Source: Patescibacteria group bacterium (GTDB lineage: Bacteria > Patescibacteriota > Patescibacteriia > UBA11705 > DATKZF01). Taken from it: 64,000 bases of DNA. A program made the translations under genes and the position numbers. Where the stretch lies: contig JBMORT010000008.1 in NCBI GenBank assembly GCA_049319825.1, positions 12,331 through 76,330 on the forward strand, given 5' to 3'. Below, piece by piece: positions 1 to 64,000 of this stretch (position 1 is the stretch's first letter; each line of letters begins with the position of its first letter). The notes beneath the pieces are model-generated. The model saw only the letters and a program-made list of their open reading frames with translations. It was not told the origin of the DNA and made no database searches.

Positions 1-19
1 AGCCAAAGCCTGGTCGCCG

Positions 20-796
20 GTGCCGGCCGCGAGCATTGCCGTCCTCGAGGATCTTTACGACTTCAGCGGGAATTTGACCGCGAAAGCGGCGATCGTGGCC
101 GATACCAAGACCGGAGAAATTTTATTTAAAAAAAACTCGGAGCAAGTCCTGCCCATTGCCAGTATCAGCAAGCTGGTGACCGCGCTTGTTTTTCTCGATT
201 ATAATCCTGGCTGGAATAAAATCATTACCATCGAAGAATCGGATAATGCCGGCGGCGCCGGTTTGCCGGTCGAGGCGGGCGACAAAGTTACGGTTCGGGA
301 TACTTTCTTTTCCGCGTTGCTGGCTTCAAACAATAATTCTGCCCGCGCCCTAATGCGTTCGACAGGGCTGAGCGAAGCTGATTTTGTCAAAAAAATGAAT
401 GAAAAAGTTAAGGAACTGGGCACGTTAAATACTCAATTTATAGAGCCGACCGGGCTTTCAGAATATAATTTATCCACCGCTCAGGATTTATTTAAAATCA
501 GCCGCGCCGCGTTCAGCCACTATGAATTTTTGGAAGCGACCACATTGAAATATTATCGGGTGACGGTCCAGACGCCTGAAGAGACCAAGCAAGTTTGGAT
601 CAAAAACACGAACAAGCTGGTCGATCGCGACTTATATCTATTGGGAGGAAAAACCGGCTACACCGAAGAGGCCGGCCGCTGTCTGGTGACCAAGGCCAGG
701 CAAGGCGACAGGGAATTGATCGCTTTGGTATTAAACTCTGATATCAGCCAGAATTATGAAGAGGTTTACAGTTTGCTGAAGTTTTATTTGAAGTGA
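20..796 (+). CDS. D-alanyl-D-alanine carboxypeptidase (serine peptidase S11, PBP5/6-like); true N-terminus may lie upstream of the window
   Basis: SxxK motif SISKLV, SxN-like LASNNNS and KTG motif GGKTGYT in the ORF translation. Confidence 0.75.
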   Translation: MPAASIAVLEDLYDFSGNLTAKAAIVADTKTGEILFKKNSEQVLPIASISKLVTALVFLDYNPGWNKIITIEESDNAGGAGLPVEAGDKVTVRDTFFSALLASNNNSARALMRSTGLSEADFVKKMNEKVKELGTLNTQFIEPTGLSEYNLSTAQDLFKISRAAFSHYEFLEATTLKYYRVTVQTPEETKQVWIKNTNKLVDRDLYLLGGKTGYTEEAGRCLVTKARQGDRELIALVLNSDISQNYEEVYSLLKFYLK

Positions 797-844
797 ATCT
801 ACGAGATTACGAGATCTGCGTTACGAGATGGTACTGATTACAAG

Positions 845-1144
845 ATGTACATGATATCCAAAAAGCATCTCGTATATCTTGTACCGAGATCTTGTAATCT
901 TGTAAATTCAAAATATATGAAAATAACCCCAGACCAATTTAAAAAAATGCTTCAGACAATGTCCGGCAAAAATTATTTGTCCGAATCTCTGCTTAAAGAA
1001 GTGCGCGATCGCGGCTATGGCGACTATTTGTATTATTCTTGCCCGAAAGAAAAGGCGATCGAAATCGTTAAAGAATTGCAGCGCGATAAAATATTGCCGT
1101 CACATAAAACGCCGGAGAGCGTCTTCGCGTCAATAATTGAGTAA
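845..1144 (+). CDS. hypothetical protein (99 aa)
   Basis: ORF only; no recognisable motif. Confidence 0.3.
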   Translation: MYMISKKHLVYLVPRSCNLVNSKYMKITPDQFKKMLQTMSGKNYLSESLLKEVRDRGYGDYLYYSCPKEKAIEIVKELQRDKILPSHKTPESVFASIIE

Positions 1145-1237
1145 TCAAAGCCTAATCTTTCGCATCTCGATTTTCGCCTTTCGCTTTTCACCTCTCGCAT
1201 TAACAATCATCAATCATTTTTTATGTATTCATGTAGT

Positions 1238-1348
1238 ATGGATCAATTCAAAGTGATTGTAATTTGTAACAACGAATCTCGTTTTATGCCATCAGTGATT
1301 GTAATTCGTAATAACAATCAACAATTAACAATCATCAATTAAATTTTC
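1238..1348 (+). promoter_or_regulatory. GTAAT-repeat upstream element (family 1: gtgattgtaatttgtaa ... gtgattgtaattcgtaataa) preceding mnmA
   Basis: Direct repeats of ATTGTAATT(T/C)GTAA. The same TTYGTAAT repeats recur at 39640-39717, 40615-40679 and 52625-52685, each ending immediately before an ATG. Confidence 0.3.
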
Positions 1349-2425
1349 ATGTCTCAACTTTCCACGAAAATTGCTGTCGCCATGTCCGGCGGCGTTGATT
1401 CCAGCGTCGCTGCTTTGATTTTAAAGCAAAAAGGCTATGATGTTTTCGGAGTGTTTGCCAAGTTTTGGGCGCGGGAAGACGGGGAGGACGCCAGAGAAAA
1501 CATTTGCTGCTCGAAAGAATCGCGAGACGATGCCAAAAGAGTTTGCGACAAGCTGGGAATTCCTTTTTACACGGTTAATCTGGAGTCGCCATTTAAAGAA
1601 AAGGTCGTGGACAATTTTTTACTTGAATATAATGAAGGCCGCACGCCTAACCCTTGCGTTCGGTGCAACCAATTCATAAAGTTTGGCGAGCTTTTGCAAA
1701 AAGTTGAAAAGCTCGGCGCCAGCCATCTGGCAACCGGACATTATGCGCAGGTAAAACAAACGCGCGGACAATACAGACTGCTGCGCGGACGCGATAAAGA
1801 AAAAGACCAGTCCTATTTTCTATGTCGCCTAAACCAAGACCAGCTTTCAAAAATAATGTTTCCGGTCGGGCATCTGACGAAAAGCAAAGTCAGGAAAATT
1901 GCCGCGAAAAATAATTTGCCCACGGCATCGAAAAAAGAATCGCAGGAAGTTTGCTTCATCCCGTCAGGCGATTTGCAGGATTTTCTGGCGCAATACTTGG
2001 ATTTGGAGCCCGGGGAAATAAAAGACATTGATTCAAAAGAAGTTTTAGGCGAGCATAAAGGCCTGGCAATGTACACGATCGGCCAGCGAAAAGGCATCGG
2101 TCTGGCCGGCGGGCCGTATTTTGCGGTTGAATTGGATAAGAAAAAAAATGTTTTATGGGTGACAAAAAATCAAGATCATGAAAAATTAAAAATTGACAAA
2201 TTGGTTTTAAAAAACATAAATTGGATCGTTGACTCGCAAGATTTTGCATTCCCGATAAAATGCACGGCCAGGGTCAGATACGCCAGTACGGAAACGCCGG
2301 TTAAAATTTTTAAAACAGACGATGAATATTTGATTGAATTTAAAAAAACCCAATGGGCAGTAACGCCCGGGCAGTCGATTGTGTTTTGGAAAGGGAAGGA
2401 AGTGTTAGGCGGGGGAGTAATTTAA
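1349..2425 (+). CDS. mnmA: tRNA-specific 2-thiouridylase MnmA
   Basis: PP-loop SGGVDSS near the N-terminus, conserved catalytic Cys residues, 358 aa typical length. Confidence 0.9.
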   Translation: MSQLSTKIAVAMSGGVDSSVAALILKQKGYDVFGVFAKFWAREDGEDARENICCSKESRDDAKRVCDKLGIPFYTVNLESPFKEKVVDNFLLEYNEGRTPNPCVRCNQFIKFGELLQKVEKLGASHLATGHYAQVKQTRGQYRLLRGRDKEKDQSYFLCRLNQDQLSKIMFPVGHLTKSKVRKIAAKNNLPTASKKESQEVCFIPSGDLQDFLAQYLDLEPGEIKDIDSKEVLGEHKGLAMYTIGQRKGIGLAGGPYFAVELDKKKNVLWVTKNQDHEKLKIDKLVLKNINWIVDSQDFAFPIKCTARVRYASTETPVKIFKTDDEYLIEFKKTQWAVTPGQSIVFWKGKEVLGGGVI

Positions 2426-2618
2426 ATCCTTCTGTCATTTCGACTGAGGTCGAGGCTTTGCCGAAACCGAATGGAGTAATCTAATAAAAGTTATTGAGCT
2501 CTTTTAATAAATCAATCAATACAAAATTGAAAATTAAAGCTTTCTTTACTTTTTTTTCTAAAAATTATATAAAGATAACAGGATTGAGTGTGAAAAGACA
2601 TGGAAAGGAGCAGTACCC

Positions 2619-3080
2619 ATGTCTTTGCGAGAAAAAGCGAGAAACGTTTTATTTCACGTAAGCAGTATCATCGGGATTGTCGCTGTTGGGCTGTGTCTGT
2701 TGGCTGTCGCTGGATTTGCCGGTACCCGAGCTTGTTCATGCACCATCTACAAGGTTTTCGACATCGAAAATGATTATGAAGGAAAGTTCTTGAAGCTAGG
2801 TGTCGACTACATCGATGATCCGATAGATGGTATGCCGATCGATGAACGTGAATATGCTGAATTCGAATCGATGGACAGCGTCCCATGGCATCGAGCTTGG
2901 GATGGCAAGTTCAGAGCGTACTTGTCCGCCCCTCATGATGCGGACATTTTCCAGACAAGCAAATGCTACTCGCTCCGGGGCATAGAAATTGTCCATGGCC
3001 TTGTTGGCGGGTTCTTTAAGGCTTCTCCTGATCTTAGTGATAAGTATATAGGATCAGTCAAGGAAATTCCTTGCCAATGA
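2619..3080 (+). CDS. hypothetical membrane-anchored protein (153 aa)
   Basis: N-terminal hydrophobic segment; GGAAAGGAG Shine-Dalgarno 8 nt upstream of ATG. Confidence 0.4.
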   Translation: MSLREKARNVLFHVSSIIGIVAVGLCLLAVAGFAGTRACSCTIYKVFDIENDYEGKFLKLGVDYIDDPIDGMPIDEREYAEFESMDSVPWHRAWDGKFRAYLSAPHDADIFQTSKCYSLRGIEIVHGLVGGFFKASPDLSDKYIGSVKEIPCQ

Positions 3081-3158
3081 CGGTTATCAATATACCGTCT
3101 TTTTGTACAATCAGACTTTGCCAAAATATAATTTTTATGTTAGTATAATATTCCTGTT

Positions 3159-3797
3159 TTGGGAAAGGGGGAAAATGTGGAAACGGCCAGAGTAGTCGGG
3201 CATTCGGTGTCCTCCGTGTCAATTACCCCAAAAATTAAAGCGGCCATGTACCGCGAAAGCAGGATGACTTGGGATACACTAGTGTATCCTTTGGATAAAT
3301 TGAGAGAAAAAGGCAAACAAGCTTTGGTTAATTTTTTTCGAGCTCATCCTTGGACCTATCTGGATTGGCATTTCGGCAAGATATTTTACCGGGCCGAATC
3401 CAAAAAAATGGTATTTTATTTTTGTTTCGAGGGACCGGCCACCATTCGTGTTTACTCGTATCGATTAAAAAGAATCGATAATTGGGCGGATGACGTCACT
3501 ATCACCGAACACGCGTTGGAAAAGTTTACTCAGCGAAGCATACTGCTTGGCCGTAAATTTGCCGGTTCGCCGGCTGCGGTCAGCGAGTTGCTGCGTTTGA
3601 TTGCCATGTCCAGCTCGTCTGAGATTGCTTCGGATCAGCGTTTCATTCGGTTAATTCACAATAAATGCGAATTGGTGGAATATCGCGAAAATGCCGGTTG
3701 GCGGTTCGTGGTGAAAAAAATCGACTTTGGCTATCGCGTGCTCTATGTTTTAATAACCTGCGAGCGGATTAAGCCGGAGGAAAACATTGTTGCGTAA
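3159..3797 (+). CDS. hypothetical protein (212 aa)
   Basis: ORF with a GGAAAGGGGG RBS-like sequence upstream. Confidence 0.4.
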   Translation: MGKGENVETARVVGHSVSSVSITPKIKAAMYRESRMTWDTLVYPLDKLREKGKQALVNFFRAHPWTYLDWHFGKIFYRAESKKMVFYFCFEGPATIRVYSYRLKRIDNWADDVTITEHALEKFTQRSILLGRKFAGSPAAVSELLRLIAMSSSSEIASDQRFIRLIHNKCELVEYRENAGWRFVVKKIDFGYRVLYVLITCERIKPEENIVA

Positions 3798-3821
3798 GAT
3801 TCATAATCTTGCGTTTTTTAT

Positions 3822-5666
3822 TTGAAAAAAAACATTAAATTGGATAAAATGAAAGCATTAGTAAATAATTTTGGTGACTTTATGATTACCGCAGCTGAGC
3901 TCAGAAGAAAATACATTGAGTTTTTCAAAGAAAAAGGCCATAAACAAATAGCTTCGGCTTCTTTGATTCCCGAAAACGACCCGACTGTTTTGTTCACCAC
4001 GGCCGGCATGCACCCCTTGGTGCCGTTTTTAATGGGCGAGAAACATCCGTCGGGAAAACGTTTGGTTGATTTTCAAAAATGCGTCAGAACGGACGATATC
4101 GACGAAGTCGGCGACAGAACTCATCACACATTTTTTGAAATGCTCGGCAATTGGTCGCTCGGGGATTACTTTAAAAAAGAAGCGATCGAGTGGAGCTTTG
4201 AATTTTTAACCGATAAAAAATGGCTGGGCTTGCCGCTTGAAAAATTGGCAGTCACTTGTTTTGAGGGCGATAAAGACGCGCCGCGCGATGAAGAGTCCGC
4301 TGAAATCTGGAAAGGTTTGGGCATTCCCGAGCATAAAATTGTTTTTTTAAGCAAAAAAGACAACTGGTGGGGTCCGGCCGGCGAGACCGGACCGTGCGGG
4401 CCGGACACGGAAATGTTTTATTATATTGGCGAAGGCAATCCGCCGCGGGATTCCAATCCTGGAAATGATGAAAGAAATTGGGTGGAAATTTGGAATGATG
4501 TTTTCATGCAGTACAATAAAACGATTGACGGAAATTACGAGCCGCTGATTCAAAAAAACGTTGATACCGGCATGGGGCTTGAGCGGACTTTGGCGGTGAT
4601 CAGCGGCCTTGACGACAATTACCGCACCGAGCTTTTCTGGCCGATTATTGAGAAAATTCAGGAGTTGTCAGGAAAAAAATATGACGAAAGCGAAAAAGTC
4701 ATGGTTTCGATGAGAATAATTTCGGATCATCTTAAAGCCGCGACCATGATTTTGGGCGATGAGCGCGCGGTGGCGCCGTCGAACGTTGACCAAGGCTACA
4801 TCTTGCGAAGGTTAATCAGGCGAGCGATCAGACAGGCCAAGCAAATCGGCATTGGAAACAACTTTACAGTCGAGCTGGCAAAAGTGGTTGTTAATATGAT
4901 GGCAAAGACTTATTCCGAGCTTTTGGAAAATAAAGTCAGTATTTACGATGAATTGAAAAAAGAAGAAGAAAAATTCAGGCAGACGCTGGAAAAAGGGGAG
5001 AAAGAATTCAATAAAATGTCCAAAGACAAAAAGATCAGCGGCACCGAAGCGTTTATTTTGTTTTCGACTTACGGCTTTCCATTGGAAATGACCATGGAAA
5101 TGGCTAAGGAGATTGGGGCTAAAATTGATGAAAAGGAATATTTAAAAGAGTTTAAAAAGCATCAACAGCTGTCAAAGACCGCCTCGGCCGGCAAGTTTAA
5201 GGGCGGCTTAGCCGACGCTTCAGAGGAAACAAAGCGCTTGCACACGGCCGCGCATTTGATGCTGGCCGCTTTGCGAAAAGTTTTGGGCGATCATGTTGTT
5301 CAAAAAGGTTCAAACATCACGCCGGAGCGGCTACGGTTTGACTTTTCGCATCCTGATAAAATGACGGCCGAACAGAAAGCTGAAGTTGAAAAGCTGGTCA
5401 ATGAAGCGATTGAAAAAGATTTGCCGATTTCCTGCGAGGAGATGACGCTTGACGAAGCGAAAAAGATTGGAGCGATGGGCGTGTTTGAATCCAAATATGG
5501 CGAGAAGGTGAAAGTCTATACGGCCGGCAAGGGCAAAGATATCTTTTCCAAAGAAATTTGCGGCGGCCCGCACGTGACACGCACCGGCGAGCTGGGCAAG
5601 TTTAGGATTAAAAAAGAAGAATCGAGTTCTGCCGGGGTGAGGAGGATAAAGGCGGCGCTGGAGTGA
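3822..5666 (+). CDS. alaS: alanine--tRNA ligase, short form (catalytic plus editing domains, no C-Ala domain); true start probably near 3894 (MITAAELRRKY)
   Basis: FTTAGM...FQKCVRT...HHTFFEMLGNWSLGDYFK class II AlaRS core; HTAAHLM...HxxxH editing-domain motifs; the ORF ends after the editing domain at a TGA stop. Confidence 0.85.
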   Translation: MKKNIKLDKMKALVNNFGDFMITAAELRRKYIEFFKEKGHKQIASASLIPENDPTVLFTTAGMHPLVPFLMGEKHPSGKRLVDFQKCVRTDDIDEVGDRTHHTFFEMLGNWSLGDYFKKEAIEWSFEFLTDKKWLGLPLEKLAVTCFEGDKDAPRDEESAEIWKGLGIPEHKIVFLSKKDNWWGPAGETGPCGPDTEMFYYIGEGNPPRDSNPGNDERNWVEIWNDVFMQYNKTIDGNYEPLIQKNVDTGMGLERTLAVISGLDDNYRTELFWPIIEKIQELSGKKYDESEKVMVSMRIISDHLKAATMILGDERAVAPSNVDQGYILRRLIRRAIRQAKQIGIGNNFTVELAKVVVNMMAKTYSELLENKVSIYDELKKEEEKFRQTLEKGEKEFNKMSKDKKISGTEAFILFSTYGFPLEMTMEMAKEIGAKIDEKEYLKEFKKHQQLSKTASAGKFKGGLADASEETKRLHTAAHLMLAALRKVLGDHVVQKGSNITPERLRFDFSHPDKMTAEQKAEVEKLVNEAIEKDLPISCEEMTLDEAKKIGAMGVFESKYGEKVKVYTAGKGKDIFSKEICGGPHVTRTGELGKFRIKKEESSSAGVRRIKAALE

Positions 5667-5727
5667 TTATGGATTATGAATCCCGTATCCTATTTTGCGC
5701 GGTGGGTTAGAAATTTTAAATAAAAAA

Positions 5728-5750
5728 ACTGAACGGAGAGGCCGTTCAGT
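5728..5750 (-). terminator. rho-independent terminator for the minus-strand small ORF (hairpin ctgaacgg-agag-ccgttcag followed by T7 on the minus strand)
   Basis: Perfect 8-bp stem with 4-nt loop, with the A7 run on + strand equal to a U-run on - strand. Confidence 0.45.
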
Positions 5751-5778
5751 TGACATCGCACATTGTGCTTCGTCATAT

Positions 5779-5958
5779 CTACCGACTACCGAAGATAAAG
5801 CCTCCTGCCACGAAGCCGATCAACCCGGAGAAAACCGAATAGATCATCTTGAGCAAGGATGTGTCCACGCGGGTCGTTTCGAGAAACGCGTAGTCTAAGC
5901 TGATCATCGCAGTGATCGTTATCGCGACAAAGGCGATAAAGAACAACAGCTTGGACAT
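5779..5958 (-). CDS. small membrane protein (59 aa, 2 predicted TM: MSKLLFFIAFVAITITAMISLDYAFLETTRVDTSLLKMIYSVFSGLIGFVAGGFIFGSR)
   Basis: Below the 60-aa ORF-track cutoff; preceded by AAAGGAG RBS; followed by the terminator hairpin at 5750-5728. Confidence 0.35.
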   Translation of the reverse strand: MSKLLFFIAFVAITITAMISLDYAFLETTRVDTSLLKMIYSVFSGLIGFVAGGFIFGSR

Positions 5959-6207
5959 GATGAGCTCCTTTCTTGTCTTGTCGGTGTCTGACGCGATGGT
6001 CTATTCAATAAAGTATAGCATAAAATAAAATAAGTGTCAATGTAATTATTTTTGTTTTTTGCTAAAATAAGACAAATTAATAATATTATCCATTCTTTTT
6101 CTGATACTGACAACGGAATGGGTTTATCGAAAGCTCAGTTGGGGTGAGGAGGATTACGGCGGTGCGGGAATAGACACGTAGCAAATAACACATAATAAAA
6201 TTTACAT

Positions 6208-6948
6208 ATGCCAATTGAAAAAACACCCGGCGGAGAGCGCTGGGGCAGTCGGGATTTTTTCCGCGGCCGCGGCTTTGTCAAGGGCCAGGACAAGTTGGTT
6301 AATAATGAAACCGATCTGCTTAAAGTCGTGGAGACAAAAAAAACAGGCAAGGGGCTGGTCGCAAAAGCGCCGATTAAAGAGGGCGCGAGGATATTCGGTA
6401 TTCAGGGATCGGAAGAAGAGATTGTTCAAGAGCGTGAACGGAAGTTTTCTAAATCCAAAGCCGATCGTTCGCCCTTGTTGAATCTTTCAGGCAATCCGGA
6501 TTTATATTTGCCAAATTCAATCTGCGTCGGACAAAAAACAGCTCCGGACGGTCGCGTTATAAATACCATGCTTGATCCAGATGATGATAACCCGCTTCGG
6601 TTTATTAACCATTCCTGCGATCCCAACGCGAGGAGAATGGGCCCGTTCGCGATCGGCGCTTTTCGAGATATCGCGGTCGGAGAGCCGATCACCATTGACT
6701 ATTCGATTTTGGAGGTCAATCCGGAATGGCGGATGAAGTGCCTATGCGGCTCGCCCGATTGCCGCGGCGAGATTCGCAGCGTTCAATATTTGACGCCAAA
6801 GCAAATTGAGCCGTCATGGAAGGATTTGCCGGGTTTTATCAAGCGAATCTACATGCAATCGGCTGAAAAGCGGTTTTTAAGCCAAAAAGACAAAGAAGTA
6901 TTGAATAAATTGAAGGAGAATATGGAAAGCTTTGGCTTTGGCGATTGA
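6208..6948 (+). CDS. SET-domain protein (putative protein-lysine methyltransferase)
   Basis: RFINHSCDPNA (NHSCxPN), ITIDYS, and a C-terminal post-SET Cys cluster KCLCGSPDCRG. Confidence 0.65.
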   Translation: MPIEKTPGGERWGSRDFFRGRGFVKGQDKLVNNETDLLKVVETKKTGKGLVAKAPIKEGARIFGIQGSEEEIVQERERKFSKSKADRSPLLNLSGNPDLYLPNSICVGQKTAPDGRVINTMLDPDDDNPLRFINHSCDPNARRMGPFAIGAFRDIAVGEPITIDYSILEVNPEWRMKCLCGSPDCRGEIRSVQYLTPKQIEPSWKDLPGFIKRIYMQSAEKRFLSQKDKEVLNKLKENMESFGFGD

Positions 6949-6985
6949 TTTTTTTAACTTTCATGATTAATTTTATCTTTACACT

Positions 6986-7189
6986 ATGGCTAAACTATTT
7001 TTAATGCGCGAAGGCGAGAGGGTTCCCCAACCCCCAGAGGAACTCCAAAAACTAAGGAAAGAAGCACAAGCTCAAGTTGAGAAGGGAGAGAACCAAAAGG
7101 AATTAGACAAAATTTTAGAATTCGTTGATTTTAAATTACTACAAGAAATGCTTAGAAAATTTTTAATATCCCGCTCGATAAAGATTTAA
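6986..7189 (+). CDS. hypothetical small protein (67 aa)
   Basis: ORF only. Confidence 0.2.
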   Translation: MAKLFLMREGERVPQPPEELQKLRKEAQAQVEKGENQKELDKILEFVDFKLLQEMLRKFLISRSIKI

Positions 7190-7218
7190 ATTTTGTAGGG
7201 AAGGGGTCTGTAGCAGAT

Positions 7219-7680
7219 ATGCCCAGAAATCTTTTTGGTCAATATGATCCGGTGGCAAATAACCTTAAAATCAGTTACATGGCCGCCAAGGAATATACTG
7301 ATTCTTTTGTTGAAGAGATTAATGATTCGGCCGCAGAGGATGACTCAAGAGAAAAAATTACCCCTCAAGAACGCGAACAAATACTTGCGCTATTTACATT
7401 AAAAACGCTCATCCATGAAGAAATCCATGCGATGACCGAAATCAAGTTAGTTAAGAAACCGCAAGCTCCTTTAGAAGAACATACCGATTCGTTTGATAAG
7501 CGAGATGGTACTTGCGTCACAGATGTTGAAATTGGTTTTGCGAATTTACGTGAAGGTATCTTCAAACAGAGCTTCATGGTTCTTGAGGAAGGGTTTACCG
7601 AGCGTATGGCACAAGATGTATTTCCAAAATATCTCAAATCTCTGGGTATTTTTTTTCCAAAAAAGTTCGTGATCTTGTGA
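7219..7680 (+). CDS. hypothetical protein with HExxH motif (possible small zinc-metallopeptidase-like protein)
   Basis: LIHEEIHAMTE contains HExxH. Confidence 0.35.
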   Translation: MPRNLFGQYDPVANNLKISYMAAKEYTDSFVEEINDSAAEDDSREKITPQEREQILALFTLKTLIHEEIHAMTEIKLVKKPQAPLEEHTDSFDKRDGTCVTDVEIGFANLREGIFKQSFMVLEEGFTERMAQDVFPKYLKSLGIFFPKKFVIL

Positions 7681-7988
7681 TAGATCTTGATAAAGAGGTG
7701 ACTCCTTATACGGCTGAAGTTATTGTGTCAAAAAAAATGACCGCGGCTATTGCTTTACATGCGGGCGTATCTGAAGATGTCGTGTATAAAGCTTTTATTC
7801 GTGCTAAAGCAGAAGGAGAGAATTTACTTGAAGATGTGTTGAAAGCATTTATTGAAGATGCGACATTGCCAGGTTTAATAGCCGATAAGTTGAACCGCAT
7901 TTGTCCTATCTATGAGATTGAAGAAATAATTGTTAAACTTAGTAAGAAGGCAGAGGAGGATAAAGGCGGTGTTGGAGTAAATAATTAA
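7677..7988 (+). CDS. hypothetical protein (103 aa); overlaps the previous stop by 4 nt
   Basis: ORF; ATGA-type translational coupling overlap with the upstream gene. Confidence 0.3.
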   Translation: MIDLDKEVTPYTAEVIVSKKMTAAIALHAGVSEDVVYKAFIRAKAEGENLLEDVLKAFIEDATLPGLIADKLNRICPIYEIEEIIVKLSKKAEEDKGGVGVNN

Positions 7989-7998
7989 TCAAAAAAAT

Positions 7999-8547
7999 AT
8001 GAAAAAATCATTTTTATGTTTATTAATTCTTTGTTTTTGTTTGGTTTTGGCAGCCTGCGCCAATCCAAATATCGACACTTCAAATGATGTAGAAAATGTT
8101 AATTCTATGCCCGCGCTAACTAATTATGAAAACCAAGAATTGGGTATAGCTTTTCAATACCCGGCTGAATGGGGAGAGGTAGTTGAAAATAAATATAAGG
8201 ATACTGCGTTGCTAACGTTAAAATTCAAAAAAAACGATGAGATAAACAACTTGATTGATTTTTCCTCGAGCAAAGATATTGAGGAAGATATGGATTTTCG
8301 TTCATGTGACGATATTTTAAAGAATGGCTATAATTCCGGAGATAGAATTCCTTTAAGTTGTGAAACATTCAATATTGATGGACAAAATGTCACTGTCTCT
8401 TATTTTAAGCAAGATAGATATTCAAGTTCCGATGTAAAGCAGGCTCAAATTATGACGAAGAAAGGAGTATGGTTTATGTCCCTTTATGATATGAATGGGG
8501 ATAGCCACTTTATGAATATTTTAAATTCAATGATGTTCTTGAAATAA
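7999..8547 (+). CDS. putative lipoprotein (182 aa)
   Basis: Signal peptide with lipobox LAAC (MKKSFLCLLILCFCLVLAAC). Confidence 0.5.
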   Translation: MKKSFLCLLILCFCLVLAACANPNIDTSNDVENVNSMPALTNYENQELGIAFQYPAEWGEVVENKYKDTALLTLKFKKNDEINNLIDFSSSKDIEEDMDFRSCDDILKNGYNSGDRIPLSCETFNIDGQNVTVSYFKQDRYSSSDVKQAQIMTKKGVWFMSLYDMNGDSHFMNILNSMMFLK

Positions 8548-8628
8548 AATAGATGGAAATAAGAGGGGAGAATAAAGTCGGCGCTGGAGTAATTTATTGC
8601 TTGTTAATATATTAAAAACCCATTCATG

Positions 8629-8862
8629 TTAGAACGGGTCTTTGATATCCGGGGATGGTTTGAACCCTCTCATCGCTACAGCCAAGCTCTGAGTCAGCAG
8701 CTTTTTATCTGCGTCGGATAATGAAATTGTGGAAATTACAATTTCCGCTATTTTTTTTACATGTACCGACGAAAGAGATTCGGCTCGGGTGATTGTCACA
8801 TGCCCTCTCCGAATTTCGATATAGTAACGATTGTTTCGCGCAATGATTATGACATTATACAT
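8629..8862 (-). CDS. hypothetical protein (77 aa)
   Basis: ORF only. Confidence 0.3.
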   Translation of the reverse strand: MYNVIIIARNNRYYIEIRRGHVTITRAESLSSVHVKKIAEIVISTISLSDADKKLLTQSLAVAMRGFKPSPDIKDPF

Positions 8863-9006
8863 TTGTTTTTCCTCTAAAACAGGAAAAGCGCATTTTAATT
8901 ATATACACGTTTTTTTTCTTAGTCAATTTCGGTTCAGGATTGGTTGTTGACTTTATCGTAAATAATAAATATACTGGCATATTGCCGCTGCGTAAAGGAG
9001 GGGAGC

Positions 9007-9579
9007 ATGCAAATTCAGACATTATCGAGCAAATACGCTGCCGGCCGGCACTGGGACAACCATCCTAACATTTATGCCAAATATTTCGGAGATTTTTTAC
9101 GTCGAAATTTATTTAATGGTGAAATCGTCGATATCGGCTGCGGCTGCGGCCGAGATGTGGAAGCTCTGAATTCATTCGGCTATCAGACAATGGGAATTGA
9201 CAAATCACCGCAGGAAATCCGTTCGGCCAGAAACAAAAGGCCGCGATCGCTTTTCGCGGTAATGGACGCGGAGCGGCTGGCGTTTGCGGATGGGAGCATC
9301 GGCGCGTTTTATATGATTAATGTCATTCATTATGTTGACGCGGTAAAAGTCATTGCCGAAATGCATAGGACATTGAGATCGAGAGGGTTTTTGTTCATTC
9401 ATTTTAATCTATCGATCACCGATCAGAACGGCAATGTTGATTACCAGCTCTCCGAGCATGAAGTTTGGCGGCTGTTTCCAGCGTTTCGCGCCATGGGCCA
9501 AAAGTATTTTTCTCGATTCGACCCAATTCCTTTTCCACATCAGCACGACGTGCTGCAATTGATTTTCAAAAAGCTTTAA
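9007..9579 (+). CDS. class I SAM-dependent methyltransferase
   Basis: Motif I VDIGCGCGRDV and downstream motif II-like AVMDAERLAFADGS; GGAGGGGAG RBS. Confidence 0.7.
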   Translation: MQIQTLSSKYAAGRHWDNHPNIYAKYFGDFLRRNLFNGEIVDIGCGCGRDVEALNSFGYQTMGIDKSPQEIRSARNKRPRSLFAVMDAERLAFADGSIGAFYMINVIHYVDAVKVIAEMHRTLRSRGFLFIHFNLSITDQNGNVDYQLSEHEVWRLFPAFRAMGQKYFSRFDPIPFPHQHDVLQLIFKKL

Positions 9580-9678
9580 GGCGCCACCGCGTCTTTTTTT
9601 GATTTTTGGGAATAATTTGGTAAGATGAATTATCATGGATCACGTATCATGGATCATGTATCAATTTAATATTGTTAT

Positions 9679-9813
9679 GTTCCATGCTCCATGCTCCATG
9701 CTCCATGCTCCATGTTCCATGTTCCATGTTCCATGTTCCATGTTCCATGTTCCATGTTCCATGTTCCATGCTCCATGCTCCATGCTCCATGCTCCATGCT
9801 CCATGTTCCATGA
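9679..9813. repeat. perfect heptanucleotide tandem array (TCCATGC)4(TCCATGT)8(TCCATGC)5(TCCATGT)1 TCCATGA, 19 units, ending 10 nt before the mutS ATG
   Basis: Read directly; degenerate tcatggatca copies at 9640-9675 upstream of the array. Confidence 0.9.
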
Positions 9814-9823
9814 TTAATGACTT

Positions 9824-12379
9824 ATGCCCGAAACCCCAATGCTGAAACAATACAAAGAAATAAAAAAGAAGCACCAGGACGCAATCTTATTTTTTCGGCT
9901 GGGAGATTTTTATGAAATGTTCGGACCGGACGCCATTGAAGCCTCAAAAATTTTAAATATCACCTTGACTGCCAGAAATAAAGGCACGGAAAACGAAACT
10001 CCCATGTGCGGCGTGCCGTATCACGCGGTCGACGGCTACTTATCAAAGCTGACGCGGGCAGGTAAAAAAGTGGCTGTCTGCGAGCAGCTGTCAGATCCGA
10101 GCCTGCCCGGCATTGTGGAAAGAAAAGTAATCCGCACTGTCACTCCGGGCACGACTTTGGATGATAATATTTTGGACAATAAGGAAAATAATTATCTGGC
10201 TTCGCTGTCATTTTTAAAAAAGAGATGGGGCATGGCAGTGTGCGACCTGACTACCGGAGAATTCCAGGTCGGCGAATTCGAAGAGTTTGACATGCTGCAA
10301 AATGAAATTTTCAGGATCGCTCCGTCAGAAGTTCTGGTCACGCCGAGCCTTTTAAACAATTCGGATTTTCAAAATTTTTTTAGTAAATTAAAAAACGTCA
10401 ATTCGTTTCAGATCCCGAGCTTTGAGCAGCCGGCTGATTTTATTTTAAAGCATTTTAATCTGGCCGGCCTGGCCGGGTTTGGCATTGATCGGCTGGAGAT
10501 CGGCCAGACAGCGGCCGCGAATCTACTCGGATATTTGAAAGAAACACAGAAAACGGATTTGGAGCACATTACCAAAATGTCTTTGTACAATTCGCAAGAG
10601 TTTATGGCGCTCGATGAGGCGACGATCAGGAATCTGGAGCTTTACGGCACAGCGCAGGATTATCAGTACGAAGGCAGCTTGTTGTCGGTGATTGACCATA
10701 CTTCGACAGCCATGGGCGGCAGAAAGCTCAGGCGCTGGCTCAGGTATCCGCTGCTGAAAAAAGAGCCGATTGACCGGCGTTTGGAATCGGTGTCTGAGCT
10801 GGCTCGAGATATTGCCAGACAAGGTAAATTTATCGACACTTTGAAAAAAGTGGCTGACATGGAGCGCCTGCTCGGCCGCATCGGCTGCCAGCGCACGAAC
10901 GCGCGCGATTTGATCGCTTTGAAAAACTCTTTGCGCCAAGTGCCGAAGCTCAAGCAAATGCTGGCTGATTCCAAGGCTGAATTATTGCAAAAAATTTATG
11001 ATAATTTGGACGAGCAGATTGATTTGGTGCATTACCTTGAGCATGTGATCGAAGAAGAGCCGCCGGCGATCATCACTGAGGGCAACATGATAAAAAATGG
11101 ATTTAATAAAGAGCTTGATGAATTGCGCTCGATTTCCACCAATGCCAAAGACTGGATCAGCAAAATGCAGCAGCAGGAGATTAAAAGAACCGGAATCAAC
11201 ACCTTGAAAGTCAAATATAATAGAGTGTTCGGCTATTACATAGAAATCAGCAAGGCAAATTTAAATTCAGTGCCGGCTGATTACATTAGAAAGCAGACGC
11301 TGGTCAATGCCGAGCGCTTTATCACCCCGGAGCTTAAAGAATATGAAGAAAAAGTTTTGGGCGCTGAAGAAAAAATTAAAAAACTCGAGCAGGATTTATT
11401 TTTCGAAGCCAGGCAGGAGACGATCAAATATTTTCCTCAAATCCAAAATACGGCCGATCTGGTGGCTGAGCTCGACGCTTTGCTCGGGTTTGCCATATTG
11501 GCAGTTAAGGAAAATTATTCCAGGCCGGAAATTGTTCCGAAAAAAATTATTGAGATAAAAGACGGTCGGCATCCGGTGATTGAAAAATTTTCCGGCGAGT
11601 CTTTTGTGCCCAATGACGTTTATCTGGACCATGAGACGCATGAATTGATTCTGCTCACCGGCCCGAACATGAGCGGCAAGTCGAGTTACTTAAGACAGGT
11701 CGCGCTGATAGTTTTACTGGCGCAGATCGGCAGCTTCGTGCCTGCGGCTGAAGCGAAAATAGGTTTGGTTGACCGAATATTTACCAGAGTGGGCGCGGCT
11801 GATAATCTGATCCGCGGCCGGTCGACTTTTATGGTGGAAATGCAGGAAGCGGCCAATATTTTAAATAACGCGACGAAAAAAAGTTTGATAATACTCGACG
11901 AGCTCGGCAGAGGGACTTCAACTTATGATGGCGTGGGCATTGCCTGGGCAATAGTCGAATATATCCATAATAATATCGGCGCCTGCACATTGTTCGCCAC
12001 TCATTATCATGAGCTGATCGAAGTGATTGAAAATTTGAAGAAGGCGCAGAATTATTCAGTGGCGGTGACCGAAGACAATGGCAAAGTGGTTTTTTTGCGA
12101 AAAGTTTTAAAAGGCGGAGTCAATAAAAGCTATGGCATTGAAGTGGCCAAGCTGGCCGGCTTGCCGCCGGAAATCATTGACCGGGCCAATGAAGTTTTAA
12201 TCAAGCTGGAAAATGACAGGGAAGTGGACGTGGTGCGAAATTCCCAGCAGGCGGAAATGCTTTTTTTGCAAAAAGCCGAATCAGAGATTGAAAAAGACGT
12301 AAAAAATTTGGATTTGGATAATTTAACGCCTCTCGAGGCTTTGCAGCAATTGGTGGAATTTAAGAAAAAAATAAAATAA
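9824..12379 (+). CDS. mutS: DNA mismatch repair protein MutS
   Basis: N-terminal mismatch-binding domain (FFRLGDFYEMF), Walker A GPNMSGKS, DELGRGTS, 851 aa. Confidence 0.95.
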   Translation: MPETPMLKQYKEIKKKHQDAILFFRLGDFYEMFGPDAIEASKILNITLTARNKGTENETPMCGVPYHAVDGYLSKLTRAGKKVAVCEQLSDPSLPGIVERKVIRTVTPGTTLDDNILDNKENNYLASLSFLKKRWGMAVCDLTTGEFQVGEFEEFDMLQNEIFRIAPSEVLVTPSLLNNSDFQNFFSKLKNVNSFQIPSFEQPADFILKHFNLAGLAGFGIDRLEIGQTAAANLLGYLKETQKTDLEHITKMSLYNSQEFMALDEATIRNLELYGTAQDYQYEGSLLSVIDHTSTAMGGRKLRRWLRYPLLKKEPIDRRLESVSELARDIARQGKFIDTLKKVADMERLLGRIGCQRTNARDLIALKNSLRQVPKLKQMLADSKAELLQKIYDNLDEQIDLVHYLEHVIEEEPPAIITEGNMIKNGFNKELDELRSISTNAKDWISKMQQQEIKRTGINTLKVKYNRVFGYYIEISKANLNSVPADYIRKQTLVNAERFITPELKEYEEKVLGAEEKIKKLEQDLFFEARQETIKYFPQIQNTADLVAELDALLGFAILAVKENYSRPEIVPKKIIEIKDGRHPVIEKFSGESFVPNDVYLDHETHELILLTGPNMSGKSSYLRQVALIVLLAQIGSFVPAAEAKIGLVDRIFTRVGAADNLIRGRSTFMVEMQEAANILNNATKKSLIILDELGRGTSTYDGVGIAWAIVEYIHNNIGACTLFATHYHELIEVIENLKKAQNYSVAVTEDNGKVVFLRKVLKGGVNKSYGIEVAKLAGLPPEIIDRANEVLIKLENDREVDVVRNSQQAEMLFLQKAESEIEKDVKNLDLDNLTPLEALQQLVEFKKKIK

Positions 12380-12382
12380 GGG

Positions 12383-12493
12383 CAGGGCGCGGGGCGGGCA
12401 TACGCCCGCGTAGGGACAGAATATCTGTCCCTACCGCAGGCAGAGGTAAAGCCGAATTCGGATTCGGCTTTACCTCTGCCTGGCCGCGCCCTG
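12383..12493. repeat. GC-rich cloverleaf palindromic element, copy 1 (outer 10-bp stem plus three perfect hairpins of 6, 11 and 21 bp), followed by a T6 run
   Basis: cagggcgcgg...ccgcgccctg outer stem; hairpins gcgggc-atac-gcccgc, gtagggacaga-ata-tctgtccctac and caggcagaggtaaagccgaat-tcgg-attcggctttacctctgcctg. Confidence 0.85.
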
Positions 12494-12542
12494 TTTTTTG
12501 CGTAATTTAGGGGATTTTTTCGATTTCAAGATCCACCAGCCC

Positions 12543-12571
12543 TTGACAAAATCATCATTATTTGATATACT
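12543..12571 (+). promoter_or_regulatory. sigma70-type promoter (TTGACA, 17-bp spacer, TATACT) firing into the GC-rich island
   Basis: cccTTGACAaaatcatcattatttgaTATACTgcataca; consensus -35, optimal spacer, near-consensus -10. Confidence 0.45.
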
Positions 12572-12577
12572 GCATAC

Positions 12578-13358
12578 ACTGAACCTTGAATTACATTTCC
12601 CCGCGGTTTTGGATCGCCCCGACCTTCATACCAGAAAATTGATGGGGCGGAACTTCACATTACCCGCGGGTTTCTTAGATGATAAACCCAAAGCCATAGC
12701 CTGCCGCGTCAAATCGGTCGGGCGAGTGAGGACGCGCGGATGTAGTTGCTGAGCCTCCGTGGCAGAGGGTTTTCATAGGGATGCTAGCTCTCCCTGACCA
12801 TACGGCTGCGTTTCGCGGTTGGAAGGGGTGCATCTGCACGATGCCACTGCACTTCGATGGTCGAAACTAGCTTTCCTTTGGTGCCAACGCCTTCTGGCGT
12901 TTGCATGGGGCTTTGGCAGCTCCTTAGATAACCGGCAAGAGGGCCTTCTTGTCGGGGTAAATCTGAGAGCTTCCAGGGCTCTCAGAGATGGTAAGCTTCG
13001 GCGAGCCATTCATGCGCCACCTCCAGTCCCATCGCCGGAAAAAATGCGCGGACAGGAAGGCTGCCGGTGAAAGTCGCGAGGGGGGACGGCTCTCTCCACG
13101 CGTCATGTGAGCTGGCAGAGTTAAGCCACACGATTGCCGCAGATACTCCGGATCTGCGGAGCCGCTTTCGTGAGGTGAGCGCGATGCCATGATCGCTGTT
13201 TGGCGACTGGCTGAGTGCTACTGGTTCCCTCGGGAGGAATCGCCTGGGGGAATTTACGTCCGGAGGGTAGGCCCACCCAAAGGACACAAAAAAAACGCGC
13301 AATGCGCGTTAAGATAAACGAGACGTTTCTTCACAGAGGCGTCTCGATTTCGTTTAAA
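12578..13358 (+). ncRNA. candidate structured non-coding RNA of unassigned class (~780 nt, ~60% GC, no credible ORF), or non-coding cargo of an inserted element
   Basis: Sharp GC jump from ~40% to ~60%. Only short, mutually overlapping ORFs on both strands. A dedicated promoter lies upstream and a hairpin plus U-rich tail at 13322-13358. Many local helices, e.g. CCCGCGG...CCGCGGG at 12600-12670. Confidence 0.35.
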
Positions 13359-13362
13359 AAAA

Positions 13363-13473
13363 CCGGGCGCGGGGCGGGCATACGCCCGCGTAGGGACAGA
13401 ATATCTGTCCCTACCGCAGGCAGAGGTAAAGCCGAATTCGGATTCGGCTTTACCTCTGCCTGGCCGCGCCCTG
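13363..13473. repeat. GC-rich cloverleaf palindromic element, copy 2 (identical to copy 1 except the first bases of the outer arm)
   Basis: Same three hairpins as 12383-12493, located 58 bp upstream of mutL. Confidence 0.85.
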
Positions 13474-13530
13474 CCTGCTTGTCGCACTCGTCTTGCTTGT
13501 CGCACTTTTTTCTGATAAGGTGTAATCGCT

Positions 13531-15390
13531 ATGGGAATCATAAAAGTATTGCCACAAGACATCATTAACCAAATCGCTGCCGGCGAAGTGATCGAGCGAC
13601 CGTCTTCTGTCGTTAAAGAATTGGTGGAGAACAGCCTGGACGCCGGCGCTTCCACCATTGAAATAGAGATTAAAAACGGCGGCCTGAATTTAATTAAGGT
13701 TATCGACAATGGCAGCGGTATGTCCGGAGAAGACGCACTGCTGAGCGTTAAGCAGCATGCCACCAGTAAGATTTCATTGATCGATGATCTGTTCAGGATC
13801 AGCTCTTTTGGATTTCGAGGTGAAGCCCTCGCCTCGATCGCTTCTGTTTCAAAATTTTCTCTCCAAACAAAAGACCAGGATTCGATTTCTGGAAATCGAA
13901 TAACAATTTATAATCAGGAAGTTAGATCAGCGTCCGTCGGCTGCCCCCAGGGCACTTGCGTTTCGGTTGAAGATCTGTTTTATAATGTGCCGGCCAGGAA
14001 AAAATATCTAAAGACGGTCAGCACCGAATTTAATCACATATTGGAATTGTTTACCAGGTTCGCTTTAATTCACGGGAAAGTCAGCTGGAAATTAATTCAT
14101 AACGGTAAAACTGTGTTTCATTTACCGTCAACACCCAAATGGCTCGAGCGTATTGAGTTGCTTTTGGGGGAGCGGATTGCGCAAAATGTGTTCGGCCTCA
14201 GAATAAACATGCTAGATGTTGAGTTTAACGGTTATCTGGGGAAGCCTCAAATCGCTTCAAAGTCGCGAGCCAACCAATTTTTATACATTAACAAGCGCCC
14301 GGTCAACGAGCATATTATTTCAAAAAGCGTTAAAGATGCTTTTCAAACTTTGATTCCCCGCGACTATTATCCCGTTTACTTGATGAATTTGCGCATAGAT
14401 CCATTCAAGCTTGACGTTAATGTCCATCCGCGAAAACTCGAGGTGCGTTTTTCAGAGCCGCAAACCGTGTATCGCAGCGTTTATCGAGCGGTTAGCGCCA
14501 CACTGGATAAAAATAATTTGGTAAAAACGATTTATACTCCCGCTCCGATTGAACAGGCGGAGAATCAGCTGGAAAAAACCGGTTTTTTCGACATTAAAAG
14601 CGCGCTTGAATCAAAAAGCAGGGATTTGAAAATGCCAAGTCCCGGACAGATTAAGCGGGCAGTTGATTTCAACCATTCCATGTACGCGCTGCCTAAAAGC
14701 GCTCGTCGGCTGATGCCCGGCGATAAGATCACCGTAAGTTCAGCAGAACCAATGGCAGTCAAATTTCAGCCGGTGGAATTTAAACAGGAAAAAATAGAAT
14801 TGGTTCGCGAAGAAGATGTTTGGAAAATCATCGGCCAAATTAAAAATTCATATATAATAGTGGAAACCGGCGAAGGATTAAAAATTATCGACCAGCACGC
14901 CGCCTCGGAGCGCGTCCAGTTTGAAAAAATCATCAGCTCATGGAAAACCGATAAGCTGCGGTCTCAAAGTTTGTTGCTGCCGGTCTTGATCGATATGTCA
15001 TCGCTCGAAATGGCTAAAATTCATAAATATCAGTCTCAGCTCAATCGATTGGGTTTTTCCATTGATGTGTTTGGAGAAAACACCGTTAAAATAAATGCGG
15101 TCCCGGCGCTGTTAAAAAATTCCGATATCCAAAAGTTGTTTTTTGAAGTTGCGGCGGAGCTTGATGATCGCATCAATAACGGCGAATTGACCGAACCAAT
15201 AAGAAAAATATTAAACATCTTGTCGTGTCGCAGCGCTGTTAAATTTGGCGACGATCTAACACTCGACGAAATGAAGTCGCTGATCGCGCAGCTTCGATCC
15301 TTGGATAATCAATACACCTGCGTCCATGGTCGGCCGGCCATAATCGATATGAGTTATGGCGAACTGGAAAAATTGTTCAGCCGCAAGTAA
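13531..15390 (+). CDS. mutL: DNA mismatch repair protein MutL
   Basis: GHKL ATPase N-terminus IAAGEVIERPSSVVKELVENSLDAG, DNGSGM; 619 aa. Confidence 0.95.
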   Translation: MGIIKVLPQDIINQIAAGEVIERPSSVVKELVENSLDAGASTIEIEIKNGGLNLIKVIDNGSGMSGEDALLSVKQHATSKISLIDDLFRISSFGFRGEALASIASVSKFSLQTKDQDSISGNRITIYNQEVRSASVGCPQGTCVSVEDLFYNVPARKKYLKTVSTEFNHILELFTRFALIHGKVSWKLIHNGKTVFHLPSTPKWLERIELLLGERIAQNVFGLRINMLDVEFNGYLGKPQIASKSRANQFLYINKRPVNEHIISKSVKDAFQTLIPRDYYPVYLMNLRIDPFKLDVNVHPRKLEVRFSEPQTVYRSVYRAVSATLDKNNLVKTIYTPAPIEQAENQLEKTGFFDIKSALESKSRDLKMPSPGQIKRAVDFNHSMYALPKSARRLMPGDKITVSSAEPMAVKFQPVEFKQEKIELVREEDVWKIIGQIKNSYIIVETGEGLKIIDQHAASERVQFEKIISSWKTDKLRSQSLLLPVLIDMSSLEMAKIHKYQSQLNRLGFSIDVFGENTVKINAVPALLKNSDIQKLFFEVAAELDDRINNGELTEPIRKILNILSCRSAVKFGDDLTLDEMKSLIAQLRSLDNQYTCVHGRPAIIDMSYGELEKLFSRK

Positions 15391-15444
15391 GGCGCGCCGG
15401 TAATTGGCAATTGATAATTCGTCGCTTGACCCGATGCGGACGAT

Positions 15445-16008
15445 TTGTCATTTGCCAATTACCAGCCACGGGGGAAAATGATGAAGCCGTTTCAGACCAC
15501 CGGTTACGCCATTTCCGGCAGTATTGTCCGGCCAGTTATTTATTGCGCCCTCGATCAATTGGCTCAGCGAATTTTTCTGATTGGCGATTTGCTCTCAACG
15601 GAGATTCAGTTTCAGTATGCAGAAGGTCTATTTGACATGATGCATCAATTTGAGATTCATGAGCTTCTTTCTGGCGTGGTGATCCCCAGCCGGGTAGAAG
15701 CGTTTTTGCGGCTGGCGCGAAATGTCAAAACATTCGCCGGACAAAGGCGGGAGTGGCAGGTATTATCGGCGCTGCGCGAGCTTCGCAATCGGGTGGTGCG
15801 AGATTTTCGCGGCCATGAGGAGATGTATTATTTCAATGACCTGCGTCAGCGGGATTTATTTTGGCAGACCTTTGCCGATCAGCGTCTGTATAAGCGCTTG
15901 ATGGGGTTAACGGTGGTGCAGCGTCATGTGCTGTTTACCGCCGAAGAGCGGATGTGTTATTTGAGCAATCTCAACGGACGCATTGCCACCTTGTATTCAA
16001 ACCGCTAA
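15445..16008 (+). CDS. hypothetical protein (187 aa)
   Basis: ORF only; the preceding inverted repeat ggtaattggcaa/ttgccaattacc (15400-15470) overlaps its 5' end. Confidence 0.3.
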   Translation: MSFANYQPRGKMMKPFQTTGYAISGSIVRPVIYCALDQLAQRIFLIGDLLSTEIQFQYAEGLFDMMHQFEIHELLSGVVIPSRVEAFLRLARNVKTFAGQRREWQVLSALRELRNRVVRDFRGHEEMYYFNDLRQRDLFWQTFADQRLYKRLMGLTVVQRHVLFTAEERMCYLSNLNGRIATLYSNR

Positions 16009-16217
16009 TTGGTTAGCGGTTTTTAAAATTGGCAAAAAATTCGTATTATTGAATTTTACGTTAATTTAGCGAATTTTAATGATCTGTTAATCGTCCTTGG
16101 TGTTGTGGCGCGCTTATCCACTTAATTATCGCTAAATATTTGACATTTTTTTAAAAATTAGGTAGTATTTATATGCAACTAAAAATGTAATTCATATTTT
16201 ATAGTTAAGCTATTTGG

Positions 16218-16246
16218 GTTGACTTATTTTTAATATTCTATATAAT
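16218..16246 (+). promoter_or_regulatory. candidate promoter for the infA-rpmJ-rpsM-rpsK-rpsD-rpoA-rplQ operon (TTGACT, 16 bp, TATAAT)
   Basis: gggTTGACTtatttttaatattctaTATAATtc. Confidence 0.35.
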
Positions 16247-16275
16247 TCAATTACATTTTTTAAAGTAGATTTATC

Positions 16276-16494
16276 ATGACTAAGAAGAATGAATTTATTG
16301 AGATGAACGGCGTAGTGGAGGAAATGCTTCCTTCGGCAATGTTTAAAGTTCAGCTGGAAAACGGCCATGAAATCTTGGCTCATTTGTCCGGTAAGATGAG
16401 AATGTATAAAATTCGCTTGTTGCCGGGAGATAAGGTCAAAGTTCAGCTGACGCCGTACGACCTCAGTAAAGGCAGAATCGTTTATCGATTCTAG
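16276..16494 (+). CDS. infA: translation initiation factor IF-1
   Basis: 72 aa, S1-like OB fold sequence [39 protein letters not shown]. Confidence 0.9.
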
Positions 16495-16559
16495 ATTATT
16501 TTTTTATAAACAGTTTTAAGCGTTACTGTAGTAGCGCGTTTAATGATTTTGAACATATT

Positions 16560-16673
16560 ATGAAAGTTAAAGCTTCGGTAAAAAAGATTTGCAAAGACTG
16601 TAAAATAGTCGTGCGGCAAAGGAGAGTCCACGTAATATGTAAAAATCCTAAGCATAAGCAAAGGCAAGGATAA
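16560..16673 (+). CDS. rpmJ: 50S ribosomal protein L36 (37 aa; below the ORF-track cutoff)
   Basis: [37 protein letters not shown] with CxxC...C...H zinc ribbon; canonical position between infA and rpsM. Confidence 0.85.
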
Positions 16674-16766
16674 TTTTTGTCATGGATCAAGGGGCATGAA
16701 TCATGAATCAGCTGAAATGATGTTATATGATATGTGCTCCATGATATATGATATGTGAAGAAAAAT

Positions 16767-17156
16767 ATGGCCAGAATCGCAGGCGTCAACATTCCTAACG
16801 AAAAAAGAGTCGAAATCGCTTTGACTTATATTTATGGAATTGGTCGCAAATATTCCAGCGATATTTTAAAAATCACCAAGATCGACGCCAACACGCGGGT
16901 TAAAGATTTAACGGAAGATCAGGTTAATCGGCTGCGAGAAGTGGTGGAAAAACAGTTCCGCGTCGAAGGAGATTTGAAAAGAGATGTTTTATCCAATATC
17001 AAGCGTTACAAGGATATTAAATGTTGGCGGGGGTATCGGCACAGCCGACGCTTGCCGGTGCGCGGACAAAGAACTAAAACCAATTCCAGAACTGTTCGCG
17101 GCAATAAGCGCGTAACCATGGGCAGCGGTAAAAAGCCGCCAGCACAAAAAACTTAA
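16767..17156 (+). CDS. rpsM: 30S ribosomal protein S13 (likely start MARIAGV at 16767; ORF track starts at 16755)
   Basis: [26 protein letters not shown]. Confidence 0.9.
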
Positions 17157-17165
17157 AAAATCTGT

Positions 17166-17567
17166 TTGAATATTATGGCCAAGCAAATAGTTAAAAGTAA
17201 AAAAAAGAAAACGGAAAAAGTGGTGCCGCTGGGTAGGGCTTATGTTAAAGCCACTTACAATAATACGATCGTGACGTTAACCGATCAAAATGGCAATGTG
17301 CTTTCATGGTCTTCTGCCGGCTTGAATGGTTTTAAGGGGCCGAAAAAATCCACGCCGTTTGCCGCGTCGATTATCGCTAAAGACGCGGTGGAAAAATCAA
17401 AAGTTTACGGTTTAAGAGACGTCCATGTGTTTGTTCAAGGCGTCGGCTTGGGCCGAGAAGCCGCTGTGCGCGGACTGAATGCCAGCGGACTGAATGTTTT
17501 ATCAATTAAAGACGTCACGCCTATTCCTCATAACGGATGTCGGCGCAAGAAACCTAGAAGAGTATAA
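17166..17567 (+). CDS. rpsK: 30S ribosomal protein S11
   Basis: [30 protein letters not shown]... Confidence 0.9.
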
Positions 17568-17569
17568 TT

Positions 17570-18199
17570 ATGGCAAATCAACTGAAATGCAAACTATGCA
17601 GGCGGGAGGGGAAAAAGCTTTTTCTAAAAGGCGAACGTTGTTATACCACAAAATGTGCTATAGTTAAGCGCAATTACGCTCCGGGTATGCACGGTTTAAA
17701 GCAAGGACCGGCGAAAAAAGTGTCAGCTTATGGCCGGCAGCTTCGAGAGAAACAATCGGCCAAAAGAAGTTATAATATTAAAGAAAAGCAGTTGGTCAAT
17801 TATTTTAAAAAAGCTACCCGCAAAAAGGGCAATACCGAGGAGACCTTATATCAATTGCTCGAATTACGTCTGGATAATGTGATTTTTAGGTTGGGGTTAG
17901 CCAAATCCAGAGCGCAGGCCAGACAAATCATCAGCCATGGACATGTTCAGGTGAATAGTAAAAAAGTCAATATACCGTCATTTCATTTGAAGCCCGGCGA
18001 TCAAATCAGTCTTCGGGAAAAAAGCTTGAAGACCCCCCTGTTCGTGAATTTATCAGAAGGCGTAAAGACCGGTGAATTGGTTTCATGGCTGCATCTTGAT
18101 CCGAAAACACTTGTGGCCAAGGTGGTTGACGTCCCGAATTACGAAAAATCAGTGAAGGAATTTGAAATGAAACAAATAATTGAATTTTACTCAAGATAA
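17570..18199 (+). CDS. rpsD: 30S ribosomal protein S4
   Basis: N-terminal Cys4 zinc-finger CKLCRREGKKLFLKGERCYTTKC and an S4 domain. Confidence 0.9.
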   Translation: MANQLKCKLCRREGKKLFLKGERCYTTKCAIVKRNYAPGMHGLKQGPAKKVSAYGRQLREKQSAKRSYNIKEKQLVNYFKKATRKKGNTEETLYQLLELRLDNVIFRLGLAKSRAQARQIISHGHVQVNSKKVNIPSFHLKPGDQISLREKSLKTPLFVNLSEGVKTGELVSWLHLDPKTLVAKVVDVPNYEKSVKEFEMKQIIEFYSR

Positions 18200-18262
18200 A
18201 ATTTAACTTGGTCAGATCCATTTTATTCAATTGGATAAAAAGGAGGGGGACCGAAAATTATT

Positions 18263-19093
18263 ATGGAATCACTGCTTTTACCATCAAAAATTCAATATGA
18301 AGACGGCCCGGAGCCCAATCAAGCCGTGTTGACGATCGAGCCGATGTACATGGGATACGGCACCACTGTCGGCAATGCTTTGCGCCGTGTTTTGATGTCG
18401 TCGTTGCCCGGTGCGGCGGTGACCGCGGTTAAAATCAAAGGCGTTGATCAGGAATTTTCTCCGATTAACGGCGTTAAAGAAGACGCGCTGGACATCTGTA
18501 TGAATTTGAAATTATTGAGGGTGAAGGTATTCACGGAAGAACCTCGAAAATTGATTTTAAAAGCTAAGGGTAAAAAAGAAGTCACCGCGGCTGATATTGA
18601 AAAAAATGCCGATGTCGAAATAATCAATCCTGATTTGTATATTGCCAGTCTGACCGATAAAAATTCCGATTTGGAGATGGAAATATCCGTCAGCCAGGGA
18701 CGAGGCTATCTGCCGGTGGAAGAAAGAAGCAAGGAAGATTTGGAAATCGGCACGATCTTGATCGACGCTTTATTTTCACCCGTCATTAACGTCGGTTTTA
18801 AAAGAGAAGATGTGCGCGTTGGAGAGATCACCAATTACGATAAACTGACAATTTCAATAGAAACGGACGGCAGCATCACGCCGCAAGAAGCGGTGAAGCA
18901 GTCCGCCCGCGTTTTAATGGATCATTTGAATTTGTTGGTCGGAGAACAACTGCCGGAAATAAGCGTTGTGCCTAAAGAATCTGAGCCGCAAGCGGAAGAG
19001 CAGCCCGCGCCGGACGAAAAAAAAGTGGCCAAAAAGAAAGCCAAAGAAGAAAAGAAAAAGGCCAAAGAGGAAAAGAAAAAATCTAAAAAATAA
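18263..19093 (+). CDS. rpoA: DNA-directed RNA polymerase alpha subunit, short form (NTD only; lysine/glutamate-rich tail instead of the alpha-CTD)
   Basis: IEPMYMGYGTTVGNALRRVLMSSLPGAAVTAVKI alpha-NTD; 276 aa ending ...KKVAKKKAKEEKKKAKEEKKKSKK. Confidence 0.85.
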   Translation: MESLLLPSKIQYEDGPEPNQAVLTIEPMYMGYGTTVGNALRRVLMSSLPGAAVTAVKIKGVDQEFSPINGVKEDALDICMNLKLLRVKVFTEEPRKLILKAKGKKEVTAADIEKNADVEIINPDLYIASLTDKNSDLEMEISVSQGRGYLPVEERSKEDLEIGTILIDALFSPVINVGFKREDVRVGEITNYDKLTISIETDGSITPQEAVKQSARVLMDHLNLLVGEQLPEISVVPKESEPQAEEQPAPDEKKVAKKKAKEEKKKAKEEKKKSKK

Positions 19094-19124
19094 TATATTA
19101 GAGGCGCATTGATTTAACGAAAAT

Positions 19125-19565
19125 ATGAGACACCGAAACGTGAAAAAAGTATTTGGCAGAAAAGCCGGACCAAGAAAATCGCTGATGCGAGGATTGGCCA
19201 CTAATTTTATATTGCACGGAAAAATTAAAACCACTGAATCCAAAGCCAAGGCGCTTCGGCCGATCGTCGAGAAGCACATTACCGCCGCCCGAAGCAACAG
19301 TTTGGCCACTCGCCGCAAGCTTTTGAAATATTATTATGATGAAAAAGCGGTTAAATCGCTGATTGATCAGATCGGTCCGTTTTACAAACTCCGAAAAGGC
19401 GGCTACACGCGAGTCGTCAAGCTTGGCGTTCGTCAGGGAGACGCTGCGCCGGTGGCCATGCTTGAATTGGTTGATTATAAGAAAAAGGAAGAGAAAACCA
19501 AGCCGGAAAATAATAAAAGCGCTTCTAAAATTGAGAAGAAGAAAGCCGCTACTGAAAAAAAATAA
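19125..19565 (+). CDS. rplQ: 50S ribosomal protein L17
   Basis: MRHRNVKKVFGRKAGPRKSLMRGLATNF. Confidence 0.9.
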   Translation: MRHRNVKKVFGRKAGPRKSLMRGLATNFILHGKIKTTESKAKALRPIVEKHITAARSNSLATRRKLLKYYYDEKAVKSLIDQIGPFYKLRKGGYTRVVKLGVRQGDAAPVAMLELVDYKKKEEKTKPENNKSASKIEKKKAATEKK

Positions 19566-19595
19566 TTCGAAAAGGTTAACTGATAATTTATAAAT

Positions 19596-19946
19596 ATGAT
19601 AGACCGTAAAGTTCATAAAATTGATGCCACCGATCAAGTATTAGGCCGGCTCGCCTCGAGGATCGCCATTATTTTACGTGGAAAAAACAAAGCTGATTTT
19701 CAACCGAATCAAGACAACGGAGATATCGTCGAAGTTGCCAATGTCGGCAAGCTTAAATTTACAGGTAAAAAGATAGAGACCAAAGTCTATCAGCGTCATT
19801 CCGGCTATCCGGGCGGCTTGAAAACGGAAAAGCTGAGCCGACTGATGAAGGAAAAACCCGAGCAGGTGCTCCGAAACGCGGTGTTTCATATGTTGCCCAA
19901 TAATAAGCTGAGAGCGAACATGATTAACAGATTAAGAATTTCATAA
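19596..19946 (+). CDS. rplM: 50S ribosomal protein L13
   Basis: KVHKIDATDQVLGRLASRIAIILRGK. Confidence 0.9.
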   Translation: MIDRKVHKIDATDQVLGRLASRIAIILRGKNKADFQPNQDNGDIVEVANVGKLKFTGKKIETKVYQRHSGYPGGLKTEKLSRLMKEKPEQVLRNAVFHMLPNNKLRANMINRLRIS

Positions 19947-19948
19947 TT

Positions 19949-20446
19949 ATGCCCGATAAAAAAGAAAAGAAGGCGATAAAAAAAACGGTCAAAACCGTTA
20001 AAAAGTCGCCGGCCAAAAAGTCAACGGAAAAAGAAGCTGAATCCACGGAAAAAAAACGGGATTATCTTTATGCTGTCGGCAAAAGGAAGACGGCGATCGC
20101 TCAGGTTCGGGTTTATAAAAAAGGCGATGGAAAAATAATTATCAATAAAAAAGAATATCAGAAATTTTTCCCAACAGACGTTTTGCAGGAAATAATCAGC
20201 AAGCCGCTCGATCTGATCGGCCAGAGCGAAAAACTGAGCGTGAGCGTCAAAGTTATCGGCGGCGGTCAGAAAGGACAAGCCGAGGCGGTCGGCAACGGCA
20301 TTTCCAAGGCCTTGATACAGCTTAATCCTAATTTTCGAAAACCATTGAAAAAAGCCGGATATTTGACACGGGATGCGCGTAAAAAAGAAAGAAAGAAACC
20401 GGGATTGAGGCGAGCCAGACGCGCGCCGCAGTGGTCGAAACGTTAA
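19949..20446 (+). CDS. rpsI: 30S ribosomal protein S9 with a K-rich N-terminal extension
   Basis: YAVGKRKTAIAQVRV...GGGQKGQAEAV...RDARKKERKK. Confidence 0.9.
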   Translation: MPDKKEKKAIKKTVKTVKKSPAKKSTEKEAESTEKKRDYLYAVGKRKTAIAQVRVYKKGDGKIIINKKEYQKFFPTDVLQEIISKPLDLIGQSEKLSVSVKVIGGGQKGQAEAVGNGISKALIQLNPNFRKPLKKAGYLTRDARKKERKKPGLRRARRAPQWSKR

Positions 20447-20463
20447 CATTTAATCAACTCATA

Positions 20464-20535
20464 AAAAATCCCCGAGCCGGGGATTTTTGTTTCCCGGCCG
20501 CCCGCTCACGCAATTGAAGTTCGGGCGTTTTATTG
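20464..20535 (+). terminator. two consecutive rho-independent terminators after rpsI (aaaaatccccg-agc-cggggattttt, then cgcccg...cgggcg + ttttattgtt)
   Basis: GC stems followed by T-runs, read directly. Confidence 0.5.
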
Positions 20536-20554
20536 TTATAATTCTATTGTCTAT

Positions 20555-22012
20555 ATGAGCAGAACCATTGCGAAAAACACGACTTTTTTAACGGTTGCCT
20601 ACGTGATCCAAAAAATCATTTCGTTTTTTTATTTTATTTTCATCACGCGAATGATCGGCGTGGACGATGTCGGCAAGTACACCTTTGCGCTGGGGTTCAC
20701 CACTTTATCCGCCGTGTTCATCGATTGGGGGTTGAGTCAAATTTTAATCAGAGAATGCGCCAAATATAAAGAAAAAACTCAAAAATATTTAGCCGCCACG
20801 TTAGCGTTCCGCCTGGCCTCATCAGTGTTTGTTTATCTGGCGGTGATCGTGGCGATAAACGTGTTCGTTCGTTTGGCCGGATACGATCCGATTACCATTC
20901 AATTGGTTTATTTGTCCGGCATCGTGATGATACTTGATTCATTTACCTTGGGATTTTGGGGGGTGTTTCGCGGCCATCAAAATTTAAAATACGAATCAAT
21001 CGGCGTGGTCGGCAACCAAATTATCGTCATTGCCGTCGGCACAGCTTCACTTTTACTCGGCTGGCCGCTTCATTTTTTGATTGTCGCCTTTATCGCTGGT
21101 TCATTGTTTAATTTGATTTTTTCCGCGGCGCTGGCAAAAAATAAGCTGAAGCTGGCTCTTAATTTTTCCTGGGATAAACAGCTGATCAAGTTTTTACTCA
21201 AGCTGGCATTCCCGTTCGCCTTACTCGCGATTTTTGGCCGAATGTACGGCTATATCGACCAGATCTTGCTTTATTTTTTGTCAGGAGAAAAATCGCTGGC
21301 CTTCTATTCAGCCGGATATAAAATGATTTTCGCGTTGCAATTCATTCCGTCGGCTTTCGCTGCCGCTATTTTCCCGGCCATGAGCCATTATTTTGTGCGC
21401 TCTCGCGATCAGCTGAAAGTGATATTTGATAAATCAATGGCTTATCTGACCATTTTGGCCGTCCCGATGATGTTCGGCTTGGCCAGTCTGGCCCGTGAAA
21501 TCATTATTACCGCTTATAAAAGTGAATATGAACCGTCAATTTTGGGACTGCAGATATTATCCGTCGGACTGATATTCGTCTTCTTGAATTTTCCGCTCGG
21601 ATCGCTGCTCAACGCCACGGATCGTCAGATATTAAATACCAAGCTGGTCGGCGTGACCATGCTCATCAATTTAATATTAAATGCGATTTTAATACCGTGG
21701 CTCAGTTTTATCGGCGCCGGCATCGCCTTTTTATTCAGCCACGGTTTTTTATTTTCCGCCGGCTTACTGGCGGCCAGAAAAATAATCCCTTATTCAAAAA
21801 AATTGCTCGTTTTTATTTTTGCGAAAAGTATTTTAAGCGCTGGCGTAATGTCCATGGTACTGCTGGCGCTTAAAGATCGTATAAATTTACTGATCGCCAT
21901 CGGTCTGGGTGCGGCCGTTTATTTTATCATGATGTTTTTGGTTAAAGGTTTGGACAAGTCCGATCTTATTGAATTAAAAAAGATTTTCATAAAAAAAGCC
22001 GATAGAATTTAA
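20555..22012 (+). CDS. oligosaccharide/polysaccharide flippase (Wzx/MOP-superfamily polytopic membrane protein)
   Basis: 485 aa, ~12-14 hydrophobic segments, polysaccharide-biosynthesis-protein-like N-terminus. Confidence 0.7.
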   Translation: MSRTIAKNTTFLTVAYVIQKIISFFYFIFITRMIGVDDVGKYTFALGFTTLSAVFIDWGLSQILIRECAKYKEKTQKYLAATLAFRLASSVFVYLAVIVAINVFVRLAGYDPITIQLVYLSGIVMILDSFTLGFWGVFRGHQNLKYESIGVVGNQIIVIAVGTASLLLGWPLHFLIVAFIAGSLFNLIFSAALAKNKLKLALNFSWDKQLIKFLLKLAFPFALLAIFGRMYGYIDQILLYFLSGEKSLAFYSAGYKMIFALQFIPSAFAAAIFPAMSHYFVRSRDQLKVIFDKSMAYLTILAVPMMFGLASLAREIIITAYKSEYEPSILGLQILSVGLIFVFLNFPLGSLLNATDRQILNTKLVGVTMLINLILNAILIPWLSFIGAGIAFLFSHGFLFSAGLLAARKIIPYSKKLLVFIFAKSILSAGVMSMVLLALKDRINLLIAIGLGAAVYFIMMFLVKGLDKSDLIELKKIFIKKADRI

Positions 22013-22023
22013 TTTTTTTTCAC

Positions 22024-22722
22024 ATGCCGGATAATTACACAAATATATTCCCGAAAGACCGGAAAGTTATCGCCGTTTTTTCCCATCGGGCGGCCGGAGA
22101 TTTGAAAAATAACCGGCCGAATCAGACCAATTTTTTTTCTCAATTCGGTATTGATTGGGATCAGGTTGTGTTCATGAATCAGGTTCACGGAGCCAATGTC
22201 GAATATGCCGACGGATCGCGACGCTTGATTGATAACACCGACGGTATTTTTACTGACAAGAAAAATGTTTACTTGGCGGTTAATACCGCCGATTGTCTGC
22301 CGATATTTATCATCAATGATAATCCTGCATTCGTCGGCGTCATTCATTGCGGCTGGCGGAGCTTGGTCAATGGTATTATCGCCCAATTTTTTCGCCAGGT
22401 AGCCGAGCGGCTACCGCTGAAATTTGAAAGAATTCGGGCGACGGTGGGGCCGGGCATTCAATCCTGTCATTTTGAAATAAAGAACGACGTGCTGGACGCG
22501 TTCCAAAAATATCAATCCGATATCTCCGAGCGGTCGGGAAAAATGTTTGTCGATCTGCCGGCCATCGCGCGACGCTGCTTGACTGAGGCCGGTTTAAAAG
22601 GATATAATATAAAACTGTCAGAGGCGTGCACCTATTGCCAGAATGAAAAATACTATTCGTTTCGGCGAGAGAGAGAACAGCTGAATGGCGAAATGATCGG
22701 ATTCATTGGTTTATATGAATAA
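22024..22722 (+). CDS. pgeF: YfiH/PgeF-family (DUF152) purine nucleoside phosphorylase / peptidoglycan editing factor
   Basis: HGANVEY...NTADCLPIFI...GVIHCGWRS motifs. Confidence 0.75.
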   Translation: MPDNYTNIFPKDRKVIAVFSHRAAGDLKNNRPNQTNFFSQFGIDWDQVVFMNQVHGANVEYADGSRRLIDNTDGIFTDKKNVYLAVNTADCLPIFIINDNPAFVGVIHCGWRSLVNGIIAQFFRQVAERLPLKFERIRATVGPGIQSCHFEIKNDVLDAFQKYQSDISERSGKMFVDLPAIARRCLTEAGLKGYNIKLSEACTYCQNEKYYSFRREREQLNGEMIGFIGLYE

Positions 22723-23878
22723 AACCCTGCTGGTCACAATCGATTTTCCGCCAATGATTGGCGGTGTGGCAAATTATTGGGCGAATTTGAATAAATGCTT
22801 ACCCAAAGAAGAGCTGGTAATATTGGCTCCGGAATATGATAATTCGCATAGTTTTGACATACGTCAAAATTACCTGATATACAGAAAAAATTTAATTTCG
22901 AAAAAAAAGTGGCTTTGGCCTAGGTGGTTGCCGCTTTTTTATTCGATGTATCGATTGATAAAAATGGAGGGCATAAAAACCATCATTGCCGGCCAGGTTT
23001 TACCGGTGGGCACTGCCGCGTACTTATTGTCAAAAATTATGCGCGTCAATTATGTCGTTTCCACCCATGGCATGGATATTAAAATACAAAAACCCGGGTC
23101 TCGTCGGCATTGGTTGATCAAGCGAATAATTAAAAACGCCGACCACGTGATAACCAACAGCCGGTATACCATGCGCGAAGTGGTACGTTTGGGAGGAAAA
23201 CCAGAACAAATATCAGTTATTTATCCATGCCCGAATATTGAAGACAGTTCAATCGATCCGGCGCTTCGTGATGATATCGTGAAAGAATACGAGCTGGCCG
23301 GCAAAAAAATACTATTGACCGTCGGTCGATTGGTGGAAAGAAAAGGCCATGACCGGGTAATCCAATCACTGACGTCGTTGGTTGAGCATTTTCCAAATAT
23401 TATTTACCTGATAATTGGTCGAGGGCCGAATCTTAATAACCTGAAGCAATTGGTCGATCGCCTGCGTTTGCAACAAAATGTTTTATTTTTCGATCGAGTG
23501 GATGATGATGAACTCCGAATATTCTATGATTTGGCCGATGTTTTTATCATGACTTCCCGCGAGCTCAGTTGCGGTGATGTCGAGGGTTTTGGCATTGTTT
23601 ATCTGGAAGCGAATGGTTTTAAAAAGCCGGTAATTGCCGGCCGCACCGGCGGGGCAGTGGAAGCTGTCGAGCATGGCGTTAACGGTCTTTTGGTTGATCC
23701 CGATGATTTTGAGTGCATATCCCAAGCCATCGCCAAGTTGATGGCTGATACTCGGTTGGCCAAAAAATTGGGCGAAAATGGATTTGCGCGAAATAAGCGA
23801 TCATTTTGCTGGCCGATGCAAGCACGAAAACTGCAAGACATTTTATCATCCAAATCAAATTGGACCACTTCGACATAA
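22706..23878 (+). CDS. GT4-family glycosyltransferase
   Basis: C-terminal EGFGIVYLEANGFKKPVIAGRTGG...GVNGLLVDP retaining-GT4 signature. Confidence 0.75.
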   Translation: MVYMNKTLLVTIDFPPMIGGVANYWANLNKCLPKEELVILAPEYDNSHSFDIRQNYLIYRKNLISKKKWLWPRWLPLFYSMYRLIKMEGIKTIIAGQVLPVGTAAYLLSKIMRVNYVVSTHGMDIKIQKPGSRRHWLIKRIIKNADHVITNSRYTMREVVRLGGKPEQISVIYPCPNIEDSSIDPALRDDIVKEYELAGKKILLTVGRLVERKGHDRVIQSLTSLVEHFPNIIYLIIGRGPNLNNLKQLVDRLRLQQNVLFFDRVDDDELRIFYDLADVFIMTSRELSCGDVEGFGIVYLEANGFKKPVIAGRTGGAVEAVEHGVNGLLVDPDDFECISQAIAKLMADTRLAKKLGENGFARNKRSFCWPMQARKLQDILSSKSNWTTST

Positions 23879-23910
23879 TTTGTGGGTAAATCAACCATAT
23901 TTTGATCATT

Positions 23911-23939
23911 TGACACATTGATTTTCGTTTGGTATCATA
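23911..23939 (+). promoter_or_regulatory. candidate promoter (TTGACA, 17 bp, TATCAT) followed by a ~140-nt leader upstream of rplJ (possible L10 autoregulatory leader)
   Basis: TTGACAcattgattttcgtttggTATCAT; the long leader contains GGCCTCGCCGGCTTAAAAAACGACCTTGCC. Confidence 0.3.
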
Positions 23940-24085
23940 TACTCACATACAAATACCGCAGACAGCAAGGGCCTCGCCGGCTTAAAAAACGACCTTGCCT
24001 AGGTAAAGCAAAATTTTGCTATTTTTCGCGGTATTTTCAATGCCGTTTTTTATTTAATTATTTTATTAAGATATCTATAATTTAT

Positions 24086-24613
24086 ATGGCATTAACTAAA
24101 CAACAAAAAGAGCAAAGAGTCAAATTATTGGTTGAGGATCTTGAAAAATCAAAGTCAATTATTATTTCCGATTTAAATGGTTTGACTGTCAATGACACGC
24201 AAGAATTAAAGAAACAGGCCAAGGCGCTGGGTGTTAAAATGAAAGCCATCAAGAAAACTCTGCTGCGGTTGGCGCTGGAGCAGGCGAGGATTGAAGGCAT
24301 TGATGCGAAAGCGCTGGCTGGCAGTTTGGTCGTGGCGATGGGGATTGAAGATGAAGTCGCTCCGGCTAAAATTTTGGCTGAGTTTGCGAAGACTCATGAA
24401 CAGGTGAAGATATTGACCGGCTATCTTGACAATAAAGTACTGACTCAGACAGAGGCAATCGCGCTGTCAAAAATTCCGTCAAAGGACGAATTATTGGCCA
24501 AAGTGGTTGGCAGTTTGAACGCGCCTGTTTCCGGATTCGTCAATGTCTTGGCGGGTAATTTGAGAGGCTTGTTGAATGTTTTGAATGGCATCAGGGACGC
24601 GAAGTCCGCGTAA
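24086..24613 (+). CDS. rplJ: 50S ribosomal protein L10 (true start MALTKQQKEQ at 24086; ORF track begins upstream at 23918)
   Basis: MALTKQQKEQRVKLLVEDLEKSKSIIISDLNGLTVNDTQELKKQ. Confidence 0.85.
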   Translation: MALTKQQKEQRVKLLVEDLEKSKSIIISDLNGLTVNDTQELKKQAKALGVKMKAIKKTLLRLALEQARIEGIDAKALAGSLVVAMGIEDEVAPAKILAEFAKTHEQVKILTGYLDNKVLTQTEAIALSKIPSKDELLAKVVGSLNAPVSGFVNVLAGNLRGLLNVLNGIRDAKSA

Positions 24614-24740
24614 TCTACATTATTCAATATTAAATAGCTAGTGCGCCTAGCAAGACGAGAGCGACCAGTAAAACAAGTAATCCTTTTTTAGGACTTGTCG
24701 CGCTTGTCTGGCTTGTCTCGCTCGTCGCACTGATAAAAAT

Positions 24741-25160
24741 ATGGCAGAAGAAGCAAAGCAAGATGAAAAAAAAGAAGTTGAAGTTCCTGAGAAATTCAAG
24801 AAGCTAGTTGAGGAAATCGAAAAAATGTCTGTTCTAGACCTTTCCGAATTAGTTAAGGTTCTGGAAGACAAATTCGGAGTTTCCGCGGCCGCTCCGGTGG
24901 CGGCCATGGCTGTCGCCGCCGGCGCTGGCGCCGCTCCGGCAGAGGAAAAGACCGAATTTAACGTCGAACTGACCGCGGCGGGTGAGAATAAAATCGCCGT
25001 GATCAAGGTCGTAAAAGAGATTTCCGGTCTGGGATTAAAGGAAGCCAAAGACCTTGTCGACGGCGCTCCCAAAGTGATTAAAGAAGCGGTTAAAAAAGAA
25101 GAGGCGGAAGAAATGAAGAAAAAGCTGGAAGGCGCCGGCGCGACCGTGAATTTGAAGTAA
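24741..25160 (+). CDS. rplL: 50S ribosomal protein L7/L12
   Basis: Ala-rich hinge [21 protein letters not shown] and C-terminal domain [28 protein letters not shown]. Confidence 0.9.
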
Positions 25161-25417
25161 ATTTTTCATCTAAATACAATAAAAGTCTCGCTGATAGCGG
25201 GGCTTTTATTTTTCAAAAATGCCTCGTATTACCGACTCGATTAAAAAAATCCAAACATTTGGATTTTTTATATTCGGGGTATTCGGGTCGATTATTCGCG
25301 GCATTCGGATCATTACTTTGTTTTTGATAATGGATTGCGAAATTTATGTTCGAGTTGACAAAAAAGCCACAAACTGCTAAAGTTTGGAGTTGTTTTTTGA
25401 CAATCAAGGAGGCAAAC

Positions 25418-27442
25418 ATGTTTGAGCTATACGACTATCAGAAACCGCCTCTAAAGGCGGTAAATCAAGCATTTGAGACGCAACAGCGCGTGCTAATGGT
25501 TATGGCCAGCGGACTTGGAAAAACAGTGGTTTCAGCATTCTGGGCCAAAGATCATCTCCGGCATGGCAAGATGCTGTTTCTGTGCCATGAGAATGAAATC
25601 CTGGCGCAGGCGTTGAGTATTTTCAGGCAGGTGCTGGGTGAAACTGTTTCTCTCGGCGTATTTACCGGACAGCAAAAAGACTATGAAGATGTTGACGCCC
25701 TTTTCGCGTCTTTCCAGACTTTTAGAGAATGGAAAGAAGCCTTTTTCCCAGATGAGTTCGCCACAATCATAGTGGATGAATCTCATCACGGTCAGGCGCC
25801 GACATTTCGGGAAGTGATTGAGTACTTTACTCCTCAAAAACTTCTGGGAATGACCGCCACGCCGGATCGCATGGATGAAAAAGACATCCGTGAGATTTTC
25901 GGAGACGAGGTGGTAAATCTGACTTTGGAAGAGGGAATCGCCAAAGGCTGGCTGACGCCGGTTGAATATCACGTGATGACCGATGATTTGGATAAGCGCG
26001 CCTTGAATCAAATCCTACAAGAAGTGCTGAAAAAAGGTCAGCGGATCTCGATCAAGCAGCTGAACGAAACCATTTTCGTGCAGGCGCGCGATGAAGAAAT
26101 CGCCCGAATCATTCAAGAGCATGACAGAAAGACAATTATTTTTTGCGAGGGAATTGATCACCCTGAAGACTTTGCCCAATATCTGCCCGGAGCGGAATGC
26201 TTTCACTCAGAGAAAAATTATGAGCATAATGACAGGGTGTTGAAAGCTTTCAAAGACGGCACGCTTCAATACATTTTAGCGGTTGACAAGTTCAATGAAG
26301 GAATTGACATTCCGGACGCTGAAATGGTGGTGTTCCTTCGCTGCACAGACTCGAAGACAGTTTTTTTGCAGCAGCTGGGCAGGGGACTCAGAAAGGCCGA
26401 AGGCAAAGACAATGTTGTCATTCTTGATTTTGTGGCCAATTGCCATCGCCTGATCGCTGTTCGCGATATGGTTGAGAGAGTCAAATCAATGGCCAATGTG
26501 CAGGCCTTGTGCAAAGACATCCTTAAGGTAACCGGCGAAGCATTTGACTTCTTGTTCACGGATGAACAGCAGGACATCTTTGAGGTTCTCGAAGCGATTC
26601 AGCCTCGATATGTGTCAGACATCCCGCATCTTCTGGCAGAGTATTCAGGTAAGAACGAATTGCCGCCTGATCAAGTCATTGCCGGGACAATGCAACAGCT
26701 GTTGTGGGAATGCCAACAACCTGAATGCAGATATGAATGGAAGGCGAGCGGCCATGTTAGGCTGAGTCTTGGAACTGGTTGTCCGGCATGCAGTAATAGG
26801 GTGGTGACAAATAAGAATAATTTGGCCATGACTCATCTGAAACTAGCTAACGAATATTCAGATAAGAATGAATTGCCGGCTAATCAAATCGTCGCCGGTA
26901 CAAGTAAAAAGATTTGGTGGAGATGTTCAATCTGTGGACATGAATGGCGTCAGAGTGGAAGCATTAGGGTGCGAGGAGCAGGATGCCCGTCTTGCGCGAA
27001 TAAGGTCCTTACGAATAAAAATAATTTAGCAGTTACGCATCCCGAATTAGCAGAAGAATATTCTGACAGAAATGAATTGCCAGCAAACAAAATTTTTGCG
27101 GGAACCAATAAAAAATTATTGTGGAAGTGTAGGAAATGTGGATATGAGTGGCAGCAGACTGGGAACAAAAGAGTTCATGGAACTGGTTGCCCTGCTTGCG
27201 CGAACCAAATTGTTACAGTAAAAAATAATTTGGCGGCTACTCATCCACGATTGGCAAGAGAATATTCTGGAAGAAATAAATTACCAGTTGATCAGATTAA
27301 AGCTGGTTCAAACAAGAAAGTATTATGGAAATGCATGGATTGTTCATGTGAGTGGGAGGCAGTTGTTAATAACAGAAAAAAAGGCTCTGGTTGTCCTAAA
27401 TGCAGCCGAAAAAGGGCATGGGTAAAAAGAAGAAAAAAATAA
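25418..27442 (+). CDS. SF2 DEAD/DEAH-box helicase (ResIII-like) with four C-terminal ~45-aa Cys4 zinc-ribbon repeats; start at the second MFEL (25418), which has an AAGGAGG RBS
   Basis: Motif I ASGLGKT, II DESHH, III TATP, VI QQLGRGLRK; repeats NKNNLAxTHPxLAxEYSxxNELP...W(K/R)CxxCG(H/Y)EW...G(T/A)GCP(A/S)C x4. Confidence 0.7.
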   Translation: MFELYDYQKPPLKAVNQAFETQQRVLMVMASGLGKTVVSAFWAKDHLRHGKMLFLCHENEILAQALSIFRQVLGETVSLGVFTGQQKDYEDVDALFASFQTFREWKEAFFPDEFATIIVDESHHGQAPTFREVIEYFTPQKLLGMTATPDRMDEKDIREIFGDEVVNLTLEEGIAKGWLTPVEYHVMTDDLDKRALNQILQEVLKKGQRISIKQLNETIFVQARDEEIARIIQEHDRKTIIFCEGIDHPEDFAQYLPGAECFHSEKNYEHNDRVLKAFKDGTLQYILAVDKFNEGIDIPDAEMVVFLRCTDSKTVFLQQLGRGLRKAEGKDNVVILDFVANCHRLIAVRDMVERVKSMANVQALCKDILKVTGEAFDFLFTDEQQDIFEVLEAIQPRYVSDIPHLLAEYSGKNELPPDQVIAGTMQQLLWECQQPECRYEWKASGHVRLSLGTGCPACSNRVVTNKNNLAMTHLKLANEYSDKNELPANQIVAGTSKKIWWRCSICGHEWRQSGSIRVRGAGCPSCANKVLTNKNNLAVTHPELAEEYSDRNELPANKIFAGTNKKLLWKCRKCGYEWQQTGNKRVHGTGCPACANQIVTVKNNLAATHPRLAREYSGRNKLPVDQIKAGSNKKVLWKCMDCSCEWEAVVNNRKKGSGCPKCSRKRAWVKRRKK

Positions 27443-27469
27443 GCCATGATTCAAAATCATGGTTTTTTA
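27443..27469 (+). terminator. rho-independent terminator after the helicase gene (ccatgatt-caaa-atcatgg + T6)
   Basis: Read directly. Confidence 0.45.
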
Positions 27470-27568
27470 TTCCCGCCGCGCCAGTTTCATGGATCCCGGA
27501 TCAAGTCCGGGATAATCGTGCGGGCGCAATGCCTAAAAACAATCAATAATTGACAATCAACAATCATT

Positions 27569-29710
27569 CTACAAATGCTTCATCCCCACCGTCCACACTT
27601 TCGCGTCCCCGATTATGTAAATCTTTTTATTTTTTTCATCAATAACCAAGCTGTCAATCTCATTGATATTGTCTACTTGATATTGGACGACGTTCAGTCC
27701 TTGCTTGCTTAAAACAATCACGCGCCGTGTCGGCCGATCGATCAGATACAGAAAACTTGAATCTTTGTCCGTGTAAATATAATCAGCGCTTTGGATGGCC
27801 GGTTCGATTTTTTGAACGCTGAATGTTTGCTTTTTGCCGCTTAAAAATTTGATGATATTGCCATTTGCCGTCAGTACATAAATATCACCGTCAATGGCTA
27901 TCGAATTGGCGCCGGATAAATTAGTTTGATCGCCGATCCATTCCGTCGCGGCGCCCAGCGAAGTGCCGCCCATGCCGCGTAATTTATAGATTTGATTTTC
28001 ATCAGAGGATAGAATGTATAAATTGGTGTTGTAAATTTTGAAATCATCGGCGGGGTGGCCGAACTCAATATCCATTTTTTTCAGTGATGTGTTTTCCGTA
28101 GAATATAAATAACTATCTCCGTTTTGAAAAAGGATAAGCAGATCCGATTGATCAAAAGTATTGATGGCCGATACGGTGGAATCAGATTCGGTATCTATTG
28201 TTTCTTTGACTTGTCCGCTTTTTACATCGATTATCAATACTTTATTGCCGGCTCCCAAAGCTAAAATTTGATCGTTCACCAGACAGGCGGCGTTCGCTTG
28301 GCTGATGCCAGGCAATGAGGCCAGAGCGGTCGCGGCCGTGTCTTCCAGTTTTAATAATTTATTTTGTAGTGATTCGTATTGGCTTTTGATCGATTCGTTT
28401 TTCTGTTTTTGCGCGTCGCTGTCTTGCGGCAGTTTCTTAATCAGCTCGTCGGCTTCCGTCAACAATGACAGGCTTTTTTCGGTGTTTCTGAACAAAAACG
28501 CCGCCTCAGCTTGATTTAGTTTGTCCTCAATTTGAGTAATCGATTGCGTGTACGCCTGGTCTTGTTTTTTTTCTTGCCTTGATTGATAAAGCCAGACAAT
28601 GCTTAAGGCGAAGGCAATCACCAGCGCGCCGATAACCGGCAACAAAATTTTTAATGAAATTTTCGGTTTTTGTGTCGCCGCTGCGTCGGTTTTATCAACA
28701 CCGGTTGCGGCTGGAGCAGACACGGAAAATATGTTCATTTTTTTTAATATTTTTTTAAGTAAGTGGCCAGATGTCCCGGCTCTGATTTCATCGATAATCA
28801 CGCCTTTGGGCTTCTTTTTGAAGGCCAAGAATGATTTTAGCCGGTGTCCGCAATTCTTAATTTTCTGCATGATATTGATGCCAATCGCCGGTGTCAGATA
28901 TTTTTCCGTGTTTTCTTGCGTGGAAACCAAACTGCTGATTGATTTTTGCGAAGCGTGGTCCTGTTCGAATAAATTTATGTCTTCTTGCTTGATAAAAATC
29001 GCCGAGTAGCTGCGACCGTGGTTTTTTAGCCTTTTTTGCAGCAGGACGTTAAAATCCTCGACAAATTCTCTGATCGGCCGGCTGGTCACCAGCTGGTTCA
29101 TTTTTTCAGTTGAAAAAAATCGCGCGAAAGTTTCATTGGAAATAATTAGCGTGTCCGGTCTGAATATTTTTCCGGAGATAATGCTGTTGAAAATTTTTAC
29201 TTTATTGAATTGTTCAGCCGGAGCATTGGTCAAAATATCAATGATTTTATAGTTGGCTTTTTTTGTTTTGTGCACCAGATAGCATTGCATTGAACCGCGC
29301 TGACTGATAATGACGCCGGTATCGGCTTCTTCCTGTTTGACCACCGCCACCAGGAAATTGAAATTTTCCAAAATCAGCTGAATTTGTCCGTTTTGAATGA
29401 GTTGGATTACTTGTTCATTGGTTTTTTGCAGGGCATGTTCAAAAACAGCCTCTAAATTAAGCTTTTTAGGGTCTGGCGAGGTGATCACCTGGCGATAATA
29501 ATGATCTTTTAGCGTGGAAATTATGGTTTGCGAAATTTTCTGACCCTGCTGAGTCGGGGTGGCATTAATTTCGATAATGCCCAAAATATGGCCACCATAG
29601 TTTTCTTTTCCTTCGGGAAAAATAATGAAATTTTCGCAAAAATAATCACTCCCGACCGCTTGCGGGGGCAGAAAAATTTCCTCTATCCTGAGGGCTTTTT
29701 GTTTATCCAT
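27569..29710 (-). CDS. large membrane-anchored hypothetical protein with an N-terminal globular domain and C-terminal beta-propeller-like repeats (likely start MDKQKAL at 29710; ORF track extends to 29785)
   Basis: Central TM helix KILLPVIGALVIAFALSIVWLY; C-terminal repeated YxL/IxxDG-like blades. Confidence 0.5.
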   Translation of the reverse strand: MDKQKALRIEEIFLPPQAVGSDYFCENFIIFPEGKENYGGHILGIIEINATPTQQGQKISQTIISTLKDHYYRQVITSPDPKKLNLEAVFEHALQKTNEQVIQLIQNGQIQLILENFNFLVAVVKQEEADTGVIISQRGSMQCYLVHKTKKANYKIIDILTNAPAEQFNKVKIFNSIISGKIFRPDTLIISNETFARFFSTEKMNQLVTSRPIREFVEDFNVLLQKRLKNHGRSYSAIFIKQEDINLFEQDHASQKSISSLVSTQENTEKYLTPAIGINIMQKIKNCGHRLKSFLAFKKKPKGVIIDEIRAGTSGHLLKKILKKMNIFSVSAPAATGVDKTDAAATQKPKISLKILLPVIGALVIAFALSIVWLYQSRQEKKQDQAYTQSITQIEDKLNQAEAAFLFRNTEKSLSLLTEADELIKKLPQDSDAQKQKNESIKSQYESLQNKLLKLEDTAATALASLPGISQANAACLVNDQILALGAGNKVLIIDVKSGQVKETIDTESDSTVSAINTFDQSDLLILFQNGDSYLYSTENTSLKKMDIEFGHPADDFKIYNTNLYILSSDENQIYKLRGMGGTSLGAATEWIGDQTNLSGANSIAIDGDIYVLTANGNIIKFLSGKKQTFSVQKIEPAIQSADYIYTDKDSSFLYLIDRPTRRVIVLSKQGLNVVQYQVDNINEIDSLVIDEKNKKIYIIGDAKVWTVGMKHL

Positions 29711-29886
29711 AGCTCGAAATTGACTGCTCAACTGTACTTGTATTATACTATAAATAGATAAAAAGGGGAAATATCTGGCAATCAAATTCAGGCATCAAGT
29801 GTCGAAACAATAAAAAATATTGTTCAGGAGTATTGTCGGGAAATTGAGGGGAATTCGGACAATGTATTTGATGTCTTGGCAAGAGA

Positions 29887-30537
29887 TTGTTTTTTGGGGA
29901 TGTTATGTTTGAACAACTTTTTGGATCAAAGACTCGAGCCAAATTAATACAGGTTTTTTTGGAAAATCCTGATAAGGTTTTTTATGTCAGAGAATTAACA
30001 CGCATTACCGGCGCCATGATCAATTCCATTCGTCGCGAATTGCAAATACTTGAAGAAATGAAAATAGTTTACGTTGAACGTCAAATGATCGAGCAAAATA
30101 TCAAAGATTTGAATTTGCCGGAAGGTCTGAATTCCAAAAAATTTTATAAACTCAATACACAAAACGTCTTTCACCGCGAATTGAAAAACATTTTCAAAAA
30201 AAATAATATTGTCAATGAAAATAAAATAACGGATTTACTGACTAATATCAGCCCGATCCATCTGGTGGTGCTGACCGGCCAGCTGATCGGCGCCGCGGAT
30301 GCGCCTACCGACGTGCTGATCGTCACCGAGGCGCCCAAAGCGAAATTTGTTCCTTTTTTAAAATCGCTGAAAGAAAAGGTAAAAAACGAGCTGAATTACA
30401 CTTTCATGACCGCCGATGAGTATGTGCTGCGTGGCGATATCAAAGATAAATTTTTATTCTCCATATTAAATAACAAAAAAAACATTGTTTTGATCGATAA
30501 GATCAAGGAGTTAATCGCAACGCCCGTTGCCAAATAA
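29887..30537 (+). CDS. hypothetical protein with an N-terminal winged-helix-like domain
   Basis: KTRAKLIQVFLENPDKVFYVRELTRITGAMINSIRREL resembles a wHTH. Confidence 0.35.
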   Translation: MFFGDVMFEQLFGSKTRAKLIQVFLENPDKVFYVRELTRITGAMINSIRRELQILEEMKIVYVERQMIEQNIKDLNLPEGLNSKKFYKLNTQNVFHRELKNIFKKNNIVNENKITDLLTNISPIHLVVLTGQLIGAADAPTDVLIVTEAPKAKFVPFLKSLKEKVKNELNYTFMTADEYVLRGDIKDKFLFSILNNKKNIVLIDKIKELIATPVAK

Positions 30538-31972
30538 TATGAAAAACAAAATTTTATTTTTATTTTTTTTGCTTGGCGGTGTATTGTTCGCCGGTGCCGG
30601 CGTTTCGGCGTTCACCAACGCGGATCTGCCGGTGAAAATTTTTGATAAAGATCTAAAATCGATCGGAGAATTCAATCCTTTTTCAGATGATTTCAGCGGC
30701 GAAATTGATATGGCACTGGCCGACATGGATGGTGATAAATCCAAAGAGGTGGTGATAAGTTTGTGTGATCAAAAAAATGATACACTGGTAAAAATATATC
30801 GGCAAAACGGTCAAATGCTGAGCGAATTTCGTCCATATGTTCCCGGATTCACCGGTATGGTTTATTTGGCCGCCGCGGACCTCGATAATGATGGAATAGA
30901 TGAAATAATTACCGGCGCCGGAGAGCGTGGCGGACCCCAGGTAAGAATATTCGACGGCCATGGCAATTGGAAATTTGTCAAAGGTTTTTGGGCCGATGAT
31001 GAAAACACCTATCGCAAAGGAGTGAAGGTTTTTGCCGGCGATATCAATTCCGACGGATTGAATGAGATTATCACCACGACCTATGGCGAAAAAATGATAT
31101 TGCGGTTTTTTAATCGATTTGGACAGGAAATAAAGGATTCCATCGCTTACGAGGAAGGTAATTTTTTTGAACCGGCGGAAATCGCCGTTTCGGATTTGGG
31201 GGACGATGGACTGGGAGAGCTGATTATCAATACCGGCTTCGGCAATAAACCCGAGTTGGCTGTTTTGCAAAATGACGGCACCAAATTGAATTCCTTTATG
31301 GCGTATCATCCGGGATTCGGCGGCGGCGTGGATTTGGATTGGGCGGTGGAAAACGGCGAGAAGGTTTTTGTGACCGGCGCCGGATTCACCGGTGGCCCGC
31401 ACGTACGGTTTTTGAACAGTTTCGGCGAACCAATAAAAAATTTGAATTTTTTCGTTTATACTCAGGATTATAAAGGGGGAGTGAATGTCGCCGCCGCCGA
31501 TGTCGATAATGACGGATCGTTTGAATATGTCACCGCGCCCAAAATTCTTTTTGACGGTAATAAAAATTATTGGCCAAAGCATATTGAAGTCGATATTTCC
31601 AAGCAGATGCTTTACGCTTATCAATACGGTAAATTGGTTAAATCATTTTACATCTCATCGGGCACATACCGGCATCCGACGCCTTACGGCAAATTTACCG
31701 TTTATAGCAAAAGGCGAAGCGCGCGCATGGCCGGCTATTATGGCCCGGGCAATCCCGACAATTACGATTTGCCGGGTGTCCCCTATATTTTATCGTTCAA
31801 TGGGCCGTATACCATCCATGGGACCTACTGGCACAGCAATTTTGGGCATCGGATGAGCCATGGCTGCGTCAATATGTATACTCCTAACGCCAAGTGGGTT
31901 TATGAATGGGCGCCGATGGGCACGCCGGTGATTGTGCATAATGGAAATATAAATGCGGTATTGGGGAACTAA
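30527..31972 (+). CDS. secreted FG-GAP/beta-propeller repeat protein fused to a C-terminal L,D-transpeptidase (YkuD) catalytic domain
   Basis: Signal peptide; five DxDxDG-type FG-GAP repeats (DMDGDKSKEVV, DLDNDGIDEII, DINSDGLNEII, DLGDDGLGELI, DVDNDGSFEYV); Ldt catalytic motif HGT...SHGCVNM. Confidence 0.7.
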   Translation: MPNNMKNKILFLFFLLGGVLFAGAGVSAFTNADLPVKIFDKDLKSIGEFNPFSDDFSGEIDMALADMDGDKSKEVVISLCDQKNDTLVKIYRQNGQMLSEFRPYVPGFTGMVYLAAADLDNDGIDEIITGAGERGGPQVRIFDGHGNWKFVKGFWADDENTYRKGVKVFAGDINSDGLNEIITTTYGEKMILRFFNRFGQEIKDSIAYEEGNFFEPAEIAVSDLGDDGLGELIINTGFGNKPELAVLQNDGTKLNSFMAYHPGFGGGVDLDWAVENGEKVFVTGAGFTGGPHVRFLNSFGEPIKNLNFFVYTQDYKGGVNVAAADVDNDGSFEYVTAPKILFDGNKNYWPKHIEVDISKQMLYAYQYGKLVKSFYISSGTYRHPTPYGKFTVYSKRRSARMAGYYGPGNPDNYDLPGVPYILSFNGPYTIHGTYWHSNFGHRMSHGCVNMYTPNAKWVYEWAPMGTPVIVHNGNINAVLGN

Positions 31973-31987
31973 AGACGTAGAAATTGG

Positions 31988-32100
31988 TTGTTTGGAAAAT
32001 AGAAAATAGTAATGGAAATTTGCAAATAGAAATTGGTTTTAAATACTATTTTCCACTTTCTATTTTCTAATACCAATTTCCAATTTCTAAACAACCAGTT
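31988..32100. repeat. ~110-bp AT-rich imperfect palindrome (tagaaattggttgtttggaaaatagaaaatag ... ctattttctaataccaatttccaatttctaaacaaccagtttcta)
   Basis: Inverted repeat read directly; lies between the Ldt gene and the tsaB fragment. Confidence 0.5.
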
Positions 32101-32108
32101 TCTATTAT

Positions 32109-32234
32109 ATGAAATTGATCATCAGCACCGAATCCAATCAAAAATTTTTTGTTGTTTGGGAAATAAAAAACGGGCGACTGGAAACAAATTTTTTTACATT
32201 ATCAATAATTTGCGAAAGCGCGAATAATTATTAA
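32109..32234 (+). pseudogene. truncated N-terminal fragment (41 codons) of a tsaB/yeaZ-like gene
   Basis: First 39 nt atgaaattgatcatcagcaccgaatccaatcaaaaattt are identical to the start of the ORF at 33696; the translation MKLIISTESNQKFFVVWEIKNGRLETNFF resembles the TsaB N-terminus. Confidence 0.4.
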
Positions 32235-32246
32235 CAAAACAATCCT

Positions 32247-33437
32247 ATGGCATTATTTGAAAGACTGGCGGCGATGAAGGCTAAGCAAGAAGCCGCAGAC
32301 ATAAAGAAAAAAAAGGAGGCTGAAACAGCAAAAGCTGAAGTGGAAAAATCAAAATTACAGGTCGAGAGGGAAAGCATGCTTGCCGAGATGGCGCAGGCTG
32401 AAGAGGCAGCTCGGCAGGCGAAAGCCGCTCTAACGGAAGCGGAGGCATTTGCAGCAGAACAAGGAGAGAATATTGATCCTGAAGTAAAGGCTGAAATAGT
32501 CGCGATTAAGAAGGAAGCTGCTGAAATTATAGAAAAGTTTGAAAATTTAAAAGCAGAAATTACTCAAATAGATCAAAAAATCGCAGTCTTAAGCGGAGAA
32601 GTTGCCCCAGTTAAAGCGCCGGCAGAGGGACCAGAACCGGCAGCAGAAGCGCCGGCAGAGGAACCAGAACCGGCAGTAGAAGCGCCGGCAGAGGAACCAA
32701 AACCGGCAGTAGAGCCGGCTCCGGCGGTAGAAATGCCTGAGCCGACACCCGAGGATTCGAAAAAGGCTATGAATGAGCTATTACCAAGAATGATCACCGG
32801 AGTTCATTGGACGAAAGATTGGATTGAGCGGGAAGGAGTGCCTATCAACAATCTTGTTCAACAAAATACAGAGAGCAATAATAAAGCAAAGAATTTAATC
32901 GGAACGCTGGCGGCATTTGAAGGCAAGGACCCGAGCGCATTATCTGTCAGCGAAAGAAATCAACTGCAGATAGCTTTGGCTGAAGCTTATGGCGCAACGC
33001 AATATACATTTCAAACCGTTCATCGCCCTCCTTATAATGAAAAATGGCCCACGGTGTTAGATAACATGAATGGCGAACTAACTGGGTTTGTTAAAAGTAA
33101 CCAATATGAACTGAAAGAAATGCGAGCCGAGCTGGCAGTTTTAAATGGAGAAGATACTCCCGATTTTGTCGGTCGAGTAAATTTAGCGAATATAAAAGAG
33201 AAGATGGGCGCAATGACCGCCTCAGATAAACAGCAGCTGATTGAATTGCTTCAAAGCAGAATCAGCGAGGGAGAAGAAAGTATAAAGAAAGCCGAAGATA
33301 CTATCGAGGCAAACAAGGATCAATTACGACAATCAGAGCCGATACTCCGTAATTCTGAGCGAACTTTATATAATACTAAGTTGGAACTTGATAAACTTGA
33401 GAGGAAGCTACGCAGACAGTTTAAGTCGGTATTATAG
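32247..33437 (+). CDS. hypothetical coiled-coil protein with a central low-complexity PAxEAPAEEPEPA repeat region
   Basis: 396 aa; repeats APAEGPEPAAEAPAEEPEPAVEAPAEEPKPAVEPAPAVE. Confidence 0.5.
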   Translation: MALFERLAAMKAKQEAADIKKKKEAETAKAEVEKSKLQVERESMLAEMAQAEEAARQAKAALTEAEAFAAEQGENIDPEVKAEIVAIKKEAAEIIEKFENLKAEITQIDQKIAVLSGEVAPVKAPAEGPEPAAEAPAEEPEPAVEAPAEEPKPAVEPAPAVEMPEPTPEDSKKAMNELLPRMITGVHWTKDWIEREGVPINNLVQQNTESNNKAKNLIGTLAAFEGKDPSALSVSERNQLQIALAEAYGATQYTFQTVHRPPYNEKWPTVLDNMNGELTGFVKSNQYELKEMRAELAVLNGEDTPDFVGRVNLANIKEKMGAMTASDKQQLIELLQSRISEGEESIKKAEDTIEANKDQLRQSEPILRNSERTLYNTKLELDKLERKLRRQFKSVL

Positions 33438-33479
33438 GGTACTGAATTTAACACGGTTATTAGTCATAATATTACATTT

Positions 33480-33659
33480 ATGAAAAATATAAAAACGAAA
33501 CAAGGATTATTAAAGAGAATGGCGGAAATAAAAAAAGAGCTTAAACTGTTACAAAAACAATTTAAACAATTAAATAAAAACGCCGAGGACATCAGAAAAC
33601 GGGTTGGCGCCGATCGGGATAAAAGAGAAATTGCAAAACTTAGGGCCCAAATTACCTAA
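33480..33659 (+). CDS. possible small coiled-coil protein (59 aa; below the ORF-track cutoff)
   Basis: MKNIKTKQGLLKRMAEIKKELKLLQKQFKQLNKNAEDIRKRVGADRDKREIAKLRAQIT. Confidence 0.2.
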   Translation: MKNIKTKQGLLKRMAEIKKELKLLQKQFKQLNKNAEDIRKRVGADRDKREIAKLRAQIT

Positions 33660-33695
33660 AATAATTCCTTGTTAACGGGTCAGATAAGACGCATT

Positions 33696-34160
33696 ATGAA
33701 ATTGATCATCAGCACCGAATCCAATCAAAAATTTTCAATAGCGTTGGCCGATTCGCGTCGGCTAATTGATTATGTGTTGGTTGAAAAGCCTTTCATGCAG
33801 TCAGAGCTGGTATTACAAATAATTGATAAATTATTTAATAAATATAAAATTACAAATAATTACAAATTATTACAGATAAATGATAGCAAGAGAATTATTA
33901 CAAATAATTACAAATTGCTGGATGAAATAATTGTAATATCCGGTCCGGGAGACTTTTCAGCGGTTAGAATCGGCATTTCGATCGCTAATGCGCTGAGCTA
34001 TGCCTGGAGCGTGCCGGTAAAAGCGGTTAAATTGAAAAAGAAATACAAATCAGAAGAAAGCAAATTAAAGGATGTTTTGAAACTCAGCGCGAAAGTCAAT
34101 GCTGGAAAAATCGCCGAGCCGGTTTATAATGCGGAGCCGAATATTACTACTAGGCAATAG
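33696..34160 (+). CDS. tsaB: TsaB/YeaZ-like tRNA threonylcarbamoyladenosine biosynthesis protein, short form with an internal tandem-repeat insertion
   Basis: MKLIISTESNQKFSIALAD (TsaB N-terminus) and IVISGPGDFSAVRIGISIANALSYAWSVPV (GPGSFTG(L)RIG signature); internal duplication KITNNYKLLQINDSKRIITNNYKLL. Confidence 0.55.
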   Translation: MKLIISTESNQKFSIALADSRRLIDYVLVEKPFMQSELVLQIIDKLFNKYKITNNYKLLQINDSKRIITNNYKLLDEIIVISGPGDFSAVRIGISIANALSYAWSVPVKAVKLKKKYKSEESKLKDVLKLSAKVNAGKIAEPVYNAEPNITTRQ

Positions 34161-34270
34161 GCAGGAGGCAGTAGTAAGTAATGGAAGGCTTAAGGGGGCT
34201 TAAGAAGGCTTGAGAGGGCAAAGGGGGCAAATAAGGCAATAGCTACAAGTTATAAGGTACAAGGAAAAAT

Positions 34271-35116
34271 ATGGAAACCACAAAAATCGCTTTATTCAAA
34301 GGGAAAAAGATTAGGAAAACACTCTTTCAAAATGAATGGTGGTTTTCTGTTATTGATGTTGTGCAAGCGCTTACTGATCAAGCCGATGATTATATTGCTA
34401 GAAAATATTGGAATAAACTTGCTCAAAGATTAAGAGAAGAAGGAAGCGAGGTGGTGACATTTTGTCACCGACTGAAATTAGAAGCGTCTGATGGGAAAAA
34501 ATATGAAACCGACTGCGCCAATACAGAAGGAATTTTTCGCATAATTCAGTCAATTCCTTCTCCAAAAGCCGAGCCCTTTAAACGCTGGCTGGCAAAAGTC
34601 GGTTATGAACGGGTGCAAGAAGTTGAAAATCCGGAATTGGCGACCAAGCGCACGAGGATGCTTTATAAGTTGAAAGGCTATCCTGACGATTGGATTGAAA
34701 ATAGAATGCGCGGCATCGCTATTCGCGAGGAATTGACAGACGAATGGCAAAATCGCGGAGCCCGCGAGCAGAAAGATTATGAAATTTTAACGGCTGAGAT
34801 ATCAAAGGCGACTTTCGGCATTACTCCAAACGAATATAAAGAACTCAAGGGATTGAAACGGGAAAACCTGCGCGATCATATGGACGATTTTGAATTGATT
34901 TTTACCATGCTGGGCGAAAGAGCGACGACTGAAATACATCGGACTGAAGATTCCCAAGGCTTGAATAAATTAAAATCAGACGCCAAAGCTGGCGGAGATA
35001 TTGCCGGCGGAGCCAGAAAGAAACTGGAAAAGCGGTTGGGAAAGCCTGTAGTTTCTAAAGATAATTTTTTGCCTTCTTCCAGAAAAGATGGATATTATAT
35101 AAATGATACAGATTGA
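34271..35116 (+). CDS. Bro-N domain protein (DinD / phage antirepressor-like)
   Basis: N-terminal FQNEWWFSVIDVVQALT Bro-N signature; overall resemblance to DNA-damage-inducible protein D family. Confidence 0.6.
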   Translation: METTKIALFKGKKIRKTLFQNEWWFSVIDVVQALTDQADDYIARKYWNKLAQRLREEGSEVVTFCHRLKLEASDGKKYETDCANTEGIFRIIQSIPSPKAEPFKRWLAKVGYERVQEVENPELATKRTRMLYKLKGYPDDWIENRMRGIAIREELTDEWQNRGAREQKDYEILTAEISKATFGITPNEYKELKGLKRENLRDHMDDFELIFTMLGERATTEIHRTEDSQGLNKLKSDAKAGGDIAGGARKKLEKRLGKPVVSKDNFLPSSRKDGYYINDTD

Positions 35117-35244
35117 AAGTGAAAACGCAAAAACGCGAAAACGCGAAGTCGCGAAGTCGCTCGGGCAATGTTTGTCCGGCGATTTTTTGACAAGAGAGAT
35201 TTATATCTTTACAATGCCAGAAGTATTCAGGGGAGGAAATAAAG

Positions 35245-35538
35245 ATGAGAAAAAGAGCGATATTATGGATTTGTATTTCATTGATATTCTGGATAGCCGG
35301 CTGCGCTGTGCAGCTGAAAGAACAAAAAGGAGCTGCGCACATAAATAAGGAATTTGTCACACCAAACGTTTATTTTGATCAGGCTATTTTTTATGAGCTG
35401 CAAGAGAGAATCAGAATATTGGAAAAACAGCTGAATTGGCTGCTGGCAATTTTATACCAGCAGAAAAAAATATTTATAAAGCTTCAAATGCTAGCCAATA
35501 GGGTATATCAAGATAGTTTTGATAAATTTGGCAAATAA
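35245..35538 (+). CDS. putative lipoprotein (97 aa)
   Basis: Signal peptide with lipobox IAGC; GGGGAGG RBS. Confidence 0.4.
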   Translation: MRKRAILWICISLIFWIAGCAVQLKEQKGAAHINKEFVTPNVYFDQAIFYELQERIRILEKQLNWLLAILYQQKKIFIKLQMLANRVYQDSFDKFGK

Positions 35539-35771
35539 AGGAGTTATTATGGCAGGATTTATTGAATTCTGCTTTTTTATCCACAAAAATGGGGATAAGT
35601 CAGGCGGAAAGTTAAAAGTGAAAAGTGAAAAGTCAAAAGTTTTCAATGCACTTTTTATCCACAGAAATGATATTCACATAAAAAAAGCTTAAATATATGG
35701 CGTTTTTTTGTTTTTGCACTGGTGTTGAATAATGGTTGATAGGATAATATAAGTGGGGTATAATGGAGTTA

Positions 35772-35812
35772 GTGGAAATTTTTGTGGGGAAAAGTGGGGA
35801 AAATCTGGCGGG
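35772..35812 (+). promoter_or_regulatory. candidate MraZ operator: GTGG(G) direct repeats with 10-11-bp periodicity (aGTGGaaatttttGTGGGgaaaaGTGGGgaaaatcTGGCGGG)
   Basis: Four G-rich direct repeats ~215-255 bp upstream of mraZ; an additional AAAGTGA AAAGTGA AAAGTCA triple repeat at 35618-35645. Confidence 0.3.
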
Positions 35813-35968
35813 AAGTTAACTGAGCTATAATTAATTTCCCGCCAGGTTCACTTTATTTTTGTTACAAGATAGTACCCTTCGACTCCCCCTCGACTTGCTC
35901 GGGGTCGCTCAGTGCAGGCAAGATTGGAAATTGATTATTATTAAGTATTAAAGATGCTAGTTTCTTGT

Positions 35969-36027
35969 TCCATGCTCCATGCTCCATGCTCCATGCTCCA
36001 TGCTCCATGTTACATGATACATGACAT
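35969..36027. repeat. heptanucleotide array (TCCATGC)5 TCCATGT TACATGA TACATGA running directly into the mraZ start codon (catATG)
   Basis: Read directly; same unit as the mutS-upstream array. Confidence 0.85.
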
Positions 36028-36459
36028 ATGTTCATCGGTGAGTACCAACATAGTCTGGACCAAAAAGACCGACTGGCAGTGCCGGTTAAATTTCGTTCGA
36101 TATTGAAAGAAGGCGCTGTCGTTACCCGAGGCTTGGATAATTGTTTGTTCTTATACACTAAAAAGGAATGGAGTAAATTGGCGGAAAAATTATCGGCATT
36201 GCCCATAAGCAAATCAAATACCAGGGCGTTCAGCCGCTTTATGCTGTCCGGAGCGATGGATGTCGGCATTGATAAGCAGGGCAGAATTAAAATTCCGGAT
36301 TATTTGAAAAAATTTGCCGGCCTGAAAAAAAATGTAATCGTGGCCGGATTACTAAATCGTTTGGAGCTTTGGGATGAAATGGCCTGGAATAAATATAAGC
36401 AGGGGAATGAGAAAGCTTCGGCGCAGATCGCGGAAGAGCTGGAGAATCTTGACGTGTAA
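36028..36459 (+). CDS. mraZ: transcriptional regulator MraZ
   Basis: MFIGEYQHSLDQKDRLAVPVKFR... two DXXXR-type half-domains, 143 aa. Confidence 0.9.
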   Translation: MFIGEYQHSLDQKDRLAVPVKFRSILKEGAVVTRGLDNCLFLYTKKEWSKLAEKLSALPISKSNTRAFSRFMLSGAMDVGIDKQGRIKIPDYLKKFAGLKKNVIVAGLLNRLELWDEMAWNKYKQGNEKASAQIAEELENLDV

Positions 36460-36551
36460 ATCGATGCTAATATACGAATTGATACTAATGATACTAATAT
36501 TACAAAAGCATTCGTATAATTCGCATGCATTAGTATATTGGCATCGCTTGT

Positions 36552-37481
36552 ATGGCTATTCACAAACCAGTTTTGATAAAGGAGGTGATAGAGTCGCTTG
36601 ATCCGCAGCCGAATCAGAATTTTATTGATTGCACTTTGGGAGCCGGCGGGCATACGCGAGAGCTGCTGGAAAAAACCAGACCAAACGGAAAAGTGCTGGC
36701 CCTGGACTGGGATGAAAATGCCGTTATTGAGGCCAAACAAACCTTAAAGGAATATTTGCCGCGATTAACATTGATTAGAGATAACTATTCGAATTTGAAA
36801 AAAGTCGTTCAAGAAAATGATTTTGCTGATTTCAGCGGCGTGTTACTTGATCTGGGGTTATCCTCTGACCAGCTGAAATCTTCAGGCCGGGGATTCAGCT
36901 TTTTGACAGATGAGCCGCTGGATATGCGTTTTAGCTTGACGAACGGTTTAACCGCCGGTCAGATATTGAATAATTGGTCTGAGCCGGAACTGAAAAAAAT
37001 ATTAAAGGAATTCGGTGAAGAGGAAAAATTTCATAAAATAGTGGCTGAGATCGTCAAATATCGCCGAAATAGAAAATTCAAAACTACTCATCAGCTGGTG
37101 GATTTGATTGAACGAGTGAAAGGCTTGCCGAGAAAAGGGAAAATACACCCGGCGACCAAGGTTTTTCAAGCTTTGCGCATTGCCGTCAATAACGAGCTGG
37201 AAAATATAAAAAGCACATTGGCGCAGGCGGCTGGATTGATGCCAGTCGGATCTAAAATCGCGGTCATCAGTTTTCATTCGCTCGAAGATCGGATTATCAA
37301 GCAATTTTTTCAACGAGAGAGCAAAGATTGCGTTTGTCCGTCGGAAATTCCGGAATGCCGCTGCGGACATCGGGCAATATTAAAAATTATAACAAAAAAA
37401 CCGGTTATCGCATCTGCTGCGGAAGTGAAGGAGAATCCACGCGCAAGGTCGGCGAAGCTTAGAGTGGCGGAACGGATTTAA
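36552..37481 (+). CDS. rsmH: 16S rRNA (cytosine1402-N4)-methyltransferase RsmH (MraW)
   Basis: HKPVLIKEVIESL...DCTLGAGGHTRELL...GLSSDQL. Confidence 0.9.
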   Translation: MAIHKPVLIKEVIESLDPQPNQNFIDCTLGAGGHTRELLEKTRPNGKVLALDWDENAVIEAKQTLKEYLPRLTLIRDNYSNLKKVVQENDFADFSGVLLDLGLSSDQLKSSGRGFSFLTDEPLDMRFSLTNGLTAGQILNNWSEPELKKILKEFGEEEKFHKIVAEIVKYRRNRKFKTTHQLVDLIERVKGLPRKGKIHPATKVFQALRIAVNNELENIKSTLAQAAGLMPVGSKIAVISFHSLEDRIIKQFFQRESKDCVCPSEIPECRCGHRAILKIITKKPVIASAAEVKENPRARSAKLRVAERI

Positions 37482-37565
37482 GTGAATTTCCAGGCGAAAA
37501 CACCAAAAACAAAAATAAAATTGATACATGTTTCATGATCCATGATCCGTGTTACATGACCAAAT

Positions 37566-37937
37566 ATGTCTCCCTTTTTAAAATTTTCAAAATTTTCTCG
37601 GGTGAAATCAATCCAGTCGCCTAAAATTACCAGAGAAATAAAGCCTTTCAAATTTAAAAATTTTCTATTTATAAAAATTTTATTGATATTGCTATTGGTT
37701 GGCTCGGTGTTTCTTTACTTGATGCAGATTAACAGCCTGGCCACCAAGGGATTTAAGATTCAGGAGCTTGAAGGCCGGATTGGTGTGTTGCAGGACGGCA
37801 ATAAAAAGATGAGCATGGAAGCGGTCAAGCTCAGGTCAATGGCCGAACTAAATGAAAAAATTCAGAATTTAGACATGGTGCCAATAACCGAATTTTCATA
37901 TATCGAAGCGACTTCAACAGGCGTCGCCAAGCGATAA
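37566..37937 (+). CDS. ftsL: FtsL/DivIC-like cell-division protein (single TM plus coiled coil)
   Basis: 123 aa, TM ILLILLLVGSVFLYLM followed by a coiled coil; canonical position after rsmH; preceded by a CATG-heptad element. Confidence 0.45.
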   Translation: MSPFLKFSKFSRVKSIQSPKITREIKPFKFKNFLFIKILLILLLVGSVFLYLMQINSLATKGFKIQELEGRIGVLQDGNKKMSMEAVKLRSMAELNEKIQNLDMVPITEFSYIEATSTGVAKR

Positions 37938-37969
37938 TGGTTCTTTTAACAGCTGGACGTAAAAAAGCC

Positions 37970-38515
37970 TCATCCGTTGGATGGGCTTTTTTGCATTCTT
38001 TTTTTGCGATTGATCCGACCGACGAACCATGATCCCCGTGGATCGATCAGGTGAACAAACATGAAGACGAATTCTTTCATTCTTTCAATCCAGCTCATTT
38101 GGTGTCTGACCGTTTTGATTTTAACTCTTATGCCGTAGCTTAAAAAAGTGATCCACAGCCTGATCGCGTGCTGCCAATCTGTTAGCACTGTGATTCTGGC
38201 GTCAGTCAGTCCGCATTGTTTGAGCAAATCGATCGAGTATTTAACATTCTGGTACGTGTCTAGCGATTCTTTTTCCGCGATAACGCGATCGCCGGGCACG
38301 TGGTGAGAGTCAAACCAGCGCCGCATCAATTCCGCAGCCGGAGTTTGTTGAATATCAGGCGGCAGAAAAACGCCGCCGCAGGTGAGAATACAGAAATACT
38401 CACGAGTATGCCACATCATTTTGGCGCGTTGACAGCGATTGAGAGTGTCTTTTGCCGCCAGCTGATCAACCGGCTTGATTCCGCCTGCGGGCACCAACAG
38501 AATTTCGCGTCTCAT
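37970..38515 (-). CDS. DUF218 (YdcF/ElyC-like) domain protein
   Basis: LLVPAGG...ILTCGG...ESLDTYQN pattern of the DUF218 family. Confidence 0.6.
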   Translation of the reverse strand: MRREILLVPAGGIKPVDQLAAKDTLNRCQRAKMMWHTREYFCILTCGGVFLPPDIQQTPAAELMRRWFDSHHVPGDRVIAEKESLDTYQNVKYSIDLLKQCGLTDARITVLTDWQHAIRLWITFLSYGIRVKIKTVRHQMSWIERMKEFVFMFVHLIDPRGSWFVGRINRKKRMQKSPSNG

Positions 38516-38873
38516 GGCCTCCTCCTCATCCAGACGGTATTTTATCTTATTAAAAAAATATTAAAATGTCAATTATTAACAGTTAGTTTTGGTAAATGAT
38601 ATATTTGTGGTAGAATTAATACAACATGGAGCAATGTTATGAGGCAGTAGGCAAGAGGCGGCCTGCCTGACCAGTAGTACGTTACTATGGACTATTGCCC
38701 CTTTAACGACGCTCAAGTCAGGCTTCTGCTTATTGCCTTGCGTATCTCGCGTCTCGCCCATCGCCTTTCTTATACCAATCAACAATTAACCTCGTAACGT
38801 CGTAACCTCATAACCTCATAACCTCTTAATTTTTTTTCCAGCTAACGACATATTTAAAATAAAATTTATCTTT

Positions 38874-39560
38874 ATGCCAAAACAAAAAGCACAAAAAAAA
38901 TTTAAGCCGTCAGCCATCCCGGCAGCGACGATGATGATTGTCGCCGGGCTGGCATTGCTGATTCTCTTGGTCGGCGGTGGCTATGTCTGGTATTATACCA
39001 GTGTGATCGGCCCATTGCAGATTATCGTCGATAATCAGCTGAAGCTTCAAGAGCAAATAGACAACATCCAAACGATGCCGGGCAGCGACGCTTCGTTGAG
39101 CTCGATGGCCGAATTTTTATACAGTGACGCCGGAAATAATTTTGGCTACGGCAAAAAATCCATGGACGCTTTAACGGTGTTTACGCCGTCAAACCTTTCC
39201 GCTCAAAGCGATGAATGCGGCACCGATAAAAACGAGGCGTATTTCGTGAGGTTATTGAATGAGTTTGGAGGAAAAGACAAAGCCGTGGTTTATTCATTCA
39301 AATACAATAAAGATTCACAAGAGCCGAATGAATGGATGGTGACAGTAGTGCCGAATCGGTTTGGATATAAAACGATGGCTGAGTTTGAGAACGATTTTAA
39401 TTTTTGCGCCGCCGGCGGCGATTTGTATCCGACAATGGTCAATGATCGGTATTTATTATTTGTTTCCGGTTGCGGCACCGGTTTTAATGATGGCTCCGGC
39501 CGGCCGATCGGCTGCGATGAGGTGAGAAAAGTGATCCAGCCGACAATTAAGTTGAAATAA
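38874..39560 (+). CDS. N-terminally membrane-anchored hypothetical surface protein (paralog A, MPKQ-KK... anchor)
   Basis: MPKQKAQKKFKPSAIPAATMMIVAGLALLILLVGGGYVWYYTSVIGPLQ... shares its N-terminal architecture with the ORF at 39718. Confidence 0.45.
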   Translation: MPKQKAQKKFKPSAIPAATMMIVAGLALLILLVGGGYVWYYTSVIGPLQIIVDNQLKLQEQIDNIQTMPGSDASLSSMAEFLYSDAGNNFGYGKKSMDALTVFTPSNLSAQSDECGTDKNEAYFVRLLNEFGGKDKAVVYSFKYNKDSQEPNEWMVTVVPNRFGYKTMAEFENDFNFCAAGGDLYPTMVNDRYLLFVSGCGTGFNDGSGRPIGCDEVRKVIQPTIKLK

Positions 39561-39717
39561 ATTTGTTAAAACCGGCGCAAATTATTGTGCCGGTTTTTAT
39601 ATTTTGTGTTATAATAGAAACGTCATGGATCATGGAGCGATTCTAATGTGTTTGTAAATTAGAAATATTTGTAATTATTCGTAATAAAAATAAATAATAT
39701 TCGTAATTTGCTATTTT

Positions 39718-40536
39718 ATGCCCAAACAAACAGACAAAAAAACAAAATGCCTCTTGCCGTGTTACATTATGCTGATAACAGCGATAATAACGGTCGCCAC
39801 AGTGATCGCCTGTGTCGGCTACATGTGGTATTTTTCATTGATTGGCTCGCCGATCCAGCGGCTGGCGGAGAATCAGACAATGCTGCAAAATCAAGTTCAG
39901 AAGTTGGCTCCCGAGGCGACAGGGGAAGCGGTTAGCTCTGTTGGAAGCGAAACAAGAATTTTATTAAAGCCAATTCAAGGAGTATTTCAGTACAATCCGA
40001 CATATGAGGCGAACCTAAAAGCATCGGAGATGGAATGTGAATTGACTAAGCCTGTGGCGGCTGACAAAGTTAAAACATATTTCAGCCAACGCACAGGAAG
40101 TTCATTTGACATACCATATAATGCTGATTGGGTGAATTCAAAATATTCGCTGGATCCCTATGATGTGGTTGCTCCTTACGATCCTAATAAAAGAGGAGTG
40201 CTGGGTCAAGTCAACTTCGGTCCATTAGTCAGTTCGGAAAATTGCGCATGGAGAAGACAGTATGTATTGCAATTCTTGGATAGCATGTCAGCCGAAGATA
40301 GTGTGAAGGACATTGATTATTCATCGATAACGAAAATCACGATTAAAACCGAGCAGGGAGAATTAAAAGCGCTTAAAGTATTAGCAGAAGGTATGTGCGG
40401 GGATATTCCGATGTTGATTGTCTTGGGCCCCGAGTACAATTATGAATTTTCCGGTGATTGTTTTACTGGTACTTCCAATGATTTTACAGTTTTTGAATCG
40501 ATTATGCAGACATTTCGCTTCACTCATGGTTTATAA
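39718..40536 (+). CDS. N-terminally membrane-anchored hypothetical surface protein (paralog B)
   Basis: MPKQTDKKTKCLLPCYIMLITAIITVATVIACVGYMWYFSLIGSPIQ...; preceded by a GTAAT-repeat element. Confidence 0.45.
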   Translation: MPKQTDKKTKCLLPCYIMLITAIITVATVIACVGYMWYFSLIGSPIQRLAENQTMLQNQVQKLAPEATGEAVSSVGSETRILLKPIQGVFQYNPTYEANLKASEMECELTKPVAADKVKTYFSQRTGSSFDIPYNADWVNSKYSLDPYDVVAPYDPNKRGVLGQVNFGPLVSSENCAWRRQYVLQFLDSMSAEDSVKDIDYSSITKITIKTEQGELKALKVLAEGMCGDIPMLIVLGPEYNYEFSGDCFTGTSNDFTVFESIMQTFRFTHGL

Positions 40537-40679
40537 TCATTAAAAAATTTCAAAAAACCGGTTTCCTCTGCGATGCCGGTTTTTTATACACAATTTTTTG
40601 AAAATTAATTACAATTATCAGTATTTATGGTATAATTTATTTGTAATTATTCGTAATAAAATAAATATTTGTAATTATA

Positions 40680-41341
40680 TGGAAAAACAAACACCCAAAC
40701 CCTCCTTCGCCGGCTTTGCCATAGTCGCGGCATTGATAAGCACTGTGCTAATTATCGGTCTTTTTCTATATTGGCAAAATAATCAGATGACAGAGCTCAA
40801 GAGCGAAATTGCTGAGCAGCAAAAAGCTTTAGAAACCAAAGTGGAAAAGATTGAAAACGGGGAAGCCTCTGCTGAGGCCCAGCCGATAGTCGAAGAAAAT
40901 ACCAGTCCGACAGCGAATTGGAAAAAAATGTCTGTTTTCGGATTTTCAATGCTTTATCCAAAGGATTGGACTGTACAAGAAGAAGAAGCGCCAAAAGACC
41001 ATGAAATATACTCCTTTTATGATGCTGACGACCAAAAAGTGGGCTGGCTCTACTGCCCGGTGCCGGAAACCGGCTTTGAAGGCATGCTTTATGACACTCA
41101 GAAAAGATTGTACAGAAAAGACGGCGAGCTTTACCAGGCAGAGCTTTGGGAAGGCCGGCCTGATGTAACCGATTATCCGGCATATGTTTCTGAAATTCCG
41201 AAAAAAGAAATGATAATCTTTACGAAGAAGCCGACTGAGGGAGATGAATATTTGGCCGGCGGAGATTCATGTATGATGATAATCAGAAATATTGAAGACA
41301 TGGTTCCAATAGCCACTGAGATTTATAACTCGTTTGAATAA
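40680..41341 (+). CDS. N-terminally membrane-anchored hypothetical protein (likely start MEKQTPKP at 40680; ORF track starts at 40598)
   Basis: TM FAIVAALISTVLIIGLFLYW; a GTAAT-repeat element immediately upstream of 40680. Confidence 0.4.
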
Positions 41342-41344
41342 TTT

Positions 41345-42277
41345 ATGAATCACAAAATAATTTTAGGAATTGCCGGGGGAATAGTGATTGCCGCGCTGGG
41401 GTTTGGAGTTTATTTGGCTGTCACCAATTTTTCGATTATTAAAAATATTGACTTGGGTCAAGACGCGGATGAGGGAAAAATCGAAAATTTCGACGAGTGC
41501 GCGGCCGCGGGCAATCCGGTGATGGAAAGCTATCCGCGCCAGTGCCGCACGGCCGACGGCCGGCTTTTTGTGGAAGAGATTGACGAGGATGAGTGGGAAT
41601 TTGATTCTGAGTGGGGAGTCGATTACGAGGTCCGTGGCTGCGATGAGGAAAAGCTTCGCGATCCGCTGGCGCAAGAAAAAAAAGACAGAATAGCCGACAT
41701 GACCATTGACGGCAATTATGTAAATTTCACGCATTATTTGAATTATGTTTGCTGCGCTGATATTGAAGTGGAAATAATGGATACAGTCGTCGAAGATGAT
41801 AAAACGACAATTAAATTGCTTGAATCAAATACCGGTGAAATGTGCCGCTGCGTCTGCGATTATGAAGTCGACATCACTCTCGGCTATCTTGATCCCTTCA
41901 AATATACAGTTGAAATGTACGGCGTCGAATTCGAAGGCGAACAAGAGCCGCAGCTTCTCTGGTCAAGAGATTTTCAAATCATTGAATCAGAAGAAGACGG
42001 AGCCGGCATCGGCCTGGCGAATCCGGCTTCAGCGTATTGCCAGGATTGGGGCGGCACTGTGGATATTCGGCATTTTATCGACGGGGATAAGGGATTCTGC
42101 CTGTTTGAGGACGGTTCTGAATGCGAAGAATGGGCATTTTATCGTGATGAATGCTGGGACGGAGAGGTTTTTTGCAAAGATTTATGCGGTGACGGCCAGT
42201 GCCGGGAAATAGTCTGTGAAGCGGTCGGGTGTCCGTGCTCGGAGACAGCCGAATCGTGCCCTGCAGATTGCCAATAA
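41345..42277 (+). CDS. membrane-anchored acidic Cys-rich protein with a DUF333-like (putative hemolysin) C-terminal domain
   Basis: TM ILGIAGGIVIAALGFGVYLAV; ANPASAYCQDWGGTVDI...GFCLFEDGSECEEWAFYRDEC matches the NPAS-YC / C-F-DGS-C-EW-F-R-C pattern of DUF333; 23 Cys. Confidence 0.5.
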   Translation: MNHKIILGIAGGIVIAALGFGVYLAVTNFSIIKNIDLGQDADEGKIENFDECAAAGNPVMESYPRQCRTADGRLFVEEIDEDEWEFDSEWGVDYEVRGCDEEKLRDPLAQEKKDRIADMTIDGNYVNFTHYLNYVCCADIEVEIMDTVVEDDKTTIKLLESNTGEMCRCVCDYEVDITLGYLDPFKYTVEMYGVEFEGEQEPQLLWSRDFQIIESEEDGAGIGLANPASAYCQDWGGTVDIRHFIDGDKGFCLFEDGSECEEWAFYRDECWDGEVFCKDLCGDGQCREIVCEAVGCPCSETAESCPADCQ

Positions 42278-42622
42278 CGTAAAATAACGCAAAATAACGC
42301 CAAAATAACGCAACATAACGCCAAAATAACGCAATATAACGCAACATAACGCCAAAATAACGCAATATAACGCAACATAACGCCAATATAACGCAACATA
42401 ACGCAAAATAACGCAATATAACGCAACATAACGCAAAATAACGCCAAAATAACGCAATATAACGCCAAAATAACGCAATATAACGCAACATAACGCCAAA
42501 ATAACGCAATATAACGCAACATAACGCCAATATAACGCAAAATAACGCAATATAACGCAACATAACGCAAAATAACGCCAAAATAACGCAATATAACGCC
42601 AACATAACGCATATAACGCCCG
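42278..42622. repeat. degenerate minisatellite, ~33 units of 10/11 bp (AAAATAACGCA / AAAATAACGCCA / ATATAACGCAAC), starting at the stop codon of the preceding gene
   Basis: Read directly; mean period ~10.5 bp. Confidence 0.9.
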
Positions 42623-42642
42623 GGTAAAACCGGGTTTTGTTT
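42619..42642 (+). terminator. rho-independent terminator (cccgg-gtaaaac-ccggg + ttttgtttc) at the end of the minisatellite
   Basis: Read directly. Confidence 0.4.
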
Positions 42643-42644
42643 CT

Positions 42645-42763
42645 GGCCGATTCACGGCCGGCGCACGCGCCGGCCGCAGAGACGCGCCGCGGCGCGTCTC
42701 TGCACCGGACATGGTAAAACCGAATTCGAATTCGGTTTTACCATGTCCGGCCATGAATCGGCC
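42645..42763. repeat. GC-rich cloverleaf palindromic element, copy 3 (diverged sequence, same architecture: outer stem ggccgattca/tgaatcggcc plus three perfect hairpins, the last a 24-bp palindrome with two GAATTC sites)
   Basis: cggccggcgc-ac-gcgccggccg; cagagacgcgccgcggcgcgtctctg; ccggacatggtaaaaccgaattcgaattcggttttaccatgtccgg; shares the ggtaaaRccgaattcg core with copies 1 and 2. Confidence 0.8.
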
Positions 42764-42842
42764 CTGTTTATAAATCGCTTGAAAATATTTTTTAAACACG
42801 ATATAATCTTGTCAGATTTTTGAAATTAATACATATAAATTT

Positions 42843-44393
42843 ATGGGGATTTGGCGAAATCTTTTTTTATTTACACGGAGAATTGTCGGTTATTTTCCAT
42901 TGAAAATTATGCCGAATTTTAAAAGCGTACGCAGTTGGATAATAATTGTTTTAATCGCCGGCGCTTTCATCGTGCCTGGGGTTTTTGCGCAAGAAAACGG
43001 ACTGATTCCATTGCCGGCCGACTCAGCGCATCCTGCGACCGAAACCGTGGCAGCGGAAAATGCTTCTGACCATTCTTCCGAAGCCGAGGAAGGACATGGC
43101 GCCGCGGCCGCGCAAACCTTCATGTGGATCGCCATTATTTTAGTCGCGGCCAAGCTGTCCAGCCTGGTCGAGCGATTCGGCCAGCCATCGGTATTGGGCG
43201 AATTGGTGATTGGCGTTGTTTTGGGTAATTTGGTTCTATTGGGTATTAATTTTTTCGAGCCGTTGAAAATGAATGAAACCATAACTTTCTTGGCGGAATT
43301 GGGTGTGGTTATTTTATTATTCCAAATCGGGCTTGAGTCCAACATCAAGGAGATGAAAAGAGTGGGAGTCAAAGCTTTTATTGTCGCCTGCGTTGGCGTG
43401 GTTGCTCCTTTTGTGCTGGGAACATACGTGGTGGGACCGATGCTTTTACCCGGTTTGTCCAGTAACGCCTATTTGTTTTTAGGCGCCGCTTTAACCGCCA
43501 CTTCGGTCGGCATCACCGCGAGAGTTTTTCAGGATTTGGGCAAATTAAAAATTCCGGAAGCGCAAATTATTTTAGGCGCGGCAGTTATTGACGACGTTCT
43601 GGGTTTGATTATCCTGGCCGTCGTCTCCGCCATCGTCACCATCGGCGCCGTGAGTATCGGTGCGATCAGCATTATTGTCGCCAAGGCGATTCTGTTTTTG
43701 GTCGGCGCCATAGTGGTCGGTCAATTGATCGCCAAATGGCTGGGCCGGGCTTTTGCCAAGATTCAGACTGGCGTGGGTATGAAATTTACCTTAGCCATCT
43801 GTTTTGGCCTGCTTTTTGCCTTTTTGGCGCAAAAAATCGGCTTGGCGCCGATTGTCGGCGCGTTCGCGGCCGGTCTGGTGCTCGATCCCGTTCATTTTAA
43901 ATATTTTAAAGATCCGAAAGTGGTTAGTGACATGAAAAAAGCGGTTGAAGGCGCGCCGATTGAAATTCAGGAGAAAGTCGAAGAAGCCATCGAGCCGCAC
44001 GCGCACCGGCATATTGAGGATTTGGTGGCGCCGGTAGGCATGTTTTTAATACCGATATTTTTTGTCATGACGGGCATGGGAGTAAAGCTGGAAACTCTAT
44101 TTAACGTAAAAATATTGCTGGTGGCGCTCGGCATCACCGTTGTCGCTTTTATCGGCAAATACATTACCGGATTTGTCGCCGGAAAGGGAGTGAATAAATC
44201 TATTATCGGATTTGGCATGGTGCCGCGCGGAGAGGTCGGTCTGATTTTCGCGTCAATCGGCAAAGCCTTGGGAGTGGTGTCTGATTCTGTCTATTCGGTA
44301 ATCGTTATAATGGTAATATTAACAACACTGCTGACGCCGCCAATTTTGACTGTTTTATTGAAAAGACATGATCAAAAAGTAAAAATCGCTTGA
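42843..44393 (+). CDS. monovalent cation:proton antiporter (CPA2/Kef-type) with an N-terminal signal/extension
   Basis: ~12 TM segments; ELGVVILLFQIGLES and GAALTATSVGITARVF motifs typical of Na+/H+-K+/H+ exchangers. Confidence 0.7.
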   Translation: MGIWRNLFLFTRRIVGYFPLKIMPNFKSVRSWIIIVLIAGAFIVPGVFAQENGLIPLPADSAHPATETVAAENASDHSSEAEEGHGAAAAQTFMWIAIILVAAKLSSLVERFGQPSVLGELVIGVVLGNLVLLGINFFEPLKMNETITFLAELGVVILLFQIGLESNIKEMKRVGVKAFIVACVGVVAPFVLGTYVVGPMLLPGLSSNAYLFLGAALTATSVGITARVFQDLGKLKIPEAQIILGAAVIDDVLGLIILAVVSAIVTIGAVSIGAISIIVAKAILFLVGAIVVGQLIAKWLGRAFAKIQTGVGMKFTLAICFGLLFAFLAQKIGLAPIVGAFAAGLVLDPVHFKYFKDPKVVSDMKKAVEGAPIEIQEKVEEAIEPHAHRHIEDLVAPVGMFLIPIFFVMTGMGVKLETLFNVKILLVALGITVVAFIGKYITGFVAGKGVNKSIIGFGMVPRGEVGLIFASIGKALGVVSDSVYSVIVIMVILTTLLTPPILTVLLKRHDQKVKIA

Positions 44394-44522
44394 TAATATT
44401 AAAAATTCTGCCCATAATTGGGCCGTTTTTTAGTATAAAGAGTACTGCTTGAGGAATCTTGACCAAAATTTTATTTTAAGTTATAATTTGACAATCGCAT
44501 GTCGGAAAAAGGGGGATGAGAC

Positions 44523-44720
44523 ATGCTCGGTAATAAGGAAAAGCAAAAAATCGCGTGCGTTAGTTGCGTGTTTTTTTCTTTCCTGGCCATTGTGTTTATT
44601 TTATATCAGCTGTTTTGGCCGCAAGTTGTCTGCTGGGGATTCGCTATTTTTTTCAGAGAGTATTGGGAGTGGCTCAAGCGGAAAAACAATAAATTTTTTT
44701 TGACTTCACAAGTCAAATGA
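44523..44720 (+). CDS. small membrane protein (65 aa)
   Basis: Strong SD GGGGGATGAG upstream; two hydrophobic segments; followed by a terminator. Confidence 0.35.
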   Translation: MLGNKEKQKIACVSCVFFSFLAIVFILYQLFWPQVVCWGFAIFFREYWEWLKRKNNKFFLTSQVK

Positions 44721-44725
44721 TTGGC

Positions 44726-44756
44726 ACAGATTAATTTCTGTGCTTTTTTTGCGAAA
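44726..44756 (+). terminator. rho-independent terminator (gcacaga-ttaattt-ctgtgc + T7)
   Basis: Read directly. Confidence 0.5.
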
Positions 44757-44983
44757 TGCGAAAGGTGAGAGGCGATAGGCAGAGGAGAGAGATTGGATAA
44801 TGCTGCAGCGCCCTGCCCTCGTTGTTATTTCGACCGACCCTGAGCGAGTGAGGTTTAAACGAACGAGTCGAAGGGGAGTGGAGAAATCTCCCATTTCGTT
44901 TTTTCATTTTATCCTCCGCAGCCTTTTAATTCGTGCCTCAAAATGATACAATTTCTTTATTGCTCATTGACAAGGAGGCAGAC

Positions 44984-46456
44984 ATGAAGGTCGCGCTGAT
45001 CGAACCCGGCGCTCCGGGCTATCATGTTTTTAAAAAGTTTGTCCTGCCCAGGCTGGGCTTGCCGATTTTGGGAGCAATACTGAAAAATTTGGGACATGAG
45101 GTCAGAATTTTCTGCGAAGATCTGGCCAAAATCGACTGGGATTTCATCGGCCAGGCTGATTTGATCGGCATTTCCACTATCACTTGCACTGCGGAAAGAG
45201 CTTATGACATCGCCAAGCGAGTAAAAAAAGACTGGCCGAATAAGCCGGTGGTCATGGGCGGCGCCCATGTGACATTCTTAGCAGAAGAAGCATTGGATAA
45301 TGGCGCCGATATTGTTGTCAGAAAAGAAGGCGAGCAAACAATAATTGAAATTGTCGCTTGGCTGGAAAACAAAATCGAGCTGCCCGAAATCAAGGGTATT
45401 TCATACAAAGTCGCCGGAAAAGTCATTGATAATCCGGACAGGGAACAGGATAAGGATGTTTTCGATCATATCCCGTTCCCGGCTTTGGAATTGATCGAAG
45501 GGTATCGAAAAATGAGGGCTATCCCCATTCAAACTTCCCGCGGCTGCCAGTATAAATGCGAATTCTGCTCGGTCACTCCCATGTTCGGCAGAAATTTGCG
45601 CTGTGCCGGCACCGAAGCGATTATTTTTGAAACTGAAAGACTGGTCAGGTTGATGCCGCGTCGTCCGATTTTTTACTATGATGATAATTTTGTCAGTCAG
45701 CCGAATCGTACCAAAGAAATATTGCGCGGTTTGATCGAATTGCGTAAAAAGTTAGGGGTGAAGTTCAGCTGGTCAGCCCAAGTGACAGTCAAAGCAGCCA
45801 AAGACGATGAATTGATGAAGCTCTTCAAAGACGCCGGCTGCAACCAGGTGTTTGTCGGCTTTGAATCAATCAATCCCAAAACTCTTGAAGAATGGCATAA
45901 AAGCCAGAATGTTGACGAAATCAGAAGATGCATTAAAGCATTTCATCAGTTTGGCATCGCTGTTCACGGCATGTTTGTGCTCGGCAGCGATAATGATGAT
46001 TTGAATACAGTAAAAGAAACGGTCAAGTTTGCCATTGAAATGAAAATTGATACGGTGATGTTTTCCATTCTGACGCCGCTGCCCGGCACGGCGATCTATG
46101 AAAAACTGGATAGAGAAGGCCGGCTGCTTTCCAAATCCTGGCGGTATTATGACTCGCATCATGCGGTTTTCGAGCCGAAACTGATCAGCGCCTGGCAGCT
46201 GCAAAAAGCGGTCATGCTCGGCGCCATGCCCAGATTTTATTCCTGGGGCCGGGTGATTAAGCGGGCGCTGGCATCGCTGCTGCCTCCGTACAGTTCAAAA
46301 AAGCAAGGGTTTCGGAACTTTTTATTGACGATATACGGCCATATTACGCTTAGAAAGTTTCGCAAAGAAAAGGGAGAGCAGAGATTTTTAAGGTGGCTGA
46401 AAAGCTTGCCGGCCAAACTCAAGAGAAAAAAGGATCAACAGATCGAAATCAGCTGA
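44984..46456 (+). CDS. B12-binding-domain radical SAM protein (class B rSAM); start at MKVALIEP (44984), which has an AAGGAGG RBS
   Basis: N-terminal Rossmann-like B12-binding region (LGLPILGAILKNLGHEV), radical-SAM CxxxCxxC as SRGCQYKCEFCSV. Confidence 0.75.
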   Translation: MKVALIEPGAPGYHVFKKFVLPRLGLPILGAILKNLGHEVRIFCEDLAKIDWDFIGQADLIGISTITCTAERAYDIAKRVKKDWPNKPVVMGGAHVTFLAEEALDNGADIVVRKEGEQTIIEIVAWLENKIELPEIKGISYKVAGKVIDNPDREQDKDVFDHIPFPALELIEGYRKMRAIPIQTSRGCQYKCEFCSVTPMFGRNLRCAGTEAIIFETERLVRLMPRRPIFYYDDNFVSQPNRTKEILRGLIELRKKLGVKFSWSAQVTVKAAKDDELMKLFKDAGCNQVFVGFESINPKTLEEWHKSQNVDEIRRCIKAFHQFGIAVHGMFVLGSDNDDLNTVKETVKFAIEMKIDTVMFSILTPLPGTAIYEKLDREGRLLSKSWRYYDSHHAVFEPKLISAWQLQKAVMLGAMPRFYSWGRVIKRALASLLPPYSSKKQGFRNFLLTIYGHITLRKFRKEKGEQRFLRWLKSLPAKLKRKKDQQIEIS

Positions 46457-46565
46457 ACATCATTTGTCCAGCTTTTTTTGTGTATTGTGAGGCGGCAGCT
46501 TGACATTTGCCCATTTTTGAGGTTAGATGCTATAATATAATCAGGTAAGGTTAACAATTAAATTT

Positions 46566-46649
46566 ATGAAGAAAAGATTTTACATCTTCATGGTTATCCT
46601 TGCTTCAGCCATGCTAAGCATTATGCTAGTTTCAATCATCGTAGACTGA
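46566..46649 (+). CDS. possible 27-aa hydrophobic peptide (MKKRFYIFMVILASAMLSIMLVSIIVD)
   Basis: Short ORF only; no RBS; speculative. Confidence 0.15.
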   Translation: MKKRFYIFMVILASAMLSIMLVSIIVD

Positions 46650-46797
46650 TGAAAAAAAGGACAATAAATTTGCTCATTATTTTGTTTTTTTTAAAAAATA
46701 TGGCCAGATGCTGCGGTTGCGCCAGCTGCGCGCCCAAAAAAATCGCCAAAAAAAAAGCGGTTAAAAAGAAAAAATAAATGATTCATTAAATATAAAT

Positions 46798-47022
46798 ATG
46801 AAAAAGTTGGCATTGGCTCAATTTATTGTTTTAATACTGGGAACTGTCTTTGCCTGGATAAATTTTGTTTATGAATTTATTCAGTGGCGGCGATCCGGCT
46901 CCTGCGCCGCTTGCGTGATCGGTGAGATAAAAAATCCCTTTTTATCTCCGTGTTTTTATGGCGCTATTTTTTTTACCATTGCCGCGGTGTTAAGCGGGCT
47001 GATGGTGAAACGATCGGAGTAA
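46798..47022 (+). CDS. small membrane protein (74 aa) immediately upstream of the ABC transporter
   Basis: Two hydrophobic segments; CAAC pair; 3-nt gap to the ABC ATPase gene. Confidence 0.35.
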   Translation: MKKLALAQFIVLILGTVFAWINFVYEFIQWRRSGSCAACVIGEIKNPFLSPCFYGAIFFTIAAVLSGLMVKRSE

Positions 47023-47025
47023 TTT

Positions 47026-47820
47026 ATGGCCAACATCATTGAAGTTAAAAATTTAACCAAGCAATTCAGGGATTTCAAAGCCGTTGATGATGTTTCTTTT
47101 ACCGTTCGCGCCGGAGAAGTTTTTGCGTTTTTAGGTCCGAATGGCGCCGGCAAGACTACCACCATTAAAATTCTGACCACCTTGCTTCATGCGACGTCCG
47201 GCAGCGCTGTTATCAACGGATTTGATTTGGAATCATCAAAAAATGACATTCGAAAATCTTTTGGCATTGTGTTTCAGGATCAAAGCTTGGATGATGAATT
47301 GACAGCATTTGAAAATATGTATTTTCACGCGGTACTTTTTGATGTCCCGAAGAAGGTAAGAAAAGAAAAAATTAAAAAATTACTTGATTTCGTGGAACTT
47401 TGGGATCGAAGAAAAGATCAGGTAAAAAAGTTTTCCGGCGGCATGAAACGCCGCTTGGAAATTGCCCGTGGCTTGCTGCATCATCCCAAAATTATTTTTT
47501 TAGACGAGCCGACGCTCGGGCTTGACCCGCAAACAAGAAATCACATTTGGGAGTACATGATGGATATAAATAAAACGGAAGGGGTGACCGTTTTTCTTAC
47601 CACGCATTATATGGATGAAGTAGAAAAGGTCGCCGATCGAGTGGCGATTATCGATCAGGGTAAGATAATTTCCATTGGTACTGTTGAGGAGCTGAAATCC
47701 CAATCCGGAGCAGGATCTTTGGAAGAAGTGTTTCTAAAATTAACCGGCCGCCAAATTAGAGAAGAAAACGCTGACGCCACCGATGATATGAGAATGAGGC
47801 GGGCCGTTTTCAGAAAGTAA
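47026..47820 (+). CDS. ABC transporter ATP-binding protein
   Basis: Walker A GPNGAGKTT, ABC signature LSGGMKRRLEIA, Walker B IIFLDEPT. Confidence 0.85.
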   Translation: MANIIEVKNLTKQFRDFKAVDDVSFTVRAGEVFAFLGPNGAGKTTTIKILTTLLHATSGSAVINGFDLESSKNDIRKSFGIVFQDQSLDDELTAFENMYFHAVLFDVPKKVRKEKIKKLLDFVELWDRRKDQVKKFSGGMKRRLEIARGLLHHPKIIFLDEPTLGLDPQTRNHIWEYMMDINKTEGVTVFLTTHYMDEVEKVADRVAIIDQGKIISIGTVEELKSQSGAGSLEEVFLKLTGRQIREENADATDDMRMRRAVFRK

Positions 47821-47821
47821 T

Positions 47822-48568
47822 ATGAAGACAATATACATTTTATGGCTTAGACAAATTAAAAGATTTTTTCGATCAAAGTCTAGAATCATCGGATCGCTCG
47901 GACAGCCATTGTTGTTTTTGGTCGCGCTGGGGTTCGGGCTGGGCCCGGTTTATCAAAAAGCCGGCGAAGGCGATTACCTGCAATTTTTAGCGCCGGGAAT
48001 AATCGCTATGGCCATATTATTCATGTCGATATTTACGGGCATGGAAGTGATTTGGGATAAACAGTTCGGTTTTTTAAAGGAAACATTGGTCGCGCCGGTC
48101 CCACGGTATCAAATTATGCTTGGCCGAACATTGGGCGGGGCGACAGTCGCCATTTTTCAGGGAGCGATCATTTTCGCGCTGACGCTAGCTCTGGGTTTTC
48201 GGCCGGAGAATTGGGCGCTCATGCCGCTCAGCCTGGTGTTTATCGTTTTAATTGCCTTTATATTCGCCTCATTAGGCACGGCCATCGCTTCTTTAATGAA
48301 AGACATGCACGGATTTCAGTTAATTATGAATTTTTTGGTCATGCCGATATTTTTTCTTTCCGGAGCGATTTTTCCGCTTGAAGGATTGCCTAAAGCGCTC
48401 GAAATTGCCGTTAAGATAGATCCGATGTCATACGGAGTCGACGGGCTTAGAGGGTCTTTGGCCGGCCTGTCGCATTTGGGGCTGGGTTTGGATTTGGCTT
48501 TATTATCCATACTAAGCCTGCTGTTTCTAATTTTGGGCAGCTATTTTTTTTCCAAGATCGAGGTGTAA
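47822..48568 (+). CDS. ABC-2 family transporter permease
   Basis: 6 TM segments; 2-nt intergenic gap after the ATPase gene. Confidence 0.7.
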   Translation: MKTIYILWLRQIKRFFRSKSRIIGSLGQPLLFLVALGFGLGPVYQKAGEGDYLQFLAPGIIAMAILFMSIFTGMEVIWDKQFGFLKETLVAPVPRYQIMLGRTLGGATVAIFQGAIIFALTLALGFRPENWALMPLSLVFIVLIAFIFASLGTAIASLMKDMHGFQLIMNFLVMPIFFLSGAIFPLEGLPKALEIAVKIDPMSYGVDGLRGSLAGLSHLGLGLDLALLSILSLLFLILGSYFFSKIEV

Positions 48569-48692
48569 GAATATCTTAATTTAAGTAAAAAGTCCGGGCA
48601 GCGCTCCGGTCTTTTTTTAAAATGGCCGGCGGCTTTGGCTAATTTTATTGAATCGTGTTAAAATTAAGTCAGTATTATTAAAGATAAAATTT

Positions 48693-48974
48693 ATGATGTC
48701 ACAAATTCCCTTTGAACTCGGTAAAATCAATCCTGATGATATTGACAGGGAAATTTTAAGAGCCGGCATTATCGCCGAGCTTGACGCGGTGAATCTTTAC
48801 GAGCAGCTGGCGTCGATGACCGATAACCAAGATTTGAAAAAAGTTTTCGCTGACATTGCCAAGGAAGAAAAGACTCATGTCGGCGAATTTCAAGCGCTTT
48901 TACTCAAACTTGATAAAGAACAGGTCGATGAGCTTGAAGGCGGCCGAAAAGAGGTGGAAGAATTAACGAAATAA
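48693..48974 (+). CDS. small ferritin-like/rubrerythrin-type four-helix-bundle protein (start at MMSQ)
   Basis: ExxH-type pairs: IIAELDAVNLYEQL and EEKTHVGEFQALLL. Confidence 0.45.
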   Translation: MMSQIPFELGKINPDDIDREILRAGIIAELDAVNLYEQLASMTDNQDLKKVFADIAKEEKTHVGEFQALLLKLDKEQVDELEGGRKEVEELTK

Positions 48975-48993
48975 TTTTTTAAAAAGAAAATCT

Positions 48994-49593
48994 ATGCATG
49001 AGTATTATAATTTGCCGGATTTGCCTTACGGCTACGCCGATCTGGCTCCGTACATAAGCGAGGAGCAATTAAAAATTCATCATACCAAGCATCATCAGGG
49101 TTATGTCAATGCGGCTAATAAGATTTTTAATATGCTGGCTGAAGCCAGAAAAAGCGGTTCTGAGCTTGACGTCAAAGCGACTTTAAAAGAATTGTCTTTT
49201 AATGTGGCCGGGCATTTGCTTCACTCTCTTTTTTGGACAAAAATGGCGCCTCAAGGCGCGGGAGGAGAGCCCGGCGATTTGGGGAAAGCATTGGCTGAGG
49301 AATTCGGATCGGTCGAGAGGTTTAAGGATGAATTTAGCCTGGCGGCTGTTTCCGCGGAAGGTTCTGGCTGGGCAGTTTTAACCTATGATCCCTTGGTAAA
49401 AAAGTTAATGATTACCCAGATTGAAAAGCACAACGTGAACCTGGTACCAAGCCTCCCCGTTTTGATGGCGCTTGATGTCTGGGAGCATGCATATTATCTG
49501 GATTATAAAAATGAACGAGCCAAATTTGTCGAGGCGTTTTGGAATATTGTCAATTGGCATGGTATTAATGAGAGATTTAAGAAATTTCAATAA
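48994..49593 (+). CDS. sodA: Fe/Mn superoxide dismutase
   Basis: LPDLPYGYADLAPYIS...HHTKHH...DVWEHAYY. Confidence 0.9.
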   Translation: MHEYYNLPDLPYGYADLAPYISEEQLKIHHTKHHQGYVNAANKIFNMLAEARKSGSELDVKATLKELSFNVAGHLLHSLFWTKMAPQGAGGEPGDLGKALAEEFGSVERFKDEFSLAAVSAEGSGWAVLTYDPLVKKLMITQIEKHNVNLVPSLPVLMALDVWEHAYYLDYKNERAKFVEAFWNIVNWHGINERFKKFQ

Positions 49594-49613
49594 ATAATTA
49601 TGGAAACAGGCCC

Positions 49614-49662
49614 GCGGCTTGCAGGAACGCAAAATTTCGTGTGCCTGCAAGCCGCATTTTTA
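49614..49662 (+). terminator. terminator-like 12-bp GC hairpin (gcggcttgcagg-18 nt loop-cctgcaagccgc) plus attttta after sodA
   Basis: Read directly. Confidence 0.4.
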
Positions 49663-49663
49663 T

Positions 49664-49750
49664 CCGCGCGGGCGATGCGCGTTCGCGCCTGGCAGGAACA
49701 CAAAATTTTGTGTTCCTGCGCGCCCGCCGGTGGCGGGCCGCCCGCGCGGC
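49664..49750. repeat. GC-rich palindromes related to the preceding hairpin (28-bp perfect palindrome gcaggaacacaaaattttgtgttcctgc; gcccgcc-ggt-ggcgggc)
   Basis: Read directly; loop sequence aacRcaaaattt shared with the terminator hairpin. Confidence 0.6.
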
Positions 49751-49758
49751 AATACATT

Positions 49759-50382
49759 ATGCAAAATTTAACAAATAAAATCCAAGAATTGAAAAAATCG
49801 CCGGTTAAAAATCAAATTGACCGGCGGATTTCGGAATTTAAAAAAGCGGGCAGAGGATCGGATGATGAGGTTTTTAAGGAATTATGTTTTTGTCTGCTGA
49901 CCGCCAATTCCACGGCCCGGCAGTGCCTCCGGGTTCATTCTCTGGTCGGCGATGGGTTTTTAAATTTGCCCGAAAATAAATTGCAAAAAGTTTTAAAGCA
50001 ATGCGGCGCCAGGTTTCATACTAAGCGCGCCCATTATATCGCCCTGGCGCAAAAGCATAAGAATGAGTTGAAGGAGTTAATGAAAAAGCTGAATGAATTT
50101 GAATTGCGGAACTGGTTGGTTGAAAATATCAAGGGGTTGGGGTGGAAAGAAGCCAGCCATTTTCTCCGCAATATTGGCTATGATGACTTGGCCATCATTG
50201 ACTTTCACATTATCGATATTTTGGAAAAAGAAGGCTTGATCGAGCGGCCAAAATCTTTGAATAAGAAAAATTATTTGGAAATTGAAAATATTTTGCGCCA
50301 GATCGGGCAGAAGGCCGGATTGAATCTGGCTGAGCTTGATTTGTATTTATGGTATCTGGAAACTAATACCGTTTTGAAATAA
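49759..50382 (+). CDS. HhH-GPD 8-oxoguanine DNA glycosylase/lyase (archaeal-type Ogg); start at MQNLTNK
   Basis: Helix-hairpin-helix GLGWKEASHFLRNIGYDDLAIIDFHIIDIL with a catalytic Lys/Asp context. Confidence 0.6.
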   Translation: MQNLTNKIQELKKSPVKNQIDRRISEFKKAGRGSDDEVFKELCFCLLTANSTARQCLRVHSLVGDGFLNLPENKLQKVLKQCGARFHTKRAHYIALAQKHKNELKELMKKLNEFELRNWLVENIKGLGWKEASHFLRNIGYDDLAIIDFHIIDILEKEGLIERPKSLNKKNYLEIENILRQIGQKAGLNLAELDLYLWYLETNTVLK

Positions 50383-50514
50383 TTAAACGGTCGGGGAACA
50401 GAATAAAATATTTTAAAACCGCCCCGCCGATAATAATTGATCAGTCAATTTGAAAATTTGATTGATCGGGAATATCTTTTCTTTATTAAAAAAGCCCTGG
50501 TTCGTGAGCCGGGC

Positions 50515-50940
50515 TTACAGGTCATAAATGACGTTTGGATCGAATGCCGCGGGCTGTTCGGTGGCAATGGCCACAGGATGCAGCCGAATCAGTCCGATGA
50601 TTTTTCCATTGTTGATATTGAGAAAAAACACTTCGGTTCCAAGTGAATACAGGTTCGGCAGATTGTTCTCCGTGTAAAACAATTCGAAGACTCGCTTGAT
50701 GTTGCTTGAGGCTCTGAAGCGAGTCATTCTGACGCTGCTGATATCGCCTGCCTTGAGCGGATAGAAAAGCTCTGCCAGATATATGCCTTGCTCGGGCATT
50801 TCCAGCGCTGAATTCTTCAGCGCGGAGAAGATTTTATCGGTTTCTTGGATTTGAATTTCCGGGCCGGCTTGCCTGGCGCGGGCACACCCGGTCAGCATAG
50901 CGACGACGATCACTGGGCACAAATACTTGGTGGGCATCAT
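50515..50940 (-). CDS. putative lipoprotein (start MMPTKYLCPVIVVAMLTGC)
   Basis: Lipobox LTGC; paralogous C-terminus to the next gene (NGKIIGLIRL vs NGKIIDLILIL). Confidence 0.4.
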   Translation of the reverse strand: MMPTKYLCPVIVVAMLTGCARARQAGPEIQIQETDKIFSALKNSALEMPEQGIYLAELFYPLKAGDISSVRMTRFRASSNIKRVFELFYTENNLPNLYSLGTEVFFLNINNGKIIGLIRLHPVAIATEQPAAFDPNVIYDL

Positions 50941-51037
50941 GTCCTCCTTTTTTGTTTGTTGGCAGAAATATATTATTTCATGAATTTCGGTTTGTGTCAA
51001 GATGCCCAAATTAAAAATCCAGCTTGGCTGGATGGAA

Positions 51038-51505
51038 TTAATACGATCTGTCGAGGATCAAGATTAAGTCGATTATTTTACCGTTTTTAACTTGAATTAA
51101 ATACAAGTCTTTGGAAATTCGAATATCCGGCGCGCCTCTTTTGGCCGGTCCGCGGATATTGGCAAACACAGCGTTCAGTGAGTTCACTTTTTGCCATTCG
51201 ACGATCTCATTGTCATATTCGAAAAGAAAAATTCCCGTTTTGATTTTTGATAGTGAGATATACTTTTCCGCGGCGATTCGGATCGATTCGATTTCACCCA
51301 GAACCGTTTTATGGTTTGGTATTGGCGGTTGCTCGCATTTTTTCGATTCAGCTGGCGCCGTTGCCGAAATTTGATGCTGGCATTTTTCCAACGCTTGCCG
51401 CAAAGTAATGTTTTCATTGCTGAGCGCGGTGTCTTTGGGGCACAATTTATTGCTTGGCGCGCAACCGATAAATAACCAAGCCAAGATGATCACGTGCGTC
51501 TTCAT
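51038..51505 (-). CDS. putative lipoprotein (paralog of 50515-50940)
   Basis: MKTHVIILAWLFIGCAPSNK lipobox FIGC. Confidence 0.45.
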   Translation of the reverse strand: MKTHVIILAWLFIGCAPSNKLCPKDTALSNENITLRQALEKCQHQISATAPAESKKCEQPPIPNHKTVLGEIESIRIAAEKYISLSKIKTGIFLFEYDNEIVEWQKVNSLNAVFANIRGPAKRGAPDIRISKDLYLIQVKNGKIIDLILILDRSY

Positions 51506-51618
51506 TATGTCCTCCTTATATGCGGGGTTTAATTATTTCATAAATAATGATGTTTGTCAAACATCCAGACAGCATGATCAAAAAACGGTTTAGAAACATC
51601 TAAACCGTTTGGCGATCA

Positions 51619-51882
51619 TTAATCGCAGTTAATGTTAGTTTGAAATGAAAATCTCAGCGCCCAATTTAGTTCTGGGATTCGGATGAACCGCATGAAATCA
51701 TCCCGGAGCATGGCCGGAATGGGGTCGGATTGAGCCAGCAGTGGGTAGATGGAGACGAGGATGGAACCATCGCAATAAATGGCCGATAATCCGAATCCGT
51801 ATTGTTCAACATACTGCCGATACGTGTCCTCGATGAACGAAGCGAATTCCCGCAGCAGATCGCGGCATTCTCTGTTGGGCAT
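51619..51882 (-). CDS. hypothetical protein (87 aa)
   Basis: ORF only. Confidence 0.25.
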   Translation of the reverse strand: MPNRECRDLLREFASFIEDTYRQYVEQYGFGLSAIYCDGSILVSIYPLLAQSDPIPAMLRDDFMRFIRIPELNWALRFSFQTNINCD

Positions 51883-51993
51883 CGATATCCTCGGCGTGAG
51901 TTGTTTGGGAGCTTATTTCATAATACATTTTTTAAATATATTTGTTAAGTTGAATCGCAAAATTTTAAAAAAGCCCGGTGGTGCCCGAGCTTT

Positions 51994-52557
51994 TTACTTT
52001 GATTCGATATCTCCTAGTAAATAATCGCGTGTGAATATGGCATGTAATTGGTAGCCGGCCGACTCAAGCTTCTCCCGACCGCCCTGCAACCGGTCAATGA
52101 TGCAGCAAATGCCCGCCACATTCAATCCGGCTTCTTCGATTTTGCCGCAAGCGTCGAGTGATGAGCCGCCGCTGGTGACCACGTCTTCGAGCAGCGCGAC
52201 AGATTGTCCGGCCGAAACATTGCCCAGGCCCTCGATCCATCTGGAAGTGCCGTGATCTTTTGGCTGTTTGCGAACGATCAGCGCGGGCAGGGATTTTTCC
52301 AAGGATCTTGAAGCCAAACTGACCGCCGTCACCAGCGGATCGCCGCCGAGCGTCACTCCGGCCACTGCATCAACGGACATTTTCTTAAGCATGAAAAGAA
52401 AAATCATACCCAATAATGATGCACCATCAGGATGCAGCGCCGTTTGTTTGCAGTCAATGTAATATTTGCTTTTTGCCCCGGAAGCAAGAGTAAAGTCGCC
52501 TCGAATAACGGATTTTTGGATCAGTAGACGCCTTAATGCCTCTTTGAGCACGTGCAT
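51994..52557 (-). CDS. pyrE: orotate phosphoribosyltransferase
   Basis: PRPP-binding motif ALLEDVVTSGGS; GDFTLASGAKSKYYIDCK. Confidence 0.85.
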   Translation of the reverse strand: MHVLKEALRRLLIQKSVIRGDFTLASGAKSKYYIDCKQTALHPDGASLLGMIFLFMLKKMSVDAVAGVTLGGDPLVTAVSLASRSLEKSLPALIVRKQPKDHGTSRWIEGLGNVSAGQSVALLEDVVTSGGSSLDACGKIEEAGLNVAGICCIIDRLQGGREKLESAGYQLHAIFTRDYLLGDIESK

Positions 52558-52685
52558 TTATCCCTCCTTGATTTGCCGCGGATTAAATGCCATTTAAGCT
52601 TATCGCGGCTTTTATTAAATGTCAAAAGTTGTATGAATTCGTAATTCTTTGTAATATGATGAATAGCGATATAAATTCGTAATTT

Positions 52686-53816
52686 ATGGAATTTCAGATC
52701 CAAAGACAATCGAAAAATTCGAAAGCTCGTTTAACTGAGTTTAAAACCGCTCATGGCGTCATTTCCGGTCCATTTTTTATGCCCATTGCCACCAAGGGCG
52801 CGGTTAAGCATTTGACTTATGAAGATTTGGCACAGCTCGAAGCGCAAATTATTTTATCCAATACTTATCATCTCCTCCTTAAACCCGGACAGGATTTGAT
52901 GAATAATTTCGGTGGTTTGCATGAAATGATGAAATGGGATGGACCAATTTTGACAGACAGCGGCGGATTTCAAGTCTTCTCTTTGGCCAAGATCAGAAAG
53001 TTATCTGAGCAAGGTGTTGAATTCGCTTCTCACATTGACGGCTCGAAGGTCATGCTGACTCCGGAAAAATCAGTTGAAATGCAAATGGCCGTCGGCTCTG
53101 ACATTATGATGGCGCTGGATGTTTGCACAGAACTGCCGGCGACGAAAGAAAAGCTCGAGGAGGCGCTGGATATGACTTTTAAATGGGCGAAGAAGTGTAA
53201 AAGGTTTTTCACCTCAGCCGGATCGGGGCGGGCCCGGCAAAAATCTGCCCTTTTTGGCATTGTCCAGGGCGGCACAGATAAAGATTTGCGTCTGAAAAGC
53301 ATTGAGCAAATAACTTCGATTGATTTTGAAGGCTATGCCATCGGCGGTTTGGCGGTGGGCGAGAGCCATCGTGAAATGTATGAAGTTTTGGATTATGCTT
53401 GCCCGGCGCTGCCCGAGGATAAGCCGCGGTATTTAATGGGAGTCGGCAAGCCTGAAAATATCATCGAAGCGGTCAAGCGCGGCGTGGACATGTTTGACTG
53501 CGTGATACCGACGCGCGAAGCGCGGCACGGCCGGTTGTATTTATTTAAGGAAGATATTGATTTTAAAAATTTAATGGCTGCGAAATTAAAGGCTGACAAA
53601 GATTTTTATTACGCGATTAATATTAAAAGCGAGCCGTTCAAAGAGGATTTTTCGCCGATTAATTCTGAAAGCAAATTTAAAATATTGCGAAATTATTCAA
53701 AAGCCTATTTGAGGCACTTATTCGATGTCGAGGAGCCGCTGGCTCAGCGTCTGGCGACGCTGAACAACCTTGAGTTTTTCTTGGAGTTAATGAAACGAAT
53801 TCGCAATCGTTTGTGA
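52686..53816 (+). CDS. tgt: queuine tRNA-ribosyltransferase
   Basis: ILTDSGGFQVFSL; Zn-site CxCxxC...H region; preceded by a GTAAT-repeat element. Confidence 0.9.
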   Translation: MEFQIQRQSKNSKARLTEFKTAHGVISGPFFMPIATKGAVKHLTYEDLAQLEAQIILSNTYHLLLKPGQDLMNNFGGLHEMMKWDGPILTDSGGFQVFSLAKIRKLSEQGVEFASHIDGSKVMLTPEKSVEMQMAVGSDIMMALDVCTELPATKEKLEEALDMTFKWAKKCKRFFTSAGSGRARQKSALFGIVQGGTDKDLRLKSIEQITSIDFEGYAIGGLAVGESHREMYEVLDYACPALPEDKPRYLMGVGKPENIIEAVKRGVDMFDCVIPTREARHGRLYLFKEDIDFKNLMAAKLKADKDFYYAINIKSEPFKEDFSPINSESKFKILRNYSKAYLRHLFDVEEPLAQRLATLNNLEFFLELMKRIRNRL

Positions 53817-53929
53817 TCTCATTTCGCCAGGCAATGGAAATAGGTGATATGAAATTCGGTCGCAGTTCTCTTTGCTGCTTTTGCCTTTCGAAAAAAAACA
53901 GGGGAAAATTCCCTTGTTTTTTATCACAT

Positions 53930-54745
53930 TTAAGCGGCTTTTTCTTCTCCGAGTATCGCGTCAAGTTTGGCCTCCAGTTCTCGCGGCGGACTGGTGATAA
54001 TATCTTCGATGGCTCGAATGGCGCTTAGCTGATCGGGCGTCAGCCGAATTATTTTTTCCGTGGTGCCCGAATGTCTTTTCATTATTTTTTTGATTATCCG
54101 ATCGATATTTTTTATATGTCCGGCCGCCGTTTTGAATTTTTCTTTTTCATCGGTTTTTTTTCGCAGCGTATCGTGTAAATCTTCGACAGTTTCAAACAGA
54201 TCTCTGATGACTTCTTCTTTATTATTTTCCATCTGGCGCGTTATTTCCGCGATCCTGTCAGAGCTGGCCTCTTTTTCGCGCTCAAAGCGACGTAAGTCTT
54301 CAACCGATATTCCCGTTCTGACCACCGGTGGCAGTGAAGCGTTTTCCGGTCCGAAGATTATTTTTTCCTTTTCGGCCACCTCCGCCGCGATTATCCTATC
54401 CAATGCGCCCCGGCGGGTTTTCGATTTTAATGCCCGCTGAGAAGATGTTTCAGCGATGGCCTGAGTATCTTCGATGGCCGCCGCGGCCAGCGCCCTCCCT
54501 CGTTCGCTGATGGCGTCCAATTGATACTTGGTGGCTGAATCGTATTCCCGCGAACCGCGCGTTTCTTCCAGATCGCGCAGCGACGAATTGATGTTGATTG
54601 TCTGCGCATCGGCTATTCTATCCAGATCAATTTTTTTTTCCGCCACTATTTCAGCTTGTTCTTGGCGAGTGGTGATTTCTTCTGGCTTTTCAGCCGGCCG
54701 CGAATGCCTGATGGGTTTGTCTGATATGACCATATTATTCTTCAT
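53930..54745 (-). CDS. hypothetical coiled-coil protein (271 aa)
   Basis: Charged, helical; overlaps by 11 nt the small ORF upstream of it. Confidence 0.4.
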   Translation of the reverse strand: MKNNMVISDKPIRHSRPAEKPEEITTRQEQAEIVAEKKIDLDRIADAQTININSSLRDLEETRGSREYDSATKYQLDAISERGRALAAAAIEDTQAIAETSSQRALKSKTRRGALDRIIAAEVAEKEKIIFGPENASLPPVVRTGISVEDLRRFEREKEASSDRIAEITRQMENNKEEVIRDLFETVEDLHDTLRKKTDEKEKFKTAAGHIKNIDRIIKKIMKRHSGTTEKIIRLTPDQLSAIRAIEDIITSPPRELEAKLDAILGEEKAA

Positions 54746-54920
54746 TAATTTGTTTTTGCGTTTGTTTTATTTCTTCCGCTTCTGATTTTTTTTGAAAATC
54801 CTTGATGATTTGCAGCTGTCTTTTCTTGAGCAGCGCCATTTCTTTTTGAAATTTTCCCCAGGCTTCTTCGAGCGCTTTAATTTTCGCGTCATTTAAAGAA
54901 TGGTTTTGCGATTTATTCAT
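54735..54920 (-). CDS. small basic helical protein (start MNKSQNH; paralog of 60838-60990)
   Basis: EEAWGKFQKEMALLKKRQLQ aligns to EQAWKEFESRINRLRKKQLE of the paralog. Confidence 0.3.
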   Translation of the reverse strand: MNKSQNHSLNDAKIKALEEAWGKFQKEMALLKKRQLQIIKDFQKKSEAEEIKQTQKQINEE

Positions 54921-55031
54921 ATGAAATAATTTTATAAAAAACTTTGAAATTGTTCGAAAAATCATAGCTATTGTTTATTTTAAAATTATTATGGCTGAAA
55001 GTCAATTATCAGTTGATTTCGCCTTAAAAAG

Positions 55032-55373
55032 TTGCTAAGATGTAATAAATATATGATACCTGAAAAATGGGAAGAAATAAAGGAAATGGTCAACGGTAAT
55101 TTTGAAGTGATCGAATCCGGCCGGGAGATAATCGCCGATATTCCCGGCGCCACGCTCGAATTTATGGAGTTTTTTGGGCCAATGGGACGAATGAGGATTG
55201 AATTCATTTCAAAACCCAAGATTTTGGATAAAAAAACTTTGTATTCAAACCGAGTCGGCGGTGACGTCAAAGTCGATTATGTTTATTCCGAGCAAGAACT
55301 GGTCTATCAATTCATGGCTTATCAATGGGATGAGGTGGCCGACGACTGGAAAGAAATAGAATTTAATTTATAA
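55032..55373 (+). CDS. hypothetical protein (113 aa)
   Basis: ORF only. Confidence 0.3.
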   Translation: MLRCNKYMIPEKWEEIKEMVNGNFEVIESGREIIADIPGATLEFMEFFGPMGRMRIEFISKPKILDKKTLYSNRVGGDVKVDYVYSEQELVYQFMAYQWDEVADDWKEIEFNL

Positions 55374-55377
55374 TCAA

Positions 55378-56253
55378 ATGATTATGAAGAAGTTACTTTA
55401 TTTGCTGTTGCTGGCGGCGATTTCGATTTCCTTGATCGGAGCCGAAGGGCGATGTCAGCGGCGGTCGGCGATGACTTCGGAACAAGTCATGGATAGGATG
55501 ACGGCGGCCATGATTGATTCGGCGAAAACTTTTCACTTGCAGGGGTTGGTCGATGTCAGCACGAATACGCCGCTTTTCGGCAGCGCAGCCGGTGGTGGCG
55601 CGCTGAATTTCAGCTTCAATCTGGACGGTTATGTTGATCAAACGGAAAAAAGCGCCAAGGCCAAATCGGATGTCAGCGGTCAGCTCGAGACCCAAGGGGT
55701 GACTATTTCCGGAAAAGGTAAAACCATGCTGGCCGACGATTATATGTATTTATTAATCGAGCAGGCGCCGGCATTTTTTATGCCAAACGTCGAGCGCAAT
55801 GTATGGACGAAAAAGCCGTTTGCTCAGACGGAATTGACCCCGGAAGAAATGTATCAGCTCAAGCAGCTGCTGAAAAATCATCGTTTGTTTAAAGTCGCGC
55901 AGGATTTCGGAGTCGAAAAATCAAAAGCATCAACAGCGTATCATTATAAACTCGCATTTGACCGCGCTGAAGCTGTGAAATATATGGAAGACTGGGCGAA
56001 AGTGAAAAAGATGGAAGTGACACGGGACATGCGTGACGAGCTCGAGCCGCTGCTCGACCAGGCGGAAAAAATTGACGCGGAAATATGGATTGATCAGTCA
56101 AGCTTTTATATAAGCAGACTAAAAGTTAATATGCCGATCGAAGAAGATGATCAGCAGCTTGATTTCTCAGCTGATTTAACCCTTGACCAGTATAATGAAC
56201 CGGTTGAGATTTCCATCCCGGCTGATGCGAAAGAAGTATCTCCTGAATACTGA
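55378..56253 (+). CDS. secreted hypothetical protein (291 aa)
   Basis: Signal peptide MIMKKLLYLLLLAAISISLIGA. Confidence 0.45.
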   Translation: MIMKKLLYLLLLAAISISLIGAEGRCQRRSAMTSEQVMDRMTAAMIDSAKTFHLQGLVDVSTNTPLFGSAAGGGALNFSFNLDGYVDQTEKSAKAKSDVSGQLETQGVTISGKGKTMLADDYMYLLIEQAPAFFMPNVERNVWTKKPFAQTELTPEEMYQLKQLLKNHRLFKVAQDFGVEKSKASTAYHYKLAFDRAEAVKYMEDWAKVKKMEVTRDMRDELEPLLDQAEKIDAEIWIDQSSFYISRLKVNMPIEEDDQQLDFSADLTLDQYNEPVEISIPADAKEVSPEY

Positions 56254-56355
56254 CAATTTAATATTTTGTTAATAAATAATTAAAATAACAGCGGATTATG
56301 GAGATGGGATGGAATAAATGTTCCATGTTTCATGTTCCATGATTCATGACCAAAT

Positions 56356-57114
56356 ATGACAGCAATTATCCCGATTCTAGTCATCGTCCTGTTCATTATT
56401 TTGATCAGCTTGCGCCAGATCAATCAGTATGAGCGCGGCGTCAAATTCACCATGGGAAAATACGTGGGTATGAAAAATCCTGGCTGGAGAATCGTTCTTC
56501 CGATTTTCCAGAGCATGAAAAAGGTGGATCTGCGCATCAAAGCTGTTGACGTTCCTGAACAAAAGGCCATCACCAAAGACAATGTGTCAGTCGGCGTCAA
56601 TGCCGTGATTTATTGGAATGTATCTTCTGCGGAAAAAGCAATCCTCGAAGTCGAAAACTTTTTCTGGGCCGTTTCTCAATTAGCTCAGACTACCATGAGA
56701 AATGTCGTCGGTGAAGTCACCTTGGACGAGCTTTTAAGCTCGCGCGAAATGATTTCACAGCGAATCAAAGACATTGTTGACAAAGCCACCGATGCTTGGG
56801 GAATCAAGGTCGACAACGTCGAATTAAAAGACATAGTTTTGCCCGGCGACATGGAAAGAACTATTGCCAAGCAAGCAGAGGCGGAAAGAGAAAGAAGAGC
56901 GGTCATTATCAATGCCGAAGGCGAGCGCATTGCCGCCGAAAATATCGCCAAAGCCGCTCAGACTTTGAGCACGGCTCCGGGCGCATTGCATCTGAGAACT
57001 TTGCAGACCATAAACGACGTGTCTTCCGATCAGTCGAATACGATAGTATTCGTGGCGCCGCTTGAGGTATTGCGCGCGTTTGAAGGTTTCGCAAAAAAGG
57101 CGGAGCAAAAGTAA
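56356..57114 (+). CDS. SPFH/band-7 (stomatin/HflK/C-like) membrane protein
   Basis: N-terminal TM plus RTLQTINDV... SPFH core with Ala/Glu-rich coiled coil AKQAEAERERRAVIINAEGE; preceded by CATG-heptad element ...catgaccaaatATG. Confidence 0.8.
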   Translation: MTAIIPILVIVLFIILISLRQINQYERGVKFTMGKYVGMKNPGWRIVLPIFQSMKKVDLRIKAVDVPEQKAITKDNVSVGVNAVIYWNVSSAEKAILEVENFFWAVSQLAQTTMRNVVGEVTLDELLSSREMISQRIKDIVDKATDAWGIKVDNVELKDIVLPGDMERTIAKQAEAERERRAVIINAEGERIAAENIAKAAQTLSTAPGALHLRTLQTINDVSSDQSNTIVFVAPLEVLRAFEGFAKKAEQK

Positions 57115-57167
57115 TTGATTTTAGGAAATATAAAAAGGGGAGCGGGATGCTCCTCTTTTTGGTTTGG

Positions 57168-60100
57168 TTATTTTTTTATCTTTTTTATGGCCTTCGCGCC
57201 TATTTTCGGCGCTTTGTATTTACGCGAAGCTCGGAATGTTCTTTTATTCCAAATCGCCACGACTGGGCTTTTGCCGTCAGGATTCCAATTCGAGTAATTA
57301 TTGAAATTTGTTTCCGGTTCATTAACCAATTCGACTTTTTTGTTCTTTGAAAAGTTTTTTTGATAATACGCGGATACTGTCGGTCGGTTGGAAGATGAAT
57401 GGCTCGCGCCGTCTAACGGCAGAGCCACGATGTCAATTTTTCTTCTTTGCGCCGTTTCTTTCGCGTATTTAATAATTTCCTTTATTAGCGCGTCGCCATT
57501 TACCCGGCCCAGCAAATTTTCTCTTGGATTATTAGCCCTGATGTTTAAAACCTTTTTTCCGTCAGGCGTTTTTGTCTCGATAAATAAAACCGAACCGTCA
57601 ATGCGTTCCTGAGCTTTATTTCGATTGGTCACGATATTGATGCTGGTTATCCCCGGGAATTCGCCTTTGGCCAGCATGTCATGTTGCGAAGTGTAACACG
57701 CGTCGCCAATGTCTCCGGAAAAGACGCGCAAAAGTCCTTTGGCGGACACGAGAGCGATTTCGGTTTTTTTCTTGGTGATTTTACCTTGTTCTGATATTTG
57801 CTGCAGTTGCGCGTTTGTTTGATGTATCAGATGCTTTGCCGGATCTTCTCTTGTCTGCCAGACATCTTCCAATGTTTTACGCAATTTATTGCTGAAAGGA
57901 GAGTGATAAGCGTGATGCTGTTTTTGTTCCGGATGCAAATAATGTTCATTGATGAATTGCAATAATAAATCTGACATTTGTGAAATATCTTGCTTTGTCG
58001 CCTCGCCCTCGCCGGCGGCCAGAGAATCAAAGTGACTCCGCCAGCCGTCTGGAATGATTTTCTTAAGATGAAACGCTGACATGACCTGCAAGGCGTTTTT
58101 TGCCTCTTTGATGTCTGCCAGATCGCTCATAAATTGCACGACTTCTTCTTCGGACGCGTCTTTTTTTATTTCCAGCCCCTCTACCGCGCTTAAAGTGTTT
58201 TCCAAATTTTCAATGCTTTTTTGGATTCCTTTGTTGGCTTTGTCCGGAACTTCGCTTAATTTAGCGCGAGCTTTTTCAAGTTTTTCTGACAGCGTTCCCT
58301 TTATTAATTCCTTTTGCCCTTGCCAATAGCCATTGACATCCTCGATTTTTGATCCTTCTTTCATGGCATCGCGCAGATTTTCAAACATGGCCTGCAAGGT
58401 TTTATTTTCAAGAAGCGCATTTTCCCTTGTGTTTTTTTCTTCATCTGATATCTTGATAGCTTCAGTTTCGGAGATTTCGATCGGTTTTTCTTCATAGCCT
58501 TCTGGCAATTCGGCCAGCTGAGGGATTTCCGCCGCTGTTTTTCGCCAGACATTGATTAAGTTTGACATCGATCCCATTCCTGCCCATTTGGTAGTTCCTT
58601 TTAAAGCCCCGAGCACCTCGATTCCCAGCGCGGTATCTATTTTAGCAGGGATTTTGTCTCGGAGAAGCTCTTGTTGCAGCTTTCTTTTAAAATTTCTAAT
58701 TTCATTTATAACTCCATCCGGAGTTTTGAATTTCTCAAGACTGCCGACGGCTTCTTCCAAATTCTTTCTGGTGTTAGGCTCCAATTCGGAAAGATCTGTA
58801 ATTTTTTTTAATTCCACATAGCTGCCGCACAGCAAAGGCATATTAAACGCCCCGAATTCTTTAATGAAAGACAAAAACATTTCTCCGTCTTCTGTTTTTT
58901 CTAAAGATAGGCGGTTTTCGTCAGTCATTTGTTTTAGCAGAGGCTGAATTTCTTTTGTCCATGGGCAATGGTTTTCATTAGCTGAAAAATCTTGAATATC
59001 GCGCAATTTTATCACTGGCTTTTCCCAGGCGAGGCTGGCTAATACCTGCGGATAAGAGAATAATTTTTTCATTGATGTTTTTGACGCTGCTTCGGCCAGT
59101 TGTTTTTGCTGTTCAGGTGAAGGCGGTAATTTTCCCAGATTATTTAGAAGTTCTAAGGGATCCTCTTGGATTAATTTATTGATAAGTGTATTTTGTTGCT
59201 CGAGCGAGAGGCTTAACTTTTTCAGGGCTGAAAGCATTGCGATGGGATTTTTTTTAATCAGATTTTCGATGAGGTCATTTCGCTGTTTCTGGGAAAAGGC
59301 AAAGTCTTTCAAATGCTGAAGGAGAATGGATGGGGTTTGTTCGATAAGTTTATCGACGAGGCGACTCATTTGGTCATGGGGAATATAAATTTTCCCTATG
59401 TAATTAAGAAGTTCTGCTGGATGCTTTTGAATCAAGGCGTCTATCAGATTATTTTGTTGTTCCGGGGAAAGAGTGAGTTTGTCCAGATCGCGTAGAAGAT
59501 CGGCAGGATATTGATTTGTTAATTCATCAATAAGCCTGTTTTGCTGCTCTGGAGAAATAGTAAGTTTTGATAGAAACGACGGGACTTTTTTAGGGGAATA
59601 TATTATTAATAATTCCGCAAATTCTTCTTGCGTTACGGCAAGCTTTTGAAGATTTTCGAACGCGGTTTCGGGGTCGCGTTGTATAAATCGGTGGATATTT
59701 TCTTTTATTTCCTCGGGTTTTAAATTAAGTTTGTCAGAAAATTTTAATACGGCGATAAAATGGTAACGTATCAGCGTATCTTTGATTTTTTCTAAATCTT
59801 CAGGTGAGAGAACCTTTATCAAATTTTCTACATAATGGCTTCCGCCATATGGTTTCCATATGTTGAGTACTTTGCTAATAATTTTTTCTTTTTGATCGGC
59901 GGAAATTCCCTTTCGTCCCAGATGGTCTATTAAGGAATCCGCGTTTTTATCTATCGCGCGATCTACTAATTCATTTTCCGAAATACCAAAAGCGGCTAGA
60001 TTTGTAAAAATGTTATCAATTTTTCCATTTATAATACATCGATCAATAAGATCAGACTTTTGCTCAGGTGATAAATTAAAGTTTGTTATGTTTTTTGATA

Positions 60101-60419
60101 AATATTCATAATTTTCGATAATCGCGATTTCTACAAATTTCTCAGATGATAAACCTAATTTATCCAGAGAACCGAGAACCATGTCCGGGGCGGATTTTAA
60201 TAGCGCTTTTTGAAAATGTTGAATATTATCAGGTGATAACTCAAGTGAAGAAAAGTTGTCAATAAAATATTTTGAGCTCTTTTCATTTATTTTTGAAATC
60301 ATGTCGTCCTCAATATTCTGCTTTACTTGCGAATGTTTTATTTTTTTGACTAGCGCTACCGCGTAATCCGGGTTATTTTTCGTTAGAAATTGCAGCTCAT
60401 TGTAAAATTTATCTCTCAT
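57168..60419 (-). CDS. giant hypothetical protein (1083 aa) with ~8 tandem ~30-aa helical repeats (LSPEQQNxLIDxLIxKxPxxLL)
   Basis: Repeats read in the translation; no catalytic motif recognised. Confidence 0.6.
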   Translation of the reverse strand: MRDKFYNELQFLTKNNPDYAVALVKKIKHSQVKQNIEDDMISKINEKSSKYFIDNFSSLELSPDNIQHFQKALLKSAPDMVLGSLDKLGLSSEKFVEIAIIENYEYLSKNITNFNLSPEQKSDLIDRCIINGKIDNIFTNLAAFGISENELVDRAIDKNADSLIDHLGRKGISADQKEKIISKVLNIWKPYGGSHYVENLIKVLSPEDLEKIKDTLIRYHFIAVLKFSDKLNLKPEEIKENIHRFIQRDPETAFENLQKLAVTQEEFAELLIIYSPKKVPSFLSKLTISPEQQNRLIDELTNQYPADLLRDLDKLTLSPEQQNNLIDALIQKHPAELLNYIGKIYIPHDQMSRLVDKLIEQTPSILLQHLKDFAFSQKQRNDLIENLIKKNPIAMLSALKKLSLSLEQQNTLINKLIQEDPLELLNNLGKLPPSPEQQKQLAEAASKTSMKKLFSYPQVLASLAWEKPVIKLRDIQDFSANENHCPWTKEIQPLLKQMTDENRLSLEKTEDGEMFLSFIKEFGAFNMPLLCGSYVELKKITDLSELEPNTRKNLEEAVGSLEKFKTPDGVINEIRNFKRKLQQELLRDKIPAKIDTALGIEVLGALKGTTKWAGMGSMSNLINVWRKTAAEIPQLAELPEGYEEKPIEISETEAIKISDEEKNTRENALLENKTLQAMFENLRDAMKEGSKIEDVNGYWQGQKELIKGTLSEKLEKARAKLSEVPDKANKGIQKSIENLENTLSAVEGLEIKKDASEEEVVQFMSDLADIKEAKNALQVMSAFHLKKIIPDGWRSHFDSLAAGEGEATKQDISQMSDLLLQFINEHYLHPEQKQHHAYHSPFSNKLRKTLEDVWQTREDPAKHLIHQTNAQLQQISEQGKITKKKTEIALVSAKGLLRVFSGDIGDACYTSQHDMLAKGEFPGITSINIVTNRNKAQERIDGSVLFIETKTPDGKKVLNIRANNPRENLLGRVNGDALIKEIIKYAKETAQRRKIDIVALPLDGASHSSSNRPTVSAYYQKNFSKNKKVELVNEPETNFNNYSNWNPDGKSPVVAIWNKRTFRASRKYKAPKIGAKAIKKIKK

Positions 60420-60421
60420 CT

Positions 60422-60832
60422 CTACTTCGATTTTTTTATTTCCGCATCCGGAATATTATCAAGATCATTGCCGTATTTATCTGTTAATTCATTTATTTTG
60501 TCGATAATTTTTTTCGCTCGTTCGAATGATTGTTCCGCTTCAGCCTTTTCTTTATCAGCCGGCGCCACTTCCGCGGTCAAGATGTCTTTCGCCCCTTCCG
60601 CCTCCTCATCTAGTCCAGTGAGCTCAGCTTCTATGTCCTTATCCACCGGCTCGCCCTCAGCCATTTTTTCAGCCAAAGGCAAGCCGCCAGTCTTGAACTC
60701 CTCGACCGCCGCTTCGGCTTTTGTCATAATTTCCTCAGGCTTTGCTTCTACATCTTCCGGCGTCGGCAATCCTTCTTTTTCCGGCGCGGCCGGGATTTCC
60801 GTATTTTTTATTTCATGTTCTCCTAAAACCAT
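60422..60832 (-). CDS. acidic hypothetical protein (136 aa), tightly coupled (3-nt gap) upstream of the giant protein gene
   Basis: E/D/A-rich sequence. Confidence 0.4.
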   Translation of the reverse strand: MVLGEHEIKNTEIPAAPEKEGLPTPEDVEAKPEEIMTKAEAAVEEFKTGGLPLAEKMAEGEPVDKDIEAELTGLDEEAEGAKDILTAEVAPADKEKAEAEQSFERAKKIIDKINELTDKYGNDLDNIPDAEIKKSK

Positions 60833-60837
60833 ATTAT

Positions 60838-60990
60838 TTTTGCTTTATTTCCTCCTGAATTTGTTTGATTTTTCGATCAGCGAGGCGCTGGCTGTATTTA
60901 TTTAGCGTCTCAAGCTGTTTTTTCCGCAATCTATTTATGCGTGATTCAAACTCTTTCCAGGCTTGTTCGGATTTATTTTTTGCCATATTT
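60838..60990 (-). CDS. small basic helical protein (50 aa; paralog of 54735-54920; below the ORF-track cutoff)
   Basis: MAKNKSEQAWKEFESRINRLRKKQLETLNKYSQRLADRKIKQIQEEIKQK. Confidence 0.3.
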
Positions 60991-61078
60991 TAAAATTGAT
61001 TTATTCATTGACCTAATTATAGCAAAACTTCGGCCAGATCACCACTTTTAATAATGCGAATTTTGTGGTATTTTATAT

Positions 61079-62869
61079 TTGTGCAACACTTCGGTTATGC
61101 GTCGATATTTTAATACAAACGAAAAAAGTGAAAATAAAAAAAAGACCCCGAAAAATGACCGCCGGATAATTTTTTTGAAGGTAATTTTTATGATTGTCAC
61201 CGTTTTAATGGTGGGGAAGCTTTTTAAGCTGCAAGTATTGGACCATCAATATTATTTTGCCCTGGCCTCGAACCAGTATGAAATATTTAAGCAGCTTTTT
61301 CCGGTGCGCGGCGATATTTTGGTCAGGGACGATAAAGTCAGCGTTTTTGACGAAGAAGATTTATATCCGCTGGCGACGAATAAAGAATTGACTTTGGTTT
61401 TTGCTAAGCCATATGAAATCGACGATCCCGAAGAAACACTATCCAAGCTTAAAGAAGTTTTTCATATTGACGATGAAGAGCAGGAAAAGGCGCTGCTCGA
61501 AAAGCTCAGCAAAGAAAACGATCCGTATGAACCGATTGAGCATCGAGTTGACGATGAAACAGCTAAGCGGCTGCAAGAATTGAATATCAAGGGCATTCAC
61601 TTGAGTCCGGAAAAATCAAGATACTATCCGGAAAAAAATATCGGCAGCAACATTCTCGGATTTGTCAGTTTTTCGGAAAATGCCGGTAAATACGGATTGG
61701 AAGGCCATTACAACGATTTATTGGCCGGGAAAACCGGATTTTTAAGTTCAGAATTGGACAGTTCCGGCCGCTGGATAAGCGTGGCCGGCAAAAAATTCGA
61801 AAAAGCCGAAGATGGCGCTGATATAGTATTAACTATCGATAAATCAATTCAATTTTTCGCCTGTGAAGCGCTGGATCAAGCGGTCAGCGGGTATAGCGCC
61901 AAGGGCGGCAGCGTCATAATAATGGATCCATATACCGGTCGGATTATCGCCATGTGCTCGGCTCCCGATTTTGATCCGAATAATTATAACAAGGCAGCCG
62001 ATATCGATGTGTTCAATAATAATGCGATATCGACCGCTTACGAGCCCGGCTCGATCTTTAAGCCTATCACCATGGCGGCCGCGATCGACGCCGGCCGGAT
62101 CGATCCCTATACCACCTATAATGACACCGGCGAAGTGGTCATCGATCAATGGACGATAAAAAATTCGGACGGTAAGGGGCATGGATTGAAAAACATGACC
62201 AATGTGCTCGAAGAGTCTCTTAATACCGGATCGATTTTCGCTGCCCGGCAGATTGGGATTGGCGCTTTCACCAATTATGTCCGGAATTTCGGTTTGGGAT
62301 CATCAACCGGATTTGATTTGGGTCCGGAGTCGCCCGGAGACATCAGCGCGCTTGATAAGCAAAGCGAAATCTACATGGCGACGGCGTCATTCGGTCAGGG
62401 TATCACCACCACGCCACTTCAGATGGTTGCCGCTTACGCGGCTTTAGCCAATGGCGGCAATTTGCCCCATCCGTATATAATCGATGAAATTCGCTACAGC
62501 GACGGCACGGTAAAAAAGACGGAATTAAAAAGTCCGCGGCGGGTGATATCAGAGCGAACATCGGCATTGCTCAAAGGCATGCTCGTTTCCGTGGTCAAAA
62601 ATGGTCATGCGGAACCAGCCGGAGTGCCCGGCTATATTGTCGGCGGAAAGACCGGCACGGCTCAGGTGCCTGATAGAATTCATGGCGGATACAGCGCAGC
62701 CACCATCCAATCGTTTGTCGGTTTTGCGCCGCTCGATGACCCCAGATTCGTGATGATCGTTAAGCTGGATAATCCGGAGCGCGCGTATTCTGTTTTGACC
62801 GCCGCACCGACATTTGGCAAGATAGCCAAGTTTGTATTAGAATATTATGGGATTGCTCCTAGCGAATAA
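61079..62869 (+). CDS. ftsI: penicillin-binding protein 2 / FtsI-type peptidoglycan D,D-transpeptidase
   Basis: N-terminal TM, dimerisation domain, transpeptidase motifs SxxK region, SxN, KTGT (GGKTGTAQV). Confidence 0.85.
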   Translation: MCNTSVMRRYFNTNEKSENKKKTPKNDRRIIFLKVIFMIVTVLMVGKLFKLQVLDHQYYFALASNQYEIFKQLFPVRGDILVRDDKVSVFDEEDLYPLATNKELTLVFAKPYEIDDPEETLSKLKEVFHIDDEEQEKALLEKLSKENDPYEPIEHRVDDETAKRLQELNIKGIHLSPEKSRYYPEKNIGSNILGFVSFSENAGKYGLEGHYNDLLAGKTGFLSSELDSSGRWISVAGKKFEKAEDGADIVLTIDKSIQFFACEALDQAVSGYSAKGGSVIIMDPYTGRIIAMCSAPDFDPNNYNKAADIDVFNNNAISTAYEPGSIFKPITMAAAIDAGRIDPYTTYNDTGEVVIDQWTIKNSDGKGHGLKNMTNVLEESLNTGSIFAARQIGIGAFTNYVRNFGLGSSTGFDLGPESPGDISALDKQSEIYMATASFGQGITTTPLQMVAAYAALANGGNLPHPYIIDEIRYSDGTVKKTELKSPRRVISERTSALLKGMLVSVVKNGHAEPAGVPGYIVGGKTGTAQVPDRIHGGYSAATIQSFVGFAPLDDPRFVMIVKLDNPERAYSVLTAAPTFGKIAKFVLEYYGIAPSE

Positions 62870-63002
62870 ATCCCAAAAAACAAATTTTAAATACAGATAA
62901 ATAACAAGTCCCAATGAACGAAATTCCAAGAATCGAAATTCCCAATTGACATTTGGAGCTTGGCTCTTGTTGATATTCAGTGCTTGTTATTTGTAATTTT
63001 TT

Positions 63003-64000
63003 ATGATGAAGGTATTACAAAAACTACTTGCTTTCTTTTCCCGTCTGATATTAAACAGATATAAACCAAAAGTGGTGGGGATTACCGGCAGCATCGGAAA
63101 AACCTCGACCAAAGAAGCATGTTTTACCGTGTTGAAAAATAAATTTTCGGTTAGAAGAAATGTTAAAAATTATAATAATGAAATCGGCGTGCCATTGACT
63201 ATAATAGGCGCGGAAACGGGTGGCCGGTCATTATTTAAATGGTTGAGAGTTTTTGTAAAGGCATTTAAATTGTGGATCAAAAAGGATCCTGATTATCCTA
63301 AAGTTTTAATTTTGGAAATGGGAGCCGATAAACCGGGAGACATCAGATATTTGACCGGTATCGCGCCATTGGATATCGGCATTATCACCAAAGTCAGTCC
63401 GGTGCACATCGAATTTTTTGGTACGATAGAAAAAATAGCCAGGGAAAAGGGAAGCCTGATAAGAAATTTTGGGGAAAAACAAATCGCGATTTTAAATTTT
63501 GACGATAAACTGGTAAGAGCCATGGCCGGATCCACTCCGGCGCGCGTCATCAGCTATGGCTTCGCGGAAGATGCGGTCGTTAAAGTGATTGGCGCCAATG
63601 TCAGCTTGGAAAATGATCGAATCAAGGGATTAAGCTTCAAACTGGTTTATCAGGGCTCGACCGTGCCGATGTTTCTGCCGGGGGTTATTGGTTTTCACCA
63701 ATTGTACGCGGCCATGGCCGGCGCCGCTTGCGGTATCGCGCTGGGCATGAACATGGTGGATATCAGCCAAGCCTTGCAGCTGTACCGAGCGCCGAAAGGC
63801 AGAATGCACCTGATCGATGGAATAAACGGATCGACAATTATCGATGATAGTTATAATTCATCGCCCGACGCGGCCGCGGCCGCGATTGAAGCGGCCGGCA
63901 AATTGCCGCGGCGAGGACAATTGATTGGCGCTTTCGGCGAGATGCTGGAGCTGGGCGATTTGGCGGTGGAAAAGCATCAAGAGCTGGGTCAAAAGGCGGT
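63003..64000 (+). CDS. murF: UDP-N-acetylmuramoyl-tripeptide--D-alanyl-D-alanine ligase MurF (3'-partial; runs off the window end)
   Basis: GITGSIGKTSTKE P-loop, ILEMGADKPGDI, DDSYNSSPDA; no stop before position 64000. Confidence 0.8.
   Translation, partial: MMKVLQKLLAFFSRLILNRYKPKVVGITGSIGKTSTKEACFTVLKNKFSVRRNVKNYNNEIGVPLTIIGAETGGRSLFKWLRVFVKAFKLWIKKDPDYPKVLILEMGADKPGDIRYLTGIAPLDIGIITKVSPVHIEFFGTIEKIAREKGSLIRNFGEKQIAILNFDDKLVRAMAGSTPARVISYGFAEDAVVKVIGANVSLENDRIKGLSFKLVYQGSTVPMFLPGVIGFHQLYAAMAGAACGIALGMNMVDISQALQLYRAPKGRMHLIDGINGSTIIDDSYNSSPDAAAAAIEAAGKLPRRGQLIGAFGEMLELGDLAVEKHQELGQKA

Follow-up and report, generated by a model that had tools for sequence, protein, structure and literature searches.

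A 119-nt segment at 42645..42763 of the DNA analysed here, a 64,000-nucleotide stretch of a Patescibacteria group bacterium genome that we call the window, raises the question of what sort of element keeps an elaborate fold while its sequence changes. The initial annotation took this segment to be the third copy of a cloverleaf whose stems had diverged by compensatory changes. The answer bears on two old questions, namely how REP/BIME repeats spread and how palindromes remain perfect. The cloverleafs are best read as something other than a gene. The explanation that we favour, with a probability of about one half, is that they are REP/BIME-like, non-autonomous mosaic repeats of small perfect palindromes, maintained at the DNA level and spread in trans.

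Fold and anatomy of the cloverleafs

We refer to the segment at 42645..42763 as CL3 and to copies 1 and 2 as CL1 and CL2; no strand is assigned to any of the cloverleafs. Folded as single-stranded DNA, CL3 forms a four-way junction in which an outer stem of 10 bp (42645-42654/42754-42763, GGCCGATTCA/TGAATCGGCC) encloses three hairpins: h1 (42655-42676, 10 bp), h2 (42676-42703), which is a perfect 28-nt palindrome (GCAGAGACGCGCCGCGGCGCGTCTCTGC) pairing over 13-14 bp, and h3 (42705-42750, 23 bp), which carries the tip GGTAAAACCGAATTC|GAATTCGGTTTTACC. This is the outer stem with three hairpins that had first been described, and its predicted energy of -64.9 kcal/mol compares with a mean of -29.3 for dinucleotide shuffles (z = -10.9), 0 of 200 of which folded as well. 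The RNA fold has the same topology as the DNA fold, and the minimum-energy fold contains 51 Watson-Crick pairs and no G-U pairs. A core said to be kept at the tip of the long hairpin is likewise borne out: GGTAAARCCGAATTCG occurs six times in the window (three hairpins, both strands), against 0.13 expected.

The site of CL3 is the spacer between a DUF333 gene and an antiporter gene. Directly upstream, on the + strand, lies a tandem array of ~34 units of 10 nt (AATAACGCAA, 42273..42619) that is not part of CL3; at the same site in relatives there are ~5 units (L335) or none (L208). Between the array and CL3 is a terminator-like hairpin, CCCGG-GTAAAA-CCGGG plus TTTT (42619..42638, + strand), and L335 has a plain terminator at the equivalent position. 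Because of this conventional hairpin, CL3 is not needed as a terminator there, and CL3 itself is followed only by TGTTTAT, which is not a proper T-run.

CL1 (12383..12493) begins 4 nt past the mutS stop codon. Its outer stem (CAGGGCGCGG/CCGCGCCCTG), followed by T6, encloses h1 (GCGGGC-ATAC-GCCCGC), h2 (GTAGGGACAGA-ATA-TCTGTCCCTAC) and h3, a 21-bp hairpin with the tip GGTAAAGCCGAAT; the DNA fold has an energy of -60.7 kcal/mol (z = -13.0). CL2 (13365..13473) lies between the terminator of a non-coding RNA gene and mutL, with no T-run after it. The two copies share an exact block of 109 nt (12385-12493 = 13365-13473) within unrelated flanks, a point that the initial annotation had missed. A Logan contig from the same organism breaks within CL2, as expected of a repeat, and in this one contig we see that the cloverleafs break short-read assemblies.

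The count of three copies was too low, as a fourth cloverleaf, CL4, had been overlooked at 49664..49749 (z = -6.7). It ends 9 nt 5' of the ogg ATG, lacks a T-run 3' of its outer stem (CCGCGCGGGCG/CGCCCGCGCGG, 11 bp), and has the architecture of the others: h1 (49677-49688), a central 28-nt palindrome as h2 (49692-49719, GCAGGAACACAAAATTTTGTGTTCCTGC) and h3 (49722-49738), with the long hairpin absent. Just upstream, the sod terminator hairpin (GCGGCT..AGCCGC plus TTTTT; 49614..49661, + strand) holds a degenerate GCAGGAAC..GTTCCTGC palindrome in its loop. As a side observation, the deposited ogg annotation has a spurious N-terminal extension of 53 codons, which is caused by one cloverleaf.

In total, 72.6 kb of the source genome holds these four elements at three loci, all of them between co-directional genes, and three of the four adjoin a repair gene (3' of mutS, 5' of mutL, 5' of ogg). 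The window has 18 perfect hairpins with a stem of at least 9 bp, compared with 0-5 in shuffles. A structural descriptor scan found 47 clusters of abutting perfect hairpins in 2.54 Mb, compared with 1 in shuffles; a look through the 8.65 kb preceding the window turned up no such cluster. Since independent assemblies (NCBI, JGI and ENA) contain the elements in identical form, we rejected an assembly artefact.

Mosaic modules and perfect arms

The comparison of CL3 with CL1 and CL2 gives 78 aligned identities, where shuffles give 68.4 +/- 2.9. CL3 is barely alignable to them except over a 30-nt h3 core and the h2 foot, G[T/C]AG[G/A]GAC, and only h2 (GTAGGGACAG.. vs GCAGAGACGCG..) and the h3 core are homologous. 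Judged from these alignments, the differences are mostly those of a mosaic of separate palindromic modules and not of compensatory drift, so the claim that the stems diverged by compensatory change does not hold for most of the element.

What stays constant is a central palindrome of ~28 nt, G[T/C]AG[R][R]AC...GT[Y][Y]CT[A/G]C. Specifically, the foot of this core unit, G[T/C]AG[R][R]AC, is conserved, its arms measure 11-14 bp and its tip is free to vary. In this Patescibacteria lineage it is joined by one or two other GC-rich palindromes with spacers of 0-3 nt, and the whole is set within an inverted repeat of 8-11 bp, which allows one DNA strand or an RNA copy to fold into a four-way junction. 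A second module, the hairpin tipped by GGTAAA.CCGAATTCG, is common to CL1, CL2 and CL3. The h2 hairpins read GTAGGGACAGA-ATA-... in CL1 and CL2, GCAGAGAC... in CL3 and GCAGGAAC... in CL4, and GTAGGGAC... or GTAGAGAC... in three other genomes (L083, L086 and L006). CL3 h2 is identical to that of L086 at 26 of 28 positions, CL1 h2 is of the L083 type, and one of the L083 elements (L083A) has the same three module types as the window in reversed order. Each cloverleaf thus has three different palindromes, and the modules are recombined and reordered among the window, L083 and L086.

The stems of these modules are perfect Watson-Crick palindromes. CL1 and CL3 together have 0 G-U pairs among 99, and five independent cloverleafs have 3 among 226 (223 Watson-Crick), while the structured non-coding RNA ~100 nt away has many G-U pairs, several of them invariant. 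This near-absence of G-U pairs, so unlike the neighbouring RNA, argues for maintenance at the DNA level, as had been proposed from the perfect Watson-Crick stems. We infer that the symmetric divergence of the tips without G-U pairs results from arm-to-arm templated correction, which would keep the arms identical during replication of hairpin-prone DNA.

Perfect arms without G-U pairs are also what would be seen if the palindromes were neutral by-products, arising de novo by replication template switching at hairpin-prone terminators with neither an enzyme nor a function. The nesting of palindromes in terminator loops, the partial arm duplications beside phage copies of the core, and the duplicate modules that lie near one another (CL1 with CL2, and CL4 with the copy in the sod loop) all fit this idea. 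However, template switching predicts local sequence, and both the GTAGRGAC foot and the GGTAA..CGAATTCG tip are met again at loci and in genomes that are unrelated; in addition, the GC content is 54-74% for the cloverleafs but 34-45% for the genomes that carry them. We therefore consider this origin rather unlikely.

Relatives, terminators and the non-coding RNA gene

We compared the window with close relatives at 75-80% MutS identity. Two cloverleafs in L083 and one in L086 confirm that there is a structure-conserved family, and the evidence supports a real family in which the architecture is kept while the sequence varies. At the post-mutS and pre-mutL sites, close relatives have different cloverleafs or none: the post-mutS site has one in the window, L083 and L086, and at most a plain hairpin in L087, L211 and L212. 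The spacer orthologous to that of CL3 (DUF333 to antiporter) is empty in L208 and L335 with its right flank, CTGTTTATAA, conserved, and the spacer orthologous to that of CL4 (sod to ogg) is empty in L335. These genome comparisons show that the units are gained, lost, copied locally and flipped. Palindromic units that are gained, copied, flipped and nested while their arms are always complementary make this a small and tractable case.

The elements lie within or beside transcription terminators, just 3' of stop codons, an aspect that the initial annotation did not record. CL1, the L086 element and L083A all lie directly 3' of the mutS stop codon and end in T-runs (T6, T7 and ATTTTTA, respectively); the L086 outer stem is flanked by A5/T5. 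The CL1 outer stem with its T6 can be aligned to the simple terminator that follows mutS in L087, CAGGG-AGCG-CCCTG plus T7. In the case of sod, the window and L335 have the terminator stem in common (GCGGCT/AGCCGC plus ATTTTTAT), but its loop, ordinary in L335, contains a 28-mer in the window. Palindromes now occupy the loops of two ancestral terminators, one of mutS and one of sod, and the cloverleafs look like mobile elements inserted into intergenic gaps and terminator loops.

A different reading of this nesting is that the cloverleafs are non-mobile host terminators or insulators, elaborated in place to shield genes from read-through near a strongly promoted non-coding RNA. CL1, L086 and L083A resemble intrinsic terminators in having a GC-rich closing stem and a T-run directly after a stop codon, these three share homology of position, and in part of sequence, with the plain terminators of relatives (as in L087), the folds are extremely stable, and a near-consensus promoter lies ~50 nt downstream of CL1. 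In contrast to an intrinsic terminator, the loop contains a 95-nt insert of three hairpins, and termination does not explain the sequence-conserved modules, which are common to other genomes and to phage contigs. A proper T-run is missing from CL2, CL3 and CL4, each of which has a separate conventional terminator next to it and would be redundant there, and relatives manage without cloverleafs at all four sites. In-place evolution also leaves unexplained an exact 109-nt copy with unrelated flanks, and the phage 28-mers are intercistronic, with a T-run after only 1 of 26 among the matches listed. We regard in-place elaboration as unlikely. For REP/BIME-like repeats, the terminator-nested members (CL1, L086 and L083A) would probably act as a very stable 3'-end hairpin with a putative role in terminating or insulating transcription; CL2, CL3 and CL4, beside ordinary terminators, are more likely to be tolerated passengers or intercistronic mRNA hairpins. 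That three lineages have cloverleafs at the post-mutS site could be due to old residence there, with fast turnover in situ, and not to insertion time and again.

The region between CL1 and CL2 is occupied by a conserved, structured non-coding RNA gene (12543..13356, + strand), with its own promoter (TTGACA-17-TATACT, 12543-12571) and terminator hairpin (13319-13346), that is independent of the cloverleafs. Identical direct copies flanking an 870-nt promoter-to-terminator unit, together with a conserved architecture of variable sequence, would fit attC-like recombination sites, acting as folded DNA, that had captured the RNA gene as a cassette. Like integron attC sites, the cloverleafs conserve structure over sequence, their substrate is plausibly folded single-stranded DNA, and CL1 and CL2 flank a discrete unit. 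They differ in forming a four-way junction and not a single bulged hairpin, and in the lack of a cassette array. Moreover, there is no GTTRRRY/RYYYAAC core in, or within 15 nt of, the four cloverleafs, the perfect stems have no extrahelical bases, and Pfam annotation of the window and the relatives' loci finds no integrase. The RNA gene is fixed between mutS and mutL in six of six relatives, even where there is a single cloverleaf or none at all. Comparison with the relatives largely refutes capture of a cassette, which we hold to be highly improbable.

Known repeat families and the palindrome beyond the window

The initial annotation had noted that no transposase or integrase lies nearby, and wider searches agree: there is no transposase, integrase or reverse transcriptase among the 48 window ORFs (Pfam) or at the relatives' loci, and no transposase or integrase in the 8.65 kb preceding the window. 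Y1_Tnp (RAYT) is likewise absent from the 48 ORFs and from the Pfam-annotated genes at the relatives' loci. With no reverse transcriptase in the window by Pfam and with perfect stems, unlike those of an msd, we rejected a retron. ARAGORN predicts no tRNA or tmRNA in the cloverleafs, and Rfam gives no match at the gathering score for them or for the relatives' spacers, only chance-level miRNA hairpins (E = 0.04-5); a tRNA-like gene was rejected on these grounds. We also rejected a Xer/dif-like site, since the outer arm positions of the 28-mer are conserved and the inner ones variable, the opposite of the pattern in dif sites.

Among the analogies first offered (attC sites, REP/BIME and Correia-like elements), REP/BIME fits best, and the other two fail: attC for lack of cores, extrahelical bases and an integrase, and Correia for lack of shared terminal repeats. 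BIMEs are mosaics built from REP units, and classical REPs are present in hundreds of copies per genome, with a cognate RAYT (Y1 HUH transposase) gene that is itself bordered by REPs. In a cloverleaf, a GTAG (GYAG) tetranucleotide stands at the foot of the GC-rich stem-loop h2, stems of units are 6-14 bp and loops 0-4 nt. The elements are extragenic, lie between co-directional genes at ~20 nt or less from where the preceding ORF ends, have no coding capacity, and form mosaic clusters and sub-families that differ by complementary stem changes. These traits are like those of the GTAG-tagged REPs, which have a GTAG (or GYAG/GTRG) foot, stems of 6-13 bp and loops of 2-4 nt, lie <20 bp past ORF ends, mostly between ORFs that are co-directional or convergent, fall into sub-families with complementary stem changes, and cluster into composite structures (PMC3733652). 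That superfamily is linked to RAYT transposases (PMC3733652, PMC2817692).

There are also clear differences. The tag of published GTAG REPs is present at one end only and stays unpaired, and their stems often contain G-T pairs (PMC3733652); here GTAG always pairs with a 3' CTAC, making the unit a full two-fold palindrome that is the same on both strands, and such wobble pairs are rare (the 3/226 given above). BIMEs alternate REPs with linkers of 20-100 nt, whereas cloverleaf units abut inside an outer inverted repeat. More than 100 copies per genome are typical of REPs, against four in the 72.6 kb, and neither the window ORFs nor the relatives' loci provide a RAYT. The host is a further departure, as is the occurrence of the core unit in phage contigs. 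Candidate-phyla-radiation bacteria have tiny, repeat-poor genomes, which makes this an unusual host for REP-like repeats; we know of none described in these bacteria. A literature keyword search for palindromic intergenic hairpins of the candidate phyla radiation yielded no REP-like repeat, and a full-text search on the arm sequences yielded only primers and cloning sites.

Other small repeats match less well. MITEs such as Correia and Rickettsia palindromic elements are likewise ~100-150 nt, non-coding, intergenic, foldable and bounded by inverted repeats, but the interior of a cloverleaf consists of independent perfect palindromes and not of a degenerate transposon body. We rejected this class because CL1/CL2, CL3 and CL4 have outer stems unrelated to one another, and flanks in which no target-site duplication is consistent; those of CL3 offer a possible CT on both sides and nothing more. 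Differing outer stems without a clear target-site duplication also make a single end-recognising transposase unlikely. Yeast mitochondrial GC clusters and chytrid double-hairpin elements are small, mobile hairpin elements of organelles. Repetitive hairpin-forming elements also occur in sponge organelle genomes (PMC2800124). As a group, the organelle elements share with the cloverleafs an intergenic setting, GC-rich palindromes in AT-rich genomes, definition by structure, presence/absence polymorphism and the lack of a known dedicated enzyme; they differ in host and sequence, and are not known to have a conserved GTAG foot or cloverleaf nesting.

For REP/BIME-like repeats, we propose that spread in trans would depend on an unlinked, hypothetical enzyme acting on folded single-stranded DNA, for which the closest precedent, by analogy, may be a HUH tyrosine nuclease of the RAYT type, whose target is a GTAG-footed hairpin. 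How far the modules reach bears on this. A 26-nt h3 core pattern has no match in GTDB representative genomes, and neither a looser h3 pattern nor a further one has a match in viral contigs. The looser pattern has one metagenome match (L002), in a different organism and within a field of unrelated 22-28-nt palindromes, which we consequently treat as a parallel phenomenon and not as a family member.

The GTAG 28-mer, by contrast with the h3 patterns, is present in many uncultured phage contigs (IMG/VR), a distribution that had been missed. The raw count of viral matches is uninformative because a scrambled-arm control also gives at least 120; only the length distribution and the inner palindromy separate the two patterns. 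Among the matches listed, 74 of 133 have a length of exactly 28 nt and 21 form perfect palindromes, against 15 of 120 and 3, respectively, for the control. Of 49 distinct phage-contig sites, again among the matches listed, 29 are no more than 25 nt downstream of a stop codon. The foot of 8-10 bp is conserved over genomes with a GC content of 0.37-0.64, and the variable inner 8-12 nt stay palindromic. From this pattern, the core module is a real and widespread family. Its occurrence in phage contigs, directly 3' of stop codons, hints at a common enzyme or a route of phage-host exchange. A BLAST search of the 28-mer against 50,697 isolate phage genomes returned no match, a weak test given the short palindromic query, and when the ORFs lying up to 2.5 kb from the 28-mers at 54 loci were compared all against all, no linked protein family recurred.

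Lone 28-mers in a Falkowbacteria MAG (L006) lie upstream of mutS and of mutL, in each case between a promoter-like sequence and the ATG. This placement, the repair genes adjoining three of four cloverleafs, the conserved foot and the extra third arms beside some phage copies would suit a site for a conserved dimeric protein, either a DNA operator or an RNA translational or processing operator, that co-regulates phage genes and the repair genes mutS, mutL and ogg, with the extra hairpins as accessories. Yet a double-stranded site needs no palindromy in its inner 8-12 nt, no regulator gene is linked within 2.5 kb at the 54 loci, orthologous repair-gene spacers in close relatives lack the elements, and CL3 sits beside an antiporter gene; the association with repair genes is also post hoc and drawn from three loci. 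We judge such an operator to be distinctly improbable.

On the improbable side, too, is an undescribed, non-RAYT system of hairpin-specific DNA mobilisation, shared by Patescibacteria and phages, that would place palindromes into hairpin tips, or a variant of it in which the unit is an operator or RNA element. Insertion into terminator loops would build nested elements with a four-way junction. In the variant, the 28-mer would link DNA-repair genes and phage operons to one putative binding protein. Some of the phage 28-mers are flanked by the extra third arms or by partial arm duplications, and the two lone 28-mers of the Falkowbacteria MAG differ from one another by a compensated G:C to A:T change.

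Cloverleaf elements in the window

As single-stranded DNA, the element at 42645-42763 (CL3) folds into a four-way junction of -64.9 kcal/mol (z = -10.9; shuffle mean -29.3 kcal/mol; 0/200 shuffles equally stable), and folding as RNA gives the same topology. Three hairpins lie within a 10-bp outer stem (GGCCGATTCA/TGAATCGGCC): h1 (42655-42676, 10 bp), h2 (42676-42703, a 28-nt perfect palindrome, here called the 28-mer) and h3 (42705-42750, 23 bp). This is the architecture proposed in the initial annotation, which also described stems free of G-U pairs and a shared core at the tip of the long hairpin; the fold contains 51 Watson-Crick and 0 G-U pairs, and the window contains the core GGTAAARCCGAATTCG six times, on both strands of three hairpins, versus 0.13 occurrences expected.

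CL3 is preceded by an array of 10-nt tandem units and by a small terminator, and is followed by an antiporter gene. The array (42273-42619) comprises ~34 copies of AATAACGCAA straight after the stop codon of a DUF333 gene, with 10/11-nt unit variants and a 134-nt higher-order period. The orthologous spacer holds ~5 units in one relative (L335) and none in another (L208); therefore, the array in the window expanded recently.

Three copies had been counted, and a fourth had been overlooked. CL1 (12383-12493; DNA fold -60.7 kcal/mol, z = -13.0) begins 4 nt past the mutS stop codon, and CL2 (13365-13473) lies between the terminator of a non-coding RNA gene and mutL; the two have one exact 109-nt block in common, set in unrelated flanks. 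The overlooked CL4 (49664-49749; region fold z = -6.7) lies between sod and ogg and ends 9 nt before the ogg ATG. Its outer stem of 11 bp closes around a small h1, the perfect 28-nt palindrome GCAGGAACACAAAATTTTGTGTTCCTGC at the centre, and an h3 of 7 bp. CL4 is adjoined upstream by the sod terminator hairpin (49614-49655, then TTTTT), whose loop bears a degenerate copy of the CL4 palindrome. The elements are 65-66% GC versus 43% for the window, all four have co-directional genes on both sides, and the 8.65 kb upstream of the window contains no further element. The deposited annotation of ogg (P0241, 260 aa; our gene 49759-50382) starts 53 codons too early, through CL4 and the sod terminator (49600-49758); Ogg homologues have 197-228 aa, and in the long form the Pfam domain starts at residue 73.

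DNA-level pairing and the central 28-mer

Five independent cloverleafs together contain 223 Watson-Crick and 3 G-U pairs, the latter all at loop edges in the relative L083. In contrast, in the structured RNA encoded between CL1 and CL2, 8/36 pairs covary and several G-U pairs are invariant. Thus, the cloverleaf stems behave as DNA palindromes, in which both strands must pair, and not as RNA helices under selection, which agrees with the first part of the earlier proposal, that the element acts at the DNA level or arose recently. The hairpin tips diverge symmetrically over a conserved foot, the outcome expected from arm-to-arm templated correction at hairpins; by analogy with established work on quasipalindrome correction, this process may keep the arms matched.

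The constant part of the cloverleafs is the central hairpin, with the foot G[T/C]AG[G/A][G/A]AC, 11-14-bp arms and a freely varying tip. The CL3 h2 is identical at 26/28 positions to that of the relative L086, and the CL1 h2 is of the L083 type. A Falkowbacteria MAG (L006) has lone 28-mers just upstream of mutS (114-141) and just upstream of mutL (2796-2823), which differ by a compensated G:C to A:T change. Repair genes also adjoin three of the four cloverleafs (mutS, 9824-12379, on its 3′ side; mutL, 13531-15390, and ogg on their 5′ sides), an adjacency with a roughly estimated chance of ~0.02, post hoc and over three loci, so that coincidence is possible. The 28-mer could be an operator through which a protein controls repair genes, but we consider this quite unlikely: its variable inner bases stay self-complementary, which a double-stranded operator would not call for, and no protein family recurs next to 28-mers among the compared loci.

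We searched IMG/VR with the pattern GTAGRGAC-N(6-14)-GTCYCTAC and a scrambled-arm control (133 versus 120 among the matches listed), a comparison in which only length and palindromy are informative. Among these matches, 74/133 versus 15/120 are exactly 28 nt long and 21/133 versus 3/120 are perfect palindromes. The 28-mer consensus among the matches listed is GTAGAGACGC-N8-GCGTCTCTAC, with inner bases that are variable yet self-complementary, and at 29 of 49 distinct sites a long open frame stops no more than 25 nt before the 28-mer. Because only 1/26 of those listed is followed by a T-run, the next gene following instead, these 28-mers are intercistronic hairpins and not canonical terminators. 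One IMG/VR contig (L175, 8300-8460, phage-like) has a GTAG 28-mer amid three type I-E-like CRISPR repeat units (CGTTCCCCGCACACGCGGGGATGAACCG) with irregular spacer lengths, within a structural-gene spacer; this could be a mini-array with a palindrome in a spacer, or another hairpin-unit mosaic.

The h3 module, GGTAA..CGAATTCGAATTCG..TTACC, was found in this clade only, with one related hairpin in L002, an unrelated metagenome contig in which other palindromes abound. In this higher-GC contig (JADMIO010942117.1), a 650-nt non-coding field (300-960) contains at least 11 perfect 22-30-nt palindromes, 30-60 nt apart, with tips including CCGAATCGATTCGG, CTGCAACGTTGCAG and CCGAAACGTTTCGG; the palindrome TGGTAAAACCGAATCGATTCGGTTTTACCA resembles the CL3 h3.

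Relatives, known families and a proposed mechanism

By its MutS and gene neighbourhood, the window belongs to the Patescibacteria (candidate phyla radiation), with best MutS identities among GTDB representative genomes of 50-60%, in Peribacteria, Peregrinibacteria, Falkowbacteria and Buchananbacteria. We compared six closer relatives (75-81% identity in MutS, antiporter or Ogg). The initial annotation would have dropped the family if the three copies were the only ones and relatives lacked them; among the relatives, L083 carries two and L086 one. The post-mutS cloverleaf of L086 has an outer stem (CGGGACGCG) around GCGCGGCGCCGT|ACGG.., GTAGAGACGCGCCG|CGGC.. and ATCATGCGCG|CGCG.., with 0 unpaired junction bases, followed by T7. 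That of L083 has the three module types of CL1 in reversed order (20-bp CGAATTCGAATTCG-tipped hairpin, GTAGGGACAGAATA.., small GC hairpin), and a second, different cloverleaf precedes its mutL; identical L083 elements in NCBI, JGI and ENA assemblies rule out an assembly artefact. In a structural scan of 2.54 Mb, three-hairpin clusters with an outer stem occurred only in this Patescibacteria clade.

Other relatives lack the elements. At the post-mutS site, L087 has no more than a plain hairpin (CAGGG-AGCG-CCCTG) and T7, to which the outer stem and T6 of the window are homologous by alignment, and L211 and L212 have no cloverleaf there. The CL3 site is empty in L208 and L335, with the right flank (CTGTTTATAA..) conserved. 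The CL4 site is empty in L335, whose sod terminator has the stem and T-run of the window, but an ordinary loop. Palindromes lie within the loop of an ancestral terminator in two independent cases. Judged from presence and absence at orthologous sites, the cloverleafs are accessory and lineage-specific. That they are purely terminators or insulators is a minor possibility, against which the empty sites count.

A second palindrome family, [C/G][C/T]TACTTTTTGGCGCCAAAAAGTA[G/A][G/C], occurs in L212 (3345-3370), L335 (5602-5627) and L087 (12436-12453), with a shorter form, GCTTTTGGCGCCAAAAGC; one copy lies within the L087 mutS coding region. Relatives also have stand-alone GIY-YIG nuclease genes (95-123 aa) upstream of mutS (L083 5943-6233 and 8412-8699; L087 7185-7493; L211 1133-1504), for which we saw no link to palindromes.

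Among known families, the GTAG-tagged REP superfamily, with its mosaic clusters, matches best. Such REPs have 6-13-bp stems and 2-4-nt loops, occupy the spacers of co-directional or convergent ORFs <20 bp from an ORF 3′ end, form dimers, groups and sub-families with complementary stem changes, and in some cases lie within DNA-repair genes (PMC3733652). Unlike in these REPs, the GTAG tag is paired in the cloverleaf 28-mers, making the unit a full palindrome, and G-T pairs are absent. In addition, copy number is apparently low compared with REPs (4 in 72.6 kb of the source genome), and no RAYT, the REP-linked HUH tyrosine transposase, was seen in those 72.6 kb. The suggested REP/BIME analogy stands as the best match, but for these reasons membership of the REP superfamily is not established, and we file the cloverleafs as a variant form of the REP/BIME kind, not previously described. 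The attC and Correia-like analogies fell away, as tests for attC and MITE membership were negative; that the cloverleafs are attC-like cassette sites is very improbable. Retron, tRNA-like and Rfam assignments were likewise tested and rejected.

Our statements on function draw on position and structure. The cloverleaf units are discrete, are gained or lost among close relatives, change order between genomes, and are sited at ORF 3′ ends and in terminator loops; local copying is seen in CL1 and CL2, 980 nt apart, and in the sod-loop copy adjoining CL4. Neutral template-switching might yield such products, an explanation we regard as unlikely. We favour, with a probability of about 0.5, non-autonomous mosaic palindromes that would be moved in trans by an enzyme recognising the GTAG-footed hairpin in single-stranded DNA, with hairpin tips as preferred entry points; an element nested in a terminator would still work as a very stable 3′-end hairpin. 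As noted previously, neither a transposase nor an integrase is nearby: Pfam scans of 48 window ORFs found only housekeeping genes, and recombinases and reverse transcriptases are likewise absent from these ORFs.

A non-coding RNA gene between mutS and mutL, and other features

The gene between CL1 and CL2 (12543-13356) encodes a structured non-coding RNA, with a near-consensus sigma-70 promoter (12543-12571) and an intrinsic terminator (13319-13346). It occupies the mutS-mutL position throughout this Patescibacteria clade, at ~400-1100 nt (L087 12660-13226; L212 3615-4377; L211 4344 to contig end; L086 12735-13138; L083 12750-13875 and 13920-14320). The core domain, GGGCTTTGGCAG..AGATAACC-helix-GGGCCT-helix-GGTAAATC-helix-GAGATGGTG..CGCCACCT, has its compensatory changes (8/36 pairs) alongside invariant G-U pairs. 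This RNA has no match in Rfam; it may represent a large RNA class not yet described and is perhaps of more interest than the cloverleafs.

Two large ORFs on the minus strand, 27569-29785 (738 aa) and 57168-60419 (1083 aa), have no Pfam match, and a protein with the phage-associated BRO-N domain is encoded at 34271-35116. An AT-rich imperfect inverted repeat of 127 nt (31978-32104), internally repetitive and with 63-nt arms that are 75% complementary, separates an L,D-transpeptidase-like gene from the next ORF. Heptamer tandem repeats occur in gene-upstream spacers, ATGTTCC x19 (9677-9812) just before mutS and TCCATGC x6 (35969-36009) just before mraZ. The sole Rfam family above its gathering score in the window is the ribosomal protein L10 leader (RF00557, 23938-24061, 58.6 bits).
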